Below, in pieces: positions 1-64,000 of a stretch of DNA of 64,000 bases. The translations under genes were made by a program, and so were the position numbers. The DNA lies in the NCBI GenBank assembly GCA_043757325.1, contig JAYVPO010000019.1:18624-82623 (forward strand). The letters are read 5' to 3'. Each line of letters begins with the position of its first letter. Positions within the stretch are counted from its first letter, which is position 1. Origin of the DNA: a bacterium (GTDB lineage: Bacteria > Bdellovibrionota_B > Oligoflexia > Oligoflexales > RGVZ01). The notes below the pieces were generated by a model that saw nothing but the letters and a program-made list of their open reading frames with translations, was not told where the DNA came from and ran no database searches.

Positions 1-1
1 A

Positions 2-391
2 TTAGGTGGAACGCTAGGCTGGCTCGTTGGAGCGGGAGCATTATTTATCCCGGGAGTGGGACCATTTTTAGCTGCTGGACCAATCATGGCGGCATTAGCA
101 GGCGCGGGAGTTGGTGGTGCGGTCGGTGGTGTTGGTGGGTCATTAGTTGGTGCTGGCATTCCAGAATATGTTGCTATACGCTATACCGGAAGTGTTGAAA
201 AAGGAAATGTCTTATTATCTGTGCATTGTGATTCTGGAGAATGGGCTAATCAAGCAAAGGTTATTTTAAGTCGAGAAGGTGCTCAAGATATCGATAATGC
301 GACAGAGAGTTCGGCAAATGTTGTTGAAGGAACTTCGACGGATAGACCCTATAGTCGAAATACTACAAGAGACTTGCACAGTACACTCTAG
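2..391 (+). CDS. Gly/Ala-rich (glycine-zipper) membrane general-stress-like protein, N-terminus outside the window
   Basis: The frame is open from base 2 (LGGTLGWLVGAGALFIPG...), upstream of the ORF-track start at 56. A Gly-zipper TM stretch is followed by the soluble tail VLLSVHCDSGEWANQAKVILSREGAQDI. A strong terminator follows. Confidence 0.6.
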   Translation, partial: LGGTLGWLVGAGALFIPGVGPFLAAGPIMAALAGAGVGGAVGGVGGSLVGAGIPEYVAIRYTGSVEKGNVLLSVHCDSGEWANQAKVILSREGAQDIDNATESSANVVEGTSTDRPYSRNTTRDLHSTL

Positions 392-420
392 CGCCACTGG
401 ATTGTTGAATGAATTCTGAC

Positions 421-448
421 AACGCCCAAACTCTTGGGCGTTTTTTTT
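421..448 (+). terminator. Rho-independent terminator
   Basis: aacgcccaa (421-429) pairs with ttgggcgtt (434-442): 9-bp stem, 4-nt loop, run of 8 T. Confidence 0.85.
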
Positions 449-618
449 CTGTCCTGATACAGATTTGCTACATTTTTGAAGGTATTTCGATGCGTCAATT
501 AAGTCTTTTAAATGTTTTACTAAGATTTTTACTGGCACAAATATTGAATAAGTATTTGGGAAGAAACATAACGGCGATAAGTCCGTTCGTAGTTTAAAAA
601 ATTTTTAAGGAGAAAATT

Positions 619-1188
619 ATGAATTTAGCTCAATTTGCACAGAAAGCATCTCAAACACTTTTTCACACAAACTCAGATGCAGAAAATCAGGCTCTTTTAA
701 GTGATCCTATTGATTTACTGAAATCCCAACACTCTGAAGTTGATGAGCTGTTTAAAGAAATTCAGGAGCTAAGTCCAAAAGCTCATAAGTCGAAGCAAAA
801 AATATTCGAAACTATTGCAAAGAAATTAGAGATGCACACTCATATAGAAGAAAAAGTCTTCTATCCTGCAGCTAAAAGCACAGACAAAAGTTTGGTTTTA
901 GAAGCTTACGAAGAGCATGATGTTGTGAAAGATCTAATAGACAAAATACATTCTGCTGGTTCCGAGGATGAAACTTTTGATGCAAAGATTCAGGTACTAA
1001 AGGAAGCCGTTCAGCATCACGTTAAGGAAGAAGAGCATGACCTATTTCCAAAATGTCGCGCGGCTTTTTCGAGTGATCGTATGAAAGAGGTCAACGATCT
1101 TATGAGAAAAGAGCAGGCAAAGCTGGAAGAAAAGCAGAATGAAATTCATCGTCCGGCTAAGAAAAAACTCGAGCGTAAACGGGCTTAA
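619..1188 (+). CDS. Hemerythrin-like (HHE cation-binding) domain protein
   Basis: AGGAG lies just upstream of the ATG. Spaced His/Glu motifs HSEVDELF, HTHIEEKVFYP, EEHDVV and HHVKEEEHDLFP are typical of hemerythrin four-helix bundles. Confidence 0.8.
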   Translation: MNLAQFAQKASQTLFHTNSDAENQALLSDPIDLLKSQHSEVDELFKEIQELSPKAHKSKQKIFETIAKKLEMHTHIEEKVFYPAAKSTDKSLVLEAYEEHDVVKDLIDKIHSAGSEDETFDAKIQVLKEAVQHHVKEEEHDLFPKCRAAFSSDRMKEVNDLMRKEQAKLEEKQNEIHRPAKKKLERKRA

Positions 1189-2330
1189 TTTTTAACCGAT
1201 AACCGCCACTTTTCACGCGACTCAATTAGCAGCGCATTTAAACCTCCGGTTAAAATGCGCTGCTTTATTTCACCCATAAATTTCTCGTAAAAAGTTAAAT
1301 TATGAAGCCCCAAAAGTTGGCGAACAATATGCTCCTTGGCCTTTACCATATAGTGTAAAAATGCCCTGGAATAATTCTTACAGGCATAACAAACACAAGT
1401 CGGGTCTAGCGCAATATCTTGATCTTTAAAAAAGCTTTTTCTTAAATCGACTTTTCCTTCCGAAATAAAAACAAGACCTTGTTGCCCTAACGCCGTCGGC
1501 AGAATGCAATCGAACATGTCTATTCCTCGACTTACTGCTTCGACGATATCAGACGGTGTTCCCACTCCCATTAAATAGCGTGGTTTATCGTATGGCAAAG
1601 ACTCGGCTGAGATCTCGGTAAAATCACAGCGCTCCTGATAGCTTTCTCCCACTGCCAAACCACCCACCGCATAACCGTCGAAATTTAAATCCGTCAGAAC
1701 TTTCGCACTTTCACGCCGCAGATCGCTAAAACAAGCACCTTGCACAATTCCAAAGAGTTTCTGCTTTGCCGAATCTCTTTCGGCATCTAGGCATCTTTTA
1801 GCCCATCGATGGGTTCTTTCCATGGCAAGCTTAGCGGTTTGATGATCGACAGTTGATGCGACACACTCATCTAGAACCATCATAATATCGCTGCCAATTG
1901 CGCGTTGCATTGCAATACTTCGCTCCGGACTCAGAACAATTTTATCGCCATTGATGTAGTTTCTAAATTCGGCTCCGTGTTCGGTTATTTTTCGTTCTGT
2001 CGGCTGACAAAAAATTTGAAAGCCTCCAGAATCTGTTAAAACCATCCGGTCCCAGCCATTAAAGGCGCGTAAGCCGCCGCGTTTTTGCAAAAATTCCTCA
2101 CCGAGTCGCACCAAAAGGTGATAGGTATTTGCAAGCAGAATTTTAATATCGAGTTTTCTTAAATCTTCAAAACGCTGCATACGCACAACGCCGTGAGTAC
2201 CCACAGGCATAAAGACGGGAGTTTTGACAACGGACTCAATTCCATCTCGTAGAAATCGCAGAGTGCCAAGTCGTGCCTTGCTTTCCTTATCTCTAGCATC
2301 CACAGAAAAAAACGAATCTTTTGAATCCAT
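1185..2330 (-). CDS. tgt: Queuine tRNA-ribosyltransferase (tRNA-guanine transglycosylase)
   Basis: Hallmark motifs TPVFMPVGT, LANTYHL, TDSGGFQ, MVLDEC, FGIVQG, GYAVGGLAVGE, YLMGVGTP and FDCILPT. Confidence 0.95.
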   Translation of the reverse strand: MDSKDSFFSVDARDKESKARLGTLRFLRDGIESVVKTPVFMPVGTHGVVRMQRFEDLRKLDIKILLANTYHLLVRLGEEFLQKRGGLRAFNGWDRMVLTDSGGFQIFCQPTERKITEHGAEFRNYINGDKIVLSPERSIAMQRAIGSDIMMVLDECVASTVDHQTAKLAMERTHRWAKRCLDAERDSAKQKLFGIVQGACFSDLRRESAKVLTDLNFDGYAVGGLAVGESYQERCDFTEISAESLPYDKPRYLMGVGTPSDIVEAVSRGIDMFDCILPTALGQQGLVFISEGKVDLRKSFFKDQDIALDPTCVCYACKNYSRAFLHYMVKAKEHIVRQLLGLHNLTFYEKFMGEIKQRILTGGLNALLIESREKWRLSVKN

Positions 2331-2426
2331 TAAGTATTTTTGTCCTTGTTTTTAAGGTCGTTAGAAACGGTAGCCCTGCTACTGTAGCCTTCCATCAATA
2401 TAATAAACTCTGCTCGATTTTTATTT

Positions 2427-2849
2427 TTACGCTGCCCGGCTATCAAACGCAACTTTGTACATTACTCGCGGCAAATGCACTTCAATAACACTATAATCAT
2501 AGATCAACATAGGCGCTTTGCTGCCCCGCTTATCATTCGACTCTTCAAACCGAATAAAACCATGCCCAGCTAACAATTCGCAATCCCTGGCCACATTCTG
2601 TTGGGCGCGTCCAAGAATTTTCGCTAACTGATAAACCGAAGGCGGCGCGTACTTTCGAATCGCGGCCAAGATTGCGTATTTCTGGTCACTCATAAACTGC
2701 TGATAAGCCTCAACAGACGACCAAATCAGCTCATCCTTCTTCTGAACAATTCGCCTTTTGCTCTTAAGCGCACCTTTCAACTCGCGTTTTGAGCGGGTTG
2801 CAAAGTCGTCTAAACTTTCAAAAAATATTCTTAGCTTTTTAACCGCCAT
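2427..2849 (-). CDS. HTH DNA-binding protein, antitoxin-like transcriptional regulator
   Basis: 140 aa. Winged-HTH-like core SVYQLAKILGRAQQNVARDCELLAGHGFIRF, preceded by a charged N-terminal region. Preceded by a 34-codon RelE-like remnant ORF. Confidence 0.6.
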   Translation of the reverse strand: MAVKKLRIFFESLDDFATRSKRELKGALKSKRRIVQKKDELIWSSVEAYQQFMSDQKYAILAAIRKYAPPSVYQLAKILGRAQQNVARDCELLAGHGFIRFEESNDKRGSKAPMLIYDYSVIEVHLPRVMYKVAFDSRAA

Positions 2850-3100
2850 TTTGAACTATCTTCTTTACTTCTTGCCAGAACACGTCCAAAGCATCAACGT
2901 CTTGAGCTCGACGCGATATTTCTCTGAAATTTCGATGCGAAAATCCATTAAGATTTTTGCTTTGGGCATTTATAGGCCCACATATACATCAATCGAACGT
3001 ATATGACTAGATTAATGTAATCTAATGAAATTGTAAAATTTTAATTGACTTCGATAGGCGTCAAAAAGGTATACAGGGCTAGAAATCGCTGAATTTTCGT

Positions 3101-3319
3101 TCATACACAGGAGCTTTTTTGAAAGTTGTCCCTTCGAGGTTCTTGTCCTTGATTTGCGGGAACTTTACTACTGAATTGGCGGTAAACTTGGTCGTCTAAG
3201 AGGTCAATCCAATAAGTATTTCTTTCCGCAAAAAGATCAGCAATAAGAGTGGATTTTCCTGTTCCTCTTCCTCCTAATAGAAAAAAGCTTTTATTTAACG
3301 ATGGTTTAAGAAGTCTTTT
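3101..3319 (-). pseudogene. Fragment of an AAA+ ATPase (P-loop, COG1373/DUF4143-type) gene
   Basis: The minus-strand reading YKRLLKPSLNKSFFLLGGRGTGKSTLIADLFAERNTYWIDLLDD contains a Walker A motif. There is no start codon, an upstream in-frame TAG, and a stop after about 70 codons. Confidence 0.55.
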
Positions 3320-3373
3320 GTACTAGTACCGAAATGGTACGGCATTCTCGGCATGACCACATCTTACAAATTC

Positions 3374-3561
3374 GCTTAGGGCCCGTCACAAAATAACTTG
3401 TGGTTCTTGCCGACAAGTTGTGTTCAGATTTGAAAGTTTTCTTAGCAAAAAATACCGGAGTTTGTCCGCGACAAATGAGGATTTTTTTACCAAGAAAAAT
3501 TGTGAAGATGAATAGAAATTGTCGGCAAGAAGTATAAGTTATTTTGTGACGGGACCTTAGC
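3374..3561. repeat. MITE-like inverted repeat (43-nt arms, about 102-nt centre)
   Basis: 3374-3416 (gcttagggcccgtcacaaaataacttgtggttcttgccgacaa) is complementary to 3519-3561 (ttgtcggcaagaagtataagttattttgtgacgggaccttagc), apart from a 4-nt block and two further mismatches. Confidence 0.7.
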
Positions 3562-3596
3562 CTTTCCAAACAGTTTAATGCCGCCCGCGTTGTTAT

Positions 3597-4670
3597 TTAA
3601 TATGCTTCACCGCAATTCAAAACGCGCGCAGGTTTTTGCGGGTAGTCAAAATCTTTATTGTTGAACGGTGCCAAACCAATACGTGTATGCGGCTCGCCTG
3701 TTCGTGGTTGAAACCAGAACCAACTAAAATCTTCGCTATTGGTCGACAGTGCTTTCATTCCAGTATTCTCGATTTTGGGGACTATTACCTGAAGCCAAGT
3801 TTTGCTTTCAGTGATTAAATTTAAAGACGAAAAGCTCGGTCCTAGATCGCGCTCAAGAAGGCACGTCCAGCGTTCGTTCCATGAGGATTCAAGGCCGCGA
3901 ACGATGAAACTTTTGCCGTGAATTTTCGCAACTAAATCGGGCTGTGAAGCGATAAGCCGCATTGTCAATCCGAGAACGGACCCACCACCGCTGTGCGCCC
4001 AAGCAACTTTTCCGCCACAAGTCATCGACTCAAAAACTGCTGCTACGGCTTCTTGCATAAATCGATTAGTTTTATCGACCCCGCGATGTGTCACATAGTC
4101 TTCGAGTTCGATTTTATCTCGTGCAGCAACCCGCCCCCCAAAATGTGAGCCATCTAGCGCATCCGCAGGCCAGGTCATCGCCAAAAAACTCTCACGCGAA
4201 AGAATATTATTACGCACACTGAGCATACGCGCTTCGTCTTCGTCACCCCAAACCGTGACATGCTGCCCAGATTTTTGATAGTAACGGTAAATTGAACGTG
4301 ATTCGCGTTCAGTAACTTTTACATTGGCCGGAAATTCACCTCGCGAGCGGTTGTAATAATTCAAAATATGCCAATTTTTACCGCTCGACTTGGCGGCACT
4401 GACATAGATTTCGCCGACGTCCTCATCTTCACCCCAATCGCTGAACGGGCTTTCGCCTTTGTCGAACGCCTGAATTCCTGGAAAATAAGGAGTAAATAAA
4501 ACTTTCGGGCAAGAACGAGCGAGCATTTTTTTCTTAAATGCAGGAGTTAAAATATACTCTGCCGAGAATGTTTCTCGGTCGGCAGGCCCAAGGTCTTCGG
4601 GACTGAGTTTTTGCTTCGGATGGCAGGCAGTAAAGACCAAGGCCGTTAGTATAATATTCAGTGTTTGCAT
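3597..4670 (-). CDS. Lipoprotein, putative alpha/beta-hydrolase fold
   Basis: Signal peptide with lipobox LVFTAC. Nucleophile-elbow-like WAHSGGGSVLG. No closer family assignment is possible by eye. Confidence 0.7.
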   Translation of the reverse strand: MQTLNIILTALVFTACHPKQKLSPEDLGPADRETFSAEYILTPAFKKKMLARSCPKVLFTPYFPGIQAFDKGESPFSDWGEDEDVGEIYVSAAKSSGKNWHILNYYNRSRGEFPANVKVTERESRSIYRYYQKSGQHVTVWGDEDEARMLSVRNNILSRESFLAMTWPADALDGSHFGGRVAARDKIELEDYVTHRGVDKTNRFMQEAVAAVFESMTCGGKVAWAHSGGGSVLGLTMRLIASQPDLVAKIHGKSFIVRGLESSWNERWTCLLERDLGPSFSSLNLITESKTWLQVIVPKIENTGMKALSTNSEDFSWFWFQPRTGEPHTRIGLAPFNNKDFDYPQKPARVLNCGEAY

Positions 4671-4749
4671 TTATTTTTTTACCTAGGTATCTGCTAACAA
4701 GATTACCAGAAAATAGTTGTTCAAGTTTATTTACTTCTCCGAATGATCT

Positions 4750-5079
4750 TCAGTCCTGGATAATCCAAGAAATCCTTATCTTGTTGTCTTCACTAAAAGG
4801 AACTAATTTAACAAACTGATGTGTCGATTTAATGACCTTTAAAAATGCATCAAGCTCTTCGTCGGACACGGGCCCGATCTTTGTTCCATAGTCTTGAATG
4901 CTCATTTTTTTAATCTTAGCAGCCGGCTGATCTGCAGTCATGTCAATGAGGAGCCGTTGCTTAGTGGTTAAACCTATTCTTGGTCGAGATGCACTCACTT
5001 TTTCACCATTGTTTTTGGCAATTTCCAGCTTTAACTCTCCAAGTTCTATCGGTTTTTCGTGAAGTTTCTTGAGCACCAA
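4750..5079 (-). CDS. Hypothetical protein
   Basis: 109-codon ORF with a TTG/GTG start and an AGGTG 9 nt upstream. No recognisable motif. Confidence 0.4.
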   Translation of the reverse strand: MVLKKLHEKPIELGELKLEIAKNNGEKVSASRPRIGLTTKQRLLIDMTADQPAAKIKKMSIQDYGTKIGPVSDEELDAFLKVIKSTHQFVKLVPFSEDNKIRISWIIQD

Positions 5080-5494
5080 CTGTCACTGCACCTGTATTTT
5101 ACCCTAAACTATTTTAATTGTTTCTGCCACGGACACCTATATTGTCCATACCGTTGCTCAATAGATATCCACTTGGTAAAATTAACACAGCTAAGGCTTG
5201 TGCTCAAATCGACTTTAACTTGTTGAAAATAATATCGCTTTCTCCCACAATATTGTTTCTTAGAAGTATCGCAAAGAGAAAGAAATTGAGATTGACCATA
5301 AGTGACCAGGTATTGTCTCGACTAAAGCAAATTCTAAAAACTTTTGGTATTCATTTTTCAAAAAAAATTCGCGCATTTATTGAGACCGTTTTGGGAAATA
5401 TTTCCGGTCAAAGTAAAAAATATCAAAAATAATTTCATTAAATGTACCTCTCGTTTTAGTTTAGCTTGATCTATTGTTTGCATCAACTTAGGTG

Positions 5495-5885
5495 AGCATT
5501 GCGGGGTACAGTTTTTGTGCGCGAGTAAAGTTTTAGAAGACTACTGCGTCTACGTCTTTTCAGGTCCTTTGCATTTGCCTTTTCCTAAACATAAGCTTTG
5601 CGCCTGATTGTGATGGTCGCCTGGAGGCGTTACCCTCAACGACTGACTTCATTCTTGTTTATATTGAGGAGAAAACACAAATTAAAGTTAGAAAATTACT
5701 GATTTCCATAGTCTCGAAATTCTCAAAATTTTGTATGCAAAGGTAAACGCCTCTCGGCGACCACCACGATCACGCGCAAAGCTTTAGTTAAGGAAAAGGC
5801 AAATGTCAAAGACTCGAACAAACGTTGGCTAGGCAATCCCAGAAAACTTAACTGGCGCAGGAAAACTGCATCCAATCGTTGCTTC
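5495..5885. repeat. Long imperfect foldback element, family 2 copy C
   Basis: Arms of about 140 nt (about 5497-5637 and 5745-5882) are complementary at roughly 70-75 percent of positions by eye. The arms are homologous to those of the element at 52168-52534. Confidence 0.75.
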
Positions 5886-5968
5886 TACAGCAGAACCACC
5901 GACCTCATCGAACTGCAATACATGCTTGTCTGAAACACGTACTGATTTATCCTCAAGCGGATTCGAGA

Positions 5969-8254
5969 TTAGGAAAACGCGAACGAAAGTTCTGGTTCAC
6001 CTTCAACATTTGTCACAAGGCAGTTTCCACCTTTTTCCAACTTCCCAAATAAAATATGTTCGGCAATAGGATTGGCAATCTTATCTTGAATCAAACGCGC
6101 AATCGGCCGCGCTCCGTAAATAGCGCTGTATCCGGTTTTGGCAATCCACGCACGTGCCTTGTCGTCAGCCGTCAGCACAACTTTTTTCGCATATAATTTC
6201 AGCTGCAGCTGCTTAATAAATTTATCTACAACCTGGGCAATCATTGCGGTATCGAGTTGGTTAAATGTTACAACCCGGTCTAACCGGTTGCGAAATTCAG
6301 GAGAAAAAGTGATTTTTAGAGTCTCATTTTCACCTTCTAAAGCCGTAAAAATTGGACGATTAAAACCAATTGAACCAGAGGTCATTTCTCGGGCTCCAGC
6401 ATTGGTTGTTAAAATAATAATCGTGTTCCTAAAATCAGTTTCGCGACCATTGCTATCGGTCAGTGTTCCGTGATCTAAAACTTGCAGCAGAATATTTTGC
6501 ATATCAGGATGCGCTTTTTCGATCTCATCAAAAAGCACAACTGAATAAGGATTTTTATTGATGGAATCCGTTAACAATCCGCCTTGATCAAATCCCACAT
6601 ATCCAGGCGGGGCCCCGATCAGCCTCGAGACCGTATGTTTTTCCATGTATTCGCTCATGTCATACCGCACGAAACTAATCGCCATGGTTTCTGCCAATTG
6701 TTTTGCGACTTCGGTTTTTCCAACGCCGGTTGGCCCCGCAAACAAAAAACTTCCAATCGGTCGGTCGATCGATCCGAGTCCGCTCTTTGACACCTTTATA
6801 ACTGAAACCAGCGCCTCAATGGCCGAATCTTGGCCAAAAACCACGGATTTTAATCTCCCTTCGAGATTTCTAATATCATCTTTTTGCGATTGATTTATTT
6901 TCTGCAGAGGAACTTTTGCCATTTTCGCGACAACGGTTTCGATATCACTTAAGCTGACTTTTTTAGGTTTGTCAGAAGTTTTTGAGCCCTTTAATGTGTA
7001 CACAGCCCCAACTTCATCAATCACATCGATGGCTTTATCGGGTAATTTTTTGTCGCGTAAATAACGCATCGATAAATCAACCGCTAATTTAATCGCTTCA
7101 ACACTAAGCTGAATATTGTGAAACTGCTCGTACTTGGATTTTAAACCTTTAAGTATCTCGATCGTGTCATCACCAGATGGCTCATCAATATCTACCCGTT
7201 GGAAACGGCGCGAAAGAGCGTGATCATTTTCGAAAAAATTGCGAAATTCTTTAAAGGTTGTGGAACCCATGCACCGAATTTCTCCCGACGACAATGCAGG
7301 CTTAAGTAAATTCGACGCGTCCATTGTTCCGCCGCCCACAGATCCCGCACCAATAACCGTGTGAATTTCATCGATAAATAAAATCGCATGGCGCTTTTTT
7401 TTAAGCTCTCCCACAATGCCTTTTAATCTTTGCTCGAAATCCCCACGAAATTTCGTTCCCGCCAAAAGGGTACCCATATCCAAAGAATAAATTTTGGCAT
7501 CCTTTAAAAAATCTGGCACTGACTTTTCGGTTATTTTTAAAGCCAAACCTTCAACAAGAGCCGTCTTACCGACACCCGCATCACCCACCAGTAGAGGATT
7601 ATTTTTGCGGCGTCGACAAAGAATTTGCACAAGCCTTTCAACTTCGTTGCGCCGGCCTATTAAAGGATCGATTTTGCCTTCCACTGCGCGCGCGCAAAGA
7701 TCTACGGTGTAAAGAGCTAAAAAGCTTTTATTAGATGGATCAGAGTCTTCTTCATCAAAATCCGAAACCGGTTTTTGCGTTTTTAAATCGTCAACTTTCG
7801 CTTCGTCAATCTGGTCGACTCCGGTTTTGTATATTCCGTGTGAAATATAATTTATGATATCGAATCGACTAATATGTTGCTTCTGCAGCAAATAAACCGC
7901 AAAAGAATCACGCTCCGAAAAAATCGACACCAAAATATTCTCGCCTTTAATGCGTTCTTTGCCAGAAGCTCTTACCTGCTGTGCGGCGCGCTGGATCACC
8001 CGTTGAAAGCCGACGGTGGGCTGAGGCATCTGGCCGGCTTTTAATATTCCAGATAGCAGATGTTCTTGAAAAAATTCTTCGATTTCTAAACGCGTTTTGT
8101 CAACCGAGCCACCACAAGCTCTAACCGCCCTGGTGGCGGATTCATTTTGCAAAAGCGCATACAGAACATGCTCAATAGTTACATACTCGTGGCCTCGTCT
8201 CGCGGCCTCACTAACAGCTAAATTTAAACTGATTTCAAGATCGTGATTGATCAT
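5969..8254 (-). CDS. clpA: ATP-dependent Clp protease ATP-binding subunit ClpA
   Basis: 761 aa. Clp N-domain, two AAA+ modules ([18 protein letters not shown]) and no ClpB-type long middle domain. clpS lies immediately upstream with a 4-nt overlap. Confidence 0.95.
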
Positions 8255-8631
8255 GTTTCAACCTTTTCCATGGTGCACTGAAGAGGATGCTCGTTTTCAC
8301 GGGCGCATTCTAAAACCCCCGCAACTTTTGTTTCGGCAATTTCATAAGGAAAAACCCCACAAACCGCAAGGCCCTTACTGTGAACAATCATCATAATTTC
8401 GTTTGCAGCTTGTTTATCTTTGTTGAAAAAATTTTCCAAAACCATCACCACAAAATCCATCGGTGTAAAATCGTCGTTATGAAGTAAGACTTTGTAGAGC
8501 GCTGGCCTTTTTAATTGGAGTTTTTTCTCGGTGATGATGCTAACACCGGTGCGCTGAGGTAGATCATTTTCTTCGTAATGAGACGAATCGGAATGGAATG
8601 TTTTATTCTTATCATCGAGATTTAATATCAT
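8251..8631 (-). CDS. clpS: ClpS adaptor protein
   Basis: [20 protein letters not shown] and HSKGLAVCG motifs. Overlaps the clpA start. Confidence 0.9.
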
Positions 8632-8671
8632 CTCTTCAATCTGGCTCTTAAAGGTCGGTTAGTCAAGTGCC

Positions 8672-9340
8672 CTATTCAATTCGGATTACCACACGTCGGT
8701 TGGCCGAGCGCGCTCGCAATAAATCCTCACCTTTCAAGTGAAGTGTTGCAATTTTGGGTCTAGTATGGGCATAAGCAACAACGGCCATTCGAGTTGATTC
8801 TATGCCGCGACCTTCAAATTGGCGTAGGAGCGCAATCCCGCGGGCCGAGCTAAGCTCCCAGTTGGAAGGGTATTTTCCACCCGAAACTGGCGTATCATCC
8901 GTGTGGCCTTCGATTTTCAGCTGATAGCGCGCGGGAGTTTTGGCGATAAGATCCATAACTTTGTTGACAGTCTGGCGAAATCTAGGATTTGGTTCCGCAG
9001 ATCCAAAATCAAATAGAACACCATCTTTAAACTCAATGCTAACTCCTGTGCTGTCGATAGTGACTTCAGTATTTTTGTCGAGTTTTAATTTTTTGAGAAT
9101 TTCTTCGAGATGATTCGAAATGGTCACAAGGTTTACGGCGGACGTTTGACTTGTTTTGGAGTTTTCATTCTGTCGCATGGCATCTACTACCAGCTCTGCT
9201 TTGCGCTTGTCGATTTGTGTAAACGAGAGCATCAATATAAAAAAAGAAATTAAAATCATACTTAGATCTGCAAACGATAGCAGCCATAGCGCCTCGTTTT
9301 TTTTAACTTTTCGAAAGCTTTTTTTGGTGGTAGCCGTCAC
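8672..9340 (-). CDS. motB: MotB/OmpA-family stator protein
   Basis: N-terminal WLLSFADLSMILISFFILML TM/plug region. C-terminal OmpA-like IEGHTDDTP...SNWELSSARG...NRRVVI. Confidence 0.75.
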   Translation of the reverse strand: MTATTKKSFRKVKKNEALWLLSFADLSMILISFFILMLSFTQIDKRKAELVVDAMRQNENSKTSQTSAVNLVTISNHLEEILKKLKLDKNTEVTIDSTGVSIEFKDGVLFDFGSAEPNPRFRQTVNKVMDLIAKTPARYQLKIEGHTDDTPVSGGKYPSNWELSSARGIALLRQFEGRGIESTRMAVVAYAHTRPKIATLHLKGEDLLRARSANRRVVIRIE

Positions 9341-9350
9341 TTTAAAAGCC

Positions 9351-10172
9351 TTATTTCTGACCGGAAACTTTTAGTTCTGGAGAATTCGAAATTTTGCCGT
9401 AGGTTTTCACAAGATTTTGTAAGTGAAGTGTGGATTTTTTCTCTTGAATTTGCAGAACGCCTTCGAGAACCAGCCGATCGTTTTCAAGAATTTTATCGGC
9501 TTCGATAAGAATCTTCTCTCCCCAAGGCCCGTAAATACAGGTTCCAAGAATCAGTCCGTAGAGAGTTGTGATCATCGCCATGGCCATCCCGCCGCCTAGT
9601 TTAGTTGGATCGTCGAGATGAGAAAGCATGTGAATAAGGCCAAATAAAGTTCCGATCATGCCAACACCTGGACAGAGTTTTGACATGTTTTCAAAAAGAT
9701 TTGCCGCGGTTTGCATGTGCATTTGCTTGGCTTCGATTTTTGCTTCGAGGTTATGCCGGACCTCGTCTGGTTTAAAGTCATTGAGCACAAGCGATAATCC
9801 TTCATTCAGAAAGTCATAACGGACATGCCCACGCACATTGGAAAGTACCCCAAGGCCTTCTTGGCGGACTGCTTTTGAAGCCACAGTCAAAACATGCACA
9901 ATTTCTTTTTGGATCGATTTTTGGTGTTTAAAACTTGCCGAGATTAAAAGCTTCACCCCAAGAAATAAATCTATCAAGGTATGCGATAAAAGCATGACGG
10001 AAGGCGGCATAATACTTAGCATCACAAAAGCATGATCGTCGAAATACCCTGTAAATCCTTTAGCCGGGTGCGACATGACGTACCAAAGCGCATAAATGAT
10101 TCCCGACAGTCCTAAAAGTTGGCTCACGTTGATATTTACCTTGATTGTTAATAAGTATTTTAAGCCATGCAT
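9351..10172 (-). CDS. motA: MotA/TolQ/ExbB-family proton channel
   Basis: 273 aa, four TM segments, conserved PGVGMIGTLFGLIHML and ITTLYGLILG. Directly upstream of motB. Confidence 0.75.
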   Translation of the reverse strand: MHGLKYLLTIKVNINVSQLLGLSGIIYALWYVMSHPAKGFTGYFDDHAFVMLSIMPPSVMLLSHTLIDLFLGVKLLISASFKHQKSIQKEIVHVLTVASKAVRQEGLGVLSNVRGHVRYDFLNEGLSLVLNDFKPDEVRHNLEAKIEAKQMHMQTAANLFENMSKLCPGVGMIGTLFGLIHMLSHLDDPTKLGGGMAMAMITTLYGLILGTCIYGPWGEKILIEADKILENDRLVLEGVLQIQEKKSTLHLQNLVKTYGKISNSPELKVSGQK

Positions 10173-10380
10173 TAAAAATAAGCAGTCAGCAATAATTTCC
10201 TGTTATTAAAAAATCTTAAAATAAAAAATCAATATTATTGACGAGTTAAATTTCTTTTGATAATTTTTGAAATACGTTTTGGTTAACTGTCAAGTGTCCC
10301 TTGGAATTTTCGCGGCTGCCGTTGTAGTCGCAAACGAAAATCTTTGGCCACTGGGCGAACGTTCGAGGGGGTTACGGGCG

Positions 10381-11274
10381 ATGAAACGTGTGGCCGAAAT
10401 TCGCTTTCCGCAGTCAGCGAATCTTTTTCAATTTTGCAAAAAAATATTAGATCACAAATTTGGTAGCATTCGCATCATCGATCAGGATGTGGGGCAGATC
10501 CTTGGCTTTGATCCAGCCGATTGTAGCCATTGGAAAAAAGGCAAAAAAAACGTCCGTTCAATTTATTCAATGAAGGCAATCGCCGAACACCTCGGAATCG
10601 ACGAACAGCTAGTTGTTGATGTGGCAGCGGGTGGTTTGAATGCTGAAGAAGGATTTTTTGAATTTAATGGTTACGGAAATTTTGAGGTCGACCATAAATT
10701 CTTCGAAAATCTTCGCAAAGAAACCATCAAAAAGAACATACCATGGTCAAAAAATTCTGAATCAGAGCTTAAATCTGTCTCCGAGCAAGCCTTCCATAAA
10801 ATTGATGAAATCATCTCAGACATTCATAAATCAATAGATCTTCAAGAAGCGCCCGTTTACTTGCCAGAAATATTCTCGCAAAATCCTGCAATAAAATACC
10901 AGGCTGTAGAAACTTTAAAAAATAAAGACTTAGAGTTTCAAACCACTGCGGGCGGGCTAGAAATCACTTGCCAAAAATCAAACGAAATCCGCCCACATAT
11001 TAGATTCCAGCTTGCACGGACTTTAGCAAAATATTACCTGCGCGACGTGCTGAAAGAGACCGAAACCCAGCATAAAGAACTTAGCAGCCGGCTCAACGAA
11101 ATTTATTGCAATCAGTTTGGTGCACGGCTTTTAACCCCAAAGTTTCTCATTCAGAAAGAAATTCAATCAGTTGATATTAGTAAAGACATTGTACTGCAGC
11201 TTAGTGAACGATTTTGGGTGTCCAAGCATTTCTTAAATCGCCGTCTTAAAGAAGCTCTGCAAAACTTAAGTTAA
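10381..11274 (+). CDS. Hypothetical protein with N-terminal HTH-like segment
   Basis: The preferred start is ATG 10381, with GAGGGGG 9 nt upstream, rather than the ORF-track TTG at 10267. QDVGQILGFDPADCSHWKKGKKNVRS resembles an XRE-type HTH. Confidence 0.6.
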   Translation: MKRVAEIRFPQSANLFQFCKKILDHKFGSIRIIDQDVGQILGFDPADCSHWKKGKKNVRSIYSMKAIAEHLGIDEQLVVDVAAGGLNAEEGFFEFNGYGNFEVDHKFFENLRKETIKKNIPWSKNSESELKSVSEQAFHKIDEIISDIHKSIDLQEAPVYLPEIFSQNPAIKYQAVETLKNKDLEFQTTAGGLEITCQKSNEIRPHIRFQLARTLAKYYLRDVLKETETQHKELSSRLNEIYCNQFGARLLTPKFLIQKEIQSVDISKDIVLQLSERFWVSKHFLNRRLKEALQNLS

Positions 11275-11341
11275 TCCTAGATTTCGGCCTATATTGGAAA
11301 TTTTGCTCACGCTAAAACGCCGTGATTTTTTTGATTTGGAT

Positions 11342-12268
11342 TTAAAAAAGTGGTTTTCCATTTGGCATGGAAATCCACACACTATCTGTCACTTCAACCG
11401 GTTTTAAAGTGCTTTTTAAAAGCGTCTTAGAAATTATTTCGGGGTCGTACTCGCGCTTGCGGCATTTTTCCACTCGGTAAATCTTTGAATGAAAAGTTAT
11501 CATTTTTCCTTCTAGACCTTTGCATGCTTCATTGATAGAAATTATATCAACAGAAGACTTATAAGGGCTTTCTACGTTTTCTTTCCGGTCAATGGTTGAA
11601 GAAAAAGGACTTCCGTCTTTAATCCGGGCAAGCTCTTCCGGGGTAAGGATAGTTAGTTCCATTTTTTTGCCTTTTTTACGGGCGTGATCAGAAAAAGTTT
11701 CGTAGTCGGGAAGCAGTCTTTTGCTGCAGTTTTCAATATAATAAATTTCAGTGCTTGAATATGTCACATATTGAGAAGCCACATCTTTGCATGTTCTTTT
11801 TCCGCTATTTTTGACTGTTGACTCGATGGGCTTTCCACTGCCTATCGCAGCGAGATTTCGGGGGTCAACTTCCGTGATTTTAACACCGGATCTTTGGAGC
11901 TGAAAAATAATTTCCGAATCTGCAATCAAGCGCCGCTGGCAGTTTTCAATTTTGAATATTTCGCCAAAAATGGAAATAAATGAGCCGTTGTACTTGCCAC
12001 AAATTTTTCGTCGTTCGGAGTCTGAAAAAGTTTTGACAACAGTTACTGTCCGATCTTTTGGAAAATGAATGACGTTTTCGTCTTCAGCGCCACCGGCGGG
12101 ATTTGATTTTTTTGGTTCGTAGGTGCTTCCCGAATCGACAGCAGGAGGTGCTGAGAAATCATTTGGTTCATCAAAATCATTTTGGGCTTGTCCGGAAAAC
12201 GAAAAGAAACCAAGCAGGGAAAGCAAAGCTAGGTTTATGTAAAAGCGTATTTTATTAGTTAAAAGCAA
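11342..12268 (-). CDS. Secreted protein with three tandem Cys-pair domains
   Basis: Signal peptide. Three repeats of about 70 aa, each C-x(15-20)-(I/V)ExC-(Q/S/R)(R/K)R ... G(K/S)P. AGGAGA upstream of a TTG start. Confidence 0.75.
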   Translation of the reverse strand: MLLTNKIRFYINLALLSLLGFFSFSGQAQNDFDEPNDFSAPPAVDSGSTYEPKKSNPAGGAEDENVIHFPKDRTVTVVKTFSDSERRKICGKYNGSFISIFGEIFKIENCQRRLIADSEIIFQLQRSGVKITEVDPRNLAAIGSGKPIESTVKNSGKRTCKDVASQYVTYSSTEIYYIENCSKRLLPDYETFSDHARKKGKKMELTILTPEELARIKDGSPFSSTIDRKENVESPYKSSVDIISINEACKGLEGKMITFHSKIYRVEKCRKREYDPEIISKTLLKSTLKPVEVTDSVWISMPNGKPLF

Positions 12269-12394
12269 GGTTCTTCTATTCTCCTAGGATCTTCTTCGGC
12301 ATTTTCACAAGGCCTCTTAGGAAAAAGGCCTTATATGAGTAAAAATGTCAATGATTATCGCGAGAAAGCTTTTTATTCGATCGAGATCAATCGC

Positions 12395-12883
12395 TTATTT
12401 AATGCTAGCAACTTGATCTTTTTTCTGAAAATGTGCCGCGATTTTCTTGCGCTTATGGTGTTTCTTTTTATGGGCATAATGATGACCATGCTTATGCTTT
12501 TTATGTTTAGCATATTTATGGCCACGGTGTTTTTTGTGTTTTTTAGCAAACTTTTTAGAATGCTTACCATGAGATTTTTTAGTTATTTTCTTTTCAGAAC
12601 CAAAGAAACTCTTTGCACTGTCGACAATTTTGTCTTTTGATTTAAAAGAGTTTAAAAACGCTGGAGAACTTGCTGGCGTTTTATCTGCTACTGGATAATC
12701 TCGAACGACCGGCGTACTTGCTCTACGAGAATACGTATTATTCGAATCACCGCTAGATTTGAATCCATAGATCCCCGCGGCCGTTACCGTTCCGAGACCT
12801 AAAACAGAAATTAAAATAAGCTTTAATTTACTTTTCGCTTCGGGCTTTTTATAGCTTTCATACATCGTTTTAATCGTTTTCAT
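12395..12883 (-). CDS. Membrane-anchored Lys/His-rich protein
   Basis: Start at MKTIK (AGGAG 7 nt upstream). One TM segment (LILISVLGLGTVTAAGIYGF). C-terminal about 60 aa is almost only K/H (HGKHSKKFAKKHKKHRGHKYAKHKKHKHGHHYAHKKKHHKRKK). Confidence 0.75.
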   Translation of the reverse strand: MKTIKTMYESYKKPEAKSKLKLILISVLGLGTVTAAGIYGFKSSGDSNNTYSRRASTPVVRDYPVADKTPASSPAFLNSFKSKDKIVDSAKSFFGSEKKITKKSHGKHSKKFAKKHKKHRGHKYAKHKKHKHGHHYAHKKKHHKRKKIAAHFQKKDQVASIK

Positions 12884-12951
12884 TTTCAACTCCTGATTGT
12901 GATTCATCTGCAACAACTTCCAGCTTTTGATTTGCTGGTTACTCTTATTAA

Positions 12952-12967
12952 AGCAATGCGCGTACCA
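12952..12967 (-). promoter_or_regulatory. Sigma-54 (-24/-12) promoter candidate for the Lys/His-rich protein gene
   Basis: The minus strand reads TGGTACG-CGCA-TTGCT against the consensus TGGCACG-N4-TTGCW, with correct GG-N10-GC spacing, about 70 nt upstream of the ATG. Confidence 0.55.
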
Positions 12968-13053
12968 AATGTTAGTTGTGAATTATTCGGGACTTACGTT
13001 TTTGAAATGTGAATGGGTTACGACAAGTGTCAAAATTTTTGACAGATAAGACA

Positions 13054-13084
13054 TAAAAAAAGCCGCAGAATCTGCGGCTTTTTC
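13054..13084 (-). terminator. Rho-independent terminator (bidirectional-looking)
   Basis: agccgca/tgcggct stem flanked by an A7 run on the + strand (T7 on the minus strand). Sits 20 nt downstream of the stop of the 13100-13849 gene. Confidence 0.8.
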
Positions 13085-13099
13085 GTTTAATATCATCAG

Positions 13100-13849
13100 T
13101 TAGCTGTCAATCGACCAGGCGCTGTTTCCCATATCTTTGTCACCCTTCCAATTTGACATGCCCATTTCGATTTGAACTTCAACATCTGTATCTGATCCGT
13201 TTCCTGGAGGATTTGCTGGTGGATTCGTACCACCGCCTCCTGGAGGATTTGCTGGAGGTTTTGTACCGCCACCGCCACCTGGAGGATTTGCTGGAGGTTT
13301 TGTGCCACCACCGCCTCCTGGAGGATTCGGTCCACTGCCACCTGAGCAAGGAACAACTTTGCTAAATTCGACTGTAATTCTTAGGCTTGAAATCATCTGA
13401 GAATCTTCAAAACAAAGGACGGGTTGAGAATTTGCTGAAATCTGCAAAGTGAATTTAGTCGTTTTATTTTGAGTTAACCCTTGAATCTTTCCAAGAAGGA
13501 TAGAACTAGCAGATTTTTCCAAGGTGTTACTTGTTGTCGTTGCACCGGAATCGTTTGAGGCAAAGGTATAACTTAAAGCCGCTTGCTGGATGTTTGCTGG
13601 TATAGCTGCGGATAAGACAGTAGGCGAAATCCGGCCTTCAGCAACGGCCGTAAGTTTAGAGTTCGGACCGCTTGGATCGCCTCCGGGTCCAGGCTTAATT
13701 CCATTACCAGGCCCTCCAGGAAGTCCAGATCCGGAATCGGGTTTTTTTGCTGGCGAATTGTTTTCGACTGTTGGACTTTTCTGTACGCACGACAAAAGTG
13801 ACGACGCAATAAAAGCAAGACCAAACCATTGATTGATTGAGCGATTCAT
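13100..13849 (-). CDS. Lipoprotein with C-terminal Gly/Pro repeats
   Basis: Signal peptide with lipobox LLSC. C-terminal PNPPGGGGGTKPPANPPGGGGGTKPPANPPGGGGTNPPANPP. Confidence 0.8.
   Translation of the reverse strand: MNRSINQWFGLAFIASSLLSCVQKSPTVENNSPAKKPDSGSGLPGGPGNGIKPGPGGDPSGPNSKLTAVAEGRISPTVLSAAIPANIQQAALSYTFASNDSGATTTSNTLEKSASSILLGKIQGLTQNKTTKFTLQISANSQPVLCFEDSQMISSLRITVEFSKVVPCSGGSGPNPPGGGGGTKPPANPPGGGGGTKPPANPPGGGGTNPPANPPGNGSDTDVEVQIEMGMSNWKGDKDMGNSAWSIDS
13205..13329. repeat. Tandem 36-39 bp repeat (about 3.3 units) inside the lipoprotein gene
   Basis: Units tggaggatttgctgg(a/t)gg(a/t)tt(c/t)gt(a/g)cc(gcc)accgcc(t/a)cc encode the GGGGTKPPANPP repeat. Confidence 0.85.
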
Positions 13850-13895
13850 AATTTAAGCCCTCATAAAATCTATAAACGACATTTTCTTTAGTATT

Positions 13896-13911
13896 TGCAA
13901 AAACGAGGCCC
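13896..13911 (-). promoter_or_regulatory. Weaker sigma-54-type promoter candidate for the Gly/Pro lipoprotein gene
   Basis: The minus strand reads gGGCctc-gttt-TTGCA. GG-N10-GC spacing is correct and the -12 TTGCA is perfect. The -24 box is only GGC. About 47 nt upstream of the ATG. Confidence 0.3.
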
Positions 13912-13978
13912 GCTATAACCCTCTACAACCTTTACCAAAACACCGTTAAAAAGCGGCTAAAGCTTAGACACTGTCGAC

Positions 13979-14848
13979 TTATGTGATTGTCGGTTGAGCC
14001 GCGAGACTATTATATGAGGCCAAATGTCCTGCTGTTCTTAACCCTAAATGCGCCATTACCTGATCGAGGGTTTTTCCTTGGCGAAATTGGTGACCGATAG
14101 CGTGTGATCGAAGTTCTTCGGTATTGAGTTTTTTAATTTCGCAATGATCACCAAGTTCATAGAGCGTAAACTTCACACCGTGTCTGGTTAAAGAAGTTAG
14201 ATGAACCGAAGAATGCTTGCCTTTAAATGCAATAAAAACATTTCCCGTGGATGAATACTTTCCGCATTCTTGAAACGTCGAGCGATAGTGTCGGAGTTGG
14301 GTAATGGTTTCGGAGCTCAAAATCAGCGTTCGAGGTCGCTGGCCTTTAATGCGAAGACTACCTTCGAAGCCAGACATTACAAGCTGTGACCAGGTTAGTT
14401 CCACAAGCTCACTCGCCTTTACCCCTTCCAACCCAAGTAAACATAATAAAGCCTGATCGCGCGCTGCTTTGAGACTAGAAAGTTGCGATTGGGCCGCAGC
14501 CATTAATTTTTCAAAAACTTCTTGATTGACCGAGATGCGTTTTTGTTCGGCACGATTTGGGATAACGACATGGGATGTGGGATTTTCGTTAACGTCACCT
14601 TGCACAATTAAAAATCGATAGAATTGCCTTAGACCAAGCAAAGCGCGCCGTGCAGAATTTATTTTTCCTGAGGAAAGTCTTGCCAACACAAATTCCGAAA
14701 CCGATTCCGCCGCCACAGCAAAAAAATTAAGTTTATGCGCGGTACAAAATTCTAGAAAAAGCTTTGTGTCACTGATGTAGGCTTCGCAAGTTGCGTCGGA
14801 TTTCCCGTGCGACTTAAGAAAAATTTTAAATTGAATTAAGTTTTCCAT
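13979..14848 (-). CDS. Tyrosine-recombinase (XerC/D, phage-integrase) family protein, catalytic motifs apparently degenerate
   Basis: SAM-like N-domain (FKIFLKSHGKSDATCEAYISDTKLFLEF) and a C-terminal ELRSHAIGHQF...AHLGLRTAGHLASY. Start taken at ATG 14848 (MENLIQF). Confidence 0.7.
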   Translation of the reverse strand: MENLIQFKIFLKSHGKSDATCEAYISDTKLFLEFCTAHKLNFFAVAAESVSEFVLARLSSGKINSARRALLGLRQFYRFLIVQGDVNENPTSHVVIPNRAEQKRISVNQEVFEKLMAAAQSQLSSLKAARDQALLCLLGLEGVKASELVELTWSQLVMSGFEGSLRIKGQRPRTLILSSETITQLRHYRSTFQECGKYSSTGNVFIAFKGKHSSVHLTSLTRHGVKFTLYELGDHCEIKKLNTEELRSHAIGHQFRQGKTLDQVMAHLGLRTAGHLASYNSLAAQPTIT

Positions 14849-14871
14849 TTTTTTAATGTTATCATAAAATA

Positions 14872-15477
14872 ATGCTTCACCGCCTAATTTTATTTTTTGT
14901 TGTTGTCTCAACCTCAAGTTTTGCTAGAGGTAGATCTTGCAAACTCATTTTTGAAGTCAACAAAACCAAAAGGGAAATCACAACCTCGGACACTTTGACT
15001 CTTTATCGCGGCGATCTTGTAAAACTAATAAAAACCTCACACTGTGGGTCTGATATGGTTTTTGAGTTTGTTGGTTTGAAACGCGATACTGAAAATCAAC
15101 CGCCGGTAAATGACCTTAATAACTTAATCGATACTGCCTATGCCTTTTCTGATGGAATTTATGCGCAAGGTAAATTTCAAATTTTTATGCGCAACTCTGC
15201 CGCCGAACTGAAAAGTCAAATTCAAGGTACGCTTTCAGAACCGGAGCTACACTATGCCGTGCTAACAACATCAGGAAGCGAAAGAATCGTAAGAAACGGC
15301 GATGTCATTGAGTTAATGGCGAAGCAAAAACTAAAAGTCTCACGGGTCGAAACAAATTTGACCGAAAAAAAGTTAATCAACGTGGAATTTAAAAACACGG
15401 GCCATTCAAACCGCGTTCAGTTGTTTGTAAAATATCAAAATTTTAAATTTGCAACTATTGAAACTCGGATCCGCTAA
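14872..15477 (+). CDS. Secreted hypothetical protein
   Basis: Signal peptide MLHRLILFFVVVSTSSFA. Its stop lies 2 nt before the start of the following kinase gene. Confidence 0.6.
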   Translation: MLHRLILFFVVVSTSSFARGRSCKLIFEVNKTKREITTSDTLTLYRGDLVKLIKTSHCGSDMVFEFVGLKRDTENQPPVNDLNNLIDTAYAFSDGIYAQGKFQIFMRNSAAELKSQIQGTLSEPELHYAVLTTSGSERIVRNGDVIELMAKQKLKVSRVETNLTEKKLINVEFKNTGHSNRVQLFVKYQNFKFATIETRIR

Positions 15478-15479
15478 GA

Positions 15480-17720
15480 ATGAGCTCAAAAGTTGCTCGC
15501 CGCCGCCGGATCATTCAACTTATAATCTCAATCGCAGCCATTACTTTTTTTGTGTTAATTTCCAGGTTAGAAGTTAGACTTTTTCAACTTGCTGAACTTT
15601 TGGCCCAAGAAAGAAATTTCATAGCCACAGTGATATACTTTGGCAGTATCAACTTAAATGTTGTTATAGTCTTACTTCTTTCACTACTTATTTTGCGCAA
15701 CTTGGCAAAGCTTTTTCTGGAGAGAAAACGCGGGGTATTTGGCTCGCGTCTGCGCACAAAAATTTCGATGGTTTTGGTGATTTTTACGATCGCACCGTCT
15801 GCCATATTGTTCTATGTGTCCACATCTTTTGTGTCCAAAAGTTTTGACTCGTGGGTTAATAACCGACTAAAAACTCTTATTCGTGAAACGCAAAACACAA
15901 GTTTAAAAATCTTCTCCCAGGATCAAAAAAGACTCGAGTCCATCGCACGTTCCGCCGCAACCAAAATCGAATGCCAAGATGAGTTGTTCACTACCCCTAC
16001 TTGCAATTTGCAAAGCCTGCATTCATTGGGTCAAGATTATAATTTGTATAAAACTGTTTTTTTCCGGCCAGATGGCACGATTTCTTACACTTCAAAAACT
16101 GATTCGATAGATATCGGCTATTCCGAAGTAGAATTTGTTCAAGAAATTATTCCTTATTTTACAGGTAGTGATCCAAGTGACTCATTTTCCACAATCGAAT
16201 CACAGCCCGACCTTGATAGTGCGGCGGCCCTGATTCCGGTTTATTCAAAAACCGGCCAGCTTGGCGGCGTTTTACTTTTACGCGAAAAATTCGAATCAGG
16301 AATCTTAAGAAACATCGAAAATACGCTTACTGGAATAGCCAATTTGAAGCCCGCTTCGCAGACCGTAAAACTTGGGTTTTTTGTTCTTCTGGCCATGATG
16401 ATCTTATTGATTGTTTTTGCGGCGATTTGGTTAGCGCTTGGCATTGCTCGCGGTATTACGCAGCCTTTAAGAAGCCTTGCAGAAGCAACCGTAAAAGTCG
16501 CGGCCGGCGACTACTCGTTTTTTCTAACACCTCAGTCAGAAGACGAAACCGGAAGCCTAGTAAGGTCGTTTAATAAAATGGTAACAGACCTGAGACAGCA
16601 CCGCGATCTTGTGGAACATTCGCGTTTAAAGCTTGAGATAACCAACCACGAACTTGAAGGGCGCAACCAATTTATTGAAGTTATCATGCAAAATGTTTCG
16701 GCAGGGGTGATCGCCTTTGATGCAACCGAAAGCATCACTTTAATAAATATTGAGGCCCAAAATATTTTAAAGATTCCTGAAGCAACCTACGTGGGCAAAA
16801 CGTTAAGCCAGCTTTTTTCGCAAGGTTCCTTAAAAAAACTACGCGAACTATGGAGGACGGACCCATCGAGTCCTTCGGCTCTAAAAAATAGTGCAAAAGA
16901 AATTAGCATTGAGGTCGCGACGGTGACTTTGAACTTAATTGTCCGCATCACTCACCTGCGCGGCATGTCAGACCAAGATTTTGGCAAAATTATGGTTTTT
17001 GAAGATGCCACCGAAAAACTGCAATTTCAACGAATGGTGGCATGGAAAGAAGTCGCGCAAAGAATTGCGCACGAAATTAAAAACCCCGTCACTCCCATTC
17101 GTTTAAATGCCGAACGACTGCAAAAAAAATATAGCGGTCGATTTGTCAACGAAGATAAAGAAATTTTTGATAAATGTTTGACGTCAATTTTAAACCAAGT
17201 GGACTCGCTTAAAGACCTCGTAAATGCCTTTGCAAATTTTTCGAAGCTTCCGTCTGCAAATTTTGTTACCTTGGATATCAGTAAATTGTTGATGCAAAGT
17301 TTAGAGACCCTAGGGCTTTTAGAATCTCAAATCGATATCAAGATTTGTAAAGGCGAAGCACTTGTTTTGGGAGATAAAGAGCAATTACTGAGGGTTTTTT
17401 TAAATGTTCTATCAAATTCACTCGAAGCTTTTAAACAGGCAACGGCAAACAATAAGTCTGGAAATCTAAAAATTACCGTAGAAACAAAAATTATTTCCGA
17501 AAAAAATCGTGTTACCATTCTATTTGCCGATAATGGACCAGGCATCCCGCAGAATCTTTTAAGTCGGATTATCGAACCGTACTTTTCTACTAAAGTGCAT
17601 GGAACGGGTCTTGGACTCGCCATAGTGGATCAAATTATCATGGAACATAAAGGCAGGTTAGAAATTAAAAATAATGCACAAGGCGGAGCTTGCGTTGTGA
17701 TTGAATTACCGCTCGTATAA
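15480..17720 (+). CDS. NtrY-like sensor histidine kinase (multi-TM, HAMP, PAS, HisKA, HATPase)
   Basis: H-box AHEIKNPVTPI, N/G boxes LSNSLEAF and DNGPGI...GTGLGLAIV, HAMP-like segment after the TM helices. Confidence 0.9.
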   Translation: MSSKVARRRRIIQLIISIAAITFFVLISRLEVRLFQLAELLAQERNFIATVIYFGSINLNVVIVLLLSLLILRNLAKLFLERKRGVFGSRLRTKISMVLVIFTIAPSAILFYVSTSFVSKSFDSWVNNRLKTLIRETQNTSLKIFSQDQKRLESIARSAATKIECQDELFTTPTCNLQSLHSLGQDYNLYKTVFFRPDGTISYTSKTDSIDIGYSEVEFVQEIIPYFTGSDPSDSFSTIESQPDLDSAAALIPVYSKTGQLGGVLLLREKFESGILRNIENTLTGIANLKPASQTVKLGFFVLLAMMILLIVFAAIWLALGIARGITQPLRSLAEATVKVAAGDYSFFLTPQSEDETGSLVRSFNKMVTDLRQHRDLVEHSRLKLEITNHELEGRNQFIEVIMQNVSAGVIAFDATESITLINIEAQNILKIPEATYVGKTLSQLFSQGSLKKLRELWRTDPSSPSALKNSAKEISIEVATVTLNLIVRITHLRGMSDQDFGKIMVFEDATEKLQFQRMVAWKEVAQRIAHEIKNPVTPIRLNAERLQKKYSGRFVNEDKEIFDKCLTSILNQVDSLKDLVNAFANFSKLPSANFVTLDISKLLMQSLETLGLLESQIDIKICKGEALVLGDKEQLLRVFLNVLSNSLEAFKQATANNKSGNLKITVETKIISEKNRVTILFADNGPGIPQNLLSRIIEPYFSTKVHGTGLGLAIVDQIIMEHKGRLEIKNNAQGGACVVIELPLV

Positions 17721-17733
17721 GCTGGAGAAGATA

Positions 17734-19116
17734 TTGAGTCAGAAATCAGAAAAGCCGCTTGCACTCATTGTCGACGATGAAAAAACCATCGGCGAAGCAC
17801 TGGCTGGCGTTCTAGAGGATGAAAATTGGCGCACAGATTACGCCGCATCAGGCCTTGAGGCGTTACAGGCATTTAACAAGAAAAAACCTGATTTAATTTT
17901 TCTAGATATTTGGATGCCCGGAATGGATGGCATCGAAACACTTCAGCGCCTAAGAGAAATAGATAGCGAAGTTCCCATATATATTATGAGTGGTCACGGA
18001 ACAATTGAAACAGCAGTAAAAGTAACTAAGCTTGGGGCTACTGATTTTTTGGAAAAACCCTTGGCAATTGACCGTATTATAAAAATTCTGCAAGCCACTA
18101 AAATCAAAGATTCAACCGCGGCAAAAAATACTCCGACTCATCCTATCATCATTGGTGTATCGCCACACATTGAGGCCATACGTGATCTCATAAAAATGAT
18201 AGCCCCGCGCCCTAGTTCGATTTTAATAACGGGAGAAAACGGCACAGGCAAGGAAGTTCTTGCGCGCAATATTCATCAGTTTAGCGATCGTTCGAAGGCT
18301 CCGTTCATTGCCGTTAACTGCGCCGCAATTCCTGAAGAGCTAATCGAAAGTGAATTGTTCGGTCATGTTAAAGGAGCGTTTACGGGTGCCATTGCGGCCA
18401 AAAAAGGTAAGTTTGAACAAGCCCACGGCGGTACATTGTTTCTCGATGAAATAGCCGATATGTCGCTTCGAACTCAAGCCAAAATTCTGCGCATCATTCA
18501 AGATAAAAAGTTTGAAAAACTTGGCGATGAAAGTGCTGTCAGTGTAGATGTGCGACTTATAGCGGCTACTAATAAAGATTTAAATCAAGAAATTTCCGCG
18601 GGGCGATTTCGTGAAGATCTATTCTATAGGTTAAACGTTGTTCCAATTCATATGCAGCCACTGCGGCAACGTAAAGAAGATATATTGCCATTGGTAGAAT
18701 TTTTTTTGAAAGAATTAAAAAAAGATCTCGGCGGTTTGCAAAAAGATTTTAGCGAAGCGTCATTTTCCGCCCTTCAGACCTATCATTTTCCTGGAAATGT
18801 TCGCGAATTAAAAAACCTCGTCGAAAGACTTTGTGTCACAGTTGCTAGTCCAAAAATCGACTTAAGTCATCTTCCCATTGAAATTATTTCCGAATATGAA
18901 AAAAACCTTGCACGCCCTGACACTATTCCTACCAATTCCTTAAAAGACGCCAAACAACATTTTGAAAAGCTATTTTTGTTGGAAAAACTTCAAGAAAATA
19001 ATTGGAATATCTCGCGTACTGCCGAAGTTATTGGGGTTGAACGAAGTCATCTGCATAAAAAAATTAAACTTCTGGGAATTGATTCGAACCAACTTAAAGA
19101 TAGTGAGGATTTATGA
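17734..19116 (+). CDS. Sigma-54-dependent response regulator (receiver + AAA+ + Fis-type HTH)
   Basis: LIVDDE receiver, Walker [15 protein letters not shown] loop, C-terminal [27 protein letters not shown] 17734 with GGAG upstream is preferred over TTG 17701. Confidence 0.9.
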
Positions 19117-20342
19117 CTTTTAAAACTATGGCTATTAAGCAAGATAACTCGGGCATTTATTTTGATGCTGCTCACCTTGATATGGGAAAAAAATGGGAGG
19201 CACGAGTTGTTGATGAAAATCGCATTTTACTGCAATCTTCAAACTTTCCTTTTATCACTGAAAATTATCTAGATGGATTTGCAAAATGCAGCGCCGAGGT
19301 ATTTCGCGATCTTTTGGTGGGAATAAATCAACGAAAATGGTCTGGCCTCATCACCACCGATTCTGGCTTTGGAGTCAAAAAAATTTTTTTTAGTGAAGGT
19401 GAAATAATTTTCGCTTCGTCAAATTTAATAGATGATCGTCTTGGTGAGATTATTTACAGAGAAAGCATGATTACTTTAGACCAGCTTACCGAAGCTGCCG
19501 TGAAAGTTGATCGAAATAATAAATTTGGCCAGGTTTTGTTAACCGGAAAAGTTTTTGACAACAATAAACTCTGGACTGCTTTGAAACTGCAAGTTAGGTC
19601 TATTTTTTACAGTTTATTTTTACCCGACGAAATATTTTTTCAACTTGAGAGCGGAAAAAATCTAACCGCAAATGAAATTGTTTTTGAAGACGGCACCGCG
19701 CAACTCATAGACGAAGGGTTTGCATTGGGATGCCAATTTCATTCTTTTCGAAATCGCTTGACCGAAGCTACAACAATCGAAATTTCAAATTTAGACTGGC
19801 AGACAAGTATTCAAGAAGGGACGTTTATGCACGATCTTTTTGAACTTATCGGGGTGGACTCACATGTGGATTTGGTCATTAAAAATTCAAAGCTTTCGCA
19901 ATTGAATACCCTGAACTTAATTTTTCGATTTTCGCAGCTCGGATTTTGTAAATTACGTAACCGCAAAGATTCGCATCGTAGTTTAAACACTCCTGTTTTA
20001 AGTCGAATTCGAGCTCGTCTAGACACCTATTCGATGCTTCTACATTTTGTTAAAAGCAGCTTTCAAGCAACTGAAATCGCCTTTCCATTTAACGAACTTC
20101 GCCAATTTGCATTGAGTTTGAATTCTAATTATGTAACGTCTTTTTTTATCGATTCCGACGGAATGGTTGATGCCGACTGTGTTGAATCCATTGCCGAGCA
20201 GTGCTTAGCACATCCTGCAAGTTCAAATTTTTTTGAAACTCGAATCCATAGCCTCACGCGATTTATTTTTCAAATAGCTTTAGACAATTTACCTCAGTCG
20301 CAGACTCTTAAACTGAAAGATTTTCTGCGGGATATACATTGA
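19113..20342 (+). CDS. Hypothetical protein, possible DUF4388 (PATAN-like) N-terminal domain
   Basis: The ATG overlaps the upstream stop (ATGA). GLITTDSGFGVKKIFFSEGEIIFASSNLIDDRLGEIIY resembles the DUF4388 signature. Confidence 0.6.
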   Translation: MTFKTMAIKQDNSGIYFDAAHLDMGKKWEARVVDENRILLQSSNFPFITENYLDGFAKCSAEVFRDLLVGINQRKWSGLITTDSGFGVKKIFFSEGEIIFASSNLIDDRLGEIIYRESMITLDQLTEAAVKVDRNNKFGQVLLTGKVFDNNKLWTALKLQVRSIFYSLFLPDEIFFQLESGKNLTANEIVFEDGTAQLIDEGFALGCQFHSFRNRLTEATTIEISNLDWQTSIQEGTFMHDLFELIGVDSHVDLVIKNSKLSQLNTLNLIFRFSQLGFCKLRNRKDSHRSLNTPVLSRIRARLDTYSMLLHFVKSSFQATEIAFPFNELRQFALSLNSNYVTSFFIDSDGMVDADCVESIAEQCLAHPASSNFFETRIHSLTRFIFQIALDNLPQSQTLKLKDFLRDIH

Positions 20343-21034
20343 CAGAAATCAACAATATATTTTTGATTGAGGGGCTGCCGATCGTGGAAGAGTATGTGCG
20401 AAATCGCCCTCTTGCGATTGAGAAGATCTATGCTCGTTCCAACGATTTTGATTTAGTCCAGAAAACTTTTCGCACGTTTAAGGTTACAAAAAACGATCAA
20501 CTATCGCGGCAAAGTTGCTTTGCTCACATAAAAATAGAGCTCAAAGATTTTGATTATCTAACTAAAAATCTCGCGGAAAAAGAAGTCATAGTAGCTTTAG
20601 ACCATGTGCAAGACCCAAGAAATGTCGGTGCCATTACGCGCACGTGCGCTTTTTTCGGTGTGCGATTTCTTTTGGCGCCCAAAGATCGGCAAGCGCTTTT
20701 AACGCAAAGCTCGGTAGCTACTGCGCAAGGTGGTTTCTCAGCTGTGGACTTGGTGCAGGTCACAAATCTTAAAACAGCCCTCGAACAGCTTAAAAAACAA
20801 GATTTTTGGATATTTGGTTCGGAAATGAACGGCAAATCTTTGCATACATACGATTTAAATTTTAAACGCTCGGTGATTATATTGGGTAACGAAGAGACGG
20901 GCCTGAAAAAAGGCGTTATTGAGTCCTGTGACGAGATCTTGTCCATTCCGACATTACGAAAAAAAATCGATTCTTTAAATGTATCGGTGGCCGCGGGCAT
21001 TTTTATATCTCACTTCGCTCGAAATCTCGCTTAG
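20339..21034 (+). CDS. rlmB: SpoU/TrmH-family RNA 2'-O-methyltransferase (RlmB-like)
   Basis: LDHVQDPRNVGAITRTCAFFGV, ILGNEETGL and IPTLRKKIDSLNVSVAAGI motifs. Confidence 0.85.
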   Translation: MTEINNIFLIEGLPIVEEYVRNRPLAIEKIYARSNDFDLVQKTFRTFKVTKNDQLSRQSCFAHIKIELKDFDYLTKNLAEKEVIVALDHVQDPRNVGAITRTCAFFGVRFLLAPKDRQALLTQSSVATAQGGFSAVDLVQVTNLKTALEQLKKQDFWIFGSEMNGKSLHTYDLNFKRSVIILGNEETGLKKGVIESCDEILSIPTLRKKIDSLNVSVAAGIFISHFARNLA

Positions 21035-21242
21035 TCTATTGGAATTTTTAAGGAGTTTTATTCTTTTTTTGGGCTTTTTATTTAGAAAATATAAAACGTT
21101 TCAGGGATGATTCGACCGGGAGGAATCTGCAAAGCAAAAGGTCACGGGGCCGGTCTGCATATATCCCTGAAACGTTTTATATTTTCTAAATAAAAAGCCC
21201 AAAAAAAGAATAAAACTCCTTAAAAATTCCAATAGACTAAGC
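21029..21242. repeat. Giant hairpin element, family 1 copy A
   Basis: 21031-21107 is a perfect reverse complement of 21164-21240 (77 bp, plus 2 more flanking bp). Inner 56 nt is tgattcgaccg-N32-cggtctgcatata. The left arm starts in the rlmB stop codon. Confidence 0.9.
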
Positions 21243-21324
21243 AAGTTTACGTCTCCGTTCGAAGTTTCAAAAGGAACGAGCGGGAAGGGGAGGGGGAGAA
21301 AATTTTTTGGCCGGAAACAATAGT

Positions 21325-21511
21325 TTATTCAATTTCTTTAAATTTAATCATCTTTTTTTAATTTTTAAAAATAAAAACATTTCAGGGGATATATGCAGAC
21401 CGACCCGCAAATTGTATTCAAAAAAGACTGTTCGATCGGTCGAATCATCCCCTGAAATGTTTTTATTTTTAAAAATTAAAAAAAATGATTAAATTTAAGG
21501 AAATTGAATAA
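21325..21511. repeat. Giant hairpin element, family 1 copy B (core inverted relative to A)
   Basis: Arms 21325-21389 and 21448-21511 are complementary except for one mismatch and a 1-nt indel. Inner part is tatatgcagaccg-N34-cggtcgaatca. Confidence 0.9.
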
Positions 21512-21570
21512 CCTATTTTTTCCGTCCTAAACTTTTTTGAACACCGAATTAAGTTTAAAGTTTCAATCGC

Positions 21571-21599
21571 TTGACACCGGAATGCACCAGTAGTATCAA
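21571..21599 (+). promoter_or_regulatory. Sigma-70-type promoter candidate for the tRNA-tuf operon
   Basis: TTGACA (21571-76), 17-nt spacer, TATCAA (21594-99). AT-rich upstream region. About 65 nt before the first tRNA. Confidence 0.45.
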
Positions 21600-21666
21600 T
21601 TATTACTCGTCTATTTTGAAACAAGATTAATCTTTTGTGCATCATGGATTGTTTTCGTATCGTGTT

Positions 21667-21742
21667 GCTGGTGTAGCTCAATTGGTAGAGCAGCTGATTT
21701 GTAATCAGCAGGTTGCGGGTTCAAGTCCCATCGCCAGCTCCA
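21667..21742 (+). tRNA. tRNA-Thr (anticodon TGT)
   Basis: 76 nt cloverleaf folded by hand. Acceptor gctggtg/cgccagc, anticodon loop tttgtaa, encoded CCA. One C-A mismatch in the T stem. Confidence 0.9.
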
Positions 21743-21779
21743 GTGATATGTTTAGATCGTTGAAGTGAGGGAGTAGTGG

Positions 21780-21865
21780 GGATGGATACCCAAGTGGCCA
21801 AAGGGGACGGGCTGTAAACCCGTTGACAATAGTCTTCGAAGGTTCGAATCCTTCTCCATCCACCA
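21780..21865 (+). tRNA. tRNA-Tyr (anticodon GTA)
   Basis: 86 nt. Acceptor ggatgga/tccatcc, anticodon loop ctgtaaa, long variable arm, T-loop ttcgaat, CCA. Confidence 0.9.
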
Positions 21866-21873
21866 AAATTGTT

Positions 21874-21949
21874 GCGGGTGTAGCTCAGCTGGTAGAGCAT
21901 TAGCCTTCCAAGCTAAATGTCGCGAGTTCGATTCTCGTCGCCCGCTCCA
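21874..21949 (+). tRNA. tRNA-Gly (anticodon TCC)
   Basis: 76 nt. Acceptor gcgggtg/cgcccgc, anticodon loop cttccaa, CCA. Confidence 0.92.
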
Positions 21950-21957
21950 GCTTTTCT

Positions 21958-22033
21958 GCCCAGGTAGCTCAGCTGGTAGAGCACGTCCTTGGTAAGGACG
22001 AGGTCACGGGTTCGAGTCCCGTTCTGGGCTCCA
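21958..22033 (+). tRNA. tRNA-Thr (anticodon GGT)
   Basis: 76 nt. Acceptor gcccagg/tctgggc, anticodon loop ttggtaa, CCA. Confidence 0.92.
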
Positions 22034-22060
22034 GAGTTTACTTGTTAAGCAGACTCGATG

Positions 22061-22097
22061 AAGCTTTTTAAATAAAGCTTTTTGATTTGGTTTTTTT
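22061..22097 (+). terminator. Weak hairpin + U-rich tract after the tRNA cluster (possible attenuator)
   Basis: aagcttt (22061-67) pairs with aaagctt (22074-80), followed by tttgatttggttttttt. The stem is AT-rich. Confidence 0.3.
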
Positions 22098-22203
22098 GAG
22101 ATGAAGTGTCGATTGGCGCAAATGACTGCAAATGTCTATTGTCTCTTTGGTTGATAAGGTTTAGGTTCTTTAAATATATTTTTACTCTTCAGGAGGATTT
22201 TGA

Positions 22204-23397
22204 ATGTCGAAAGAGAAGTTTGAGCGTAAAAAACCGCACGTTAATATTGGCACGATTGGCCACGTTGACCACGGTAAAACAACATTAACAGCAGCTATTA
22301 CTCGAGTGATGTCGGTGAAATTTGGTGGTCAGGCTTTAAGCTACGATCAGATTGACAAATCACCTGAGGAAAAAGCGCGCGGTATTACCATTTCAACTTC
22401 GCACGTTGAGTACGAATCTGAAAAACGGCATTACGCTCACGTGGATTGTCCAGGTCATGCTGACTACGTTAAAAACATGATCACGGGTGCGGCCCAGATG
22501 GACGGCGCTATTTTGGTTGTGAGTGCGTCTGACGGTCCGATGCCACAAACTCGTGAACACATTCTTTTAGCTCGCCAGGTTGGTGTGCCAAAAATTGTTG
22601 TGTTCCTTAATAAATGCGACATGGTTGATGACGCAGAATTACTTGACCTTGTAGAAATGGAAGTTCGTGAACTTCTTACACTCTATAAGTTTCCTGGCGA
22701 CGACACACCGATTATTCGTGGTTCCGCTTTAAAGGCTTTAGAATCAGGAACTCCAGATTCTGAATGGGGCAAAAAAATTGTAGAATTGATTGCGGCTTGC
22801 GATGAATATATTCCCATGCCACACCGTCCAATCGAAAGGCCGTTTTTGATGCCAATCGAAGACGTGTTTTCTATCTCCGGTCGCGGTACGGTTGTGACTG
22901 GCCGTATCGAAAGAGGAATTGTTAAAAACGGTGAAGAAATCGAAATTATCGGCATCAATCCAACAACAAAAACTGTATGTACGGGTGTTGAAATGTTCCG
23001 AAAACTTCTTGATGAGGGCCGTGCAGGCGATAACGTCGGCGTACTTTTACGCGGAACAAAACGCGAAGAAGTTGTACGTGGTCAAGTTCTAGCGAAGCCA
23101 GGTTCGATTACTCCTCACAAAAAATTCAAGGCACAGGTGTATATTCTGACCAAGGAAGAAGGCGGTCGTCACACTCCGTTTTTCAAAGGATACAGACCTC
23201 AGTTTTACTTTAGAACAACTGATGTTACCGGTGATATAAAGTTGCCAGATAATGTCGAAATGGTGATGCCCGGTGACAACATTGCGATGGACGTAGAATT
23301 AATATCTCCAATTGCGATGGATACGGAACTACGTTTTGCGATCCGTGAAGGCGGCAGAACAGTTGGTGCCGGTGTGGTTGCTGAGATTACAGATTAA
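22204..23397 (+). CDS. tuf: Elongation factor Tu
   Basis: 397 aa. [18 protein letters not shown] and NKCD G-motifs. AGGAGG upstream. Confidence 0.98.
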
Positions 23398-23444
23398 GTT
23401 TTTGGTTAATTAAAAAAAATCAATCCATTCGTCGCTTTAGTTTT

Positions 23445-23520
23445 AGGCGGGTAGCTCCAACGGTAGAGCGACGGATTCCAAATCCGTATGTTGTGGGTTC
23501 GAATCCCACCCCGCCTGCCA
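23445..23520 (+). tRNA. tRNA-Trp (anticodon CCA)
   Basis: 76 nt. Acceptor aggcggg/cccgcct, anticodon loop ttccaaa, T-loop ttcgaat, CCA. Confidence 0.92.
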
Positions 23521-23558
23521 ATTTAAAATGAAGATCTTTCCGAGAAGGGTTATGAAAA

Positions 23559-23939
23559 GTGCAAAAAGACGATAGAACCTGGCTTAATATCTGTTTGGTG
23601 TGTTTGGTCCTAATCGTTTCTCTTTTATTTTGGAAAGCAATTTCTTTCGCAACTTTCAAATTATTGCCTGCTTACACAACAGAACTGTGGTTTAGTCCGT
23701 TGGTAATTTTAGCTTCTGTAGGTTTGGGTCTAGCAGCAACATATGCTTTGTATCATGACTCTAACCGTGAAGAATTTTTGTTGGGTTCCGTTTCGGAAGT
23801 TCGCAAAGTAAGCTGGCCGACGTGGGAAGTGACTCGCAAATTAACCATGATTGTATGTATTGTTGTTGCTTTCTTTGCAGTGGTGTTATTTATTTTTGAT
23901 GGTATCTGGGGTCGAATACTTCATCAGTTACTGACCTAA
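23559..23939 (+). CDS. secE: Preprotein translocase subunit SecE
   Basis: Three TM segments. Conserved EVRKVSWPTWEVTRKLTMIVCIVV C-terminal helix. Sits between tRNA-Trp and nusG. The GTG start is uncertain. Confidence 0.8.
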   Translation: MQKDDRTWLNICLVCLVLIVSLLFWKAISFATFKLLPAYTTELWFSPLVILASVGLGLAATYALYHDSNREEFLLGSVSEVRKVSWPTWEVTRKLTMIVCIVVAFFAVVLFIFDGIWGRILHQLLT

Positions 23940-23964
23940 TGGAAGTAAAAAGGAAATTTTTTAA

Positions 23965-24546
23965 ATGTCGAGTTCGTTAGAAACTCCTGTATCTCAAAGT
24001 GAATTACCGAAACGCTGGTACATAGTGCACACTTATTCAGGTTTTGAGGAAAAGGCACGAACGGCTTTGCTGGAACGTGTTAAAACACAAAAAATTGAGC
24101 ATAAATTTGGAAACATTTTTGTGCCGCGCACATCAAGCGAGCAAATTTTAAAAAGCGGAAAGAAAAAGCAAGTCGTTAAAACATCATTTCCGGGTTATAT
24201 ATTAATCGAAATGGCGTTTGATGACGAGTCGAGCGCTTTGGTTCGTGGAACACCGAAAATCACAGGATTTGTTGGGAATGCTCGAAATCCAAGCGCTGTT
24301 CCCGAGCATGAGGTTTTAAGAATCACAAATCCCGAAGCCATGAAGCCAGACGAAAAATCTGCAATGGTGGCGGAATCTCGGTTTAAACGAGGCGATGTGG
24401 TTAAAGTAAAAGAAGGACCATTTAGTAATTTTGATGGCGTCGTGGATGAAGTCAAAATGGATAAGATGAAATTAAGAATTATTGTTAAAATTCTCGGTCG
24501 CGAAACTCCGGTTGACTTAGATTTTAATCAAGTCGACAAATCTTAA
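23965..24546 (+). CDS. nusG: Transcription termination/antitermination factor NusG
   Basis: WYIVHTYSGFEEKA NGN motif and KOW GDVVKVKEGPFSNFDGVV. Confidence 0.95.
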   Translation: MSSSLETPVSQSELPKRWYIVHTYSGFEEKARTALLERVKTQKIEHKFGNIFVPRTSSEQILKSGKKKQVVKTSFPGYILIEMAFDDESSALVRGTPKITGFVGNARNPSAVPEHEVLRITNPEAMKPDEKSAMVAESRFKRGDVVKVKEGPFSNFDGVVDEVKMDKMKLRIIVKILGRETPVDLDFNQVDKS

Positions 24547-24558
24547 TTTTTTTTTTGT

Positions 24559-24587
24559 TTGACAGTCAAAATTTCGTTAGATATACC
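24559..24587 (+). promoter_or_regulatory. Sigma-70-type promoter candidate for rplK-rplA
   Basis: TTGACA (24559-64), 17-nt spacer, TATACC (24582-87). Confidence 0.4.
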
Positions 24588-24619
24588 AATAGGCTATGTT
24601 TTTTAATTGAGGATACCAA

Positions 24620-25048
24620 GTGGCAAAGAAAATTGTCGGCTACATAAAGTTACAAATCCCTGCAGGAAAAGCAAATCCATCACCTCCAATTGGTCCAGCA
24701 TTGGGTCAAAGAGGTGTGAATATTATGGGTTTTTGTAAAGAATTTAATGCAAAAACTCAGAAGCAAACTGGAGATATCTTACCAACGATCATCACAGTCT
24801 ATGCCGATAAAAGTTTTTCTTTCATCACAAAAAGTCCGCCTGCGACCCAGTTGTTAAAAAAATTCGCAAAACTTGAAAGCGGGTCGCAAACTCCCGGAAA
24901 AACATCCTGTGGAACGATTTCCATGGCTCACGTCCGAGAAATTGCAAAAATGAAAATGGAAGATTTAAACGCAACAGACATTGAAAACGCTTCGCGCATG
25001 ATTGCAGGATCGGCGCGTAGCATGGGATTAGAAGTCGTCGGTCAGTAG
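24620..25048 (+). CDS. rplK: 50S ribosomal protein L11
   Basis: GTG start with GAGGA upstream. [28 protein letters not shown]. Confidence 0.97.
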
Positions 25049-25108
25049 AAATAATACTGTGGGAGTTGTGATTAAATTTACGACGCTTGTACCACTTGGA
25101 GGTTTTAG

Positions 25109-25801
25109 ATGAGTCGCGGAAAGAAATATAAAAGCAGCGCCGAAAAGTACAGTCGAGAAAAACTCTACGACTTGTCAGAGGCCGCTAAAGTTTTAAAAGA
25201 AATTTCATACAGCAAGTTTGATGGAACCGTCAATTTAGCTGTGAATTTGGGTGTAGATCCACGTCAGGCGGATCAGAACGTGCGAGGCGCTACGGTGCTT
25301 CCCAATGGTTTGGGTAAATCTGTTAGGATTGTGGTTTTTGCTAAAGGCGAGAACGCATCTATTGCGTCCCAAGCTGGAGTCGAAGCTGTTGGAGCAGATG
25401 ATCTAGCAGTAAGAATTAGCGGTGGATGGCTTGATTTCGATCAAGTTGTTGCCACTCCCGATATGATGGGAGTTGTTGGGCGTCTTGGTAAGGTTTTAGG
25501 ACCACGGGGACTTATGCCTAACCCGAAATTAGGAACTGTTACTGCAGATGTAGGCAAAGCTATTAGTGAGCTTAAAGCCGGTAAAGCTGAATATCGAGTC
25601 GATAAAGCTGGAATTGTTCATGCTCCGGTAGGGAAGGTTAGCTTTGAAAGCGAAAAAATCGCCGAGAACGTTAGAGCTGTCATGGATGCTTTAATCAGGC
25701 TAAAGCCGCAAACATCTAAAGGTACGTATATTAAAAAAGTTTCCCTCTCGGCGACCATGAGCCCTGGTATCAAAATTGATCCGTCGCCTTACCGAATGTA
25801 G
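25109..25801 (+). CDS. rplA: 50S ribosomal protein L1
   Basis: 230 aa. [24 protein letters not shown] and [10 protein letters not shown] motifs. Confidence 0.97.
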
Positions 25802-25848
25802 ATTTTAGTCGGAATTTCTGTAAGTCAAAGCATTTACCAAAGGAACAT

Positions 25849-26376
25849 TTGAGTATGACAATAGATAAGAAGAAAAAGGCAGTTTTAAAGACACTTTTTC
25901 AAGAAAAATTCGACAAGGCAAGCTCTGCATTTGTCGCAGAATACCGCGGATTGAGCGTTGCCGATTTAACCATCCTTAGAAAAAATCTGTTTAAAGTGAA
26001 TGCGGAGTTTAAAGTTTTAAAAAACCGAGTGGCAATTAAAGCCGTTGAAGGTACGCCACACTCTATTATTAAACAGAGCCTGAAAGGGCCTATCGGTGTT
26101 GTTTATGTTTATGGTGATCCTGCACCGGTCGCAAAAGCATTGGTGGATTTTGCCAAGACCAACGAGCATTTTAAATTAACCTCGGGTCTTATGGATGCAG
26201 CTCTTTTATCGCCATCCCAATTGAAAATGATTTCGGAACTTCCAAGCCGTGAGGTTCTGTTGGGTCAGATAGCTGGTCTTCTTGTGTCGCCTCATCGCTC
26301 AATTTTGGGCATCTTGAATGCGGTTCCAAGAAGTCTAGTGCAAGTTATTAATGCCATCAAAGAAAAGAAGGCATAA
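25849..26376 (+). CDS. rplJ: 50S ribosomal protein L10
   Basis: Position between rplA and rplL. FVAEYRGLSVADLTILRKNL. The start is either TTG 25849 or ATG 25855. Confidence 0.92.
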   Translation: MSMTIDKKKKAVLKTLFQEKFDKASSAFVAEYRGLSVADLTILRKNLFKVNAEFKVLKNRVAIKAVEGTPHSIIKQSLKGPIGVVYVYGDPAPVAKALVDFAKTNEHFKLTSGLMDAALLSPSQLKMISELPSREVLLGQIAGLLVSPHRSILGILNAVPRSLVQVINAIKEKKA

Positions 26377-26440
26377 GTTTAAATTTTTGAAAAGTTATTG
26401 AGTGACAATAACTTTTCAAGTCACAAATTAGGAGGACATC

Positions 26441-26815
26441 ATGTCTTTATCAAAGGAACAAGTAATTGAGTATCTTGGCAATCTAACTCTTATTCAGGCC
26501 GCAGAGCTTGTAAAAGAATTGGAAACTAAATTTGGCGTGTCAGCCGCAGCACCAGTGGCCGTGGCCGCTATGCCGGGAGCATCCGCAGCACCTGCTGAAG
26601 AGCAAACCGAATTTACGCTTATTCTTAAAGAAGGCGGCGATAAGAAAATTAACGTGATTAAAGAAGTTCGCACGATCACAGGTCTTGGGCTGAAAGAAGC
26701 TAAAGATCTGGTAGAAGGAGCTCCAAAGACCGTTAAAGAAGGCTTAAACAAAGCCGATTCGCAAAAGTTCAAAGCACTGCTTGAAGCCGCTGGAGCAAAA
26801 GTAGAACTGAAATAA
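26441..26815 (+). CDS. rplL: 50S ribosomal protein L7/L12
   Basis: Ala-rich hinge, then [28 protein letters not shown]. Confidence 0.97.
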
Positions 26816-26876
26816 TTCTACCGAAGATTTTATGAAGGTAACGTTTTAGATTGAATAAAAGTTAATCATTTAAGAG

Positions 26877-26916
26877 CCCCACGAAGCACGTTGTTGTGCT
26901 TTTGGGGTTGTTTTTG
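26877..26916 (+). terminator. rplL-rpoB intergenic hairpin + T-tract (attenuator-type partial terminator)
   Basis: cccc..aagcac (26877-89) pairs with gtgctt..gggg (26896-907), followed by ttgtttttg. This is the same position as the known rplL-rpoB attenuator in E. coli. Confidence 0.55.
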
Positions 26917-26955
26917 TCTCGTCAGCTACCCAATTCGAAAGAGGAACCTCTTCCC

Positions 26956-29900
26956 ATGACGTCTCTCGCATCTAGTTTTACTCGTCCTCGAAAAAGCTTT
27001 GCAAAAGTAACTTCTGCTATTGAAATTCCCTATTTAATAGAAATTCAAAAGAATAGTTATAACCAATTCCTTCAGTCGGATATCGACCCAAGCAAGCGTA
27101 AGAACGTTGGCCTGGAATCCGTATTTCGCTCGGTTTTCCCAGTTGAAGACCAGTCGGGAGCTGCGACCTTGGAATATGTTAATTATTATTTCGATGACCC
27201 TAAGTATAATGTGGACGAATGCCGTCAAAGGGGCATGAGTTATGCGGCTCCACTGCAAGTTAAAATCAAACTTGTGCGTTTTGAAATTGATAAAAACACT
27301 GGCGCTAAAGGCTTAGGACTTATCAGTGAGCAATGGGTTTATTTTGGCGAAATTCCACTTATGACCAACGACGGTACTTTTATCATAAATGGTATCGAGC
27401 GAGTCATTGTTTCGCAGCTTCATCGTTCATCAGGGGTCTTTTTTGACCACGATAAAGGTAACAACAGCACTACAGGAAAAGTCCTTTATACCGCCCGCAT
27501 TATTCCTTACCGCGGAAGCTGGCTTGATTTTGAATTTGACTCGAAGGATATTTTACATGTGCGAATCGACAAGCGCCGCAAACTGCATGCGTCGATTCTT
27601 TTAAAAGCTCTCGGATACACCGAAGCTCAATTGCTGGATTATTTTTACAAAAAAGAACAGGTTTTTATCCGCGACGGTAAATTCTTGAAACAACTTGATT
27701 TTGATTTGCTGAAATCGCAAAGAGCAAGTTCTGATATTACTGATCCGAAAACCGGGAAAGTTTTTGTGCGACGTGGTCGCCGAATTTCGGCAGGAGCCAT
27801 TCGTCAAATGCAGCAGGCAGGTCTTGAATTTCAAGACTTAAGTGCTGAGGACTTACTAGGAAAAGTGACCGCGGAAGAAGTTGCGGATAAGAACGGTGAC
27901 GTTGTTATTCCTTTGAACACGGAAATTGAAAAAGAACAGTTAAAAAATATTTTTAAAAGCGGAATCGATGAATTTAAAATCTTATTTATTGATGATTTAA
28001 ACGTCGACGCTGCCTTTCGAAATACTCTTGTAAACGATAAAGTCACCACGAAAAATGAGGCCGTCGTTGAGATATTTAAACGTCTACGGCCAGGTGAACC
28101 ACCGACTTTAGAAGAAGCTAACAAGGTTTTTGATAATCTATTTTTTAATCCTGATCGTTACGATTTAACTACTGTTGGTCGGTTAAAAATTAACGCACGT
28201 CTGGGAGTTGATGCGGATTTAGAGCAAAGAACCTTAAGTAAAGAAGACATTTTAAAAACCGTTGAATATCTTTTGAAATTAAAAAATGGCGACGGAGAAA
28301 TCGACGATATTGATCACCTTGGAAATCGCCGCGTACGCGCGGTTGGCGAGCTTTTAGAAAATCAGTATCGCCTAGGTCTTTTGCGAATGGAAAAGCAAAT
28401 TAAAGAAAAACTTCAGTCGCATGATTTGGCAAATGCGTTGGCTTCGGATTTTATTAACAACAAACCCGTGACTGCGGTGGTTAAAGAATTTTTTGGAAGT
28501 TCGCAGCTCAGTCAGTTTATGGATCAGACAAATCCTCTATCAGAGATCACGCACAAAAGGCGCCTATCCGCCCTTGGACCTGGTGGTTTGAGTCGAGATC
28601 GCGCAGGTTTCGAAGTGCGCGACGTGCATCCAACGCACTACGGAAGAATTTGTCCTGTTGAAACACCAGAGGGACCAAATATTGGTTTGATTTCATCTTT
28701 GGCTTGTTTTGCGCGAGTGAATGAATATGGGTTTATCGAAACTCCATTTCAAAATATTAAAGATGCCTCTGTAAAATATTATTCTGCTAACGAAGAACAC
28801 AAAAATCACGTGGTGGCCCAAGCGACTTTTGATCACAGCCAACCTGGTGATAATTTTATCGGTGCTCGCCGAAGCGGTGAGAGCGAAATTGTGCGAGCGG
28901 AAGAAGCCGATTTGAAGGATGTTGGGACGAATCAACTGGTTTCTGTGGCAGCTTCTTTGATCCCATTTTTACAAAATGACGATGCGAACCGCGCTCTAAT
29001 GGGTTCCAACATGCAGCGCCAAGCAGTGCCGTTAATTCGAACTGCAGCTCCATTGATTGGCACTGGCCTTGAGAGAACCGTGGCTCGAGATTCTGGTGCT
29101 ACTGTTGTTGCTAAACGGGATGGTGTCGTTGTGGCACTTGATTCCGATCGTATTGTTTTAAAAACTTTCGAAGCCGATACGGACAATTTGACCGAAGTCG
29201 GAGCCGATGTTGATATTTACAATTTGCAGAAATACAAGCGCTCTAATGTTGACACCTGTATTAACCAACGCCCGATTGTTCAAAAAGGTGAAACTGTTCG
29301 TAAAGGCGATATCATAGCTGATGGATTCGCGACTGAACTTGGAGAACTTGCCTTAGGCCAAAATGTCGTAGTGGCATTTATGCCTTGGAATGGTTACAAC
29401 TTTGAAGATTCAATTCTTATTTCCGAACGAGTTGTGAAAGAAGATTTATTCACCAGTGTTCATATTCAAGAATTTGAATGTATTTCTCGAGACACAAAGT
29501 TAGGCGCCGAAGAAATCACCGGTGATATACCTAACGTGGGTGAAGAAGCTCTTAAGAATCTCGACGATGCAGGAATCATTCGAATTGGTGCTGAAGTCAA
29601 GCCTAGCGATATTTTGGTTGGAAAAATCACCCCAAAAGGCGAAACCCAACTCACCCCAGAAGAAAAACTGTTAAAAGCTATCTTCGGTGAGAAAGCAGGG
29701 GACGTTCGTGATACCTCTTTGCGAGTACCGCCAGGAGTTGTAGGAACCGTTATCGGAGCCAAGGTTTTTGCCCGTGCTGGTGAAGAAAAAGATTCGCGCA
29801 GTTTGCAGATTGAAGCTCAGGAAGTTGCGAAAATCAAAAAAGATGAATCTGATAAAATTTCTATCATCAAGGACTCGGCAGTTGGAAAGATCGCGCGAAT

Positions 29901-31077
29901 TTCGGCTGCTGATGAACTTGCTGCAGATATTAAAGATGACAGTGGCGAAGTTGTGGCCAAAAAAGGCTCCAAAGTCGACGCGGCATTTTTAGAAAATCTC
30001 GATTACAGCCTTTGGGAACAAGTTACGGTTAAAAAGTTAGAAAATAGCTCGAATCTCAAAAAAGCTTTAGATAACTTAAAAGAGAAAATTAATTTAATTC
30101 GCTTTATTAGTGATGAACAAATTAAAAAAGTTAAAAAAGGCGACGAGTTGCCGCCAACGGTTATCAAGCTTGTAAAAGTTTATGTGGCTATTAAACGTAA
30201 ACTTGCAGTCGGTGATAAAATGGCAGGACGGCACGGGAATAAAGGGGTTGTTTCGCGCATCCTTCCCGAAGAAGATATGCCATTTTTAGCCAACGGCAAA
30301 CCAGTTGACGTGGTGTTAAATCCTCTCGGTGTTCCGTCACGTATGAATGTGGGACAAATTCTTGAGACACATTTGGGTTGGGCTGCCAAAGGAATCGGCG
30401 AAAAAATAAGTCGCTTTTTAGAAGAAAATTCTCCTAAAGAAGAACTACAAAAGTATGCGCTTAGTGTTTGGAAAAACGATCCAGAAGTGGAAAAATTTGT
30501 AAAATCTGCTACCGAAGATCAGCTTAAAACTTTTTTAAGCAAATATAAAAACGGTGTGCATTTTGCAAACCCAGTTTTTGATGGGGCTACGGAAGAAGAA
30601 ATTCGCGATACTCTGACGCTAGCGGGATTTGACCGCACTGGACAGGTTTATCTCTACGATGGAAGAACAGGCAATAGATTCGACAAGCCCGTTACGGTGG
30701 GAGTGATGTATGTGCTTAAACTTCATCACTTGGTCGACGAAAAAATTCATGCACGAGCAACCGGACCCTACAGTCTTATTACACAGCAGCCTTTAGGCGG
30801 AAAAGCACAATTCGGTGGTCAGCGACTTGGAGAAATGGAAGTTTGGGCTATGGAGGCTTATGGCGCCGCGTTCACACTTCAGGAATTTCTAACAGTGAAG
30901 TCTGATGATGTTGTAGGACGAACACGGATGTATGAAGCGATTGTTAAAGGTACTAACATCATGACGCCAGGACTTCCTGAAAGTTTCAACGTGCTGATTA
31001 AAGAACTGCAAAGTCTTGGTCTTGACGTATCGCTATTACGTAAAGACGGAGATCAAGTTGTGTCCCATGAGATTTGA
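26956..31077 (+). CDS. rpoB: DNA-directed RNA polymerase subunit beta
   Basis: Start taken at ATG 26956 ([22 protein letters not shown] upstream). The ORF-track GTG 26896 lies inside the attenuator hairpin. Conserved motifs occur throughout ([15 protein letters not shown] etc). Confidence 0.97.
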
Positions 31078-31139
31078 AAAAAAATAAATAACGAAGCGAG
31101 TTACCGTTTAACTCTGTTAGTAGAAAAAAAGGATATTGC

Positions 31140-34100
31140 ATGAATGATTTCTTAACTTTTAGCCCTAAGCCTAGTGATCCTTTAAGCTTTACTGGGGTAA
31201 AAATTTCGGTTGCTTCACCAGAAAAGATTCGAAGCTGGTCTTATGGTGAAGTGAAAAAATTCGAAACGATTAATTACCGAACATTCAAGCCTGAGCGCGA
31301 CGGTTTGTTTTGTGCAAAAATCTTTGGACCAGTGCGCGATTTTGAATGTATTTGCGGCAAATATAAGCGCATGAAGCATCGTGGAATTGTGTGCGATAAG
31401 TGTGGCGTAGAAGTGATTCAAGCCAAAGTTCGTCGTGAGCGTTTGGGGCATATTAACCTCGCAACACCAGTGGCTCATATTTGGTTTTTGAAATCCCTGC
31501 CATCTCGGATCGGAGCGATTCTAGATATTTTACTCAAAGACGTTGAACGAATTCTTTACAGCGAATCGTATGTTATTTTGGATCCGGGTAATGAAACGGT
31601 TACAAAAATGTCTAAAGGTGATGTTCTTTCGCAAGAAGAATACGACAAAGCACTTAGTGAATTCGGCAACGGAACTTTTCGAGTTGGCTCAGGCGGCGAA
31701 GCGATTCAAGAACTTCTTGGTGGTCTGCGTATTGAAGAGTTAGCCGATCAACTAAGAATTGACCTTGATGGCACAACTTCAGATGCGGCCCGTAAAAAAA
31801 TCCAAAAGCGTTTGAAGGTTGTTGAAGCTTTCAATCAGATGGACGAGAGCGGCGAATTTATGGCCAAACCACAATGGATGATGTTAAGTGTTATCCCAGT
31901 TTTGCCTCCTGATTTAAGACCTTTGGTGCCTTTGGAAGGTGGACGTTTTGCCAATTCCGATTTAAATGATCTTTACCGACGAGTGATTTCTCGAAACAAC
32001 CGTTTGATTAAATTAATTGAAATGAATGCGCCGGAACTTATCGTTCGTAACGAAAAACGCATGCTCCAAGAATCAGTCGACGCGCTGTTTGATAACGGTC
32101 GTCGGGGCAAGCATTATGTTGGTGCAAACAAGAGGCCACTGCGTTCACTTTCGGATATGCTCAAAGGAAAACAAGGTCGTTTTCGTCAAAATTTATTGGG
32201 AAAACGCGTGGATTATTCCGGTCGTTCAGTCATTGTTGTGGGTCCGGAACTTCGGCTTCATCAGTGTGGACTTCCTAAAAAGATGGCCATTGAACTATTT
32301 AAGCCGTTTCTTTACAATAAACTTGAAGAACACGGAATTGTTTCCAATATTCGTAGTGCCAAAAAACTTGTGGAGAAAGAACGCCCAGAAGTTTGGGATT
32401 GCCTCGAAGAAGTAACTAAAGAACATCCGATTTTGCTCAACCGAGCCCCAACTCTGCACAGACTTGGAATTCAAGCTTTTGAGCCGGTATTAATTGAAGG
32501 AAAAGCGATCCAACTTCATCCGCTTGTTTGTTTTGCATTTAATGCGGACTTCGACGGTGACCAGATGGCCGTCCACGTACCTTTATCAGTGGAAGCCCAG
32601 ATGGAAGCGCGTGTTCTGATGATGTCGACCAATAATATTTTAAGTCCGGCATCGGGAAGCCCGGTTATAGTTCCATCGCAAGATATTGTTTTGGGAATTT
32701 ATTATTTAACAAAAGACGATATTAGTGCCACGGGAGCTGGCAAATCTTTTTCTTCCATCGAAGAAGTACGCGTTGCTTTTGATCATGGATTAGTGGCCAT
32801 TCAGGCTCCGATTAAAGTTCGGATTGATAATGAAAGTTTTGATACCACCGTCGGCCGGGTATTATTGTCTGAAGTATTGCCAGAGAATTTATCTTTTTCT
32901 CACATCAATAAAGTTTTGGGCAAAAAAGAAATGGCCAAGCTAGTAAATTTTGTATTCCATCTTTGTGGACCAAAAAGAACAGTGTTGCTAGCTGATGCTC
33001 TACGATCTATGGGCTACCGCTATTCGACCAAGGCCGGTCTGTCAATTTCTATTGGCGACATGGTAGTACCAACTAGCAAACCAAAACTTCTAGAAGGTGC
33101 TTATGACGAAGTTAAAAAAATTAAAGAGCAGTACTCTGAAGGTCTTTTGACTGAAGGCGAACGGTACAATAAAGTAGTAGATATTTGGGCCAAAGTTACA
33201 GAAAGCATCGCCCATGAAATGTTTGAAAATATCGCTGAGACCGATAAAATTGACTACAAAGGTGTAAAGCAACGTGTAGCCAGCGATAACTCGATCTTTA
33301 TGATGGCGGACTCTGGAGCGCGGGGTTCTGCTCAGCAGATTCGTCAGCTTGCGGGTATGCGCGGACTTATGGCGAAACCAAGCGGGGAGATTATTGAAAC
33401 GCCAATTACCTCGAACTTTCGCGAAGGTCTGTCGGTTTTGGAATATTTTACTTCGACTCACGGTGCACGTAAAGGTCTGGCTGATACTGCTTTAAAAACC
33501 GCAAGCTCTGGTTATTTGACAAGACGACTTGTGGATGTGGCCCAGGATGCAATCGTGTCTGAATTTGATTGTGGTACCACCGATGGTATCAACATGACTC
33601 CGCTGCGGGAAGGTTCCGATATTAAAGAAACCTTGGGCGAAAGAATTCTAGGACGAGCATCTGTCGAAGATATTACACATCCTAAAACCGGTGCCTTAAT
33701 TTTGGCAGCTGGGGAATTATTTGACGAGAAGTTGGCAAAAATTGTTGACGAAGTTGGTATTGAAACTGTCAAAATCCGTTCGGTGTTAACCTGCGAATCA
33801 CGCCGCGGAACCTGTGCAAAATGTTATGGCCGCGACTTGGCGTTTGGACGCTTGGTTAACGTCGGCGAAGCTATCGGGGTCATTGCAGCGCAATCTATCG
33901 GAGAGCCTGGTACTCAGCTTACTATGCGTACTTTCCACTTTGGTGGAACGATTTCTCACAAGGTTGAAAAAACGACTTTAGATAGCAAGTTCTCTGGTTT
34001 TACTCGATTTAAAAATCTAAAAACCGTCGCAAACCGCGATGGTCAGTTGGTGGTGTTAAGCCGAAACGGTGAAATCGAACTTGTCGACGACAAAAGTATT

Positions 34101-35270
34101 GTAAAAGATGTTTACCCGATTGTTTACGGTTCAACTTTGCTGGTGAAAGATAAGCAAGCCGTACTTGCAGGTGCGAGACTTGCTGAATGGGATCCGTTTG
34201 CTGTTCCGATTGTTTCGGAATTTTTGGGAACCGTAAAATACGTTGATTTGCGTGAAGGCCATACCATTGAAGAGCGGCTAGACGAAAACACGTTTTTGTC
34301 ACGTAAAACAGTTATTGAATCCAAAAGCAGCGAACTTAAACCTGCATTAGAAGTTGTTCAAGGTGGCGGCAAAAAAGACACCCGTTACAATCTTCCGGTT
34401 GGAGCAATTATTGCGTTTGAAAATGGTGGCCAAGTTGCTCCTGGTGATATTATAGCAAAAATTCCTCGCGAAACTGCCAAAACTAAAGACATTACTGGTG
34501 GTCTACCTCGCGTAGCTGAATTATTTGAGGCGCGAAAGCCTAAAGATGTTTCCATCATGGCTGATCGTGACGGTACGGTGACTTTTGGGCCGGACACAAA
34601 GGGTAAAAGAAAACTTCTATTAACTGACGATGAAGGTAACGAAAAAGAATATCTAATTCCGAAGGGCAAGCACGTTGTAGTAACCGAAGGTGACTACGTG
34701 CGAAAGGGCGAAGCTTTAGTCGATGGTTCGCCAAATCCTCACGAAATTCTCGAAGTACTCGGTCGTACTGCTTTAGCTCGTTACTTAACCGACGAAGTCC
34801 TAGAGGTTTACAGGCTTCAAGGTGTTAAAATTAACGACAAGCATATTGAAGTTATCGTGCGACAAATGCTACGCCGCGTGAAAGTATCTGATAGCGGAGA
34901 AAGTAAATTCCTAGTCGGCGAACAAGTCGAAAAAGCCGACGTTGATGAATTAAACGTCACGCTTGCGGCAGAAGGAAAACGAGTTGTTAAGTACGATGCA
35001 TTGCTACTTGGGATTACGAAAGCATCGCTCGCAACCGATAGCTTTATCTCGGCGGCATCTTTCCAAGAAACGACTAAGGTTCTAACTGAGGCTAGTATTT
35101 ATAGCCGAACTGACGACTTAAAGGGATTAAAAGAAAACGTCATTATGGGGCGTTTGATTCCAGCTGGAACAGGAGCTACTATTTATCGCTCAATTAAATC
35201 TCGACTTGATGGTGAAGAAGAACATACTTCTGAGGTTGTTGAAGTTGAAAAAGAAGCATCTCGAGCTTAA
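31140..35270 (+). CDS. rpoC: DNA-directed RNA polymerase subunit beta'
   Basis: Zn-finger [20 protein letters not shown] and catalytic [12 protein letters not shown]. Confidence 0.98.
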
Positions 35271-35387
35271 ATCAGGATGATTTTATTGCTTCGTAAGTAA
35301 ATTTAGGTTAGAAAATAAGTCTTAGTAAACAAGATATTGAGAAAAAAGCAGCTATAAACGTATTAAAGGTTAAAAGAAGAGAAAAGA

Positions 35388-35768
35388 ATGCCAACAATTA
35401 ATCAACTTATAAGAACGGGCAGAACCCAGGCTAAAAGAAAAACCAAGGCTCCTGCTTTACAAAATTGTCCGTCACGACGTGGAGTTTGTGTTCGTGTTTA
35501 TACGGCAACCCCTAAAAAGCCTAACTCAGCTTTGCGAAAAGTTGCTCGTGTTAGGCTTACAAATGGCATGGAAGTGACTTCTTACATTGGCGGTGAAGGC
35601 CACAATCTTCAGGAACACTCCGTCGTACTTGTGCGTGGCGGTAGAGTCAAAGACTTACCGGGTGTGCGGTATCACGTTGTCCGTGGTTCCCTCGATACAG
35701 CAGGTGTTAATGCTCGCCGTCAAGCGCGCAGTAAGTACGGCGCTAAACGACCTAAAGCAGCAACTTAA
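35388..35768 (+). CDS. rpsL: 30S ribosomal protein S12
   Basis: MPTINQLIR...[16 protein letters not shown]. Confidence 0.98.
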
Positions 35769-35817
35769 GAATTTTAAAAATAAAATGAAAAATACAATTT
35801 GAAGGAAAGATTTTAAT

Positions 35818-36306
35818 ATGGCCCGTCGTCGTGAGATACCAAAGAGAACTATTCTCCCAGATCCAAAGTTTAAAGATATTTTAGTTTCAAAATTTATGAA
35901 TTGCATGATGAAGCACGGCAAAAAAAGTGCGGCTGAAAAGGCTTTTTATAGCGCAATTGATTCGATCGATGCCAAAGGGCTTCAAGGCCTTGGAACTTTC
36001 AAAAGTGGTATTGATGTATTTAAAAATGCGGTGGAAAACACTAAGCCCCTGGTTGAAGTGAAATCTCGCAGAGTCGGTGGTTCTAATTACCAAGTGCCGA
36101 TTGAAGTACGGTCTGACCGCAGACAGGCTTTAGCAATTCGCTGGCTGATTGAATTTGCACGGGACCGTACTGGGAAAAGTATGTCCGAAAAATTGGCCGG
36201 TGAATTTTTTGATGCTGCCAATAAGCGAGGCGGCGCTATTAAACGACGCGAAGATGTTCATAAAATGGCTGAGGCTAACAAAGCTTTCGCACATTTTAGA
36301 TGGTAG
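35818..36306 (+). CDS. rpsG: 30S ribosomal protein S7
   Basis: [10 protein letters not shown]...[12 protein letters not shown]...AFAHFRW. Confidence 0.98.
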
Positions 36307-36394
36307 ATTAGTACTACAACGGTAACTTTTAGAAAAATTAATTACCGTGCAATTAGCGTTGTCTTCATAGCTAGATATTGTTTTAATTTTAAAG

Positions 36395-36427
36395 CTGACT
36401 ATCGAAATCGATGATCAGTTTTTTTTA
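36395..36427 (+). terminator. Hairpin + T9 run between rpsG and fusA (terminator/attenuator-like)
   Basis: ctgactatcga (36395-405) pairs with tcgatgatcag (36408-18) with an internal 2-nt mismatch, followed by ttttttttt. Confidence 0.45.
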
Positions 36428-36450
36428 TTTAATTTGATTGAAAATATATT

Positions 36451-38523
36451 ATGTCTCTTCAGTACTCAGTTGAAAATCTTCGCAACGTTGGGATTATGGC
36501 TCATATCGATGCCGGTAAAACCACTACCACAGAACGTATTTTATTTTATACCGGCCTTATTCACAAAGTCGGAGAAGTTCACGAAGGAACTTCTACCATG
36601 GACTGGATGCCTCAAGAACAAGAACGCGGGATTACCATTACAGCAGCTGCTATAACGTGTTTTTGGAAAAACAATCAAATTAATATTATCGATACGCCTG
36701 GCCACGTGGATTTTACCGTGGAAGTCGAGCGGTCGTTGCGTGTTCTTGACGGAGCTGTTGCTGTTTTCGACAGTGTGCAAGGAGTTGAACCTCAATCTGA
36801 GACCGTGTGGCGACAGGCCGATAAATATAAAGTCGCAAGAATTTGTTTTATAAATAAAATGGATCTTGTGGGTGCTGATTTTGCTGCATCGGTGCAGTCA
36901 ATAAAAGAAAAGTTAGCCGCAAATCCTGTGCCTATTCAATTTCCAGTTGGAGCAGAAGATCAGTTTCAGGGAGTTATAGACCTGTGCACTATGAAATTTT
37001 TTGACTGGGGAATTGGTGAAGCCGATGGCACAAAATTTTCGGAAAAAGACATACCAGAACATTTAACAACCGACTGCCAGATTGCACGGGAAGTTCTGAT
37101 TGAAAGCTTGGCGGACTGCGACGAAGAGTTTGGAGATTTATTTTTATCGGGAGAGCCGATTTTAAGCACTCATCTACAGCAGGCTATTCGGCGAACAAGC
37201 ATTGCGTTAAAAATAACACCAGTAGTTTGTGGCAGCTCTTTTCGAAATAAAGGGGTTCAACTTTTGCTTGATGCTATCATTAATTATCTGCCCTCACCTA
37301 AAGATTTAACCGCGATTTCTGGACTTAGCGCAGATGATCAAGAAAAACCATTGGTGCGAGAGCGCAAAGCAGATCAGCCTTTTTCTGCTATTGCGTTTAA
37401 AATCATGAGTGATCCCTTTGTTGGTCAGTTGATTTTTTGTCGCGTCTATTCTGGAGTATTGTTAACCGGAGGTGTTGTTTTAAATACTCGAACTGGCAAA
37501 CGCGAACGGGTCGGAAAAATTGTGTTGATGCAGGCCAACGATCGCAAGGAAGTAGAGCGCGTAGAAGCTGGAGAAATTTGTGCATTGTCCGGCTTAAAAA
37601 ATATTATGACTGGAGACACATTATCCGATCAGCACCACACCATTCGCTTTGAAAGCCTTATATTTCCTGAGCCAGTTATTTCAATTGCGATCGAACCGCG
37701 AACGTCAGTTGATTCCGATAAGTTAAGCAAAGCTCTGGAACGTTTGGCGGGGGAAGATCCGTCGCTTAAAATTTCAGTGGATGGCGAAACCGGCCAAATG
37801 ATCTTAAGTGGAATGGGTGAATTACACCTGGATGTTTGTGTTGATAGACTTAAACGAGAATTTAAAGTTGAAGTTAACGTTGGTACGCCGCAAGTTTCTT
37901 ATCGTGAAGCGCCAGTTGCACCCATGACTCGAGAAGAAGTTTTTGAACGAGAAATTGGCAGCCTCAGACAGTTTGCCCGTGTCAAAGTGACCGTACGACC
38001 TAATAATATTGCGACCGTTAAAAATTCTATTTCAGCTAAAGAAACCGCTATTCCTAAAACATTCTACGAAGGCGTAAGACGCGGCATGGAAGAAGGACTG
38101 CTATCTGGTCCGACAGCTGGATTTCCTGTGATCGGAGTCGATATTGACGTGGAAGATGGCGCTTTTATTTTGCCAGGTTCTGATAACAATGTGTTTAAAA
38201 TCGCTACGGCTCAAGCTATTCGCGAGGCTCTGCGGGCCGCTAAAACAAAGCTTTTAGAGCCTTTAATGGCTTTAGAAGTTACGGTACCCCATGATTTTTT
38301 GTCTAACGTGATTTCGGATTTGAATTCGCGGCGCGCCCACGTGAACAACGTTGACAATAGAGGGCATTTGGAAATCTTAAGTGCCGATGCGCCGTTATCT
38401 GAAATGTTTGGCTATTCCACTCGTCTGCGCTCGGTGACCCAGGGTCGTGGAACGTTTACAATGAAATTTAAAACCTACCAACAAGTTTCCCTCGCGACTT
38501 TAAAGTTGATTACTGGCACTTAA
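36451..38523 (+). CDS. fusA: Elongation factor G
   Basis: 690 aa. [20 protein letters not shown] and NKMD motifs. Follows rpsL-rpsG. Confidence 0.95.
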
Positions 38524-38566
38524 AAACGGTAAAACCAACATAACACGAAAAAAGGGAGAAAAATTT

Positions 38567-39445
38567 ATGGGCCATTTTGTATTTTTGATATTTTTAGCTT
38601 TTTATAGTCCCTTAATATCTGCACAAGTAAATAAACCGCAAAAAACTTATTCCATAGGATTAATCGGCGATTCTATTTCTACAGGATTTGACTCAGAAAA
38701 ATTTTTAGACAACAGAGATTTAGTTTGGGCGACGGGTTTGGATGAAAGGGTGCAAAGTCACGCTTTACGTCTGCAAAAAATTCTAAACCCGTTTGAGGTC
38801 AAAGTTTTGGCTAAAAATGCAGCTAGAGCCAGCGCAAGGTCCAGTAGCTTAGATGTGCAGTGGTCTTGGCTTAAAAATTCCAATCCGGATTATTTAGCTG
38901 TTTTTATGGGCGCCAACGATATATGCAAACCATATGACACCGCAGGCAACACGATTCCGTATGAGGATGTTCAAGCGGCGTATATCAAGAATATCGAAGA
39001 TTTAATCGCAAAAGTACGTCAGCATAGTAAACAAACCCGAATTGTTTTTCTGGGAATTCCAGATGTAAATCGCGTGTTTCAACTTTTCGAAACATATAAA
39101 AACAATCCTAAATACCCATGGGTTAAATCCTGCCCAAATAAATGGCGTCTTGGAGGAATTGTGAATTACAGAATGTGTAAGCCTGCTCTTTACGAAGGTA
39201 CTGACGAAACATCTCGCAATGATTTCGAAAATGCTAGGCTAAGCGCCAACAAAGAGGTCGCAAAGTTGATTGCAGATTTACAAGATCCGTATATCAAGTA
39301 CGACAATAGCACCGCAATTGAAAAGTTTGAGATCGATTTTGTTTCGCCTCTCGATTGTTTTCATCCGTCTGTCCTTGGTCAGAAAACTTTGTCCGAGAAA
39401 ACTTTCGATGCGAAATTTGCTTTGAAAGATTTTTTCACAAAATGA
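38567..39445 (+). CDS. Secreted SGNH/GDSL-family esterase/lipase
   Basis: Signal peptide. Block I GLIGDSISTG, block III FMGANDIC, block V DCFHPS. Confidence 0.8.
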   Translation: MGHFVFLIFLAFYSPLISAQVNKPQKTYSIGLIGDSISTGFDSEKFLDNRDLVWATGLDERVQSHALRLQKILNPFEVKVLAKNAARASARSSSLDVQWSWLKNSNPDYLAVFMGANDICKPYDTAGNTIPYEDVQAAYIKNIEDLIAKVRQHSKQTRIVFLGIPDVNRVFQLFETYKNNPKYPWVKSCPNKWRLGGIVNYRMCKPALYEGTDETSRNDFENARLSANKEVAKLIADLQDPYIKYDNSTAIEKFEIDFVSPLDCFHPSVLGQKTLSEKTFDAKFALKDFFTK

Positions 39446-39957
39446 TGGATTTAACTTCTTATATAAGAAACATCGAAAATTTCCCGTCACCGGGAATATT
39501 ATTCAAAGATATAACCCCGTTATTGGCCGATCCCGAGGCTTTTAAATTTGCATTGGAACGGATGGCGGAATTTTTCGATCCAAAATCGGTTGATGTTATC
39601 GCGGCTATCGAATCAAGAGGCTTTATTTTGGGTGCACCGCTTGCTCTGGCTCTTAAAAAGCCTCTTGTGTTGCTAAGAAAACCGGGAAAACTTCCCTTCA
39701 AAACCATTTCGGAAAGTTATGACTTGGAATACGGTAAAGCCGAACTTCATATGCATATCGACAGCATCAAACCCGGAAATAAAGTTGCACTGATCGACGA
39801 CGTACTCGCCACGGGTGGCACAATGAAAGCCAGTGCGAATTTAATTGAAAAAAGCGGCGGCCAAGTGTTGGGCTGTGGATTTTTAATCGAAATTAATTTT
39901 TTACAGGGCCGCAAAAAACTTGAAGGTATCTACTGTAAAAGTGTCTTAGAATACTGA
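39442..39957 (+). CDS. apt: Adenine phosphoribosyltransferase
   Basis: Start at the ATG overlapping the upstream stop (ATGA). FPSPGILFKDITPLL and the PRPP loop VALIDDVLATGGT. Confidence 0.93.
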   Translation: MMDLTSYIRNIENFPSPGILFKDITPLLADPEAFKFALERMAEFFDPKSVDVIAAIESRGFILGAPLALALKKPLVLLRKPGKLPFKTISESYDLEYGKAELHMHIDSIKPGNKVALIDDVLATGGTMKASANLIEKSGGQVLGCGFLIEINFLQGRKKLEGIYCKSVLEY

Positions 39958-39972
39958 TCAAGGTTCGATACA

Positions 39973-41508
39973 TTGTTAAGCTCCAAAATAGTTTTGCAAA
40001 ATAAATGGCCGCGGTTTTACTTTAAAGCAATTTTTTTTGAAGCGATTTTTTTCTGTCTTCCTATTCTGTGGTGGATGGGCCTGAATGTCATGGATTTGGC
40101 TCGTCTTTTTTTAATTGTTATTGCGTATCTTTACCTGAAATATCCTGAAGTTCGCAAATTTGCCTTTGTACCATCAAAACTTAAATTGAATTTACTTTGC
40201 ATTTTAATAATTTCTTTTCTTGTTCTTCTGCCGTTAGAGCTCAATTTAAGAAACTTTCTTGGGCATACCGTTAATGACACGAATATTTTTAATCAAGCAG
40301 CCGTTAACTTTGCAAATCATGGTCGATTCTGGGTAACTTTAAATCGTGCCGGACAAAACGATTTTTTAGCTGACCACGTTTCTCCAATACTACTGATACC
40401 GGCCTTTTTTTACAAACTCGGTATCCCTGCTTACTCAATTTCGATTGTCTTCCAGCAGATATGCTTTTTGATCGGGAGTTATTTTGCAATTAAGATCCTA
40501 AAAGAGTTAAAATTCGACATATTTAGTTCACTGCTTATACTTTTGCTTCTTCTCTATCAGCCAACTTTTCGAAGCCAACTTACCTGGAGTGTTCAGGTGG
40601 AATATATGAGTTTCCCCTTTATTGCTGCGAGCTATTTTTTTTGGTTAAAAGATAAAAATTGGCTTTCGGTTTTCACGGCTGTTTTAAGTTGGTCCTGCAA
40701 GGAATCCCTTGCTTGTTGGAGTGTTGGATTTGGTCTCTTTGCTTTGGCTTATTTGTTGGTTTATCGGCGGAATTACTTCTGGCAAAAAAGCCTGCCTTTT
40801 TTAGTTCTGACAATTTCAGGAAGCTTTTATTTTTACCTCGTCATTTACCACCACAGCCTTTTTTTTGGTCGGGATTACGACTATCTTTCAAGGCTTGATT
40901 TCACTTGGATTTGGCAAAATCCTTTGCTTGTTTTTAAAAAACTTAGATATCTATGTTTTTTCATTGCTAGTGTTTTCTTCATTCCAATTCAAAAACCTAA
41001 ATACTTGATATTTTTACTACCGGTGTTACCGAACTTTGGAATGAGTCTGGTATCTGGTTTTGACGATATGTACGAAATCAGCAAACAATATGCTTTATTT
41101 CCTGCTATGATTTTATTTCTGACCACTATTTTAGCAACAAAAGTATTGTTTCCAATTAAAAAAAACTCAATCCTGAAGCTACCACTGGTTCCATGTTGTC
41201 TACTTATGTGCTTTTATTTTTCCTTTCTTTCTTTAAGGCCGATGAAGATTTTTAAGGAGTGGATTTTTGAAGACTTCTATCACGCCGATGATTTTACTCA
41301 AATTCCACTTACAGAAAATGTCTTTGCAACCTTGAAATCAGCGCCATTTCTATTAGATCGCAAAGGAGTTTTTCTAAGCGATTACGATTCGAAATTGAGT
41401 TATGCTCTGGTACACCACTCGGAAATTTCTAAAATACCACAAACTATTATCGAGAAAACTTCAATCTGCCTTGATACAAAGGAATGGTATGCACGCTGTG
41501 CCAACTAA
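39973..41508 (+). CDS. Polytopic membrane protein, DUF2079-type (putative GT-C glycosyltransferase), paralog 1
   Basis: At least 10 predicted TM segments. DTNIFNQAAVNFANHGRFWVTLNR...FLADHVSPILLIPAFFYKLG and SWSCKESLACWSVGFGLFAL. TTG start. Confidence 0.8.
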   Translation: MLSSKIVLQNKWPRFYFKAIFFEAIFFCLPILWWMGLNVMDLARLFLIVIAYLYLKYPEVRKFAFVPSKLKLNLLCILIISFLVLLPLELNLRNFLGHTVNDTNIFNQAAVNFANHGRFWVTLNRAGQNDFLADHVSPILLIPAFFYKLGIPAYSISIVFQQICFLIGSYFAIKILKELKFDIFSSLLILLLLLYQPTFRSQLTWSVQVEYMSFPFIAASYFFWLKDKNWLSVFTAVLSWSCKESLACWSVGFGLFALAYLLVYRRNYFWQKSLPFLVLTISGSFYFYLVIYHHSLFFGRDYDYLSRLDFTWIWQNPLLVFKKLRYLCFFIASVFFIPIQKPKYLIFLLPVLPNFGMSLVSGFDDMYEISKQYALFPAMILFLTTILATKVLFPIKKNSILKLPLVPCCLLMCFYFSFLSLRPMKIFKEWIFEDFYHADDFTQIPLTENVFATLKSAPFLLDRKGVFLSDYDSKLSYALVHHSEISKIPQTIIEKTSICLDTKEWYARCAN

Positions 41509-43033
41509 AAAAAACAGCTCACACGGCTTGTTTATATTATTTTTAAGTTTACCTATCTGTTGGCTTTCAGGCCTAAGTATTATTGATATTTCACGTATTA
41601 TACTCGGAATGATTGTCATTTTATTTTTAAAATATCCGAAGATAGTATCGTTAGTTTTTCCAAATACGGTGTGGTCAAAAACTTCAATAACTACAGTGAT
41701 CGTCACCATTTTGATTTTTGTACCTTTAGTTTTAAATCTGCGAAATTTTATTGGTGAAAGTGTTGTTGATACACAGATCTTTAATCAAGCTGCTGTAAAT
41801 TTTGCTAATCACGGTCGTTTTTGGGTTAGTTTAAATCGATTTTGGCTAAGTGATTTTTTAGCAGATCACGTATCACCAATTTTAATAGCACCAGCTTTTC
41901 TTTATCGGTTAGGGATCCCGGCTTATAGTTGTGCGATATTTTTTCAAATGCTAACCACAGGTTTAGGTTCCTGGTGTTTATTTTATCTAGCCAAGATATT
42001 AAAATTTGACACCATGTCATCGCTTGCTGTCTGCCTTATATTCCTTTGTCTTGGACCCATTCGAAATCAACTAACGTGGAATGTGCAGGCCGAATATATG
42101 AGTTTTCCGTTTGTTGTTTTAACTTATTATTTTTGGGTAAAAAAATATCACTGGGTTGCAGTAACCGCGGCGGTTCTAAGCTGGTCATGTAAGGAAACTC
42201 TAGCCTGCTGGAGTGTGGGTTTTGGACTTTTCGCACTTGCGTATGATTTGATTGTTGTACGCCAAAAATCCTTTCGAACGGTTTTACCTTATTTGTTACT
42301 TGTGGTTTGCGGAACAGCGTATTTTTTTGGGTTGGTGATTTTTCATGAATTTATTTTTGGCCGAAGTTTTGATTACTTGGGCCGTATAGATTTGCAAAGT
42401 ATTTTTGAGAGTCCAAAGATATTTTTGGAAAAAATTGGGTATATCGTCTTCTTTTTGAGCGCGGGGCTCTTTTATTTTTTCTGGAAGAAAATAAATATGA
42501 TTTTTCTTTTGCCGATACTACCTCATTTTATTATAAGTTTTATTTCCAATTCATCGCATATGAGAGAACTAGGTCGCGAGTACGCACTTTTTCCTGCAAT
42601 GGCTGTGTATATTGCGACTATTACTGCTTTTGGCCTCAATAAAAATATTTCGAATTCCAAAGTTCGGCCTTTCACAATCCCAGCATGCGCGGGCGTATTT
42701 GTTTTGGCATTGTACTTTGCGTTTTTACCGTCAAAGCCAATGGGAGTTTTACATGATTATTTTGCATTGCCTAAACTGTCAACCGAGTCATTACAGTTTA
42801 TTCCGCGAGAAGCCGACGTTTATGTAAGTTTGCGAGCAGCACCGTTTCTACTGGATAGGCATATTCTTTACTTATACACGGCCCGAACGGAAAAGTGGCC
42901 TGAATTTGATTATCTTGTTATTCATCAAAACGAACTCAAAGATTTAACCCAAATAATTAAAGAAAAAACTAGGGCCTGTTTTGAATCTATTGATTGGCAT
43001 GTACGGTGCAAACTTAATGCCACGAAACCATAA
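41489..43033 (+). CDS. DUF2079-type membrane protein, paralog 2
   Basis: Very similar to paralog 1 in the conserved blocks (QIFNQAAVNFANHGRFWVSLNR...FLADHVSPILIAPAFLYRLG). ATG 41489 overlaps the end of paralog 1 by 20 nt. Confidence 0.8.
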   Translation: MHAVPTKKNSSHGLFILFLSLPICWLSGLSIIDISRIILGMIVILFLKYPKIVSLVFPNTVWSKTSITTVIVTILIFVPLVLNLRNFIGESVVDTQIFNQAAVNFANHGRFWVSLNRFWLSDFLADHVSPILIAPAFLYRLGIPAYSCAIFFQMLTTGLGSWCLFYLAKILKFDTMSSLAVCLIFLCLGPIRNQLTWNVQAEYMSFPFVVLTYYFWVKKYHWVAVTAAVLSWSCKETLACWSVGFGLFALAYDLIVVRQKSFRTVLPYLLLVVCGTAYFFGLVIFHEFIFGRSFDYLGRIDLQSIFESPKIFLEKIGYIVFFLSAGLFYFFWKKINMIFLLPILPHFIISFISNSSHMRELGREYALFPAMAVYIATITAFGLNKNISNSKVRPFTIPACAGVFVLALYFAFLPSKPMGVLHDYFALPKLSTESLQFIPREADVYVSLRAAPFLLDRHILYLYTARTEKWPEFDYLVIHQNELKDLTQIIKEKTRACFESIDWHVRCKLNATKP

Positions 43034-44534
43034 TAAAATATTGAACAAAATACTGCCTACAATTTTTTTTGCAATACCAACATTTTGGCTTCTAGGCATA
43101 AGTGTACAAGACCTGTGCAGAATTCTTACCCTCGGAATAATTATCCTTGGCTTTAACAGACCGAAATTTTGGGAAATTACGTTTGCAAACTCAAAGGCAA
43201 TTACCATGCTTTCTGGCGGCATCCTTTTCGGCCTTATTTTAATACTAACAGTAAGCCTTGCTCAGCGTGTATTTTTGGGAAGCACTTTTATCGATACTGT
43301 GATTTTTTCCGAAGCGGCTCAGAAATTCGCAACTTCAGGAGAGTTTACAACTTCGATTAACCGACTTTTTATCAATAATTTTATGGCGGATCACTTTGCG
43401 CCTATTCTTATTATACCTGCGTTTTTAATTAAACTAGGCATTCCGAACTATTGGAGTTCCATAGGCGCTCAGTTTTTATTTTTGATTTTTGGAGCACTTG
43501 CGGCTTTTAAACTTATGCGTGCACTGAATTACAACAATGCTTCCGCATCAATTTTGACAACGTTACTTTTTTTTCAAGCAACTGTACGCGGAAATCTTTA
43601 TTGGCAGGTTCAAATTGAGTACTGGTCTATTGGTTTTGTTTGTTTGGCATTTCTTTTTTGGTTTAAAGAAAAGCCCATCTTAAGTTTTTTGTTTGCGGTT
43701 CTAAGTTGGACGTGTAAAGAATCTCTGGCGCTATGGACGATTAGTTTTGCCCTTTTTGCAATAACTCATGAATTAGTATTTCGGCATGGTAGGTCAAAAA
43801 AAATCTACATTTTTCTATTATTTGTAGCGCTTGGTTATTTTTCTACGTTAATTTACGCGCATACGTTTTTATTTGGTCGGCGCTATGATTATCTTTCGCG
43901 GATCGAATGGCGAGGTATTTTTGAAGATTTAGCACAACTTCAAAATAAGGTTTTTTATTTAATTTTTTTTCTAGCATCGGTAGGATTTTATTTGCTGCGC
44001 ACAAAAAAAAGGTTTGTATATCTTTTGCCGCTTGCTTCGATTTTTGCTTTAGCGTTAGTTTCTAACAAAAGTGATATGCATGATATCACAAAACAGTATT
44101 CGTTTTTTCCAGGTTTTTTGATTTTTTTAATTACCGCAATTGCCTACTCCGATTCAGCTAAAAAAAGCGCCGAACATTTGATTTCGGTACCCATCCTACC
44201 CGCGGTTTTCTCCATGTGTTTTAGCTTTATGTTTTTTCCACTTCGACCCATTAAATTAATCCGAAATTATTCTCAAAATAAGTTAAACCCCAGTCCTTTA
44301 AATAATATTCCTATCACTTCTCGAGTTGTCGTCACCACAAAAAGTGCCCCGTTTTTGCTTGATAGAATGCAGCTAATTGAAATGCAGAATATCGGAGACA
44401 ATCTGGTTTCTTTTGATTTTATTGCTGTGGAGAAAAACGCAGAAAAAGACATACCTCAATCGATTAAAAATCAAACTAGATCTTTCCTAGTAGCACATGA
44501 CTGGATTATTCTAGCAAGGAGAACGGATCATTAA
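42999..44534 (+). CDS. DUF2079-type membrane protein, paralog 3 (more diverged)
   Basis: FSEAAQKFATSGEFTTSINR...FMADHFAPILIIPAFLIKLG and SWTCKESLALWTISFALFAI. The start is ATG 42999 (or 43017) and overlaps the end of paralog 2. Confidence 0.78.
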   Translation: MYGANLMPRNHNKILNKILPTIFFAIPTFWLLGISVQDLCRILTLGIIILGFNRPKFWEITFANSKAITMLSGGILFGLILILTVSLAQRVFLGSTFIDTVIFSEAAQKFATSGEFTTSINRLFINNFMADHFAPILIIPAFLIKLGIPNYWSSIGAQFLFLIFGALAAFKLMRALNYNNASASILTTLLFFQATVRGNLYWQVQIEYWSIGFVCLAFLFWFKEKPILSFLFAVLSWTCKESLALWTISFALFAITHELVFRHGRSKKIYIFLLFVALGYFSTLIYAHTFLFGRRYDYLSRIEWRGIFEDLAQLQNKVFYLIFFLASVGFYLLRTKKRFVYLLPLASIFALALVSNKSDMHDITKQYSFFPGFLIFLITAIAYSDSAKKSAEHLISVPILPAVFSMCFSFMFFPLRPIKLIRNYSQNKLNPSPLNNIPITSRVVVTTKSAPFLLDRMQLIEMQNIGDNLVSFDFIAVEKNAEKDIPQSIKNQTRSFLVAHDWIILARRTDH

Positions 44535-44601
44535 CTTTTCAAAAAAAAACACTTTTTTATCTTTTTTAACTTCCAAAAAAATTTTTGGGTTTTTTGTTTT
44601 A

Positions 44602-45963
44602 ATGGCGGTGTTTCGGATTGTTTCTGGTGTTATCTCTTCCATTCACCCAATTACATCGCCGCACACTTGGCGCCAAGTCGATACCTTGAGCGTAGCTTTT
44701 CGCTATTGGCAAAGGTGGACATTGGACACCGATCATACTTTGTGGTTTTTCCCTGCGGTGCTAAATTCATCCGACAAGTATGGGTTTATGTTAATGGAAT
44801 TTCCCCTGTTGAATATTTTTTTGGCCCCAGCGTTTTTTTTAGGGATTGAAACGGGCAGATCTGCAGCACATTTAATATTAATTTTTCTAGTGGTGGTTTT
44901 TTGCTTTTTAAATTTTAAAATTTGGCAGAAAAAATCTCTTCTGCAAACCGAAACTTCCTCCAAGTTAGTGGCTTTCGCGGCTGCGCTTTTTCCATTTTTT
45001 TCTTTTTGTTCGGCATTTACATTTAAGTGCATTCCCGATGTTTTTTCTGTACAGCTTGTTTTACTTGGCTTGGGACTTTTTGTGAGTAAATGTTCTCGAA
45101 AGCGTTTAATTTACGCAGTTGTTTGCGTTATTTTAGGTTGTTTAATTAAACCTGTTAGTATTTTTGTATTTGGATTTTTCATTGTTATTTTCCATGAAAC
45201 AAATTTTAAATTAAAGGCAAAAGTGATATTCCTATTTACCATTTGTGCTTTTTCTTGCTGGATTTATTACACTAAGCTTCTGCCTCATTTTTCTTACCTT
45301 GTCGAACTGGCGCCGAAATTTGCGGTTAAACCGCGTGGTTTTTTGGATAATCTCCAAGGACTTAAAGGTGAATCCTTTATTCAGGTTTTAGATTTTTTTA
45401 ACTATCATTTGATGGCGCCTTGGGTTTTGGTTCTCTTGTTGTTTGTAAATTACGCAAGACAAAAGCTGGTTTTGGTAGTTGGTGTAGTTTTATTGCAGAT
45501 CGTCAGCATTCTATTGGTCGACGGCCCGCATGCTTTTGTTCATGCTTATTATTTTTCAGCTTTGGCACCATTGTTTCTTTATTTGACTTTAAAAGTCGTG
45601 CTTTCTAATCGATTATTAGGTTTTTTAATTCTTTTACTGATTTTTGTAAGGAATTCAGAAAACACCATTGCGGATTTTAAGAATTTTAATCCTGCCTCAA
45701 AAATATCGGTAATGTTTGCAGAATGCGCAACTTTCAAATTTGAATTCCCCAATTTTCCATGGGGTAAAAATCTTACTTTTCGCAGTTCAAACGAAATTTA
45801 CCCTTTGCTTGGCCTGTGTTTTGGTGAGCGCCAAGACTCGAACACTTCCGACTTTGGATTTTATTATGGAAATGATCCATTACCCAGTGACTGTCGTGAA
45901 ATCGCAAGAAAACACGAGTTGAAGTTAGCAGACTGCAGCGGCAAAACAAGCTCAACCTTCTAA
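44602..45963 (+). CDS. Polytopic membrane protein, ArnT/PMT_2-like GT-C glycosyltransferase candidate
   Basis: N-terminal WRQVDTLSVAFRYW...GFMLMEFPLLNIFLAPAF resembles the WRQxDTAxIARNF...EFPLY signature of PMT_2/ArnT-like enzymes (recalled from memory). Many TM segments. Confidence 0.7.
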   Translation: MAVFRIVSGVISSIHPITSPHTWRQVDTLSVAFRYWQRWTLDTDHTLWFFPAVLNSSDKYGFMLMEFPLLNIFLAPAFFLGIETGRSAAHLILIFLVVVFCFLNFKIWQKKSLLQTETSSKLVAFAAALFPFFSFCSAFTFKCIPDVFSVQLVLLGLGLFVSKCSRKRLIYAVVCVILGCLIKPVSIFVFGFFIVIFHETNFKLKAKVIFLFTICAFSCWIYYTKLLPHFSYLVELAPKFAVKPRGFLDNLQGLKGESFIQVLDFFNYHLMAPWVLVLLLFVNYARQKLVLVVGVVLLQIVSILLVDGPHAFVHAYYFSALAPLFLYLTLKVVLSNRLLGFLILLLIFVRNSENTIADFKNFNPASKISVMFAECATFKFEFPNFPWGKNLTFRSSNEIYPLLGLCFGERQDSNTSDFGFYYGNDPLPSDCREIARKHELKLADCSGKTSSTF

Positions 45964-46068
45964 TTATCACGAATGCAAATTCTCAGTTTTCATTGCTTTT
46001 ATTTGACTTTCAGACTTGATAAATTAAAGATATCATCAAACGACTTAAACCACTTTCGAAATAAAATT

Positions 46069-46779
46069 ATGAAGATATTATTTTTACTGCTGCTTACGGT
46101 TGCCTATGCTAACACATCGAGTGCGAGTGAATATCATCAGTATTTTCTCTTGCGCCGTGGAAAGCAAATTTTAAAACAAGATTCTATCCAATCCAAAGCG
46201 CACTTAACCGGATTGCAGTCCGATTTAGTGTTGCCCTATTTAGGACGTTTACAAATTTCATTCGACATGTCTCCAAATGTCACAAACGATACGAGCCTTG
46301 GAATAGAAAGCCTGCAGTGGAATCGTGGCACAGTTGGAAAGCCTTTCACAAAAGATTTTAAAAGCAGTTCTATTGACTTTACTCTTAGGGCTAGGTTGAC
46401 TAATTACCGCAGCAATTTGCCTACTATTGTGGATGGCGTAGAAACTGAAATCACCAACTTGGATATTGTCAATTGTGGCATTGCGGTAGCCGAACTGGGT
46501 TACGAGAAAAGAATTGCAACCGACTGGCTAAGAATTTATTACAACTACGGGTTATCTGTTCTTCGTAAGTCCCCCACGAAAGTCTGGGAGCATCAGGCAG
46601 GTGCCCATTATTTTCTTCCACTTTTCTCTACAGCTTCGCATTTTTCTGTTTTGATTAACGCATTTGCAGAGTTCGACAGTTTTAAATTTAGAAAACCTTC
46701 CGAGTCAGATGAAACCATCGATAGTGAACTCCGCGGCTCGACAGTTTTTGTCGGAGTCGGTTTAGGTTTTTCATTTTAA
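46069..46779 (+). CDS. Small outer-membrane beta-barrel-like protein
   Basis: Start at MKILFLLLLTVAYANTSSA (signal peptide). Alternating-hydrophobic strands. C-terminal GVGLGFSF ends in Phe. Confidence 0.65.
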   Translation: MKILFLLLLTVAYANTSSASEYHQYFLLRRGKQILKQDSIQSKAHLTGLQSDLVLPYLGRLQISFDMSPNVTNDTSLGIESLQWNRGTVGKPFTKDFKSSSIDFTLRARLTNYRSNLPTIVDGVETEITNLDIVNCGIAVAELGYEKRIATDWLRIYYNYGLSVLRKSPTKVWEHQAGAHYFLPLFSTASHFSVLINAFAEFDSFKFRKPSESDETIDSELRGSTVFVGVGLGFSF

Positions 46780-48131
46780 AATATTTTAAGACATTCAAGA
46801 TCTTTTAAAAAATCCGCAAAAGCTTTTTCTTGATTTTCTCGTGCTCGAAGGATGGCAGATGGATGGGTCGTTACTAATATTTTTGCATTATTTTTCAACT
46901 GAATAAGACTCCCGCGGACGTCTTTAATTTTTACAACTTTGCCTAAAATAGCTTGGGCAGCAGTTGCCCCTAAACAAACAATTATTTCAGGTTTTATAAG
47001 TTCCAACTCGTGATCAAGCCAGGATTTGCAAACAGCAATTTCTCTGGATTCAGGATTTTGATGGATACGCTTTCGACCTTCACCGGGTGTCCACTTAAAA
47101 TGTTTGACCGCATTCGTAATGTAAATCTGTTGACGATTTATCCCCAATATTTCCAATGCTCGATCAAGAAGCTGTCCTGCCGGGCCAACAAAAGGCAGTC
47201 CTGCTAAATCTTCTTGATCACCGGGCTGTTCTCCGACAAAAACAATTTTCGCATCTTTGGGCCCTTCTCCAAAAACGGTTTGCGTTGCATTTTTATGAAG
47301 GGGACAAAAAGTGCAACTTTTCGCAAGAGTTTTTAAATCCTCTAAAGTTGAGTTTACGGTCGTATGCTCTTGGATAAATTTTTCTGGAGAAGGCGGCTGC
47401 CAGGAAAGCATTTCCTCAACACGCTGTGGAGCTTTTTGTAACATAGATTCGATAATTTTGGTTTCGGGCAAAGTTTTCCAATGACGTACCGGCATTTCGT
47501 TTTTCATGGCTTTAATTTTAATGCGCGCAGGATTAAAAATATGCGCATAGTAAGTTAACCAATAGGTTTCAAAATCATCTTTTAAGCAAGGATCGATTTC
47601 GACTCCAGCCGAATAAATTAATTTTTTGCCGTCCCAATGCATCGACTCGTCAGGTGTCAAAATCGACCATTTCATAATTGCAAACCGCTCAACAAAAAAT
47701 GGCGCCGCAAGACGGACCACAAAATGATCGGGATTGTGCCAAGCGATATAAGTGTTTTCGTCAACTTGTTTAAATCGCACAAACGCTTTCATTTTATGGG
47801 TATCACGATGAACCGCTTTGGCACGCCGCTGAAGTTTTATAATGTCGTCATCTGTTAAATTAAGCATCAGAGTTTTGTCTTCGAATTGTAACCGCCACAA
47901 AAGCCGATACAACAAATCCCACCTGTCTTCTGATCTGAATAATCCGGCCTTTTCAGCTAATGAGACAAACTCACGCGGCACAAAAATTTGACTTTTTTGC
48001 GGATAGGAAATTTCTGTGCTGAGATCTCTAAGCTGCCAATTAACTTCTTCGGGCATTATTTTTAAATTAACCAGCGCTCGTGCAACCTTTCGCCAATTTG
48101 CAAAAGTTCCATCGATCGCGACGGTTTTCAC
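46776..48131 (-). CDS. DUF4130 domain fused to a family-4 uracil-DNA glycosylase of UdgX type
   Basis: Motif A GEQPGDQEDLAGLPFVGPAGQLLD, motif B HPSAILR, and the UdgX-type insertion GRKRIHQNP (RKRIH at 47061-47075). N-terminal FVRFKQV...WHNPDHFVV...FFVERF (DUF4130/TIGR03915-like). Confidence 0.85.
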   Translation of the reverse strand: MKTVAIDGTFANWRKVARALVNLKIMPEEVNWQLRDLSTEISYPQKSQIFVPREFVSLAEKAGLFRSEDRWDLLYRLLWRLQFEDKTLMLNLTDDDIIKLQRRAKAVHRDTHKMKAFVRFKQVDENTYIAWHNPDHFVVRLAAPFFVERFAIMKWSILTPDESMHWDGKKLIYSAGVEIDPCLKDDFETYWLTYYAHIFNPARIKIKAMKNEMPVRHWKTLPETKIIESMLQKAPQRVEEMLSWQPPSPEKFIQEHTTVNSTLEDLKTLAKSCTFCPLHKNATQTVFGEGPKDAKIVFVGEQPGDQEDLAGLPFVGPAGQLLDRALEILGINRQQIYITNAVKHFKWTPGEGRKRIHQNPESREIAVCKSWLDHELELIKPEIIVCLGATAAQAILGKVVKIKDVRGSLIQLKNNAKILVTTHPSAILRARENQEKAFADFLKDLECLKIF

Positions 48132-49390
48132 ACAAACTCTCGAATAATAGGCTCGCCAGTAACGGGATCATCAAACAAACTACGTTGAAAATACTTTGGC
48201 AGATGAATTTCATTTTCGAAAATTTTTAATTGCGTTCTGTTTTCTGAAATGGGCTCGTTAACTGTCACAAAGAACTTCACTTTTTCCAAAGAAACTCGCA
48301 TCTTTTTTAAATCCGTCCAGGTCAATAAATGATGCTTACGGACTTGCAGTATTTTTTTAACTGATCCAACACCTAAACCGGGAACTCGCAGAAGTGCTTT
48401 TTCTTGAGCTCGATTTACGTCGACTGGAAAAAAGTGTTTATTACGTAAAGCCCAGCTTAATTTTGGGTCATTTTTTAAGTCTAAATTTGGTTCGGCTTCA
48501 GTGGTTAATTCTTCAACTGCAAATCCGTAGAACCTCAATAACCAGTCTGCTTGGTATAGCCGATGCTCCCGCACTAAAGGCGGCGAAACCAACGGCAAAC
48601 GAGGGTCAGCGTCGGGAATTGGACTAAAAGCAGAGTAATAAACGCGCCGCAGATTATGCTTTTCGTATAAGTGATCTGCGGTTTTTAGAATCGCAGCGTC
48701 CGTGCTTGGAGTGGCTCCAACGATCATTTGAGTGCTCTGGCCACCAGGCGCAAAAATTGCTTTTTTGTCTCCGTCTTTTTTGCGTTCGAAAGAATTTGTA
48801 ATTTCGGATTTGATTGTTGTCATAACGTTTTCAATCGACACGTGGTCTTTCGCTGGAGCGAGTTGATTGAGATCTGCTTGAGTTGGCAACTCGATATTTG
48901 CGCTCAACCGATCAGCCCATTTTCCGGCTTCAATAAATAACTCCGGTGTAGCACCAGCAACCGCTTTTAGGTGAATATACCCACCAAATCGGTGTTTTGT
49001 GCGCAGATTTTTGGCAACTTTTATAAGCTCTTCCATTGTTGCATCAGGCGAACGTTGAACTCCTGAGCTCAAAAATAATCCTTCAATGTAATTGCGTTTA
49101 TAGAATTCAAGAGTAAGAGTCACAACCTCATCAGGAGAGAATTTTGCCCGAGGAATTTGACTAGAAACACGGTTGATACAATAAGTGCAGTCGAATATAC
49201 AGGCGTTGGTTAAAAGGATTTTGAGTAACGAGACACAACGCCCATCTGGAGTATAACTATGACAGATGCCGATCTTCTCGGTGGATCCGAGGCCGTTTTT
49301 AAAGCGTTTTTGCTTAACTCCACTGCTGGCACAGGAAGCATCATATTTGGCTGCGTCTGCAAGAATAGCGAGTTTTTTTTCGAGTTCCAT
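48128..49390 (-). CDS. Putative DNA modification/repair radical SAM protein (TIGR03916-like)
   Basis: CIFDCTYC CxxxCxxC cluster motif. C-terminal helix-hairpin-helix-like LLRVPGLGVGSVKKIL. 4-nt overlap with the UdgX-fusion gene. Confidence 0.85.
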   Translation of the reverse strand: MELEKKLAILADAAKYDASCASSGVKQKRFKNGLGSTEKIGICHSYTPDGRCVSLLKILLTNACIFDCTYCINRVSSQIPRAKFSPDEVVTLTLEFYKRNYIEGLFLSSGVQRSPDATMEELIKVAKNLRTKHRFGGYIHLKAVAGATPELFIEAGKWADRLSANIELPTQADLNQLAPAKDHVSIENVMTTIKSEITNSFERKKDGDKKAIFAPGGQSTQMIVGATPSTDAAILKTADHLYEKHNLRRVYYSAFSPIPDADPRLPLVSPPLVREHRLYQADWLLRFYGFAVEELTTEAEPNLDLKNDPKLSWALRNKHFFPVDVNRAQEKALLRVPGLGVGSVKKILQVRKHHLLTWTDLKKMRVSLEKVKFFVTVNEPISENRTQLKIFENEIHLPKYFQRSLFDDPVTGEPIIREFV

Positions 49391-49420
49391 ATTAGTTAAA
49401 ACCTCATTGCTGTGACTAAT

Positions 49421-49439
49421 TTAATACGTAAAGTATTAA
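49421..49439. promoter_or_regulatory. Perfect 7-5-7 palindrome upstream of the radical SAM gene (operator candidate)
   Basis: TTAATAC-GTAAA-GTATTAA, 31-49 nt upstream of the ATG at 49390. Nested inside a second inverted pair cattgct (49405-11) / agcaatg (49441-47). Confidence 0.4.
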
Positions 49440-49558
49440 AAGCAATGAAGTTTGCGAAAATTCAGATGAAGTTTAACCGACTTATTCTAAAAGAATATTC
49501 TGAATTGCTGTATTACCAGTGTGATACTTAAGCGCCGACCTTTTTATAGTTGGGCACA

Positions 49559-52048
49559 TCAATTGAACTGACTTACTCCAAGTGGTGCTGAACTAACAGT
49601 GCCTGGTCCACAAGCGACTGCAGTTGAAAAACAATATCCATATAAAACTGTTAAAACACCCCTGAATGGATCTTTTACCAGGTCGATTTTACCGAAACTT
49701 GTGTAGGAGATATAATTGGTTGAAAATAGGGAATTTGTACTTGAATTCCAACGCGGCGATCCTAAAGGATCAAAACGATAGGACTGAATCTTCATAGGAG
49801 TATTTTGAGTTGTATTCATCCCGTCAACAAATGCGAGAAGGCCATTGCCTAAATTATCGATAGAGGCATTTAAAAGGCCAGAATATAAGTTGATTGCATT
49901 GGAGTTAACGTTAAATTGATCTCGAATCGTAATCCCGTCTTTATCTAAAATTGCAGCACCCAAGTTATTTGGAGTAGGTAAGTTAGTGACCATAGAATAA
50001 GCGAATAAAACATCACCTTGATCGTTAGAATCAATTGATAATGCTGGTGCATATATTGATCCCGCAGAAGGGTTAAAAATTGACGTAGCGGCAGGGCTGA
50101 AGTTTGCACCATTTCTAGTCACCGCAAAATATACGTTCCCTGTTGTCGAAAGTGCTGATAAGAGAATCCTACCGTCTGGTGTATTTTTAGCTTTGATTTG
50201 ACCTGCAATGATATTTGTAAATAATGGACTCGTCGACCAAGCGCCAGCATTTCTGTAGGCCACGTTAATGATACCGCTAGTTTCTTCATACATAAGAATT
50301 CCACGATCGCTAATTGACGCACCACTATTACTGAATGCCTGAACACTTCTACAAACCGATGAAAGGAAATTTGATGCACCATAGGGATTATTAGCGGTAG
50401 ACAGTCCTGAAAATCCATAACAATTGGTGCTATCCGATAAACCAACAGAAAAGGTGTTATTAATCCCGTCAAAATAGACACTACCAGACAATTTTACAAT
50501 ATTATTTGACGGTATGGAGTTAGAAAATAAGGAGGGAGAACTGCAAAGCATATCAACAAGAAGGCAAATGATTATGTCAGTTTTTGTTGAGCCGAGATTG
50601 TATTTTGAATAAATTAAAAAAGATTGATTTAAAGAATTTGTGACAACATCAAAAGCTATAGGATATGAACTTGAGACAATTAGGGATTCTAAATTGGACC
50701 AGCTGCCGCTGTTAGATCTGTTTGAAAATATCTTGTTGAAACCGCCTGAGTAGACGCCGAAAATAACTCCAGTGGTTGAGACTTGGTTCGAAAAAAACTT
50801 CGCTTGAATCGGGTTGGCTCCGCTCATTGAAGGATAAGTCGGGTTAATTCTACTAGGCGTTCCTAACACTCCTCGATTAATTTGGGCGGTAGATCCATAA
50901 TACATCGAGCCTACATTATCACTCCAGTAAGCTAAAAGCTGTCCCGGCATTAATCCTTTAATAATTCGTGCATCATTAAAACTATTCGCGTTGGCATAGC
51001 TAGGAGTCAATGCTGGACTTCCACTGAGCTGATTCCATATTCCATCTCGTGTTTTAAAAGTTATCGTTGATGGCGTTGCAAAATTTTGACCGTAAGTATC
51101 TTTTAAATCCGGTAGCAATCGGAAATTCTGCCACGCGTTTAAAGGAAACATCCCGTCTGGAGGGAAAATGGTAATGCCTAACTTATCTTGGCTCACTTGG
51201 GTCGGTGGCGAAAAGGTCTGAGCCGTGAAATTTTGCTGATATAGTTTTATATTTGCGCCAACTGTAGACGAATCGATAGGGTTATTAAATTTTAAAAATG
51301 CCTGTGCATAGGGGTCGACTCCAGTAGAATTTTGCCTAGGATTTTGATCCACAAGACTTAATGCAGAAAATTGAGTGGCTGGTGCCGGCGTCGGCGTCGG
51401 AGCTTTCTTTTTGTCAGCAGCGGTTGAAATTTTAAGAATATTTGCTGGAAAAATTCGAGTCCCGGTTTGGGCTGCTGGAATCTTCATGGCTTGATAGGAG
51501 CCAAAATATTTGGTGGTCCAAGCAATAGATTTATTCGAAACTTTAATTTGATCAGTAACAAAAACTTGAATCTTTCCATCCCCTCCATAAATTAAACCAA
51601 CAACACCCATTTTTGTCTCGTCTAGTGCAAATTCAGTCAATCCGGCCGAACCCAGACCTATGGAAATTGTGAACGGATTGGTGCTAGGTGTGTTTGACTG
51701 GGAAGTGGTTATACTTACGGTCTGACTACTACTTTCGGCACTAAATCCCAAGGTCGACTGAGGCATAGCAGACGTCATCGAAATACCTTCCTCGACCGTA
51801 ACCTGAGTTCCGGATGCCAAAGAATTGGGGGAGAATGTAATTGTAGAATCTTTAACCGCAGATGTGACGCTTCCGGTTATAACGTTTACTCGATCTGGAT
51901 TGTACGAAACTGTTTTAACACCATCTACGTCAGAAAGTGCAGGTGCTACAAAAAGCCTTGAACCGCCAGTGCCATTCTGATCGCCAAATTTTGAGGGGCC
52001 GCCGTAGCAACCAGCGATAAAACCCAGTATCAGCATTTTGTAATACAT
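49559..52048 (-). CDS. Large surface lipoprotein with Ig-like (SbsA/Big_5-type) segment and probable beta-propeller/beta-rich body
   Basis: Lipobox GFIAGC. Ser/Thr/Asn/Gly-rich. LVDQNPRQNSTGVDPYAQAFLKFNNPIDSSTV resembles a Big_5 domain start. Confidence 0.75.
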   Translation of the reverse strand: MYYKMLILGFIAGCYGGPSKFGDQNGTGGSRLFVAPALSDVDGVKTVSYNPDRVNVITGSVTSAVKDSTITFSPNSLASGTQVTVEEGISMTSAMPQSTLGFSAESSSQTVSITTSQSNTPSTNPFTISIGLGSAGLTEFALDETKMGVVGLIYGGDGKIQVFVTDQIKVSNKSIAWTTKYFGSYQAMKIPAAQTGTRIFPANILKISTAADKKKAPTPTPAPATQFSALSLVDQNPRQNSTGVDPYAQAFLKFNNPIDSSTVGANIKLYQQNFTAQTFSPPTQVSQDKLGITIFPPDGMFPLNAWQNFRLLPDLKDTYGQNFATPSTITFKTRDGIWNQLSGSPALTPSYANANSFNDARIIKGLMPGQLLAYWSDNVGSMYYGSTAQINRGVLGTPSRINPTYPSMSGANPIQAKFFSNQVSTTGVIFGVYSGGFNKIFSNRSNSGSWSNLESLIVSSSYPIAFDVVTNSLNQSFLIYSKYNLGSTKTDIIICLLVDMLCSSPSLFSNSIPSNNIVKLSGSVYFDGINNTFSVGLSDSTNCYGFSGLSTANNPYGASNFLSSVCRSVQAFSNSGASISDRGILMYEETSGIINVAYRNAGAWSTSPLFTNIIAGQIKAKNTPDGRILLSALSTTGNVYFAVTRNGANFSPAATSIFNPSAGSIYAPALSIDSNDQGDVLFAYSMVTNLPTPNNLGAAILDKDGITIRDQFNVNSNAINLYSGLLNASIDNLGNGLLAFVDGMNTTQNTPMKIQSYRFDPLGSPRWNSSTNSLFSTNYISYTSFGKIDLVKDPFRGVLTVLYGYCFSTAVACGPGTVSSAPLGVSQFN

Positions 52049-52167
52049 ACATCACCTCTTAGTAATACTCTCGGATGACGGTGGTAGAAACTTAGTAGGA
52101 ATTTAAAGATTTGGAGTTTAAGCTATTTTTATCATACATTTTAGCTGGTTAACATCTTCATAACCTC

Positions 52168-52534
52168 CGGTTAACATTGGATGCAGTTTTCTGCGCAGGT
52201 TAATGTTTTCTGAACTTGTTACATCTACGTCTGTCCTTGTCTTTGACATCGGCTTTTTCCTTGCCTTTGGGATGATCGTGATTTTCGCCTAGAGGCGTTT
52301 GCCGTACAACTTTTCGTGCGCTGTTATGAGAATATCGAGAACATCGTTGGATATTTAAATAGCAAGTTTTTCTGGCTTAGCTTTGGGAATCCGCTCATGG
52401 CAAAGCCTCTCGGCGAGGATCACCTTCACCGCAAAGGCAACGAAAAAGTCGATGTCGAAGGAAAGGACAAACGTTAAGGTAACAAGTCCAGAAAACATCA
52501 AACCGCCGCGGAAAATTGCATCCAATGTTAGGCA
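52168..52534. repeat. Long imperfect foldback element, family 2 copy D
   Basis: Arms taacattggatgcag...gaggcgtttgcc (52172-52304) and ggcaaagcctc...tgcatccaatgtta (52399-52530) are complementary at roughly four-fifths of positions by eye. The arms are homologous to 5495-5885. Confidence 0.8.
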
Positions 52535-52650
52535 GAGTTTATTAAGAAGTTACCTCGAGGCTGATTTGAAGCGGCTTCAATAAGGAATATTTATGTCAGA
52601 AGGATTGTGAAAATGGAGTAACTATATTTAGAAATCAACCCTAAATTATT

Positions 52651-54180
52651 TTATGGAATAACATAAAAATTAATGGATTGTTTTTCCAGAAGCATCATTT
52701 TGGAGTCTAAAATTCTAATGACTAAGCGGTGAAGTCCAGGTGTTGTGACAATATCTGCCGCAAAAACCGCGGCCGCTTTTTTGCCTTTAGCAGCAGATAC
52801 TCCATCGATATCTAGCTCAATCCCACTTTGATCTGGAATCGCGGTTCCTTCAAATTGTAGAGTTAGAGTGTTTTTTTTATCAAGGAAAACCACACCGCGA
52901 CTCAGACCATCTATTTGCATGGTGAAATTTTTAAATTTCCCCCAGTTGTTTTCCCAAACCGGTTCTTTCAAAGAATCCGGAAGATTATTTTCATCGGCTC
53001 CAATGGATTTCGCCCAGAGTTTTAGAACTTTGTCGGAATTGACATTGGGATTACTCGAATCTTTTGAGCCGTTTCCTGGTAATATTTCAAAAGCTGCCCA
53101 GACAAATGCAGGATGGGCGGTTTGACTTTCTCTGGCCCACTCTCCACCTACAATAAAGCCATCTACGTCAGTTTCGAGGACATACCTATACTTGGAATTA
53201 TGAGGCTCCAAATGGGGCGCAATACTGCCAAGAGCTTCTTCGTCTGGCGCATTTGCATAAAAGGCCGTCATATGAATATCAAAAAACTTTTTAGCATCCG
53301 GATTAAAAACATAAGTTTTTTCGCCGCTACCAATAATTTTTAATGCAGCCTCGCGATCAACTTCGGCTTTAGTAAATCGATACGCGTAGTGCGGATAATT
53401 CCACACGGCATTATCGGGCGAAATATCCACAACGATTGCCTGATTGGCCCGTGCAATCCAATTGGTCAAAACCGTGTGAAATGTTGCGGCGTTGGTATCA
53501 TCACAGGCGCTTCCAATAGTCGGATTCTTGCGGTTTAGAGCACTCGGGAATTTTTCAGGGTGGTTGCGATCTAAAGGTAATAAACACCTATTTCCAGCCA
53601 AAAATAAATACTTCACATTCATATAAACTTCAGCCAATAAAGCTTTGATATCATGGGGCCTAAAAACCACGCCGTTTTTTGTCACATCTCGATTTGGTTC
53701 TTGACGGTTAGAACTGGCCGCTGAATAGCCATTGCAGTGTCCGGCCCAATTTGGAATGTCTTCGAGTTTTTCTTTCTGCTTTGGTCCGTGATTGAGCATT
53801 TCCCAATCGGCAGCAAGACTTTTTCCGGAATTAAAAACCCGGTCATATTTTTGTAACGGCGAAAACCCATCCGATAAAATGACATTAGTTCCGCCCGCTT
53901 TTTGCGGATACCAGTGGCCTGAATAAGGCTTTTTCTCGTCAGAGACTGAGATTTCTAAAGGAATTAATGGGTCGTTAATATTCTTGATAAAGTTAGTTCG
54001 AAACAAATAGAAAAAGTAATTAGCACTCGTGTCGAGTTCACTACCGGTATTTAATTTTAAAATCGAATCGAAAGGCTGCGACCGATTGGTGTTAGATTTT
54101 GTATCGGGAGCTATATTTTGTTTACACTGCAAAAATAAAAGCGCCGAAAGTAGGTAAAAATATTTAAGACTGTGGCTCAT
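52651..54180 (-). CDS. Secreted lipoprotein, possible Cys-nucleophile (transglutaminase/papain-like) enzyme
   Basis: Lipobox LFLQC. NWAGHCNGYSAAS motif. No confident family assignment. Confidence 0.7.
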   Translation of the reverse strand: MSHSLKYFYLLSALLFLQCKQNIAPDTKSNTNRSQPFDSILKLNTGSELDTSANYFFYLFRTNFIKNINDPLIPLEISVSDEKKPYSGHWYPQKAGGTNVILSDGFSPLQKYDRVFNSGKSLAADWEMLNHGPKQKEKLEDIPNWAGHCNGYSAASSNRQEPNRDVTKNGVVFRPHDIKALLAEVYMNVKYLFLAGNRCLLPLDRNHPEKFPSALNRKNPTIGSACDDTNAATFHTVLTNWIARANQAIVVDISPDNAVWNYPHYAYRFTKAEVDREAALKIIGSGEKTYVFNPDAKKFFDIHMTAFYANAPDEEALGSIAPHLEPHNSKYRYVLETDVDGFIVGGEWARESQTAHPAFVWAAFEILPGNGSKDSSNPNVNSDKVLKLWAKSIGADENNLPDSLKEPVWENNWGKFKNFTMQIDGLSRGVVFLDKKNTLTLQFEGTAIPDQSGIELDIDGVSAAKGKKAAAVFAADIVTTPGLHRLVIRILDSKMMLLEKQSINFYVIP

Positions 54181-55129
54181 CTACAATCATTTTAGCATTA
54201 AAAATGATTTTATTTAAAAGTTTGTGTTCAGCAGAAATATTTTGCGCAACAAAAGGATTTAGATGGTCGAGAACACTCATGAATTTTTTATCAAGCAAAG
54301 GAAAAGGATCCACCGGTTTATTTTCTAAATCTCTGATTTCAAAATGCAAGTGCGAACCACGTGCATTGCCCGTTGTTCCGACATTTGCAATGACGTCACC
54401 TTCCGCAACATAGCTGCCATTTTTTGTTAAATACTTACTAGCATGTGCATAAAGGCTCGCATAGGCACCGTGATCAACGATCACCGTTTTGCCATATCCG
54501 CGAATAAATCGCACTGCGATCACACGCCCCGCTGCTGCTGCTCTAATAGGTGTGCCGTAGGCTCCGCGAATATCAATTCCTTTATGGAATTTCCGGCGCC
54601 TTGGTCCATAAAAACTACTTACGCTACCAGCTACCGGCCATCCAAAAGTACTATCATCCGAAGCCGCAACTTTCTTAAGAGATCTGCCACTAAAAATATC
54701 CTCGGAAAGTTCGCCCTCAAAGTCGACGTTTTCGTCTTTAATTTCCATTTTTTCTTGGATGAGGTTTTTACTTGCAGGAGTATTTACCACTAGCGTTTCA
54801 TCCAAAGCCGCTACTCCAAAAATTCCTCCGGATACTTGATTTTTTCTGGACTGTGAAAGTGGCTGCCGTTGCGCTAATTCTTGCGATTGTGGGAATTTTC
54901 TTTCGATATTGGTGTAGACCGTAAGTATCTGACCGACTCTCAGGCCTTTAACAAGCGCCGCTTTATTCCAATCCACAAGTTTTTCCCAGGACGTATTATA
55001 CTGTCTGGCTATGGTATTTAAAGTATCTCCGGATTCTACTTTGACTTCGACTTTACTAAGTCCAGGTGATTTTTTTTGAGTTGTGACACAACTTGCGAAA
55101 AATGCTGCCAATAAAACAATTCGAATCAT
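54164..55129 (-). CDS. LysM + M23 (LytM) peptidase, NlpD-like lipoprotein
   Basis: Start MIRIVLLAAFFASC (GGAGG upstream). LysM VKVESGDTLNTIARQYNTSWEKLVDWN. M23 HKGIDI and GNARGSHLHFEI. Confidence 0.88.
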   Translation of the reverse strand: MIRIVLLAAFFASCVTTQKKSPGLSKVEVKVESGDTLNTIARQYNTSWEKLVDWNKAALVKGLRVGQILTVYTNIERKFPQSQELAQRQPLSQSRKNQVSGGIFGVAALDETLVVNTPASKNLIQEKMEIKDENVDFEGELSEDIFSGRSLKKVAASDDSTFGWPVAGSVSSFYGPRRRKFHKGIDIRGAYGTPIRAAAAGRVIAVRFIRGYGKTVIVDHGAYASLYAHASKYLTKNGSYVAEGDVIANVGTTGNARGSHLHFEIRDLENKPVDPFPLLDKKFMSVLDHLNPFVAQNISAEHKLLNKIIFNAKMIVDEPQS

Positions 55130-55150
55130 AAATCTTACCTCCAAAAAACA

Positions 55151-55930
55151 TTAACTCTCAAACACTTTTTCTAACCGACCTTGCAGGGTTTTATTTATTC
55201 CCTCATCCCAAAAACTCGCCTTTAAAAAACTCACCGACACATAGCCTTGTTCCGTCAAAGCACAGTCGGAATTTGGAATATCTTCAAACTGATCGCCGCC
55301 GGCTCCCACCCAATAATATGGCCTTCCACGCGGGTCAATTCCTTGCACCATCTCATCGCTATAAAATCGCCTTCCCAACGTTGCAATGCGCACACCCTTA
55401 ATGTCATCCATCGCCAAATTCGGCACATTGATATTGATAACTCCAAGCGCAGCAATATCCTCGACCGCACCTTTGCTTTGTAACAGTCGAAAAGTTATTT
55501 CCGCTGCGGTCTCGTAATGGATTCTATCTCGCGGTTTTCCTAGAGATGAAATCGCCATGGACTTAAAACCAAGTATGGTTCCTTCCATGGCAGCGCCGAC
55601 TGTTCCCGAGTAAAGTGTATCTATTCCTAGATTAGCACCTCGGTTGATTCCACTCAAGACCCAAGACGGTTTTCGTGAAAGAATACGCCTACATGCAAGC
55701 ATTACACAATCGGCTGGTGTGCCCTCAACTGCAAAAACATTATCCTCAACTTCTTCAACTCGTAGAGGTGTTCCAATAGTGATAGCATGACTTGAAGCCG
55801 AGCGTTCGACGTGCGGAGCCACAATAACTACTTCTCCAAAACGAGAAGCCACTTTGGCCAAAGCACGAAGACCTGGCGCGTGTACGCCGTCGTCATTGCT
55901 AAGTAAAAATAAAGGTGATGAAGAATCCAT
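55151..55930 (-). CDS. surE: 5'/3'-nucleotidase SurE
   Basis: LLSNDDGVHAPGL, SGINRGANLG and YSGTVGAAMEG. Confidence 0.93.
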   Translation of the reverse strand: MDSSSPLFLLSNDDGVHAPGLRALAKVASRFGEVVIVAPHVERSASSHAITIGTPLRVEEVEDNVFAVEGTPADCVMLACRRILSRKPSWVLSGINRGANLGIDTLYSGTVGAAMEGTILGFKSMAISSLGKPRDRIHYETAAEITFRLLQSKGAVEDIAALGVININVPNLAMDDIKGVRIATLGRRFYSDEMVQGIDPRGRPYYWVGAGGDQFEDIPNSDCALTEQGYVSVSFLKASFWDEGINKTLQGRLEKVFES

Positions 55931-56042
55931 TTCTGCCTAATTAAACTACATTCGATGTTTAATATTAGCAAAAACTGAGGCCAAAAGTCGTTAAAAAAAT
56001 CCGATTCTAAATTTATTCTATTAAAACAAAAACTTTTCTATT

Positions 56043-58172
56043 TCAAAGTGGATTAAACACAAACGGATAGCTTACCGTAACGGGCTGGCCACCACGTGGC
56101 TTTGGAAATGCCCAACGTGAAATTCTACCGGTTACGCAGCCCCGCATCGAAGCATCGTCTATACTTGAGTCTTGTACATTTACTGTCTGCACCCCGCCAG
56201 AAGTGCTAACCACGAAGTTTACCGTAATTTTACCGGCCGCACTTGGAGAACGCTGTAAAAGCTGTTCATAACAGTGCCGAATTTGATTTAAGTTCGCGCG
56301 AATCACAGCCATAATTTCTTGTGCTGTCAATCCTCCAGATACCGCCGGGTCACCTGGTGGAATCGAAATATTTGCACGGCCATGACCGCCGGCTCCACCT
56401 TGACCATTTCCTCCCGATCCAAATCCGGGTCCGCCACCTGCACCGCCGCGACCACCAGATCCACCTTGACCACCCATAAATCCACCAGAACCCGAACCAA
56501 AATTGTTAACAGCTCCACCGGTTCCGGCAAGGCCTAGAGACTTTCCAGTTCCAACACCACCAAGACCGTAAGTTTTGGCGCCTGATCCCATTCCACCTCC
56601 AGCTCCGCCTGCGTCACTTTTGAAATTGGTAGGAATGCCTCCGGTTTTATTTAAAACTTTTCCTACTCCAAGGCCTAATTTTGATAAATTTACTCCCGAA
56701 GCTTTTTCATTATTGACACCTTCAACACCTTGGACCGAAGCAGCCTTATTTCCCTTAATAGCTCCGCCCGTTTGATTGTTTCCGGAACCTTTTGCACCGC
56801 CGGCAGCACCCATTGCTTTGCCATTCTGCGGGCCAGCAAATTTCATATCGGGAGTTTTACTACCTGTCGAAGGTGTGCCAGAACTTGGTTTCACATCAGC
56901 AGTTTTGGAAACCGCACCCGCGGGTTTTGCTTCAACCGGTTTTTGTTGCGGCACGTCAGGGGTTTTTAAGGCTTGAGTGGTTACGGGCTTTGGAACCGGT
57001 TTTTCCACAGGTTTTTGCTGTACGACTTTTTCTTTTTCCACAGGTTTTGCCGGCTGAACAGGCTTGGGTTTAGGAGGTGGTGGCGCTTTTGGTGGTGGCG
57101 GAGTTGGCTGCTCTTTTTTCTCGGCTAATTTTACTTCTGGTTTTTTAATTTTTTCGGGCTCGGGTTTTTTTAATTCTTCTGGCGAATTTACAATTTCATA
57201 AATATCGTTTTGATCGTCTGTTTTGGGCACAGGAGTCGCAAGCCAAAGAGCCGGCACGGTAAGTAAAAATACTAGAATTCCCGCACCGCCAAGTCCCATC
57301 AAAAAAGGATCGCGCGGGCCGCTGCGCGGAATATCCAATTCGGGTGGACTCACAAAACACATAAAATACCGAACCGAACCGTATTTAATATGCACGACGT
57401 CGTTACGACTTAAAGTCAAAGATGTGGTTTCGTTATCGACTTTCTCGACTCGACCTTTGCGCCGTAAACGCGTTTGCATTCCGGGGCCTAAATTAACGCT
57501 ATAACCACCACCTTCAACAGTAGCTAGTAGGTAGCGATCGATATTGTCTGCACCTGCTGCGATAAAATTTGCTTTGGTTGGATCGCCAATAGTGACAAGA
57601 TTTTTATTTTTTATTTGCGAATGAAAAAGATCCACATCCAAAACCGTGTCGCCCCAGTAAGCAACAACCTCTAAGTAATCTCCACGTGGACGCGCTTCCC
57701 GCGGCGAAAACAATAAATCTTTACGTTGTTCAACTTTAGACTGCTCTGTCACTGGCGCTGGAATAATCGGGTCTTCGGGCGCGAGAATTCCGGCCATAGC
57801 TGGAGGAACAGCTGGAGGGAAAGCAGGTGGAGTTGTAAGCCGTGTTGCGTTAGGAGCTGGCGGAACAAATTCTTGACTTTTCTCGGCAAATTCTATTTCG
57901 ATGGTTCCGATTGTGATACGGTCGCCTGGCTTTAGAGAAGTTTCAACACTGATTGATTGACCGTTTAATTTAGTTCCTGTTTCGGATCCTAAGTCGGTTA
58001 ATAACCAGCGCCCGTCGGCCTGCAATTCGATCATTCCGTGAATGGGTTCCACAAGCGGAGCTCTTATTACAATATGATTTGAGAGTAGAGCACCGATAAT
58101 CATTCGAGGTTGATCCAAAGGAATCGACCGAGAGATTTGACCGGGGATGGTATAGCGAAATTCAAAAGCCAT
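56043..58172 (-). CDS. FHA domain / TM / Pro-rich / Gly-rich / AgmX-PglI C-terminal domain protein (GltG/PglI-like)
   Basis: N-terminal FHA (LLTDLGSETGTKLNGQSI), one TM segment, PPPPKAPPPPKPKP spacer, a long Gly-rich region. C-terminal IRHCYEQLL...GKITVNFVV...MRGCV...WAFPKPRGGQPVTVSYPFVF matches the AgmX/PglI (TonB-C-like) tail. Confidence 0.85.
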   Translation of the reverse strand: MAFEFRYTIPGQISRSIPLDQPRMIIGALLSNHIVIRAPLVEPIHGMIELQADGRWLLTDLGSETGTKLNGQSISVETSLKPGDRITIGTIEIEFAEKSQEFVPPAPNATRLTTPPAFPPAVPPAMAGILAPEDPIIPAPVTEQSKVEQRKDLLFSPREARPRGDYLEVVAYWGDTVLDVDLFHSQIKNKNLVTIGDPTKANFIAAGADNIDRYLLATVEGGGYSVNLGPGMQTRLRRKGRVEKVDNETTSLTLSRNDVVHIKYGSVRYFMCFVSPPELDIPRSGPRDPFLMGLGGAGILVFLLTVPALWLATPVPKTDDQNDIYEIVNSPEELKKPEPEKIKKPEVKLAEKKEQPTPPPPKAPPPPKPKPVQPAKPVEKEKVVQQKPVEKPVPKPVTTQALKTPDVPQQKPVEAKPAGAVSKTADVKPSSGTPSTGSKTPDMKFAGPQNGKAMGAAGGAKGSGNNQTGGAIKGNKAASVQGVEGVNNEKASGVNLSKLGLGVGKVLNKTGGIPTNFKSDAGGAGGGMGSGAKTYGLGGVGTGKSLGLAGTGGAVNNFGSGSGGFMGGQGGSGGRGGAGGGPGFGSGGNGQGGAGGHGRANISIPPGDPAVSGGLTAQEIMAVIRANLNQIRHCYEQLLQRSPSAAGKITVNFVVSTSGGVQTVNVQDSSIDDASMRGCVTGRISRWAFPKPRGGQPVTVSYPFVFNPL

Positions 58173-58459
58173 CTGGAAAATCCTTTTCCAAAAAACCGTA
58201 ATTGGTCTTCATGTGAAACGCGTTAAACTTTCTTTATTTTACCAATTGATTTCGAATAGAGCAAATGGCTAAGAAATAAAAAAATTGGTGATTATTATTT
58301 AGTCTTTGGCGCGTAATTTACAAACTAAGCTGGTGCCAAATGAAAAAAGGACAAGCGACGAAAAAAATCCAACGAAGACAGTGCTATGCGCAGCTAGTCG
58401 CACGGCGAGGAGGATTTTTTGAAGTCAACGCAGTCATTTTTATCATTTCGCGCCAGCGA

Positions 58460-59551
58460 CTATTTAGTCTGAAGTGGGTGGGATGGGGAATTGAGATCAG
58501 ATGGCGTCTCCACCTTTCCAGATTCCGGCTTTGCTTCGCTTTTTCCCGCTTCAACTTTTGCGGGCTGTGGCTTAGTTTCGGCCTTTTTTGCTTGTTCGGC
58601 AGCCGTAAACTCTCGAGCCTCTTGATTATCAATTTCACCAATTATTTTGGCAGCACGTTCGTTCCAAGAAGGATCTCCACCTTCATACTTTAAGGTCTTA
58701 TTCATATAATCCCTTGCCACTTTATAATTCTTTCGCGCCTGAAATTCATTAAGGCCGCAATTGAACAAGGTCGGTTTGTGATTTGGTTTTTTGGCTAAAA
58801 CTTCCGTGCAAAGTTTAGCTGCTTGATCCGTTCCACCGCCCATTCGGTCAATAATTAAAACACCCGACTTTACAAACCAATCGTCCGACATGTCGTTTAG
58901 CATACTCTTGGCCAAATTAAAATCACCACCGCGTAAAGCCAAAAACCCAAGATTTAATTTAGCCGCCACATAACCGCCGTCTTCTTTTAAACTCTGGCGA
59001 AAAGAATTTACGGCTTCCGGAATTTTATTGAGTCGCAAGGCGACGACACCAATAAGATTGTTAATTCCAGCGCGAACTTTTGCGTTTTTGGATTTTAGAA
59101 GTCTATCGTAGAGATGCTCCGCAAAGGCCAATTTACCGACTGAAACAGCGTGGATTGCAAGTTCTAATTCGACCACATCAGGAATTTCTCGTTGTACTCC
59201 GTCTTTTTTAACAATTTGATCAATAAGCTGTCTTGCAGCCTGGATATTTTCCGGCAAGCTTTTCCCGGCCAACCTACTTGCCGCAATAAAAGCCACTTCA
59301 GCGTTAATGTTACCTTCTTTTGCAGGTCCGCTTGATTTTTCTGCAAGATCAGCTGCCGCTTGACGATTGATGACTTTTGATGTCATCGGATTATTGGAAA
59401 AACTCTGTGTCAAAGTTTTTTCTTCAGCAGAATAGGCACTAGCTTTTTCAGTCGGTTTACTTTCCACGGGCTCCGGTTTTCCCTGCGAAGTCTTTTTATT
59501 GTCCGTAGCGCAAGAAGTTATAAATACAAAAAGCACGGCAAAATTTTTCAT
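58460..59551 (-). CDS. TPR lipoprotein (GltE/AglT-like)
   Basis: Lipobox FITSC. TPR-like helical repeats. Charged Lys/Glu/Pro-rich tail. 4-nt overlap with the upstream TPR gene. Confidence 0.75.
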   Translation of the reverse strand: MKNFAVLFVFITSCATDNKKTSQGKPEPVESKPTEKASAYSAEEKTLTQSFSNNPMTSKVINRQAAADLAEKSSGPAKEGNINAEVAFIAASRLAGKSLPENIQAARQLIDQIVKKDGVQREIPDVVELELAIHAVSVGKLAFAEHLYDRLLKSKNAKVRAGINNLIGVVALRLNKIPEAVNSFRQSLKEDGGYVAAKLNLGFLALRGGDFNLAKSMLNDMSDDWFVKSGVLIIDRMGGGTDQAAKLCTEVLAKKPNHKPTLFNCGLNEFQARKNYKVARDYMNKTLKYEGGDPSWNERAAKIIGEIDNQEAREFTAAEQAKKAETKPQPAKVEAGKSEAKPESGKVETPSDLNSPSHPLQTK

Positions 59552-62500
59552 GGATTTCCTCCAACAACGCCACTTGCAACGTCACTTGGCACTTCACCAC
59601 CGATAAAATCAGGAATCACAACAATATCATCAAAGGTGACTTTTTGGCCATTTATTCGTGCCAAACCACTAACCGACCGTGCCGCCCATTGATTATAAAC
59701 TTGAAATTTTTCAATCGACTGAATTGCCTGCTCATAAAACTTTTTGGCCTCCGCTCGCGCAGAATTTGCATCTCCCGCAAGCTGCTTTTTTACATCTTCT
59801 GGACTGGCCCCCTTGATGGCTGGAGGATTAGATAATTCCAAAGCTAGAAGTTCTCGCGAGTACCCAAGTTGATACAAAGCCGCCACACCCCAGTATGGAT
59901 TTTTTGTGGCCAAAACTTGGTCGTAGTTTTTTTGCACTGCCGGAATCATCTGTGCCTTTTTTTGTATGGAATTCGCAAGATTATCCACGGAACCACCAAC
60001 AAGTTTTACGGCTTGGTACTTGGCCATTATGGAATTTACATCATTAAAAATCATTTCTGCGATATAGCGAGTCGATTCGGAACTTAAAGTAGACTGAGAT
60101 TGCTTGTAAATTCCAAACATTTGTTTTGCGGCACTTGTAGCCGCGGGGCCACGCCCGCTATTGGCAAAATAAATTTTTTGTAAAGCCGAGATTTTTTCAT
60201 CAGGAGTTAAATTAAATTTAAAGTATGTATTAGAAATCAGTCCTGTCATTTTCGGATAATTTTTTGCGAACTCAAATTCTCGAATCATCCGCGCAATAAA
60301 AAACTTTGCACCGTCAGGATCTTTTTTTGCAAGTAAAAGGCAGGTATTCAAGGCGCTTGGATTATCGCTTGCACTCTGTAAATCACAGGCTTTTCCTACC
60401 GACTGAATAGCCTCTTTTTCTTTGGGATATCTTTTTGCAAAAGTTAGGTAAGCAGCACTTGCGTTATTAAAATCCAGTCTCTTCTCATGCAGTTTTGCCA
60501 CTTGCAAAATCGAATCTTTAACTTGCGCAGACTGCGGGTAGCCTTTAATCAGCGCCATGTAGGCATTTATTCCTTGAATCAACATCCCTGCTTTTAAGTA
60601 ATCGTCGGCTGCATTAAAAAGCAATTTATCAGCGTCTGGAGATTTGGGGTTTTTCTTGGCTTGATCTTCATAAGCCTTGGCTCTTTTACCGGTATCAGCA
60701 ATTTTGCCAATTTCTTCGATTTCGGCCCCGCGTTGCAGATCGCGCAGGTTTTTACCAATATCGCCTTTTTGGTACGCAGGAATTTTTAAAAGTTCTTGAG
60801 AAAGTTTTAACAAGGCTTTTTTATCGTCTTTATACAAAGGAATAAGCTCTTCCACCGCAGCTGGGCCCTCTTTTTCATTTGGATATTTAATCGCTAACAG
60901 ATAAAGAAACTTGCGAGAATTTTCTTTGTCTTGGTTGCGATAAAAAATTGCGGTCACATAAATATCACATTCGCGAGTTGATTTTTTGTCAGCTGGATAC
61001 CATTGTTTATAGTATTCGCAGGCTTTAACATAGTTTTTGGCTTCGACACTAAGTGGTTTGGCGGGTTTTGAAAAATCAGGTTTAATTTTCAATAGGACTT
61101 TGTACTGACTTTCAAAATCGAGGCCATAAGAATCAAGCATGTATCGAGAAACTTTTGCGTGAATATTTTCGGATTTTTTATCGTGTGCATCGGAGATGAC
61201 GGCTTTATCTTTACCCATTAAAGCCACTTCCAAATAAAGTTTTCCGGCGTCGCGGTATTTTTTCTCAACAAATAAGATATCGGCCATTAAGTATTTGACT
61301 TCGGTAACTTCGCGCGTATTAGGATAATTCTTTAAATAAAGAGCATACCCACGTACTGCTTCTGCATAGCCTGCGGGGTTGTCGTTTTTCTGTGCGGATT
61401 TGTGGGTTAATTTTGCGTAGTAAAGTATTTGATCTTTAATTAGTTGTTGAACTTCCATAACCCGTTTTTTATCAGTTGCATTCACTTGTGCCCAACGACT
61501 CTGTGATCCATATAATTTCGGAAAGTTTTCTAACTCAGCCCAGACATTTTTCAGTTTATTCAGATCGAAATAGAGACCCACAATATCTTTTTGAGTCTCA
61601 GGAACTTCTGGGGAAGTTGGAGCAACCTGTTGAAACCTTTTGAGTGTTCGAATAGCTTCGCCATATTTTCCTTGATCCGAAAAAGTCTGCGAAAGCAGTA
61701 GTAAAAACTTTCCAATATATTTTTCGCCGCCATTGGCTCGGTAATAAGCGATCGCAGGTTCAACTTGTTTTAGTTCGGCAAACGAAAAAACCATATCCCG
61801 CAAAGCTTCGTCTTTAAGTTGAATTGTACCCTTGTTTTCAGCTTGTTTTGCAGTAACTACCGTTTGTTTCCAATAATTTAATGACCCGTTGAAATCATTT
61901 AAATTGTACGCACACCAACCGAGTTTAAACAAAGCCCAAGTATAACTTTTTGCCTTTCGGTATTTTAAAGCTTGCTTGTAGTTGTTAGACGCATTTCTAA
62001 AATCCAATTTATCAAAATAGTAATCTCCCAATTGAAAATACGCTTCGCCTGCTTTGGCACTATTGGGATAGCGCTGAATGAGTTGCGAGTAAGTTCGTGC
62101 GCTTTCTTTTTCCAAACCAATAAACTGCTGGGCGACACCCATATCAAAAAGCGTTTGATCGGAATTTTTACTGCGTGGAAATTCTTTTAGTACGTATTCA
62201 GCCTGAGAAATAACCTGCTTCCATTCCTGATTGGATTGGGCATTAGACATTTTTGGAGCTTTGCCTTTTTTGCCGCCTGCTTCCCAAGTTTCAAATGCTT
62301 TGTCGTAATCTCGTAATTCCGTATTGGCCACATACACCGCTTGTTCTAGGTGTAAATTTACAAGTTTTTCTAACATTTCAAGGCGCGCAGTTGATTGTTT
62401 TGGAAGGCGCCGTTCCGTTTTTGCCAGATAGTCTACGGCTTTTCTAATTTCTCCAATTAACCGCACTTCGGTGGCGGTTATAAAGCTACGGCTTTTAGTA

Positions 62501-62649
62501 AACACAGGTTTGGTATCTTCACGGTCGCTTTTTTCTTTTTTACGCGATTCAACTGCCACATCGGCTTTGCCGTGTTGGCGGGTTTTATCTGCTGTTTGAG
62601 CAGAAAGTAGTTGTGAAAAGAGTGAAATAAAAATTAAAAACGTTTTCAT
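59548..62649 (-). CDS. Large multi-TPR periplasmic protein (GltD/AgmU-like)
   Basis: 1033 aa, signal peptide, repeated TPR/YfgC-like units (AxxYxxLxxxYPxS motifs such as LIQRYPNSAKAGEAYFQLG and LIKGYPQSAQ). Confidence 0.8.
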   Translation of the reverse strand: MKTFLIFISLFSQLLSAQTADKTRQHGKADVAVESRKKEKSDREDTKPVFTKSRSFITATEVRLIGEIRKAVDYLAKTERRLPKQSTARLEMLEKLVNLHLEQAVYVANTELRDYDKAFETWEAGGKKGKAPKMSNAQSNQEWKQVISQAEYVLKEFPRSKNSDQTLFDMGVAQQFIGLEKESARTYSQLIQRYPNSAKAGEAYFQLGDYYFDKLDFRNASNNYKQALKYRKAKSYTWALFKLGWCAYNLNDFNGSLNYWKQTVVTAKQAENKGTIQLKDEALRDMVFSFAELKQVEPAIAYYRANGGEKYIGKFLLLLSQTFSDQGKYGEAIRTLKRFQQVAPTSPEVPETQKDIVGLYFDLNKLKNVWAELENFPKLYGSQSRWAQVNATDKKRVMEVQQLIKDQILYYAKLTHKSAQKNDNPAGYAEAVRGYALYLKNYPNTREVTEVKYLMADILFVEKKYRDAGKLYLEVALMGKDKAVISDAHDKKSENIHAKVSRYMLDSYGLDFESQYKVLLKIKPDFSKPAKPLSVEAKNYVKACEYYKQWYPADKKSTRECDIYVTAIFYRNQDKENSRKFLYLLAIKYPNEKEGPAAVEELIPLYKDDKKALLKLSQELLKIPAYQKGDIGKNLRDLQRGAEIEEIGKIADTGKRAKAYEDQAKKNPKSPDADKLLFNAADDYLKAGMLIQGINAYMALIKGYPQSAQVKDSILQVAKLHEKRLDFNNASAAYLTFAKRYPKEKEAIQSVGKACDLQSASDNPSALNTCLLLAKKDPDGAKFFIARMIREFEFAKNYPKMTGLISNTYFKFNLTPDEKISALQKIYFANSGRGPAATSAAKQMFGIYKQSQSTLSSESTRYIAEMIFNDVNSIMAKYQAVKLVGGSVDNLANSIQKKAQMIPAVQKNYDQVLATKNPYWGVAALYQLGYSRELLALELSNPPAIKGASPEDVKKQLAGDANSARAEAKKFYEQAIQSIEKFQVYNQWAARSVSGLARINGQKVTFDDIVVIPDFIGGEVPSDVASGVVGGNP

Positions 62650-64000
62650 TACTTTGCCTTTTCATCTGCTACAGGGCTTTTTTCGACTGCCTTATCGGAA
62701 TTTCCAGACTGGCATTTGCTATTAATGTTATAAACATAACCGCCAAGTTCATCTTCCCAATATTCCCCTTGAAATGGCCAGTATTCGAGCTCGGCTCCAA
62801 CTTCCAAAGGTTGCATCCCACCAATAAACTGCTGTCTTGGATCGGCTGTTCCCACATTAAGTTGCTTGCGAAAGGCATCGACCCGGCCTAGAACAAGTTC
62901 GGCATTTATAAGCTGAGTCTGATCCGATAATTCTTTTAGATAAGAATAATATCCTTTGGCTTTATCAAAAAGCCTAATGCCAGAATCCTGGATTGATGCT
63001 TGCTTTTTCTTTTGGAGAAACTGCGTTAAATCATCTGCAAGACCAGAGCCACCCCACCGTGCTTTTTCGTTGGACAGTCTAGCAATCTCGTTATCCGAAA
63101 ACCGAATGGTGTTTCCTGCTTCACGGTAGAAATCTGTGCGCGACAATGCATCGAGAATTTCCCACACGCTGCGGTATTTATTTAAAGTTCCTACCCGGTA
63201 GTCATAGACAACTTTAAAAAATCCTTTGGTATCATTTCCGTATTGGCTAAGTAATGTCCGCATATCTTGAAACGCTGATTTATATCTATTCTTAAATAGA
63301 ACTAGGGATTTTTTAACTTCTTCATAACGACATAGCCGCAAAAAAGTAATCGCTTGTAGAATATAACTTTCGGGATAAAAACGGGTTTCAAAAAATGGTG
63401 AATGCAATGTGTGAATGTTTCCCAAAGTATTATTGTGTTTTTGCATCAGAAAAAACGCCCAGCCCGATTCAAAAATAGCCTCAAGCCAATTATCAGAATC
63501 TCGAGGCACTTGTGCATAATAGCGCAGAGCTTCGGGGTAGCGTTTGGTTTCGTAATAAACTCGCGCAATATTCATCGACGTGCTTTCATCGATCCAGCGC
63601 GATTCGGTGTCGGAGTTCTTTAAGTTTGAATGGACATTTTCAAAATACCGCAAAGCCCGGCTATGACTTCCAGAAAGGTTTGAGATCACCCCTAAATGAA
63701 AAAGCGCTTTGGTATAGTAGGGAGAATTCGCAGGCACTCGTTTAAAATAATTTCCCGCCACTTCGAATTTTTTTTCTAAAAAAGCTTCGACACCGAGATA
63801 AAAAAAGTAAAACCCGCGCGAAGGACCAGGAACTGACGCGGCATCAATTTTGGTCCTAAATAATTGAACTACGTGCGATTGACCAAGAGAAACCGTACTA
63901 TTTATAACCCCAAGTTCTGCAAATGCTTTTTTAAAGTACGGATTACTTGCGGCCGGGCCGCGCCGCACGATAATCGAATAATACTTGGAGGCCGAATATA
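62649..64000 (-). CDS. TPR-like protein, N-terminus probably outside the window
   Basis: The frame stays open from the ORF-track GTG (63968) to the window edge (YSASKYYSIIVRRG...). TPR-like YYTKALFHLGV and ARVYYETKRYPEALRYY. The stop overlaps the next ATG by 1 nt. Confidence 0.7.
   Translation of the reverse strand, partial: YSASKYYSIIVRRGPAASNPYFKKAFAELGVINSTVSLGQSHVVQLFRTKIDAASVPGPSRGFYFFYLGVEAFLEKKFEVAGNYFKRVPANSPYYTKALFHLGVISNLSGSHSRALRYFENVHSNLKNSDTESRWIDESTSMNIARVYYETKRYPEALRYYAQVPRDSDNWLEAIFESGWAFFLMQKHNNTLGNIHTLHSPFFETRFYPESYILQAITFLRLCRYEEVKKSLVLFKNRYKSAFQDMRTLLSQYGNDTKGFFKVVYDYRVGTLNKYRSVWEILDALSRTDFYREAGNTIRFSDNEIARLSNEKARWGGSGLADDLTQFLQKKKQASIQDSGIRLFDKAKGYYSYLKELSDQTQLINAELVLGRVDAFRKQLNVGTADPRQQFIGGMQPLEVGAELEYWPFQGEYWEDELGGYVYNINSKCQSGNSDKAVEKSPVADEKAK

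Follow-up and report, generated by a model that had tools for sequence, protein, structure and literature searches.

A 403-nt imperfect palindrome, designated copy D, occupies positions 52150-52552 of the bacterial DNA analysed here (the window, meaning the whole 64-kb stretch). We estimate a probability of a little under 0.6 that copy D is the relic of a lineage-specific, non-autonomous repeat of the foldback or MITE-like type, old and decaying. The features in which it corresponds to a MITE are its length of 403 nt (below 500 bp), the lack of coding capacity, the inverted arms that reach both ends and the existence of dispersed copies. In the history that we propose, the ancestor would have consisted of two near-identical inverted arms of ~155 nt around an A+T-rich centre of ~100 nt. 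It would have spread as a non-autonomous MITE-like element in which the long terminal inverted repeats were the only conserved part, and after spreading each arm would have drifted separately. We infer the mobility of this element, along with a transposase acting in trans.

Structure and genomic setting of copy D

The two ~155-nt arms of copy D (44-49% G+C) surround a centre of 94 nt (52305-52398), which is unique sequence with 38% G+C. A gapped alignment of the left arm (DL, 52150-52304) with the reverse complement of the right arm (DR, 52399-52552) gave 125 matches, 28 mismatches and 3 gap columns, i.e., 82% agreement. The inverted repeat is made of two collinear pairs, 52195-52299/52402-52506 (105 nt, 80%) and 52150-52201/52501-52552 (52 nt, 81%), offset by a 1-nt indel. 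An earlier sequence-only reading of this region had described a foldback with arms complementary at about four of five positions, and this was borne out: over the arm range that it used (52172-52304 against 52399-52530) the gapped alignment showed 109 matches, 22 mismatches and 3 gap columns, i.e., 83%, with a score 19.6 sd above shuffles. The limits that it assigned to the element (52168-52534, 367 nt) do enclose a palindrome but were too narrow, the true span being the 403 nt from 52150 to 52552. Similarly, the 14-mer TAACATTGGATGCA, which it took for the outermost part of the arms, is indeed a perfect match between 52172-52185 (plus strand) and 52517-52530 (minus strand), but the palindrome runs 22 nt further out on both sides. 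Copy E, a third member of the family (see below), has the same outer 22-nt stretch (CAATAACCTCCGATTAACG in copy E, CATAACCTCCGGTTAACA in copy D), which confirms the wider boundary. The 14-mer is the longest perfect run in the palindrome, where perfect runs measure 14, 10, 9, 9 nt and so on, and it occurred nowhere else in the window even when 2 mismatches were allowed.

Copy D lies in a spacer of 602 nt between two genes that are both on the minus strand. The gene on the left (49559-52048) encodes an 829-aa protein with a Big_5 domain and has its start codon 101 nt from the outer end of the left arm; that on the right (52651-54180) encodes a 509-aa protein of the TGase_elicitor family and has its stop codon 98 nt from the outer end of the right arm. 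Both proteins present, by our own reading, signal-peptide-like N-termini with a nearby Cys, so the earlier description of the neighbours as lipoprotein genes stands, and we refer to the products as putative lipoproteins. Folded as RNA or as DNA, either strand of copy D was predicted to form one long hairpin (z of -17 to -20); the predicted energies were -207 and -195 kcal/mol on the two strands (z = -20 and -17, respectively). Strong folding is expected of a palindrome and says nothing on function.

Copies C, D and E form one repeat family

A blastn search of the copy D region against the window led to copy C (5484-5893), of whose family copy D had been proposed to be the second and better preserved member. 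The proposal was upheld, since the four arms of C and D could be aligned with a mean column identity of 73% and 66 invariant columns. Copy C comprises a left arm (CL, 5484-5636), the most decayed of the four, a centre of 104 nt (5637-5740; unique sequence, about 27% G+C) and a right arm (CR, 5741-5893). Its arms, compared over 5504-5636/5741-5873, were 74% alike ungapped and 71% with gaps, i.e., they are less well preserved than those of D. A profile made of these four arms and run with nhmmer found exactly the same four in the 64-kb window, with E-values from 1e-40 to 1e-47: CL at 5481-5648 (E = 9.9e-46), CR at 5894-5729 on the minus strand (E = 3.3e-47), DL at 52150-52315 (E = 1.2e-45) and DR at 52552-52386 on the minus strand (E = 1.1e-43). 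Neither the profile nor the 14-mer matched the window beyond these known arms.

Three blocks of the arms are well kept: an outer one, TTGGATGCAGTTTTC, a middle one, GACATnnGCcTTTTCC, and an inner core, TGAnnGTGnTnnTCGCCnnGAGGCnTT. The inner core is present in all four arms of C and D; in copy D it lies at 52273-52299 on the plus strand, with its mirror at 52402-52428 on the minus strand. The most conserved parts of the arms were the inner core and the middle block, not the extreme termini. The centres of C and D were unrelated, as had been noted before (global alignment z = 0.7 and 1.6 in the two orientations). The accompanying picture of conserved arms with a variable apical cargo holds in that the arms are shared and the centres are not; the word cargo is only a description. 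Another match to either centre was found neither in the window nor in the fetched loci.

The third copy, E, was found by extending the window through public contigs that carry identical window proteins. It is situated about 2.4 kb to the left of the window start, at positions 5829-5945 of contig L044 (nhmmer match 5841-5943, E = 3.9e-13), ~90 nt upstream of the start of a gene for a 530-aa FAD-dependent enzyme. This copy is partial: the contig (5,945 nt) ends inside the arm, and only the outer ~117 nt of the element are seen. The flanks next to the arms were unrelated (z between -0.8 and 0.7; z = -0.08 for the E and D flanks), which means that homology stops at the element boundary, and the position of copy E outside the window makes the family an interspersed one. 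C, D and E, three loci within about 55 kb and with unrelated flanks, are, as judged by these alignments, at least three scattered copies of one non-coding repeat family, which thus rests on three copies, one of them (E) partial.

Independent decay of the arms

The arms of D and E were compared over the same 116 columns. DL and DR were 83% identical to each other, and E was 79% identical to DL and 76% to DR; where the arms of D differ, E sided with the left one 11 times and with the right one 7 times. Private changes numbered 7 in DL, 11 in DR and 6-8 in E, and only 2 paired changes were specific to D. Each of the three arms presented roughly 6-10% private change from one consensus. The similarity between the arms of D is hardly greater than that of either arm to E, and this, together with the mere 2 paired changes, points to independent drift from one consensus. 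Judging from this comparison, the arms of D decay independently, with no sign of selection for pairing; two independent decays would be expected to leave about the complementarity that D shows. The conserved pairing implied by the sequence-only reading found no counterpart in the star-like relation of DL, DR and E.

In copy C the decay was unequal, with 17 private changes in the left arm and 4 in the right when the D arms served as outgroup; many of the left-arm changes are clustered and may go back to few events. An apparent asymmetry of the D arms (0 against 13 private changes, with C as outgroup) shrank to 7 against 11 with the closer outgroup E, and we did not build on it.

In 14 columns C differs from D although the two arms within each element are the same; four columns have the same left/right difference in both elements, and the crossed pattern was seen in none. 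On its own, this pattern might suggest covariation. What separates C from D would be most simply accounted for by two diverged source sequences that were originally near-perfect palindromes. The mismatches of copy D consisted of 15 transitions and 13 transversions, with no G-U enrichment on either strand. A G-U strand bias had been suspected from a count of 8 compatible mismatches with the plus strand read as RNA and 3 with the minus strand; it is absent, the counts being 8 (plus) against 7 (minus) over the full arms and 7 against 6 over the arm range used before. In copy C, 10 mismatches were G-U-compatible on the plus strand and 13 on the minus strand.

Coding capacity, RNA families and signals

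The four arms of C and D were translated in all six frames. Two outward ORFs of the D arms, MSKTRTDVDVTSSENINLRRKL... (52249-52118, minus strand) and MSKERTNVKVTSPENIKPPRKI... (from 52452, plus strand), begin MSKTRT and MSKERT, and their shared starting residues follow an AAGGA-like motif. Each arm could on this ground be taken for a small outward-reading protein gene (MSKTRT...) and the element for a divergent pair of such genes, the more so as copy E keeps a 30-codon ORF in the same frame. However, the matching frame of the copy C arms meets an early stop in both, at codon 10 in the right arm and codon 5 in the left, and the 1-nt indel puts the best-conserved outer block of the two D arms in different frames. 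The peptide of E is identical to that of DL at 16 of 30 residues (our own translation), which is the chance expectation at 79% DNA identity, i.e., there is no sign of selection on the protein. Nor did either of two protein searches return homologues. An alignment search with the inward-reading translations against 5.8 billion proteins yielded 9 candidates that share words, none of which scored; a HMMER search with the outward ORFs against 1.84 billion representatives found no homologous small proteins, only four long ones (537-2371 aa); in three of these the match was split into 5-15 short stretches, which we read as low complexity. On the strength of these translations the arms are not coding, and a pair of small genes is barely conceivable.

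The whole window was searched against Rfam 15 at gathering thresholds with nothing returned in the C and D regions, and permissive scans of both copies gave nothing credible. Below threshold the best scores were noise, apart from one sizeable score for a plant miRNA-precursor model (63 bits, against a gathering score of 230), a generic effect of long hairpins. Elsewhere in the window, positions 13056-13125 (minus strand) matched the Salmonella sRNA family STnc40 with 45.0 bits, exactly the gathering score (E = 9.8e-5); in this lineage such a match is implausible, and it is probably a false positive at the borderline. The only conserved pairing within an arm was a 4-bp CGCC/GGCG mini-hairpin in the inner core, predicted on both strands. 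Scans of the element for promoters and terminators produced nothing above shuffle expectation and nothing shared between copies; no T-run follows the stem, and no terminator-like site was found on the gene strand.

These results bear on the possibility that the element is a functional long-hairpin RNA, cis-acting in the flanking mRNAs or stand-alone, with a functional stem between the arms and the centre as a free loop; the stem would serve as an mRNA stabiliser, a processing site or a terminator-like barrier. The very stable fold predicted for both strands of D agrees with it, and so does the placement of the copies: D and C both start 74-99 nt after the stop codon of a co-oriented gene, and for D and E a start codon follows about 90-100 nt beyond the element. 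The 14 columns mentioned above, the four arm-to-arm mismatches common to C and D and the persistence of the elements despite their age could also be understood in this way. Nevertheless, 18% and 29% of the positions in the arms do not pair, the resemblance between the two D arms does not exceed that predicted by a star phylogeny with E (only 2 paired changes being specific to D), and two diverged palindromic source elements explain the 14 element-specific columns equally well. The missing G-U strand bias, the lack of a match in Rfam, the stem without a T-run, the gene strand without a terminator-like site and the arm ends without a conserved promoter weigh in the same direction, and we consider a functional hairpin RNA unlikely. 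Assignment to a structured ncRNA family was rejected because there was no Rfam match, no sign of pairing maintained by compensatory change and no strand-specific G-U excess.

Sequences at the element boundaries

A 9-nt direct repeat, ggttaacat, had been noted at the left boundary and tentatively regarded as an insertion-site signature. The repeat exists, at 52147-52155 and 52169-52177 (plus strand), with its TAAC box repeated 22 nt apart; a target-site duplication is excluded, since both copies lie on the left side only. Within the outer copy, the TAAC(A/T)T part belongs to the extended left arm of D, and the right arm mirrors both boxes on the reverse strand (TAACTT...17 nt...TAACAT). When the arm ends were compared, the TAAC box repeat turned out to be only partial in copy E and absent from copy C. 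Given its mirror in the right arm and its partial presence in E, the ggttaacat/TAAC repeat is an internal feature of D-type arms rather than a target-site duplication.

Comparison of the element ends revealed no direct repeat flanking copy D. All three D-type ends (those of DL, DR and E) are preceded by a TA dinucleotide, weak evidence where spacers are A+T-rich; at 4 of 5 ends a loose TTAGC(C)T motif was present a few bases further out, which is not strong evidence either. The only sigma-70-like match in the region, TTAACA-17-TAACAT (9/12), is located at the ggttaacat site and is no more than shuffles give.

Other palindromes of the window and contig ends

Three further long intergenic palindromes were observed in the window, at 3374-3561, 21020-21251 and 21299-21537 (80%, 97% and 83% complementary, respectively), none of them with detectable sequence similarity to C or D. 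The two near 21 kb have about 73% identity with each other over 130 nt, and the elements at 3374 and 21020 both begin with TCGCTTAG. Four tRNA genes are clustered at 21667-22030, followed by a 397-aa ORF (22204-23397) and a fifth tRNA gene (23445-23517), which looks like ordinary housekeeping context beside the 21-kb palindromes. The window also contains a direct repeat of 194 nt with 72% identity (40568-40761 and 42060-42253), placed within neighbouring long ORFs, and this looks like adjacent paralogous genes.

Logan contigs from three runs (SRR23617272, SRR23617274 and SRR22198271) had 100% identity to the window over the aligned stretches. Several of their ends lie in or at palindromes, namely at positions 3433, 3524 and 21108 and at the end of L044. 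One contig runs from 3524 to 21108, the position at which the left arm of the 97% palindrome ends; another has one end at 3433 and the other inside copy E. These ends are probably assembly-graph breaks at inverted or repeated sequence.

Contig breaks within copy E and within or at the border of other long palindromes could in principle also result from inversion polymorphism, as would be caused by an invertible DNA switch in which the arms are recombination sites and the centre is a promoter-bearing segment whose flipping would control the neighbouring surface-protein genes. The arrangement of inverted repeats around a short A+T-rich segment between two putative lipoprotein genes recalls such a switch too. 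Yet the Logan contig over D runs through without a break and is identical to the window, the arms agree at only 82% with a longest perfect match of 14 nt, and the corresponding outer block is not conserved between the arms of copy C. The centre is devoid of a promoter-like site. No recombinase gene adjoins D, and the only one noticed (13979-14917, XerC/D-like), with Pfam covering part of the window ORFs, is 38 kb away. Besides, the same family adjoins clpA and the gene for the FAD-dependent enzyme, which are not typical phase-variable loci. A switch is therefore highly improbable, and copy D was not classed as an inverton on account of its 14-nt longest perfect run, the promoterless centre and the recombinase gene 38 kb off.

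Distribution in relatives and public sequences

The host is known only from metagenomes, and no close relative of its lineage is present in the collections searched. Its ClpA is no more than 71% identical to anything else, the named matches at ~60% being those of Oligoflexus and Pseudobacteriovorax, and the nearest homologues of the flanking TGase_elicitor protein have 42% identity or less and are not syntenic with the D site. The gap after clpA is 890 nt in the window, as compared with 94 nt in the nearest ClpA relative (71%) and 124 nt in the 65%-identity relative; upstream synteny (motA-motB-clpS-clpA) is conserved in only one of these two, the 65% one. The shorter gaps suggest that copy C is not an ancient syntenic feature. 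In ~49 kb from relatives we found neither an arm homologue nor a long inverted repeat, at settings that give five in the window.

The core pattern produced 6 chance matches in a collection with genomes from 185,579 species and another 17 in the JGI metagenomes, on unrelated, mostly high-G+C contigs whose likeness was limited to the pattern itself. The host genome is evidently absent from both collections, and these negatives consequently say little on copy number in this organism. Three exact-pattern scans of viral contigs gave chance matches or nothing, and blastn against plasmid and phage records gave no match to the arms. Within the window, no transposase or autonomous element with the same ends was found.

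Comparison with known repeats

Prokaryotic MITEs are shorter than 500 bp and intergenic, and their transcripts fold into stable stem-loops; their flanking direct repeats fade with age, and their terminal inverted repeats (TIRs) typically measure ~4-30 bp (PMC10969869). The 'type II' MITEs share only the TIR regions, and whole-length foldback-type MITEs are represented by the Correia elements of Neisseria and by QMITE1/2 of Coxiella (PMC10969869). Like MITEs, the copies described here are under 500 bp, non-coding, intergenic and scattered, with unrelated flanks and stem-loop-forming inverted repeats, and, as in type II, their conservation is confined to the inverted-repeat regions. They depart from MITEs in their ~155-nt arms, about five times or more the usual ~4-30 bp of TIRs, in that no target-site duplication was seen and no partner IS or transposase in the window, and in that conservation is lower at the extreme termini than in the inner arm blocks, which is not expected of transposase-binding ends. 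As to sequence, no similarity to anything was found in plasmid and phage records, and there was no real match of the arm pattern in the genome, metagenome and viral scans.

Other palindromic repeats were less close. ERIC/IRU sequences, about 127 bp long and with a conserved centre, are widespread across a family of bacteria (the enterobacteria) and are often co-transcribed with their neighbours, affecting mRNA fate. They are, like our elements, intergenic and imperfectly palindromic along the whole length; ours, in contrast, are about 400 nt long, have a non-conserved centre, are known from one lineage only and lack sequence similarity to them. Eukaryotic foldback (FB) transposons belong to eukaryotic transposon superfamilies and have arms built of internal tandem subrepeats. 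In them, as here, long inverted arms around a variable middle make up most of the element, but the arms studied here have no subrepeat structure and the host is a bacterium. REP units are G+C-rich sequences of 20-40 nt with a GTAG or CGTC tag, and REPINs are inverted doublets of them that fold into a hairpin. Our elements are interspersed extragenic palindromes as well, although with arms of ~155 nt at 44-49% G+C, no internal stem beyond the 4-bp CGCC/GGCG and no RAYT gene seen. Membership in REP/REPIN was rejected given the arm length and the absence of a stem longer than 4 bp within an arm. REP, BIME and REPIN elements are mobilised by RAYT transposases (PMC3733652, PMC3116915).

Meaning of the family

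For the preferred reading, that of a decaying foldback or MITE-like relic, two further observations call for caution. The centres of C and D are unrelated, and copying of whole elements from one master is thereby not demonstrated. Moreover, it is unusual in bacteria for ~400 nt of neutral DNA to survive while each arm diverges by 10-15%, which leaves some scope for a function. If a relic of this kind were co-transcribed with its neighbours, its long imperfect hairpin might change the stability of the mRNA or become a substrate of RNase III, effects that have been reported for Correia elements. We give a slim chance to a wider proposal, in which C, D and E and the other palindromes of the window would together be a lineage-specific long-hairpin system with a working role. 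Its members might, for example, tune neighbouring genes as hairpin transcripts processed by RNase III or as DNA sites that form cruciforms; proteins would then bind to the inner core, and the variable centre would be a payload specific to each locus.

For annotation, the arm ORFs should not be called genes; for assembly, it is of note that such palindromes coincide with ends of the public short-read contigs from this organism. The palindrome density of the window is unusual, with five in 64 kb as compared with none in about 49 kb from the nearest available relatives. A new biological question would arise only if expression and processing of the hairpins, or inversion of the centres, could be demonstrated. 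If the decaying-repeat reading is true, the family would be a previously undescribed one in a deep uncultured branch near Oligoflexia, and a marker for mobile-DNA dynamics in these little-known bacteria.
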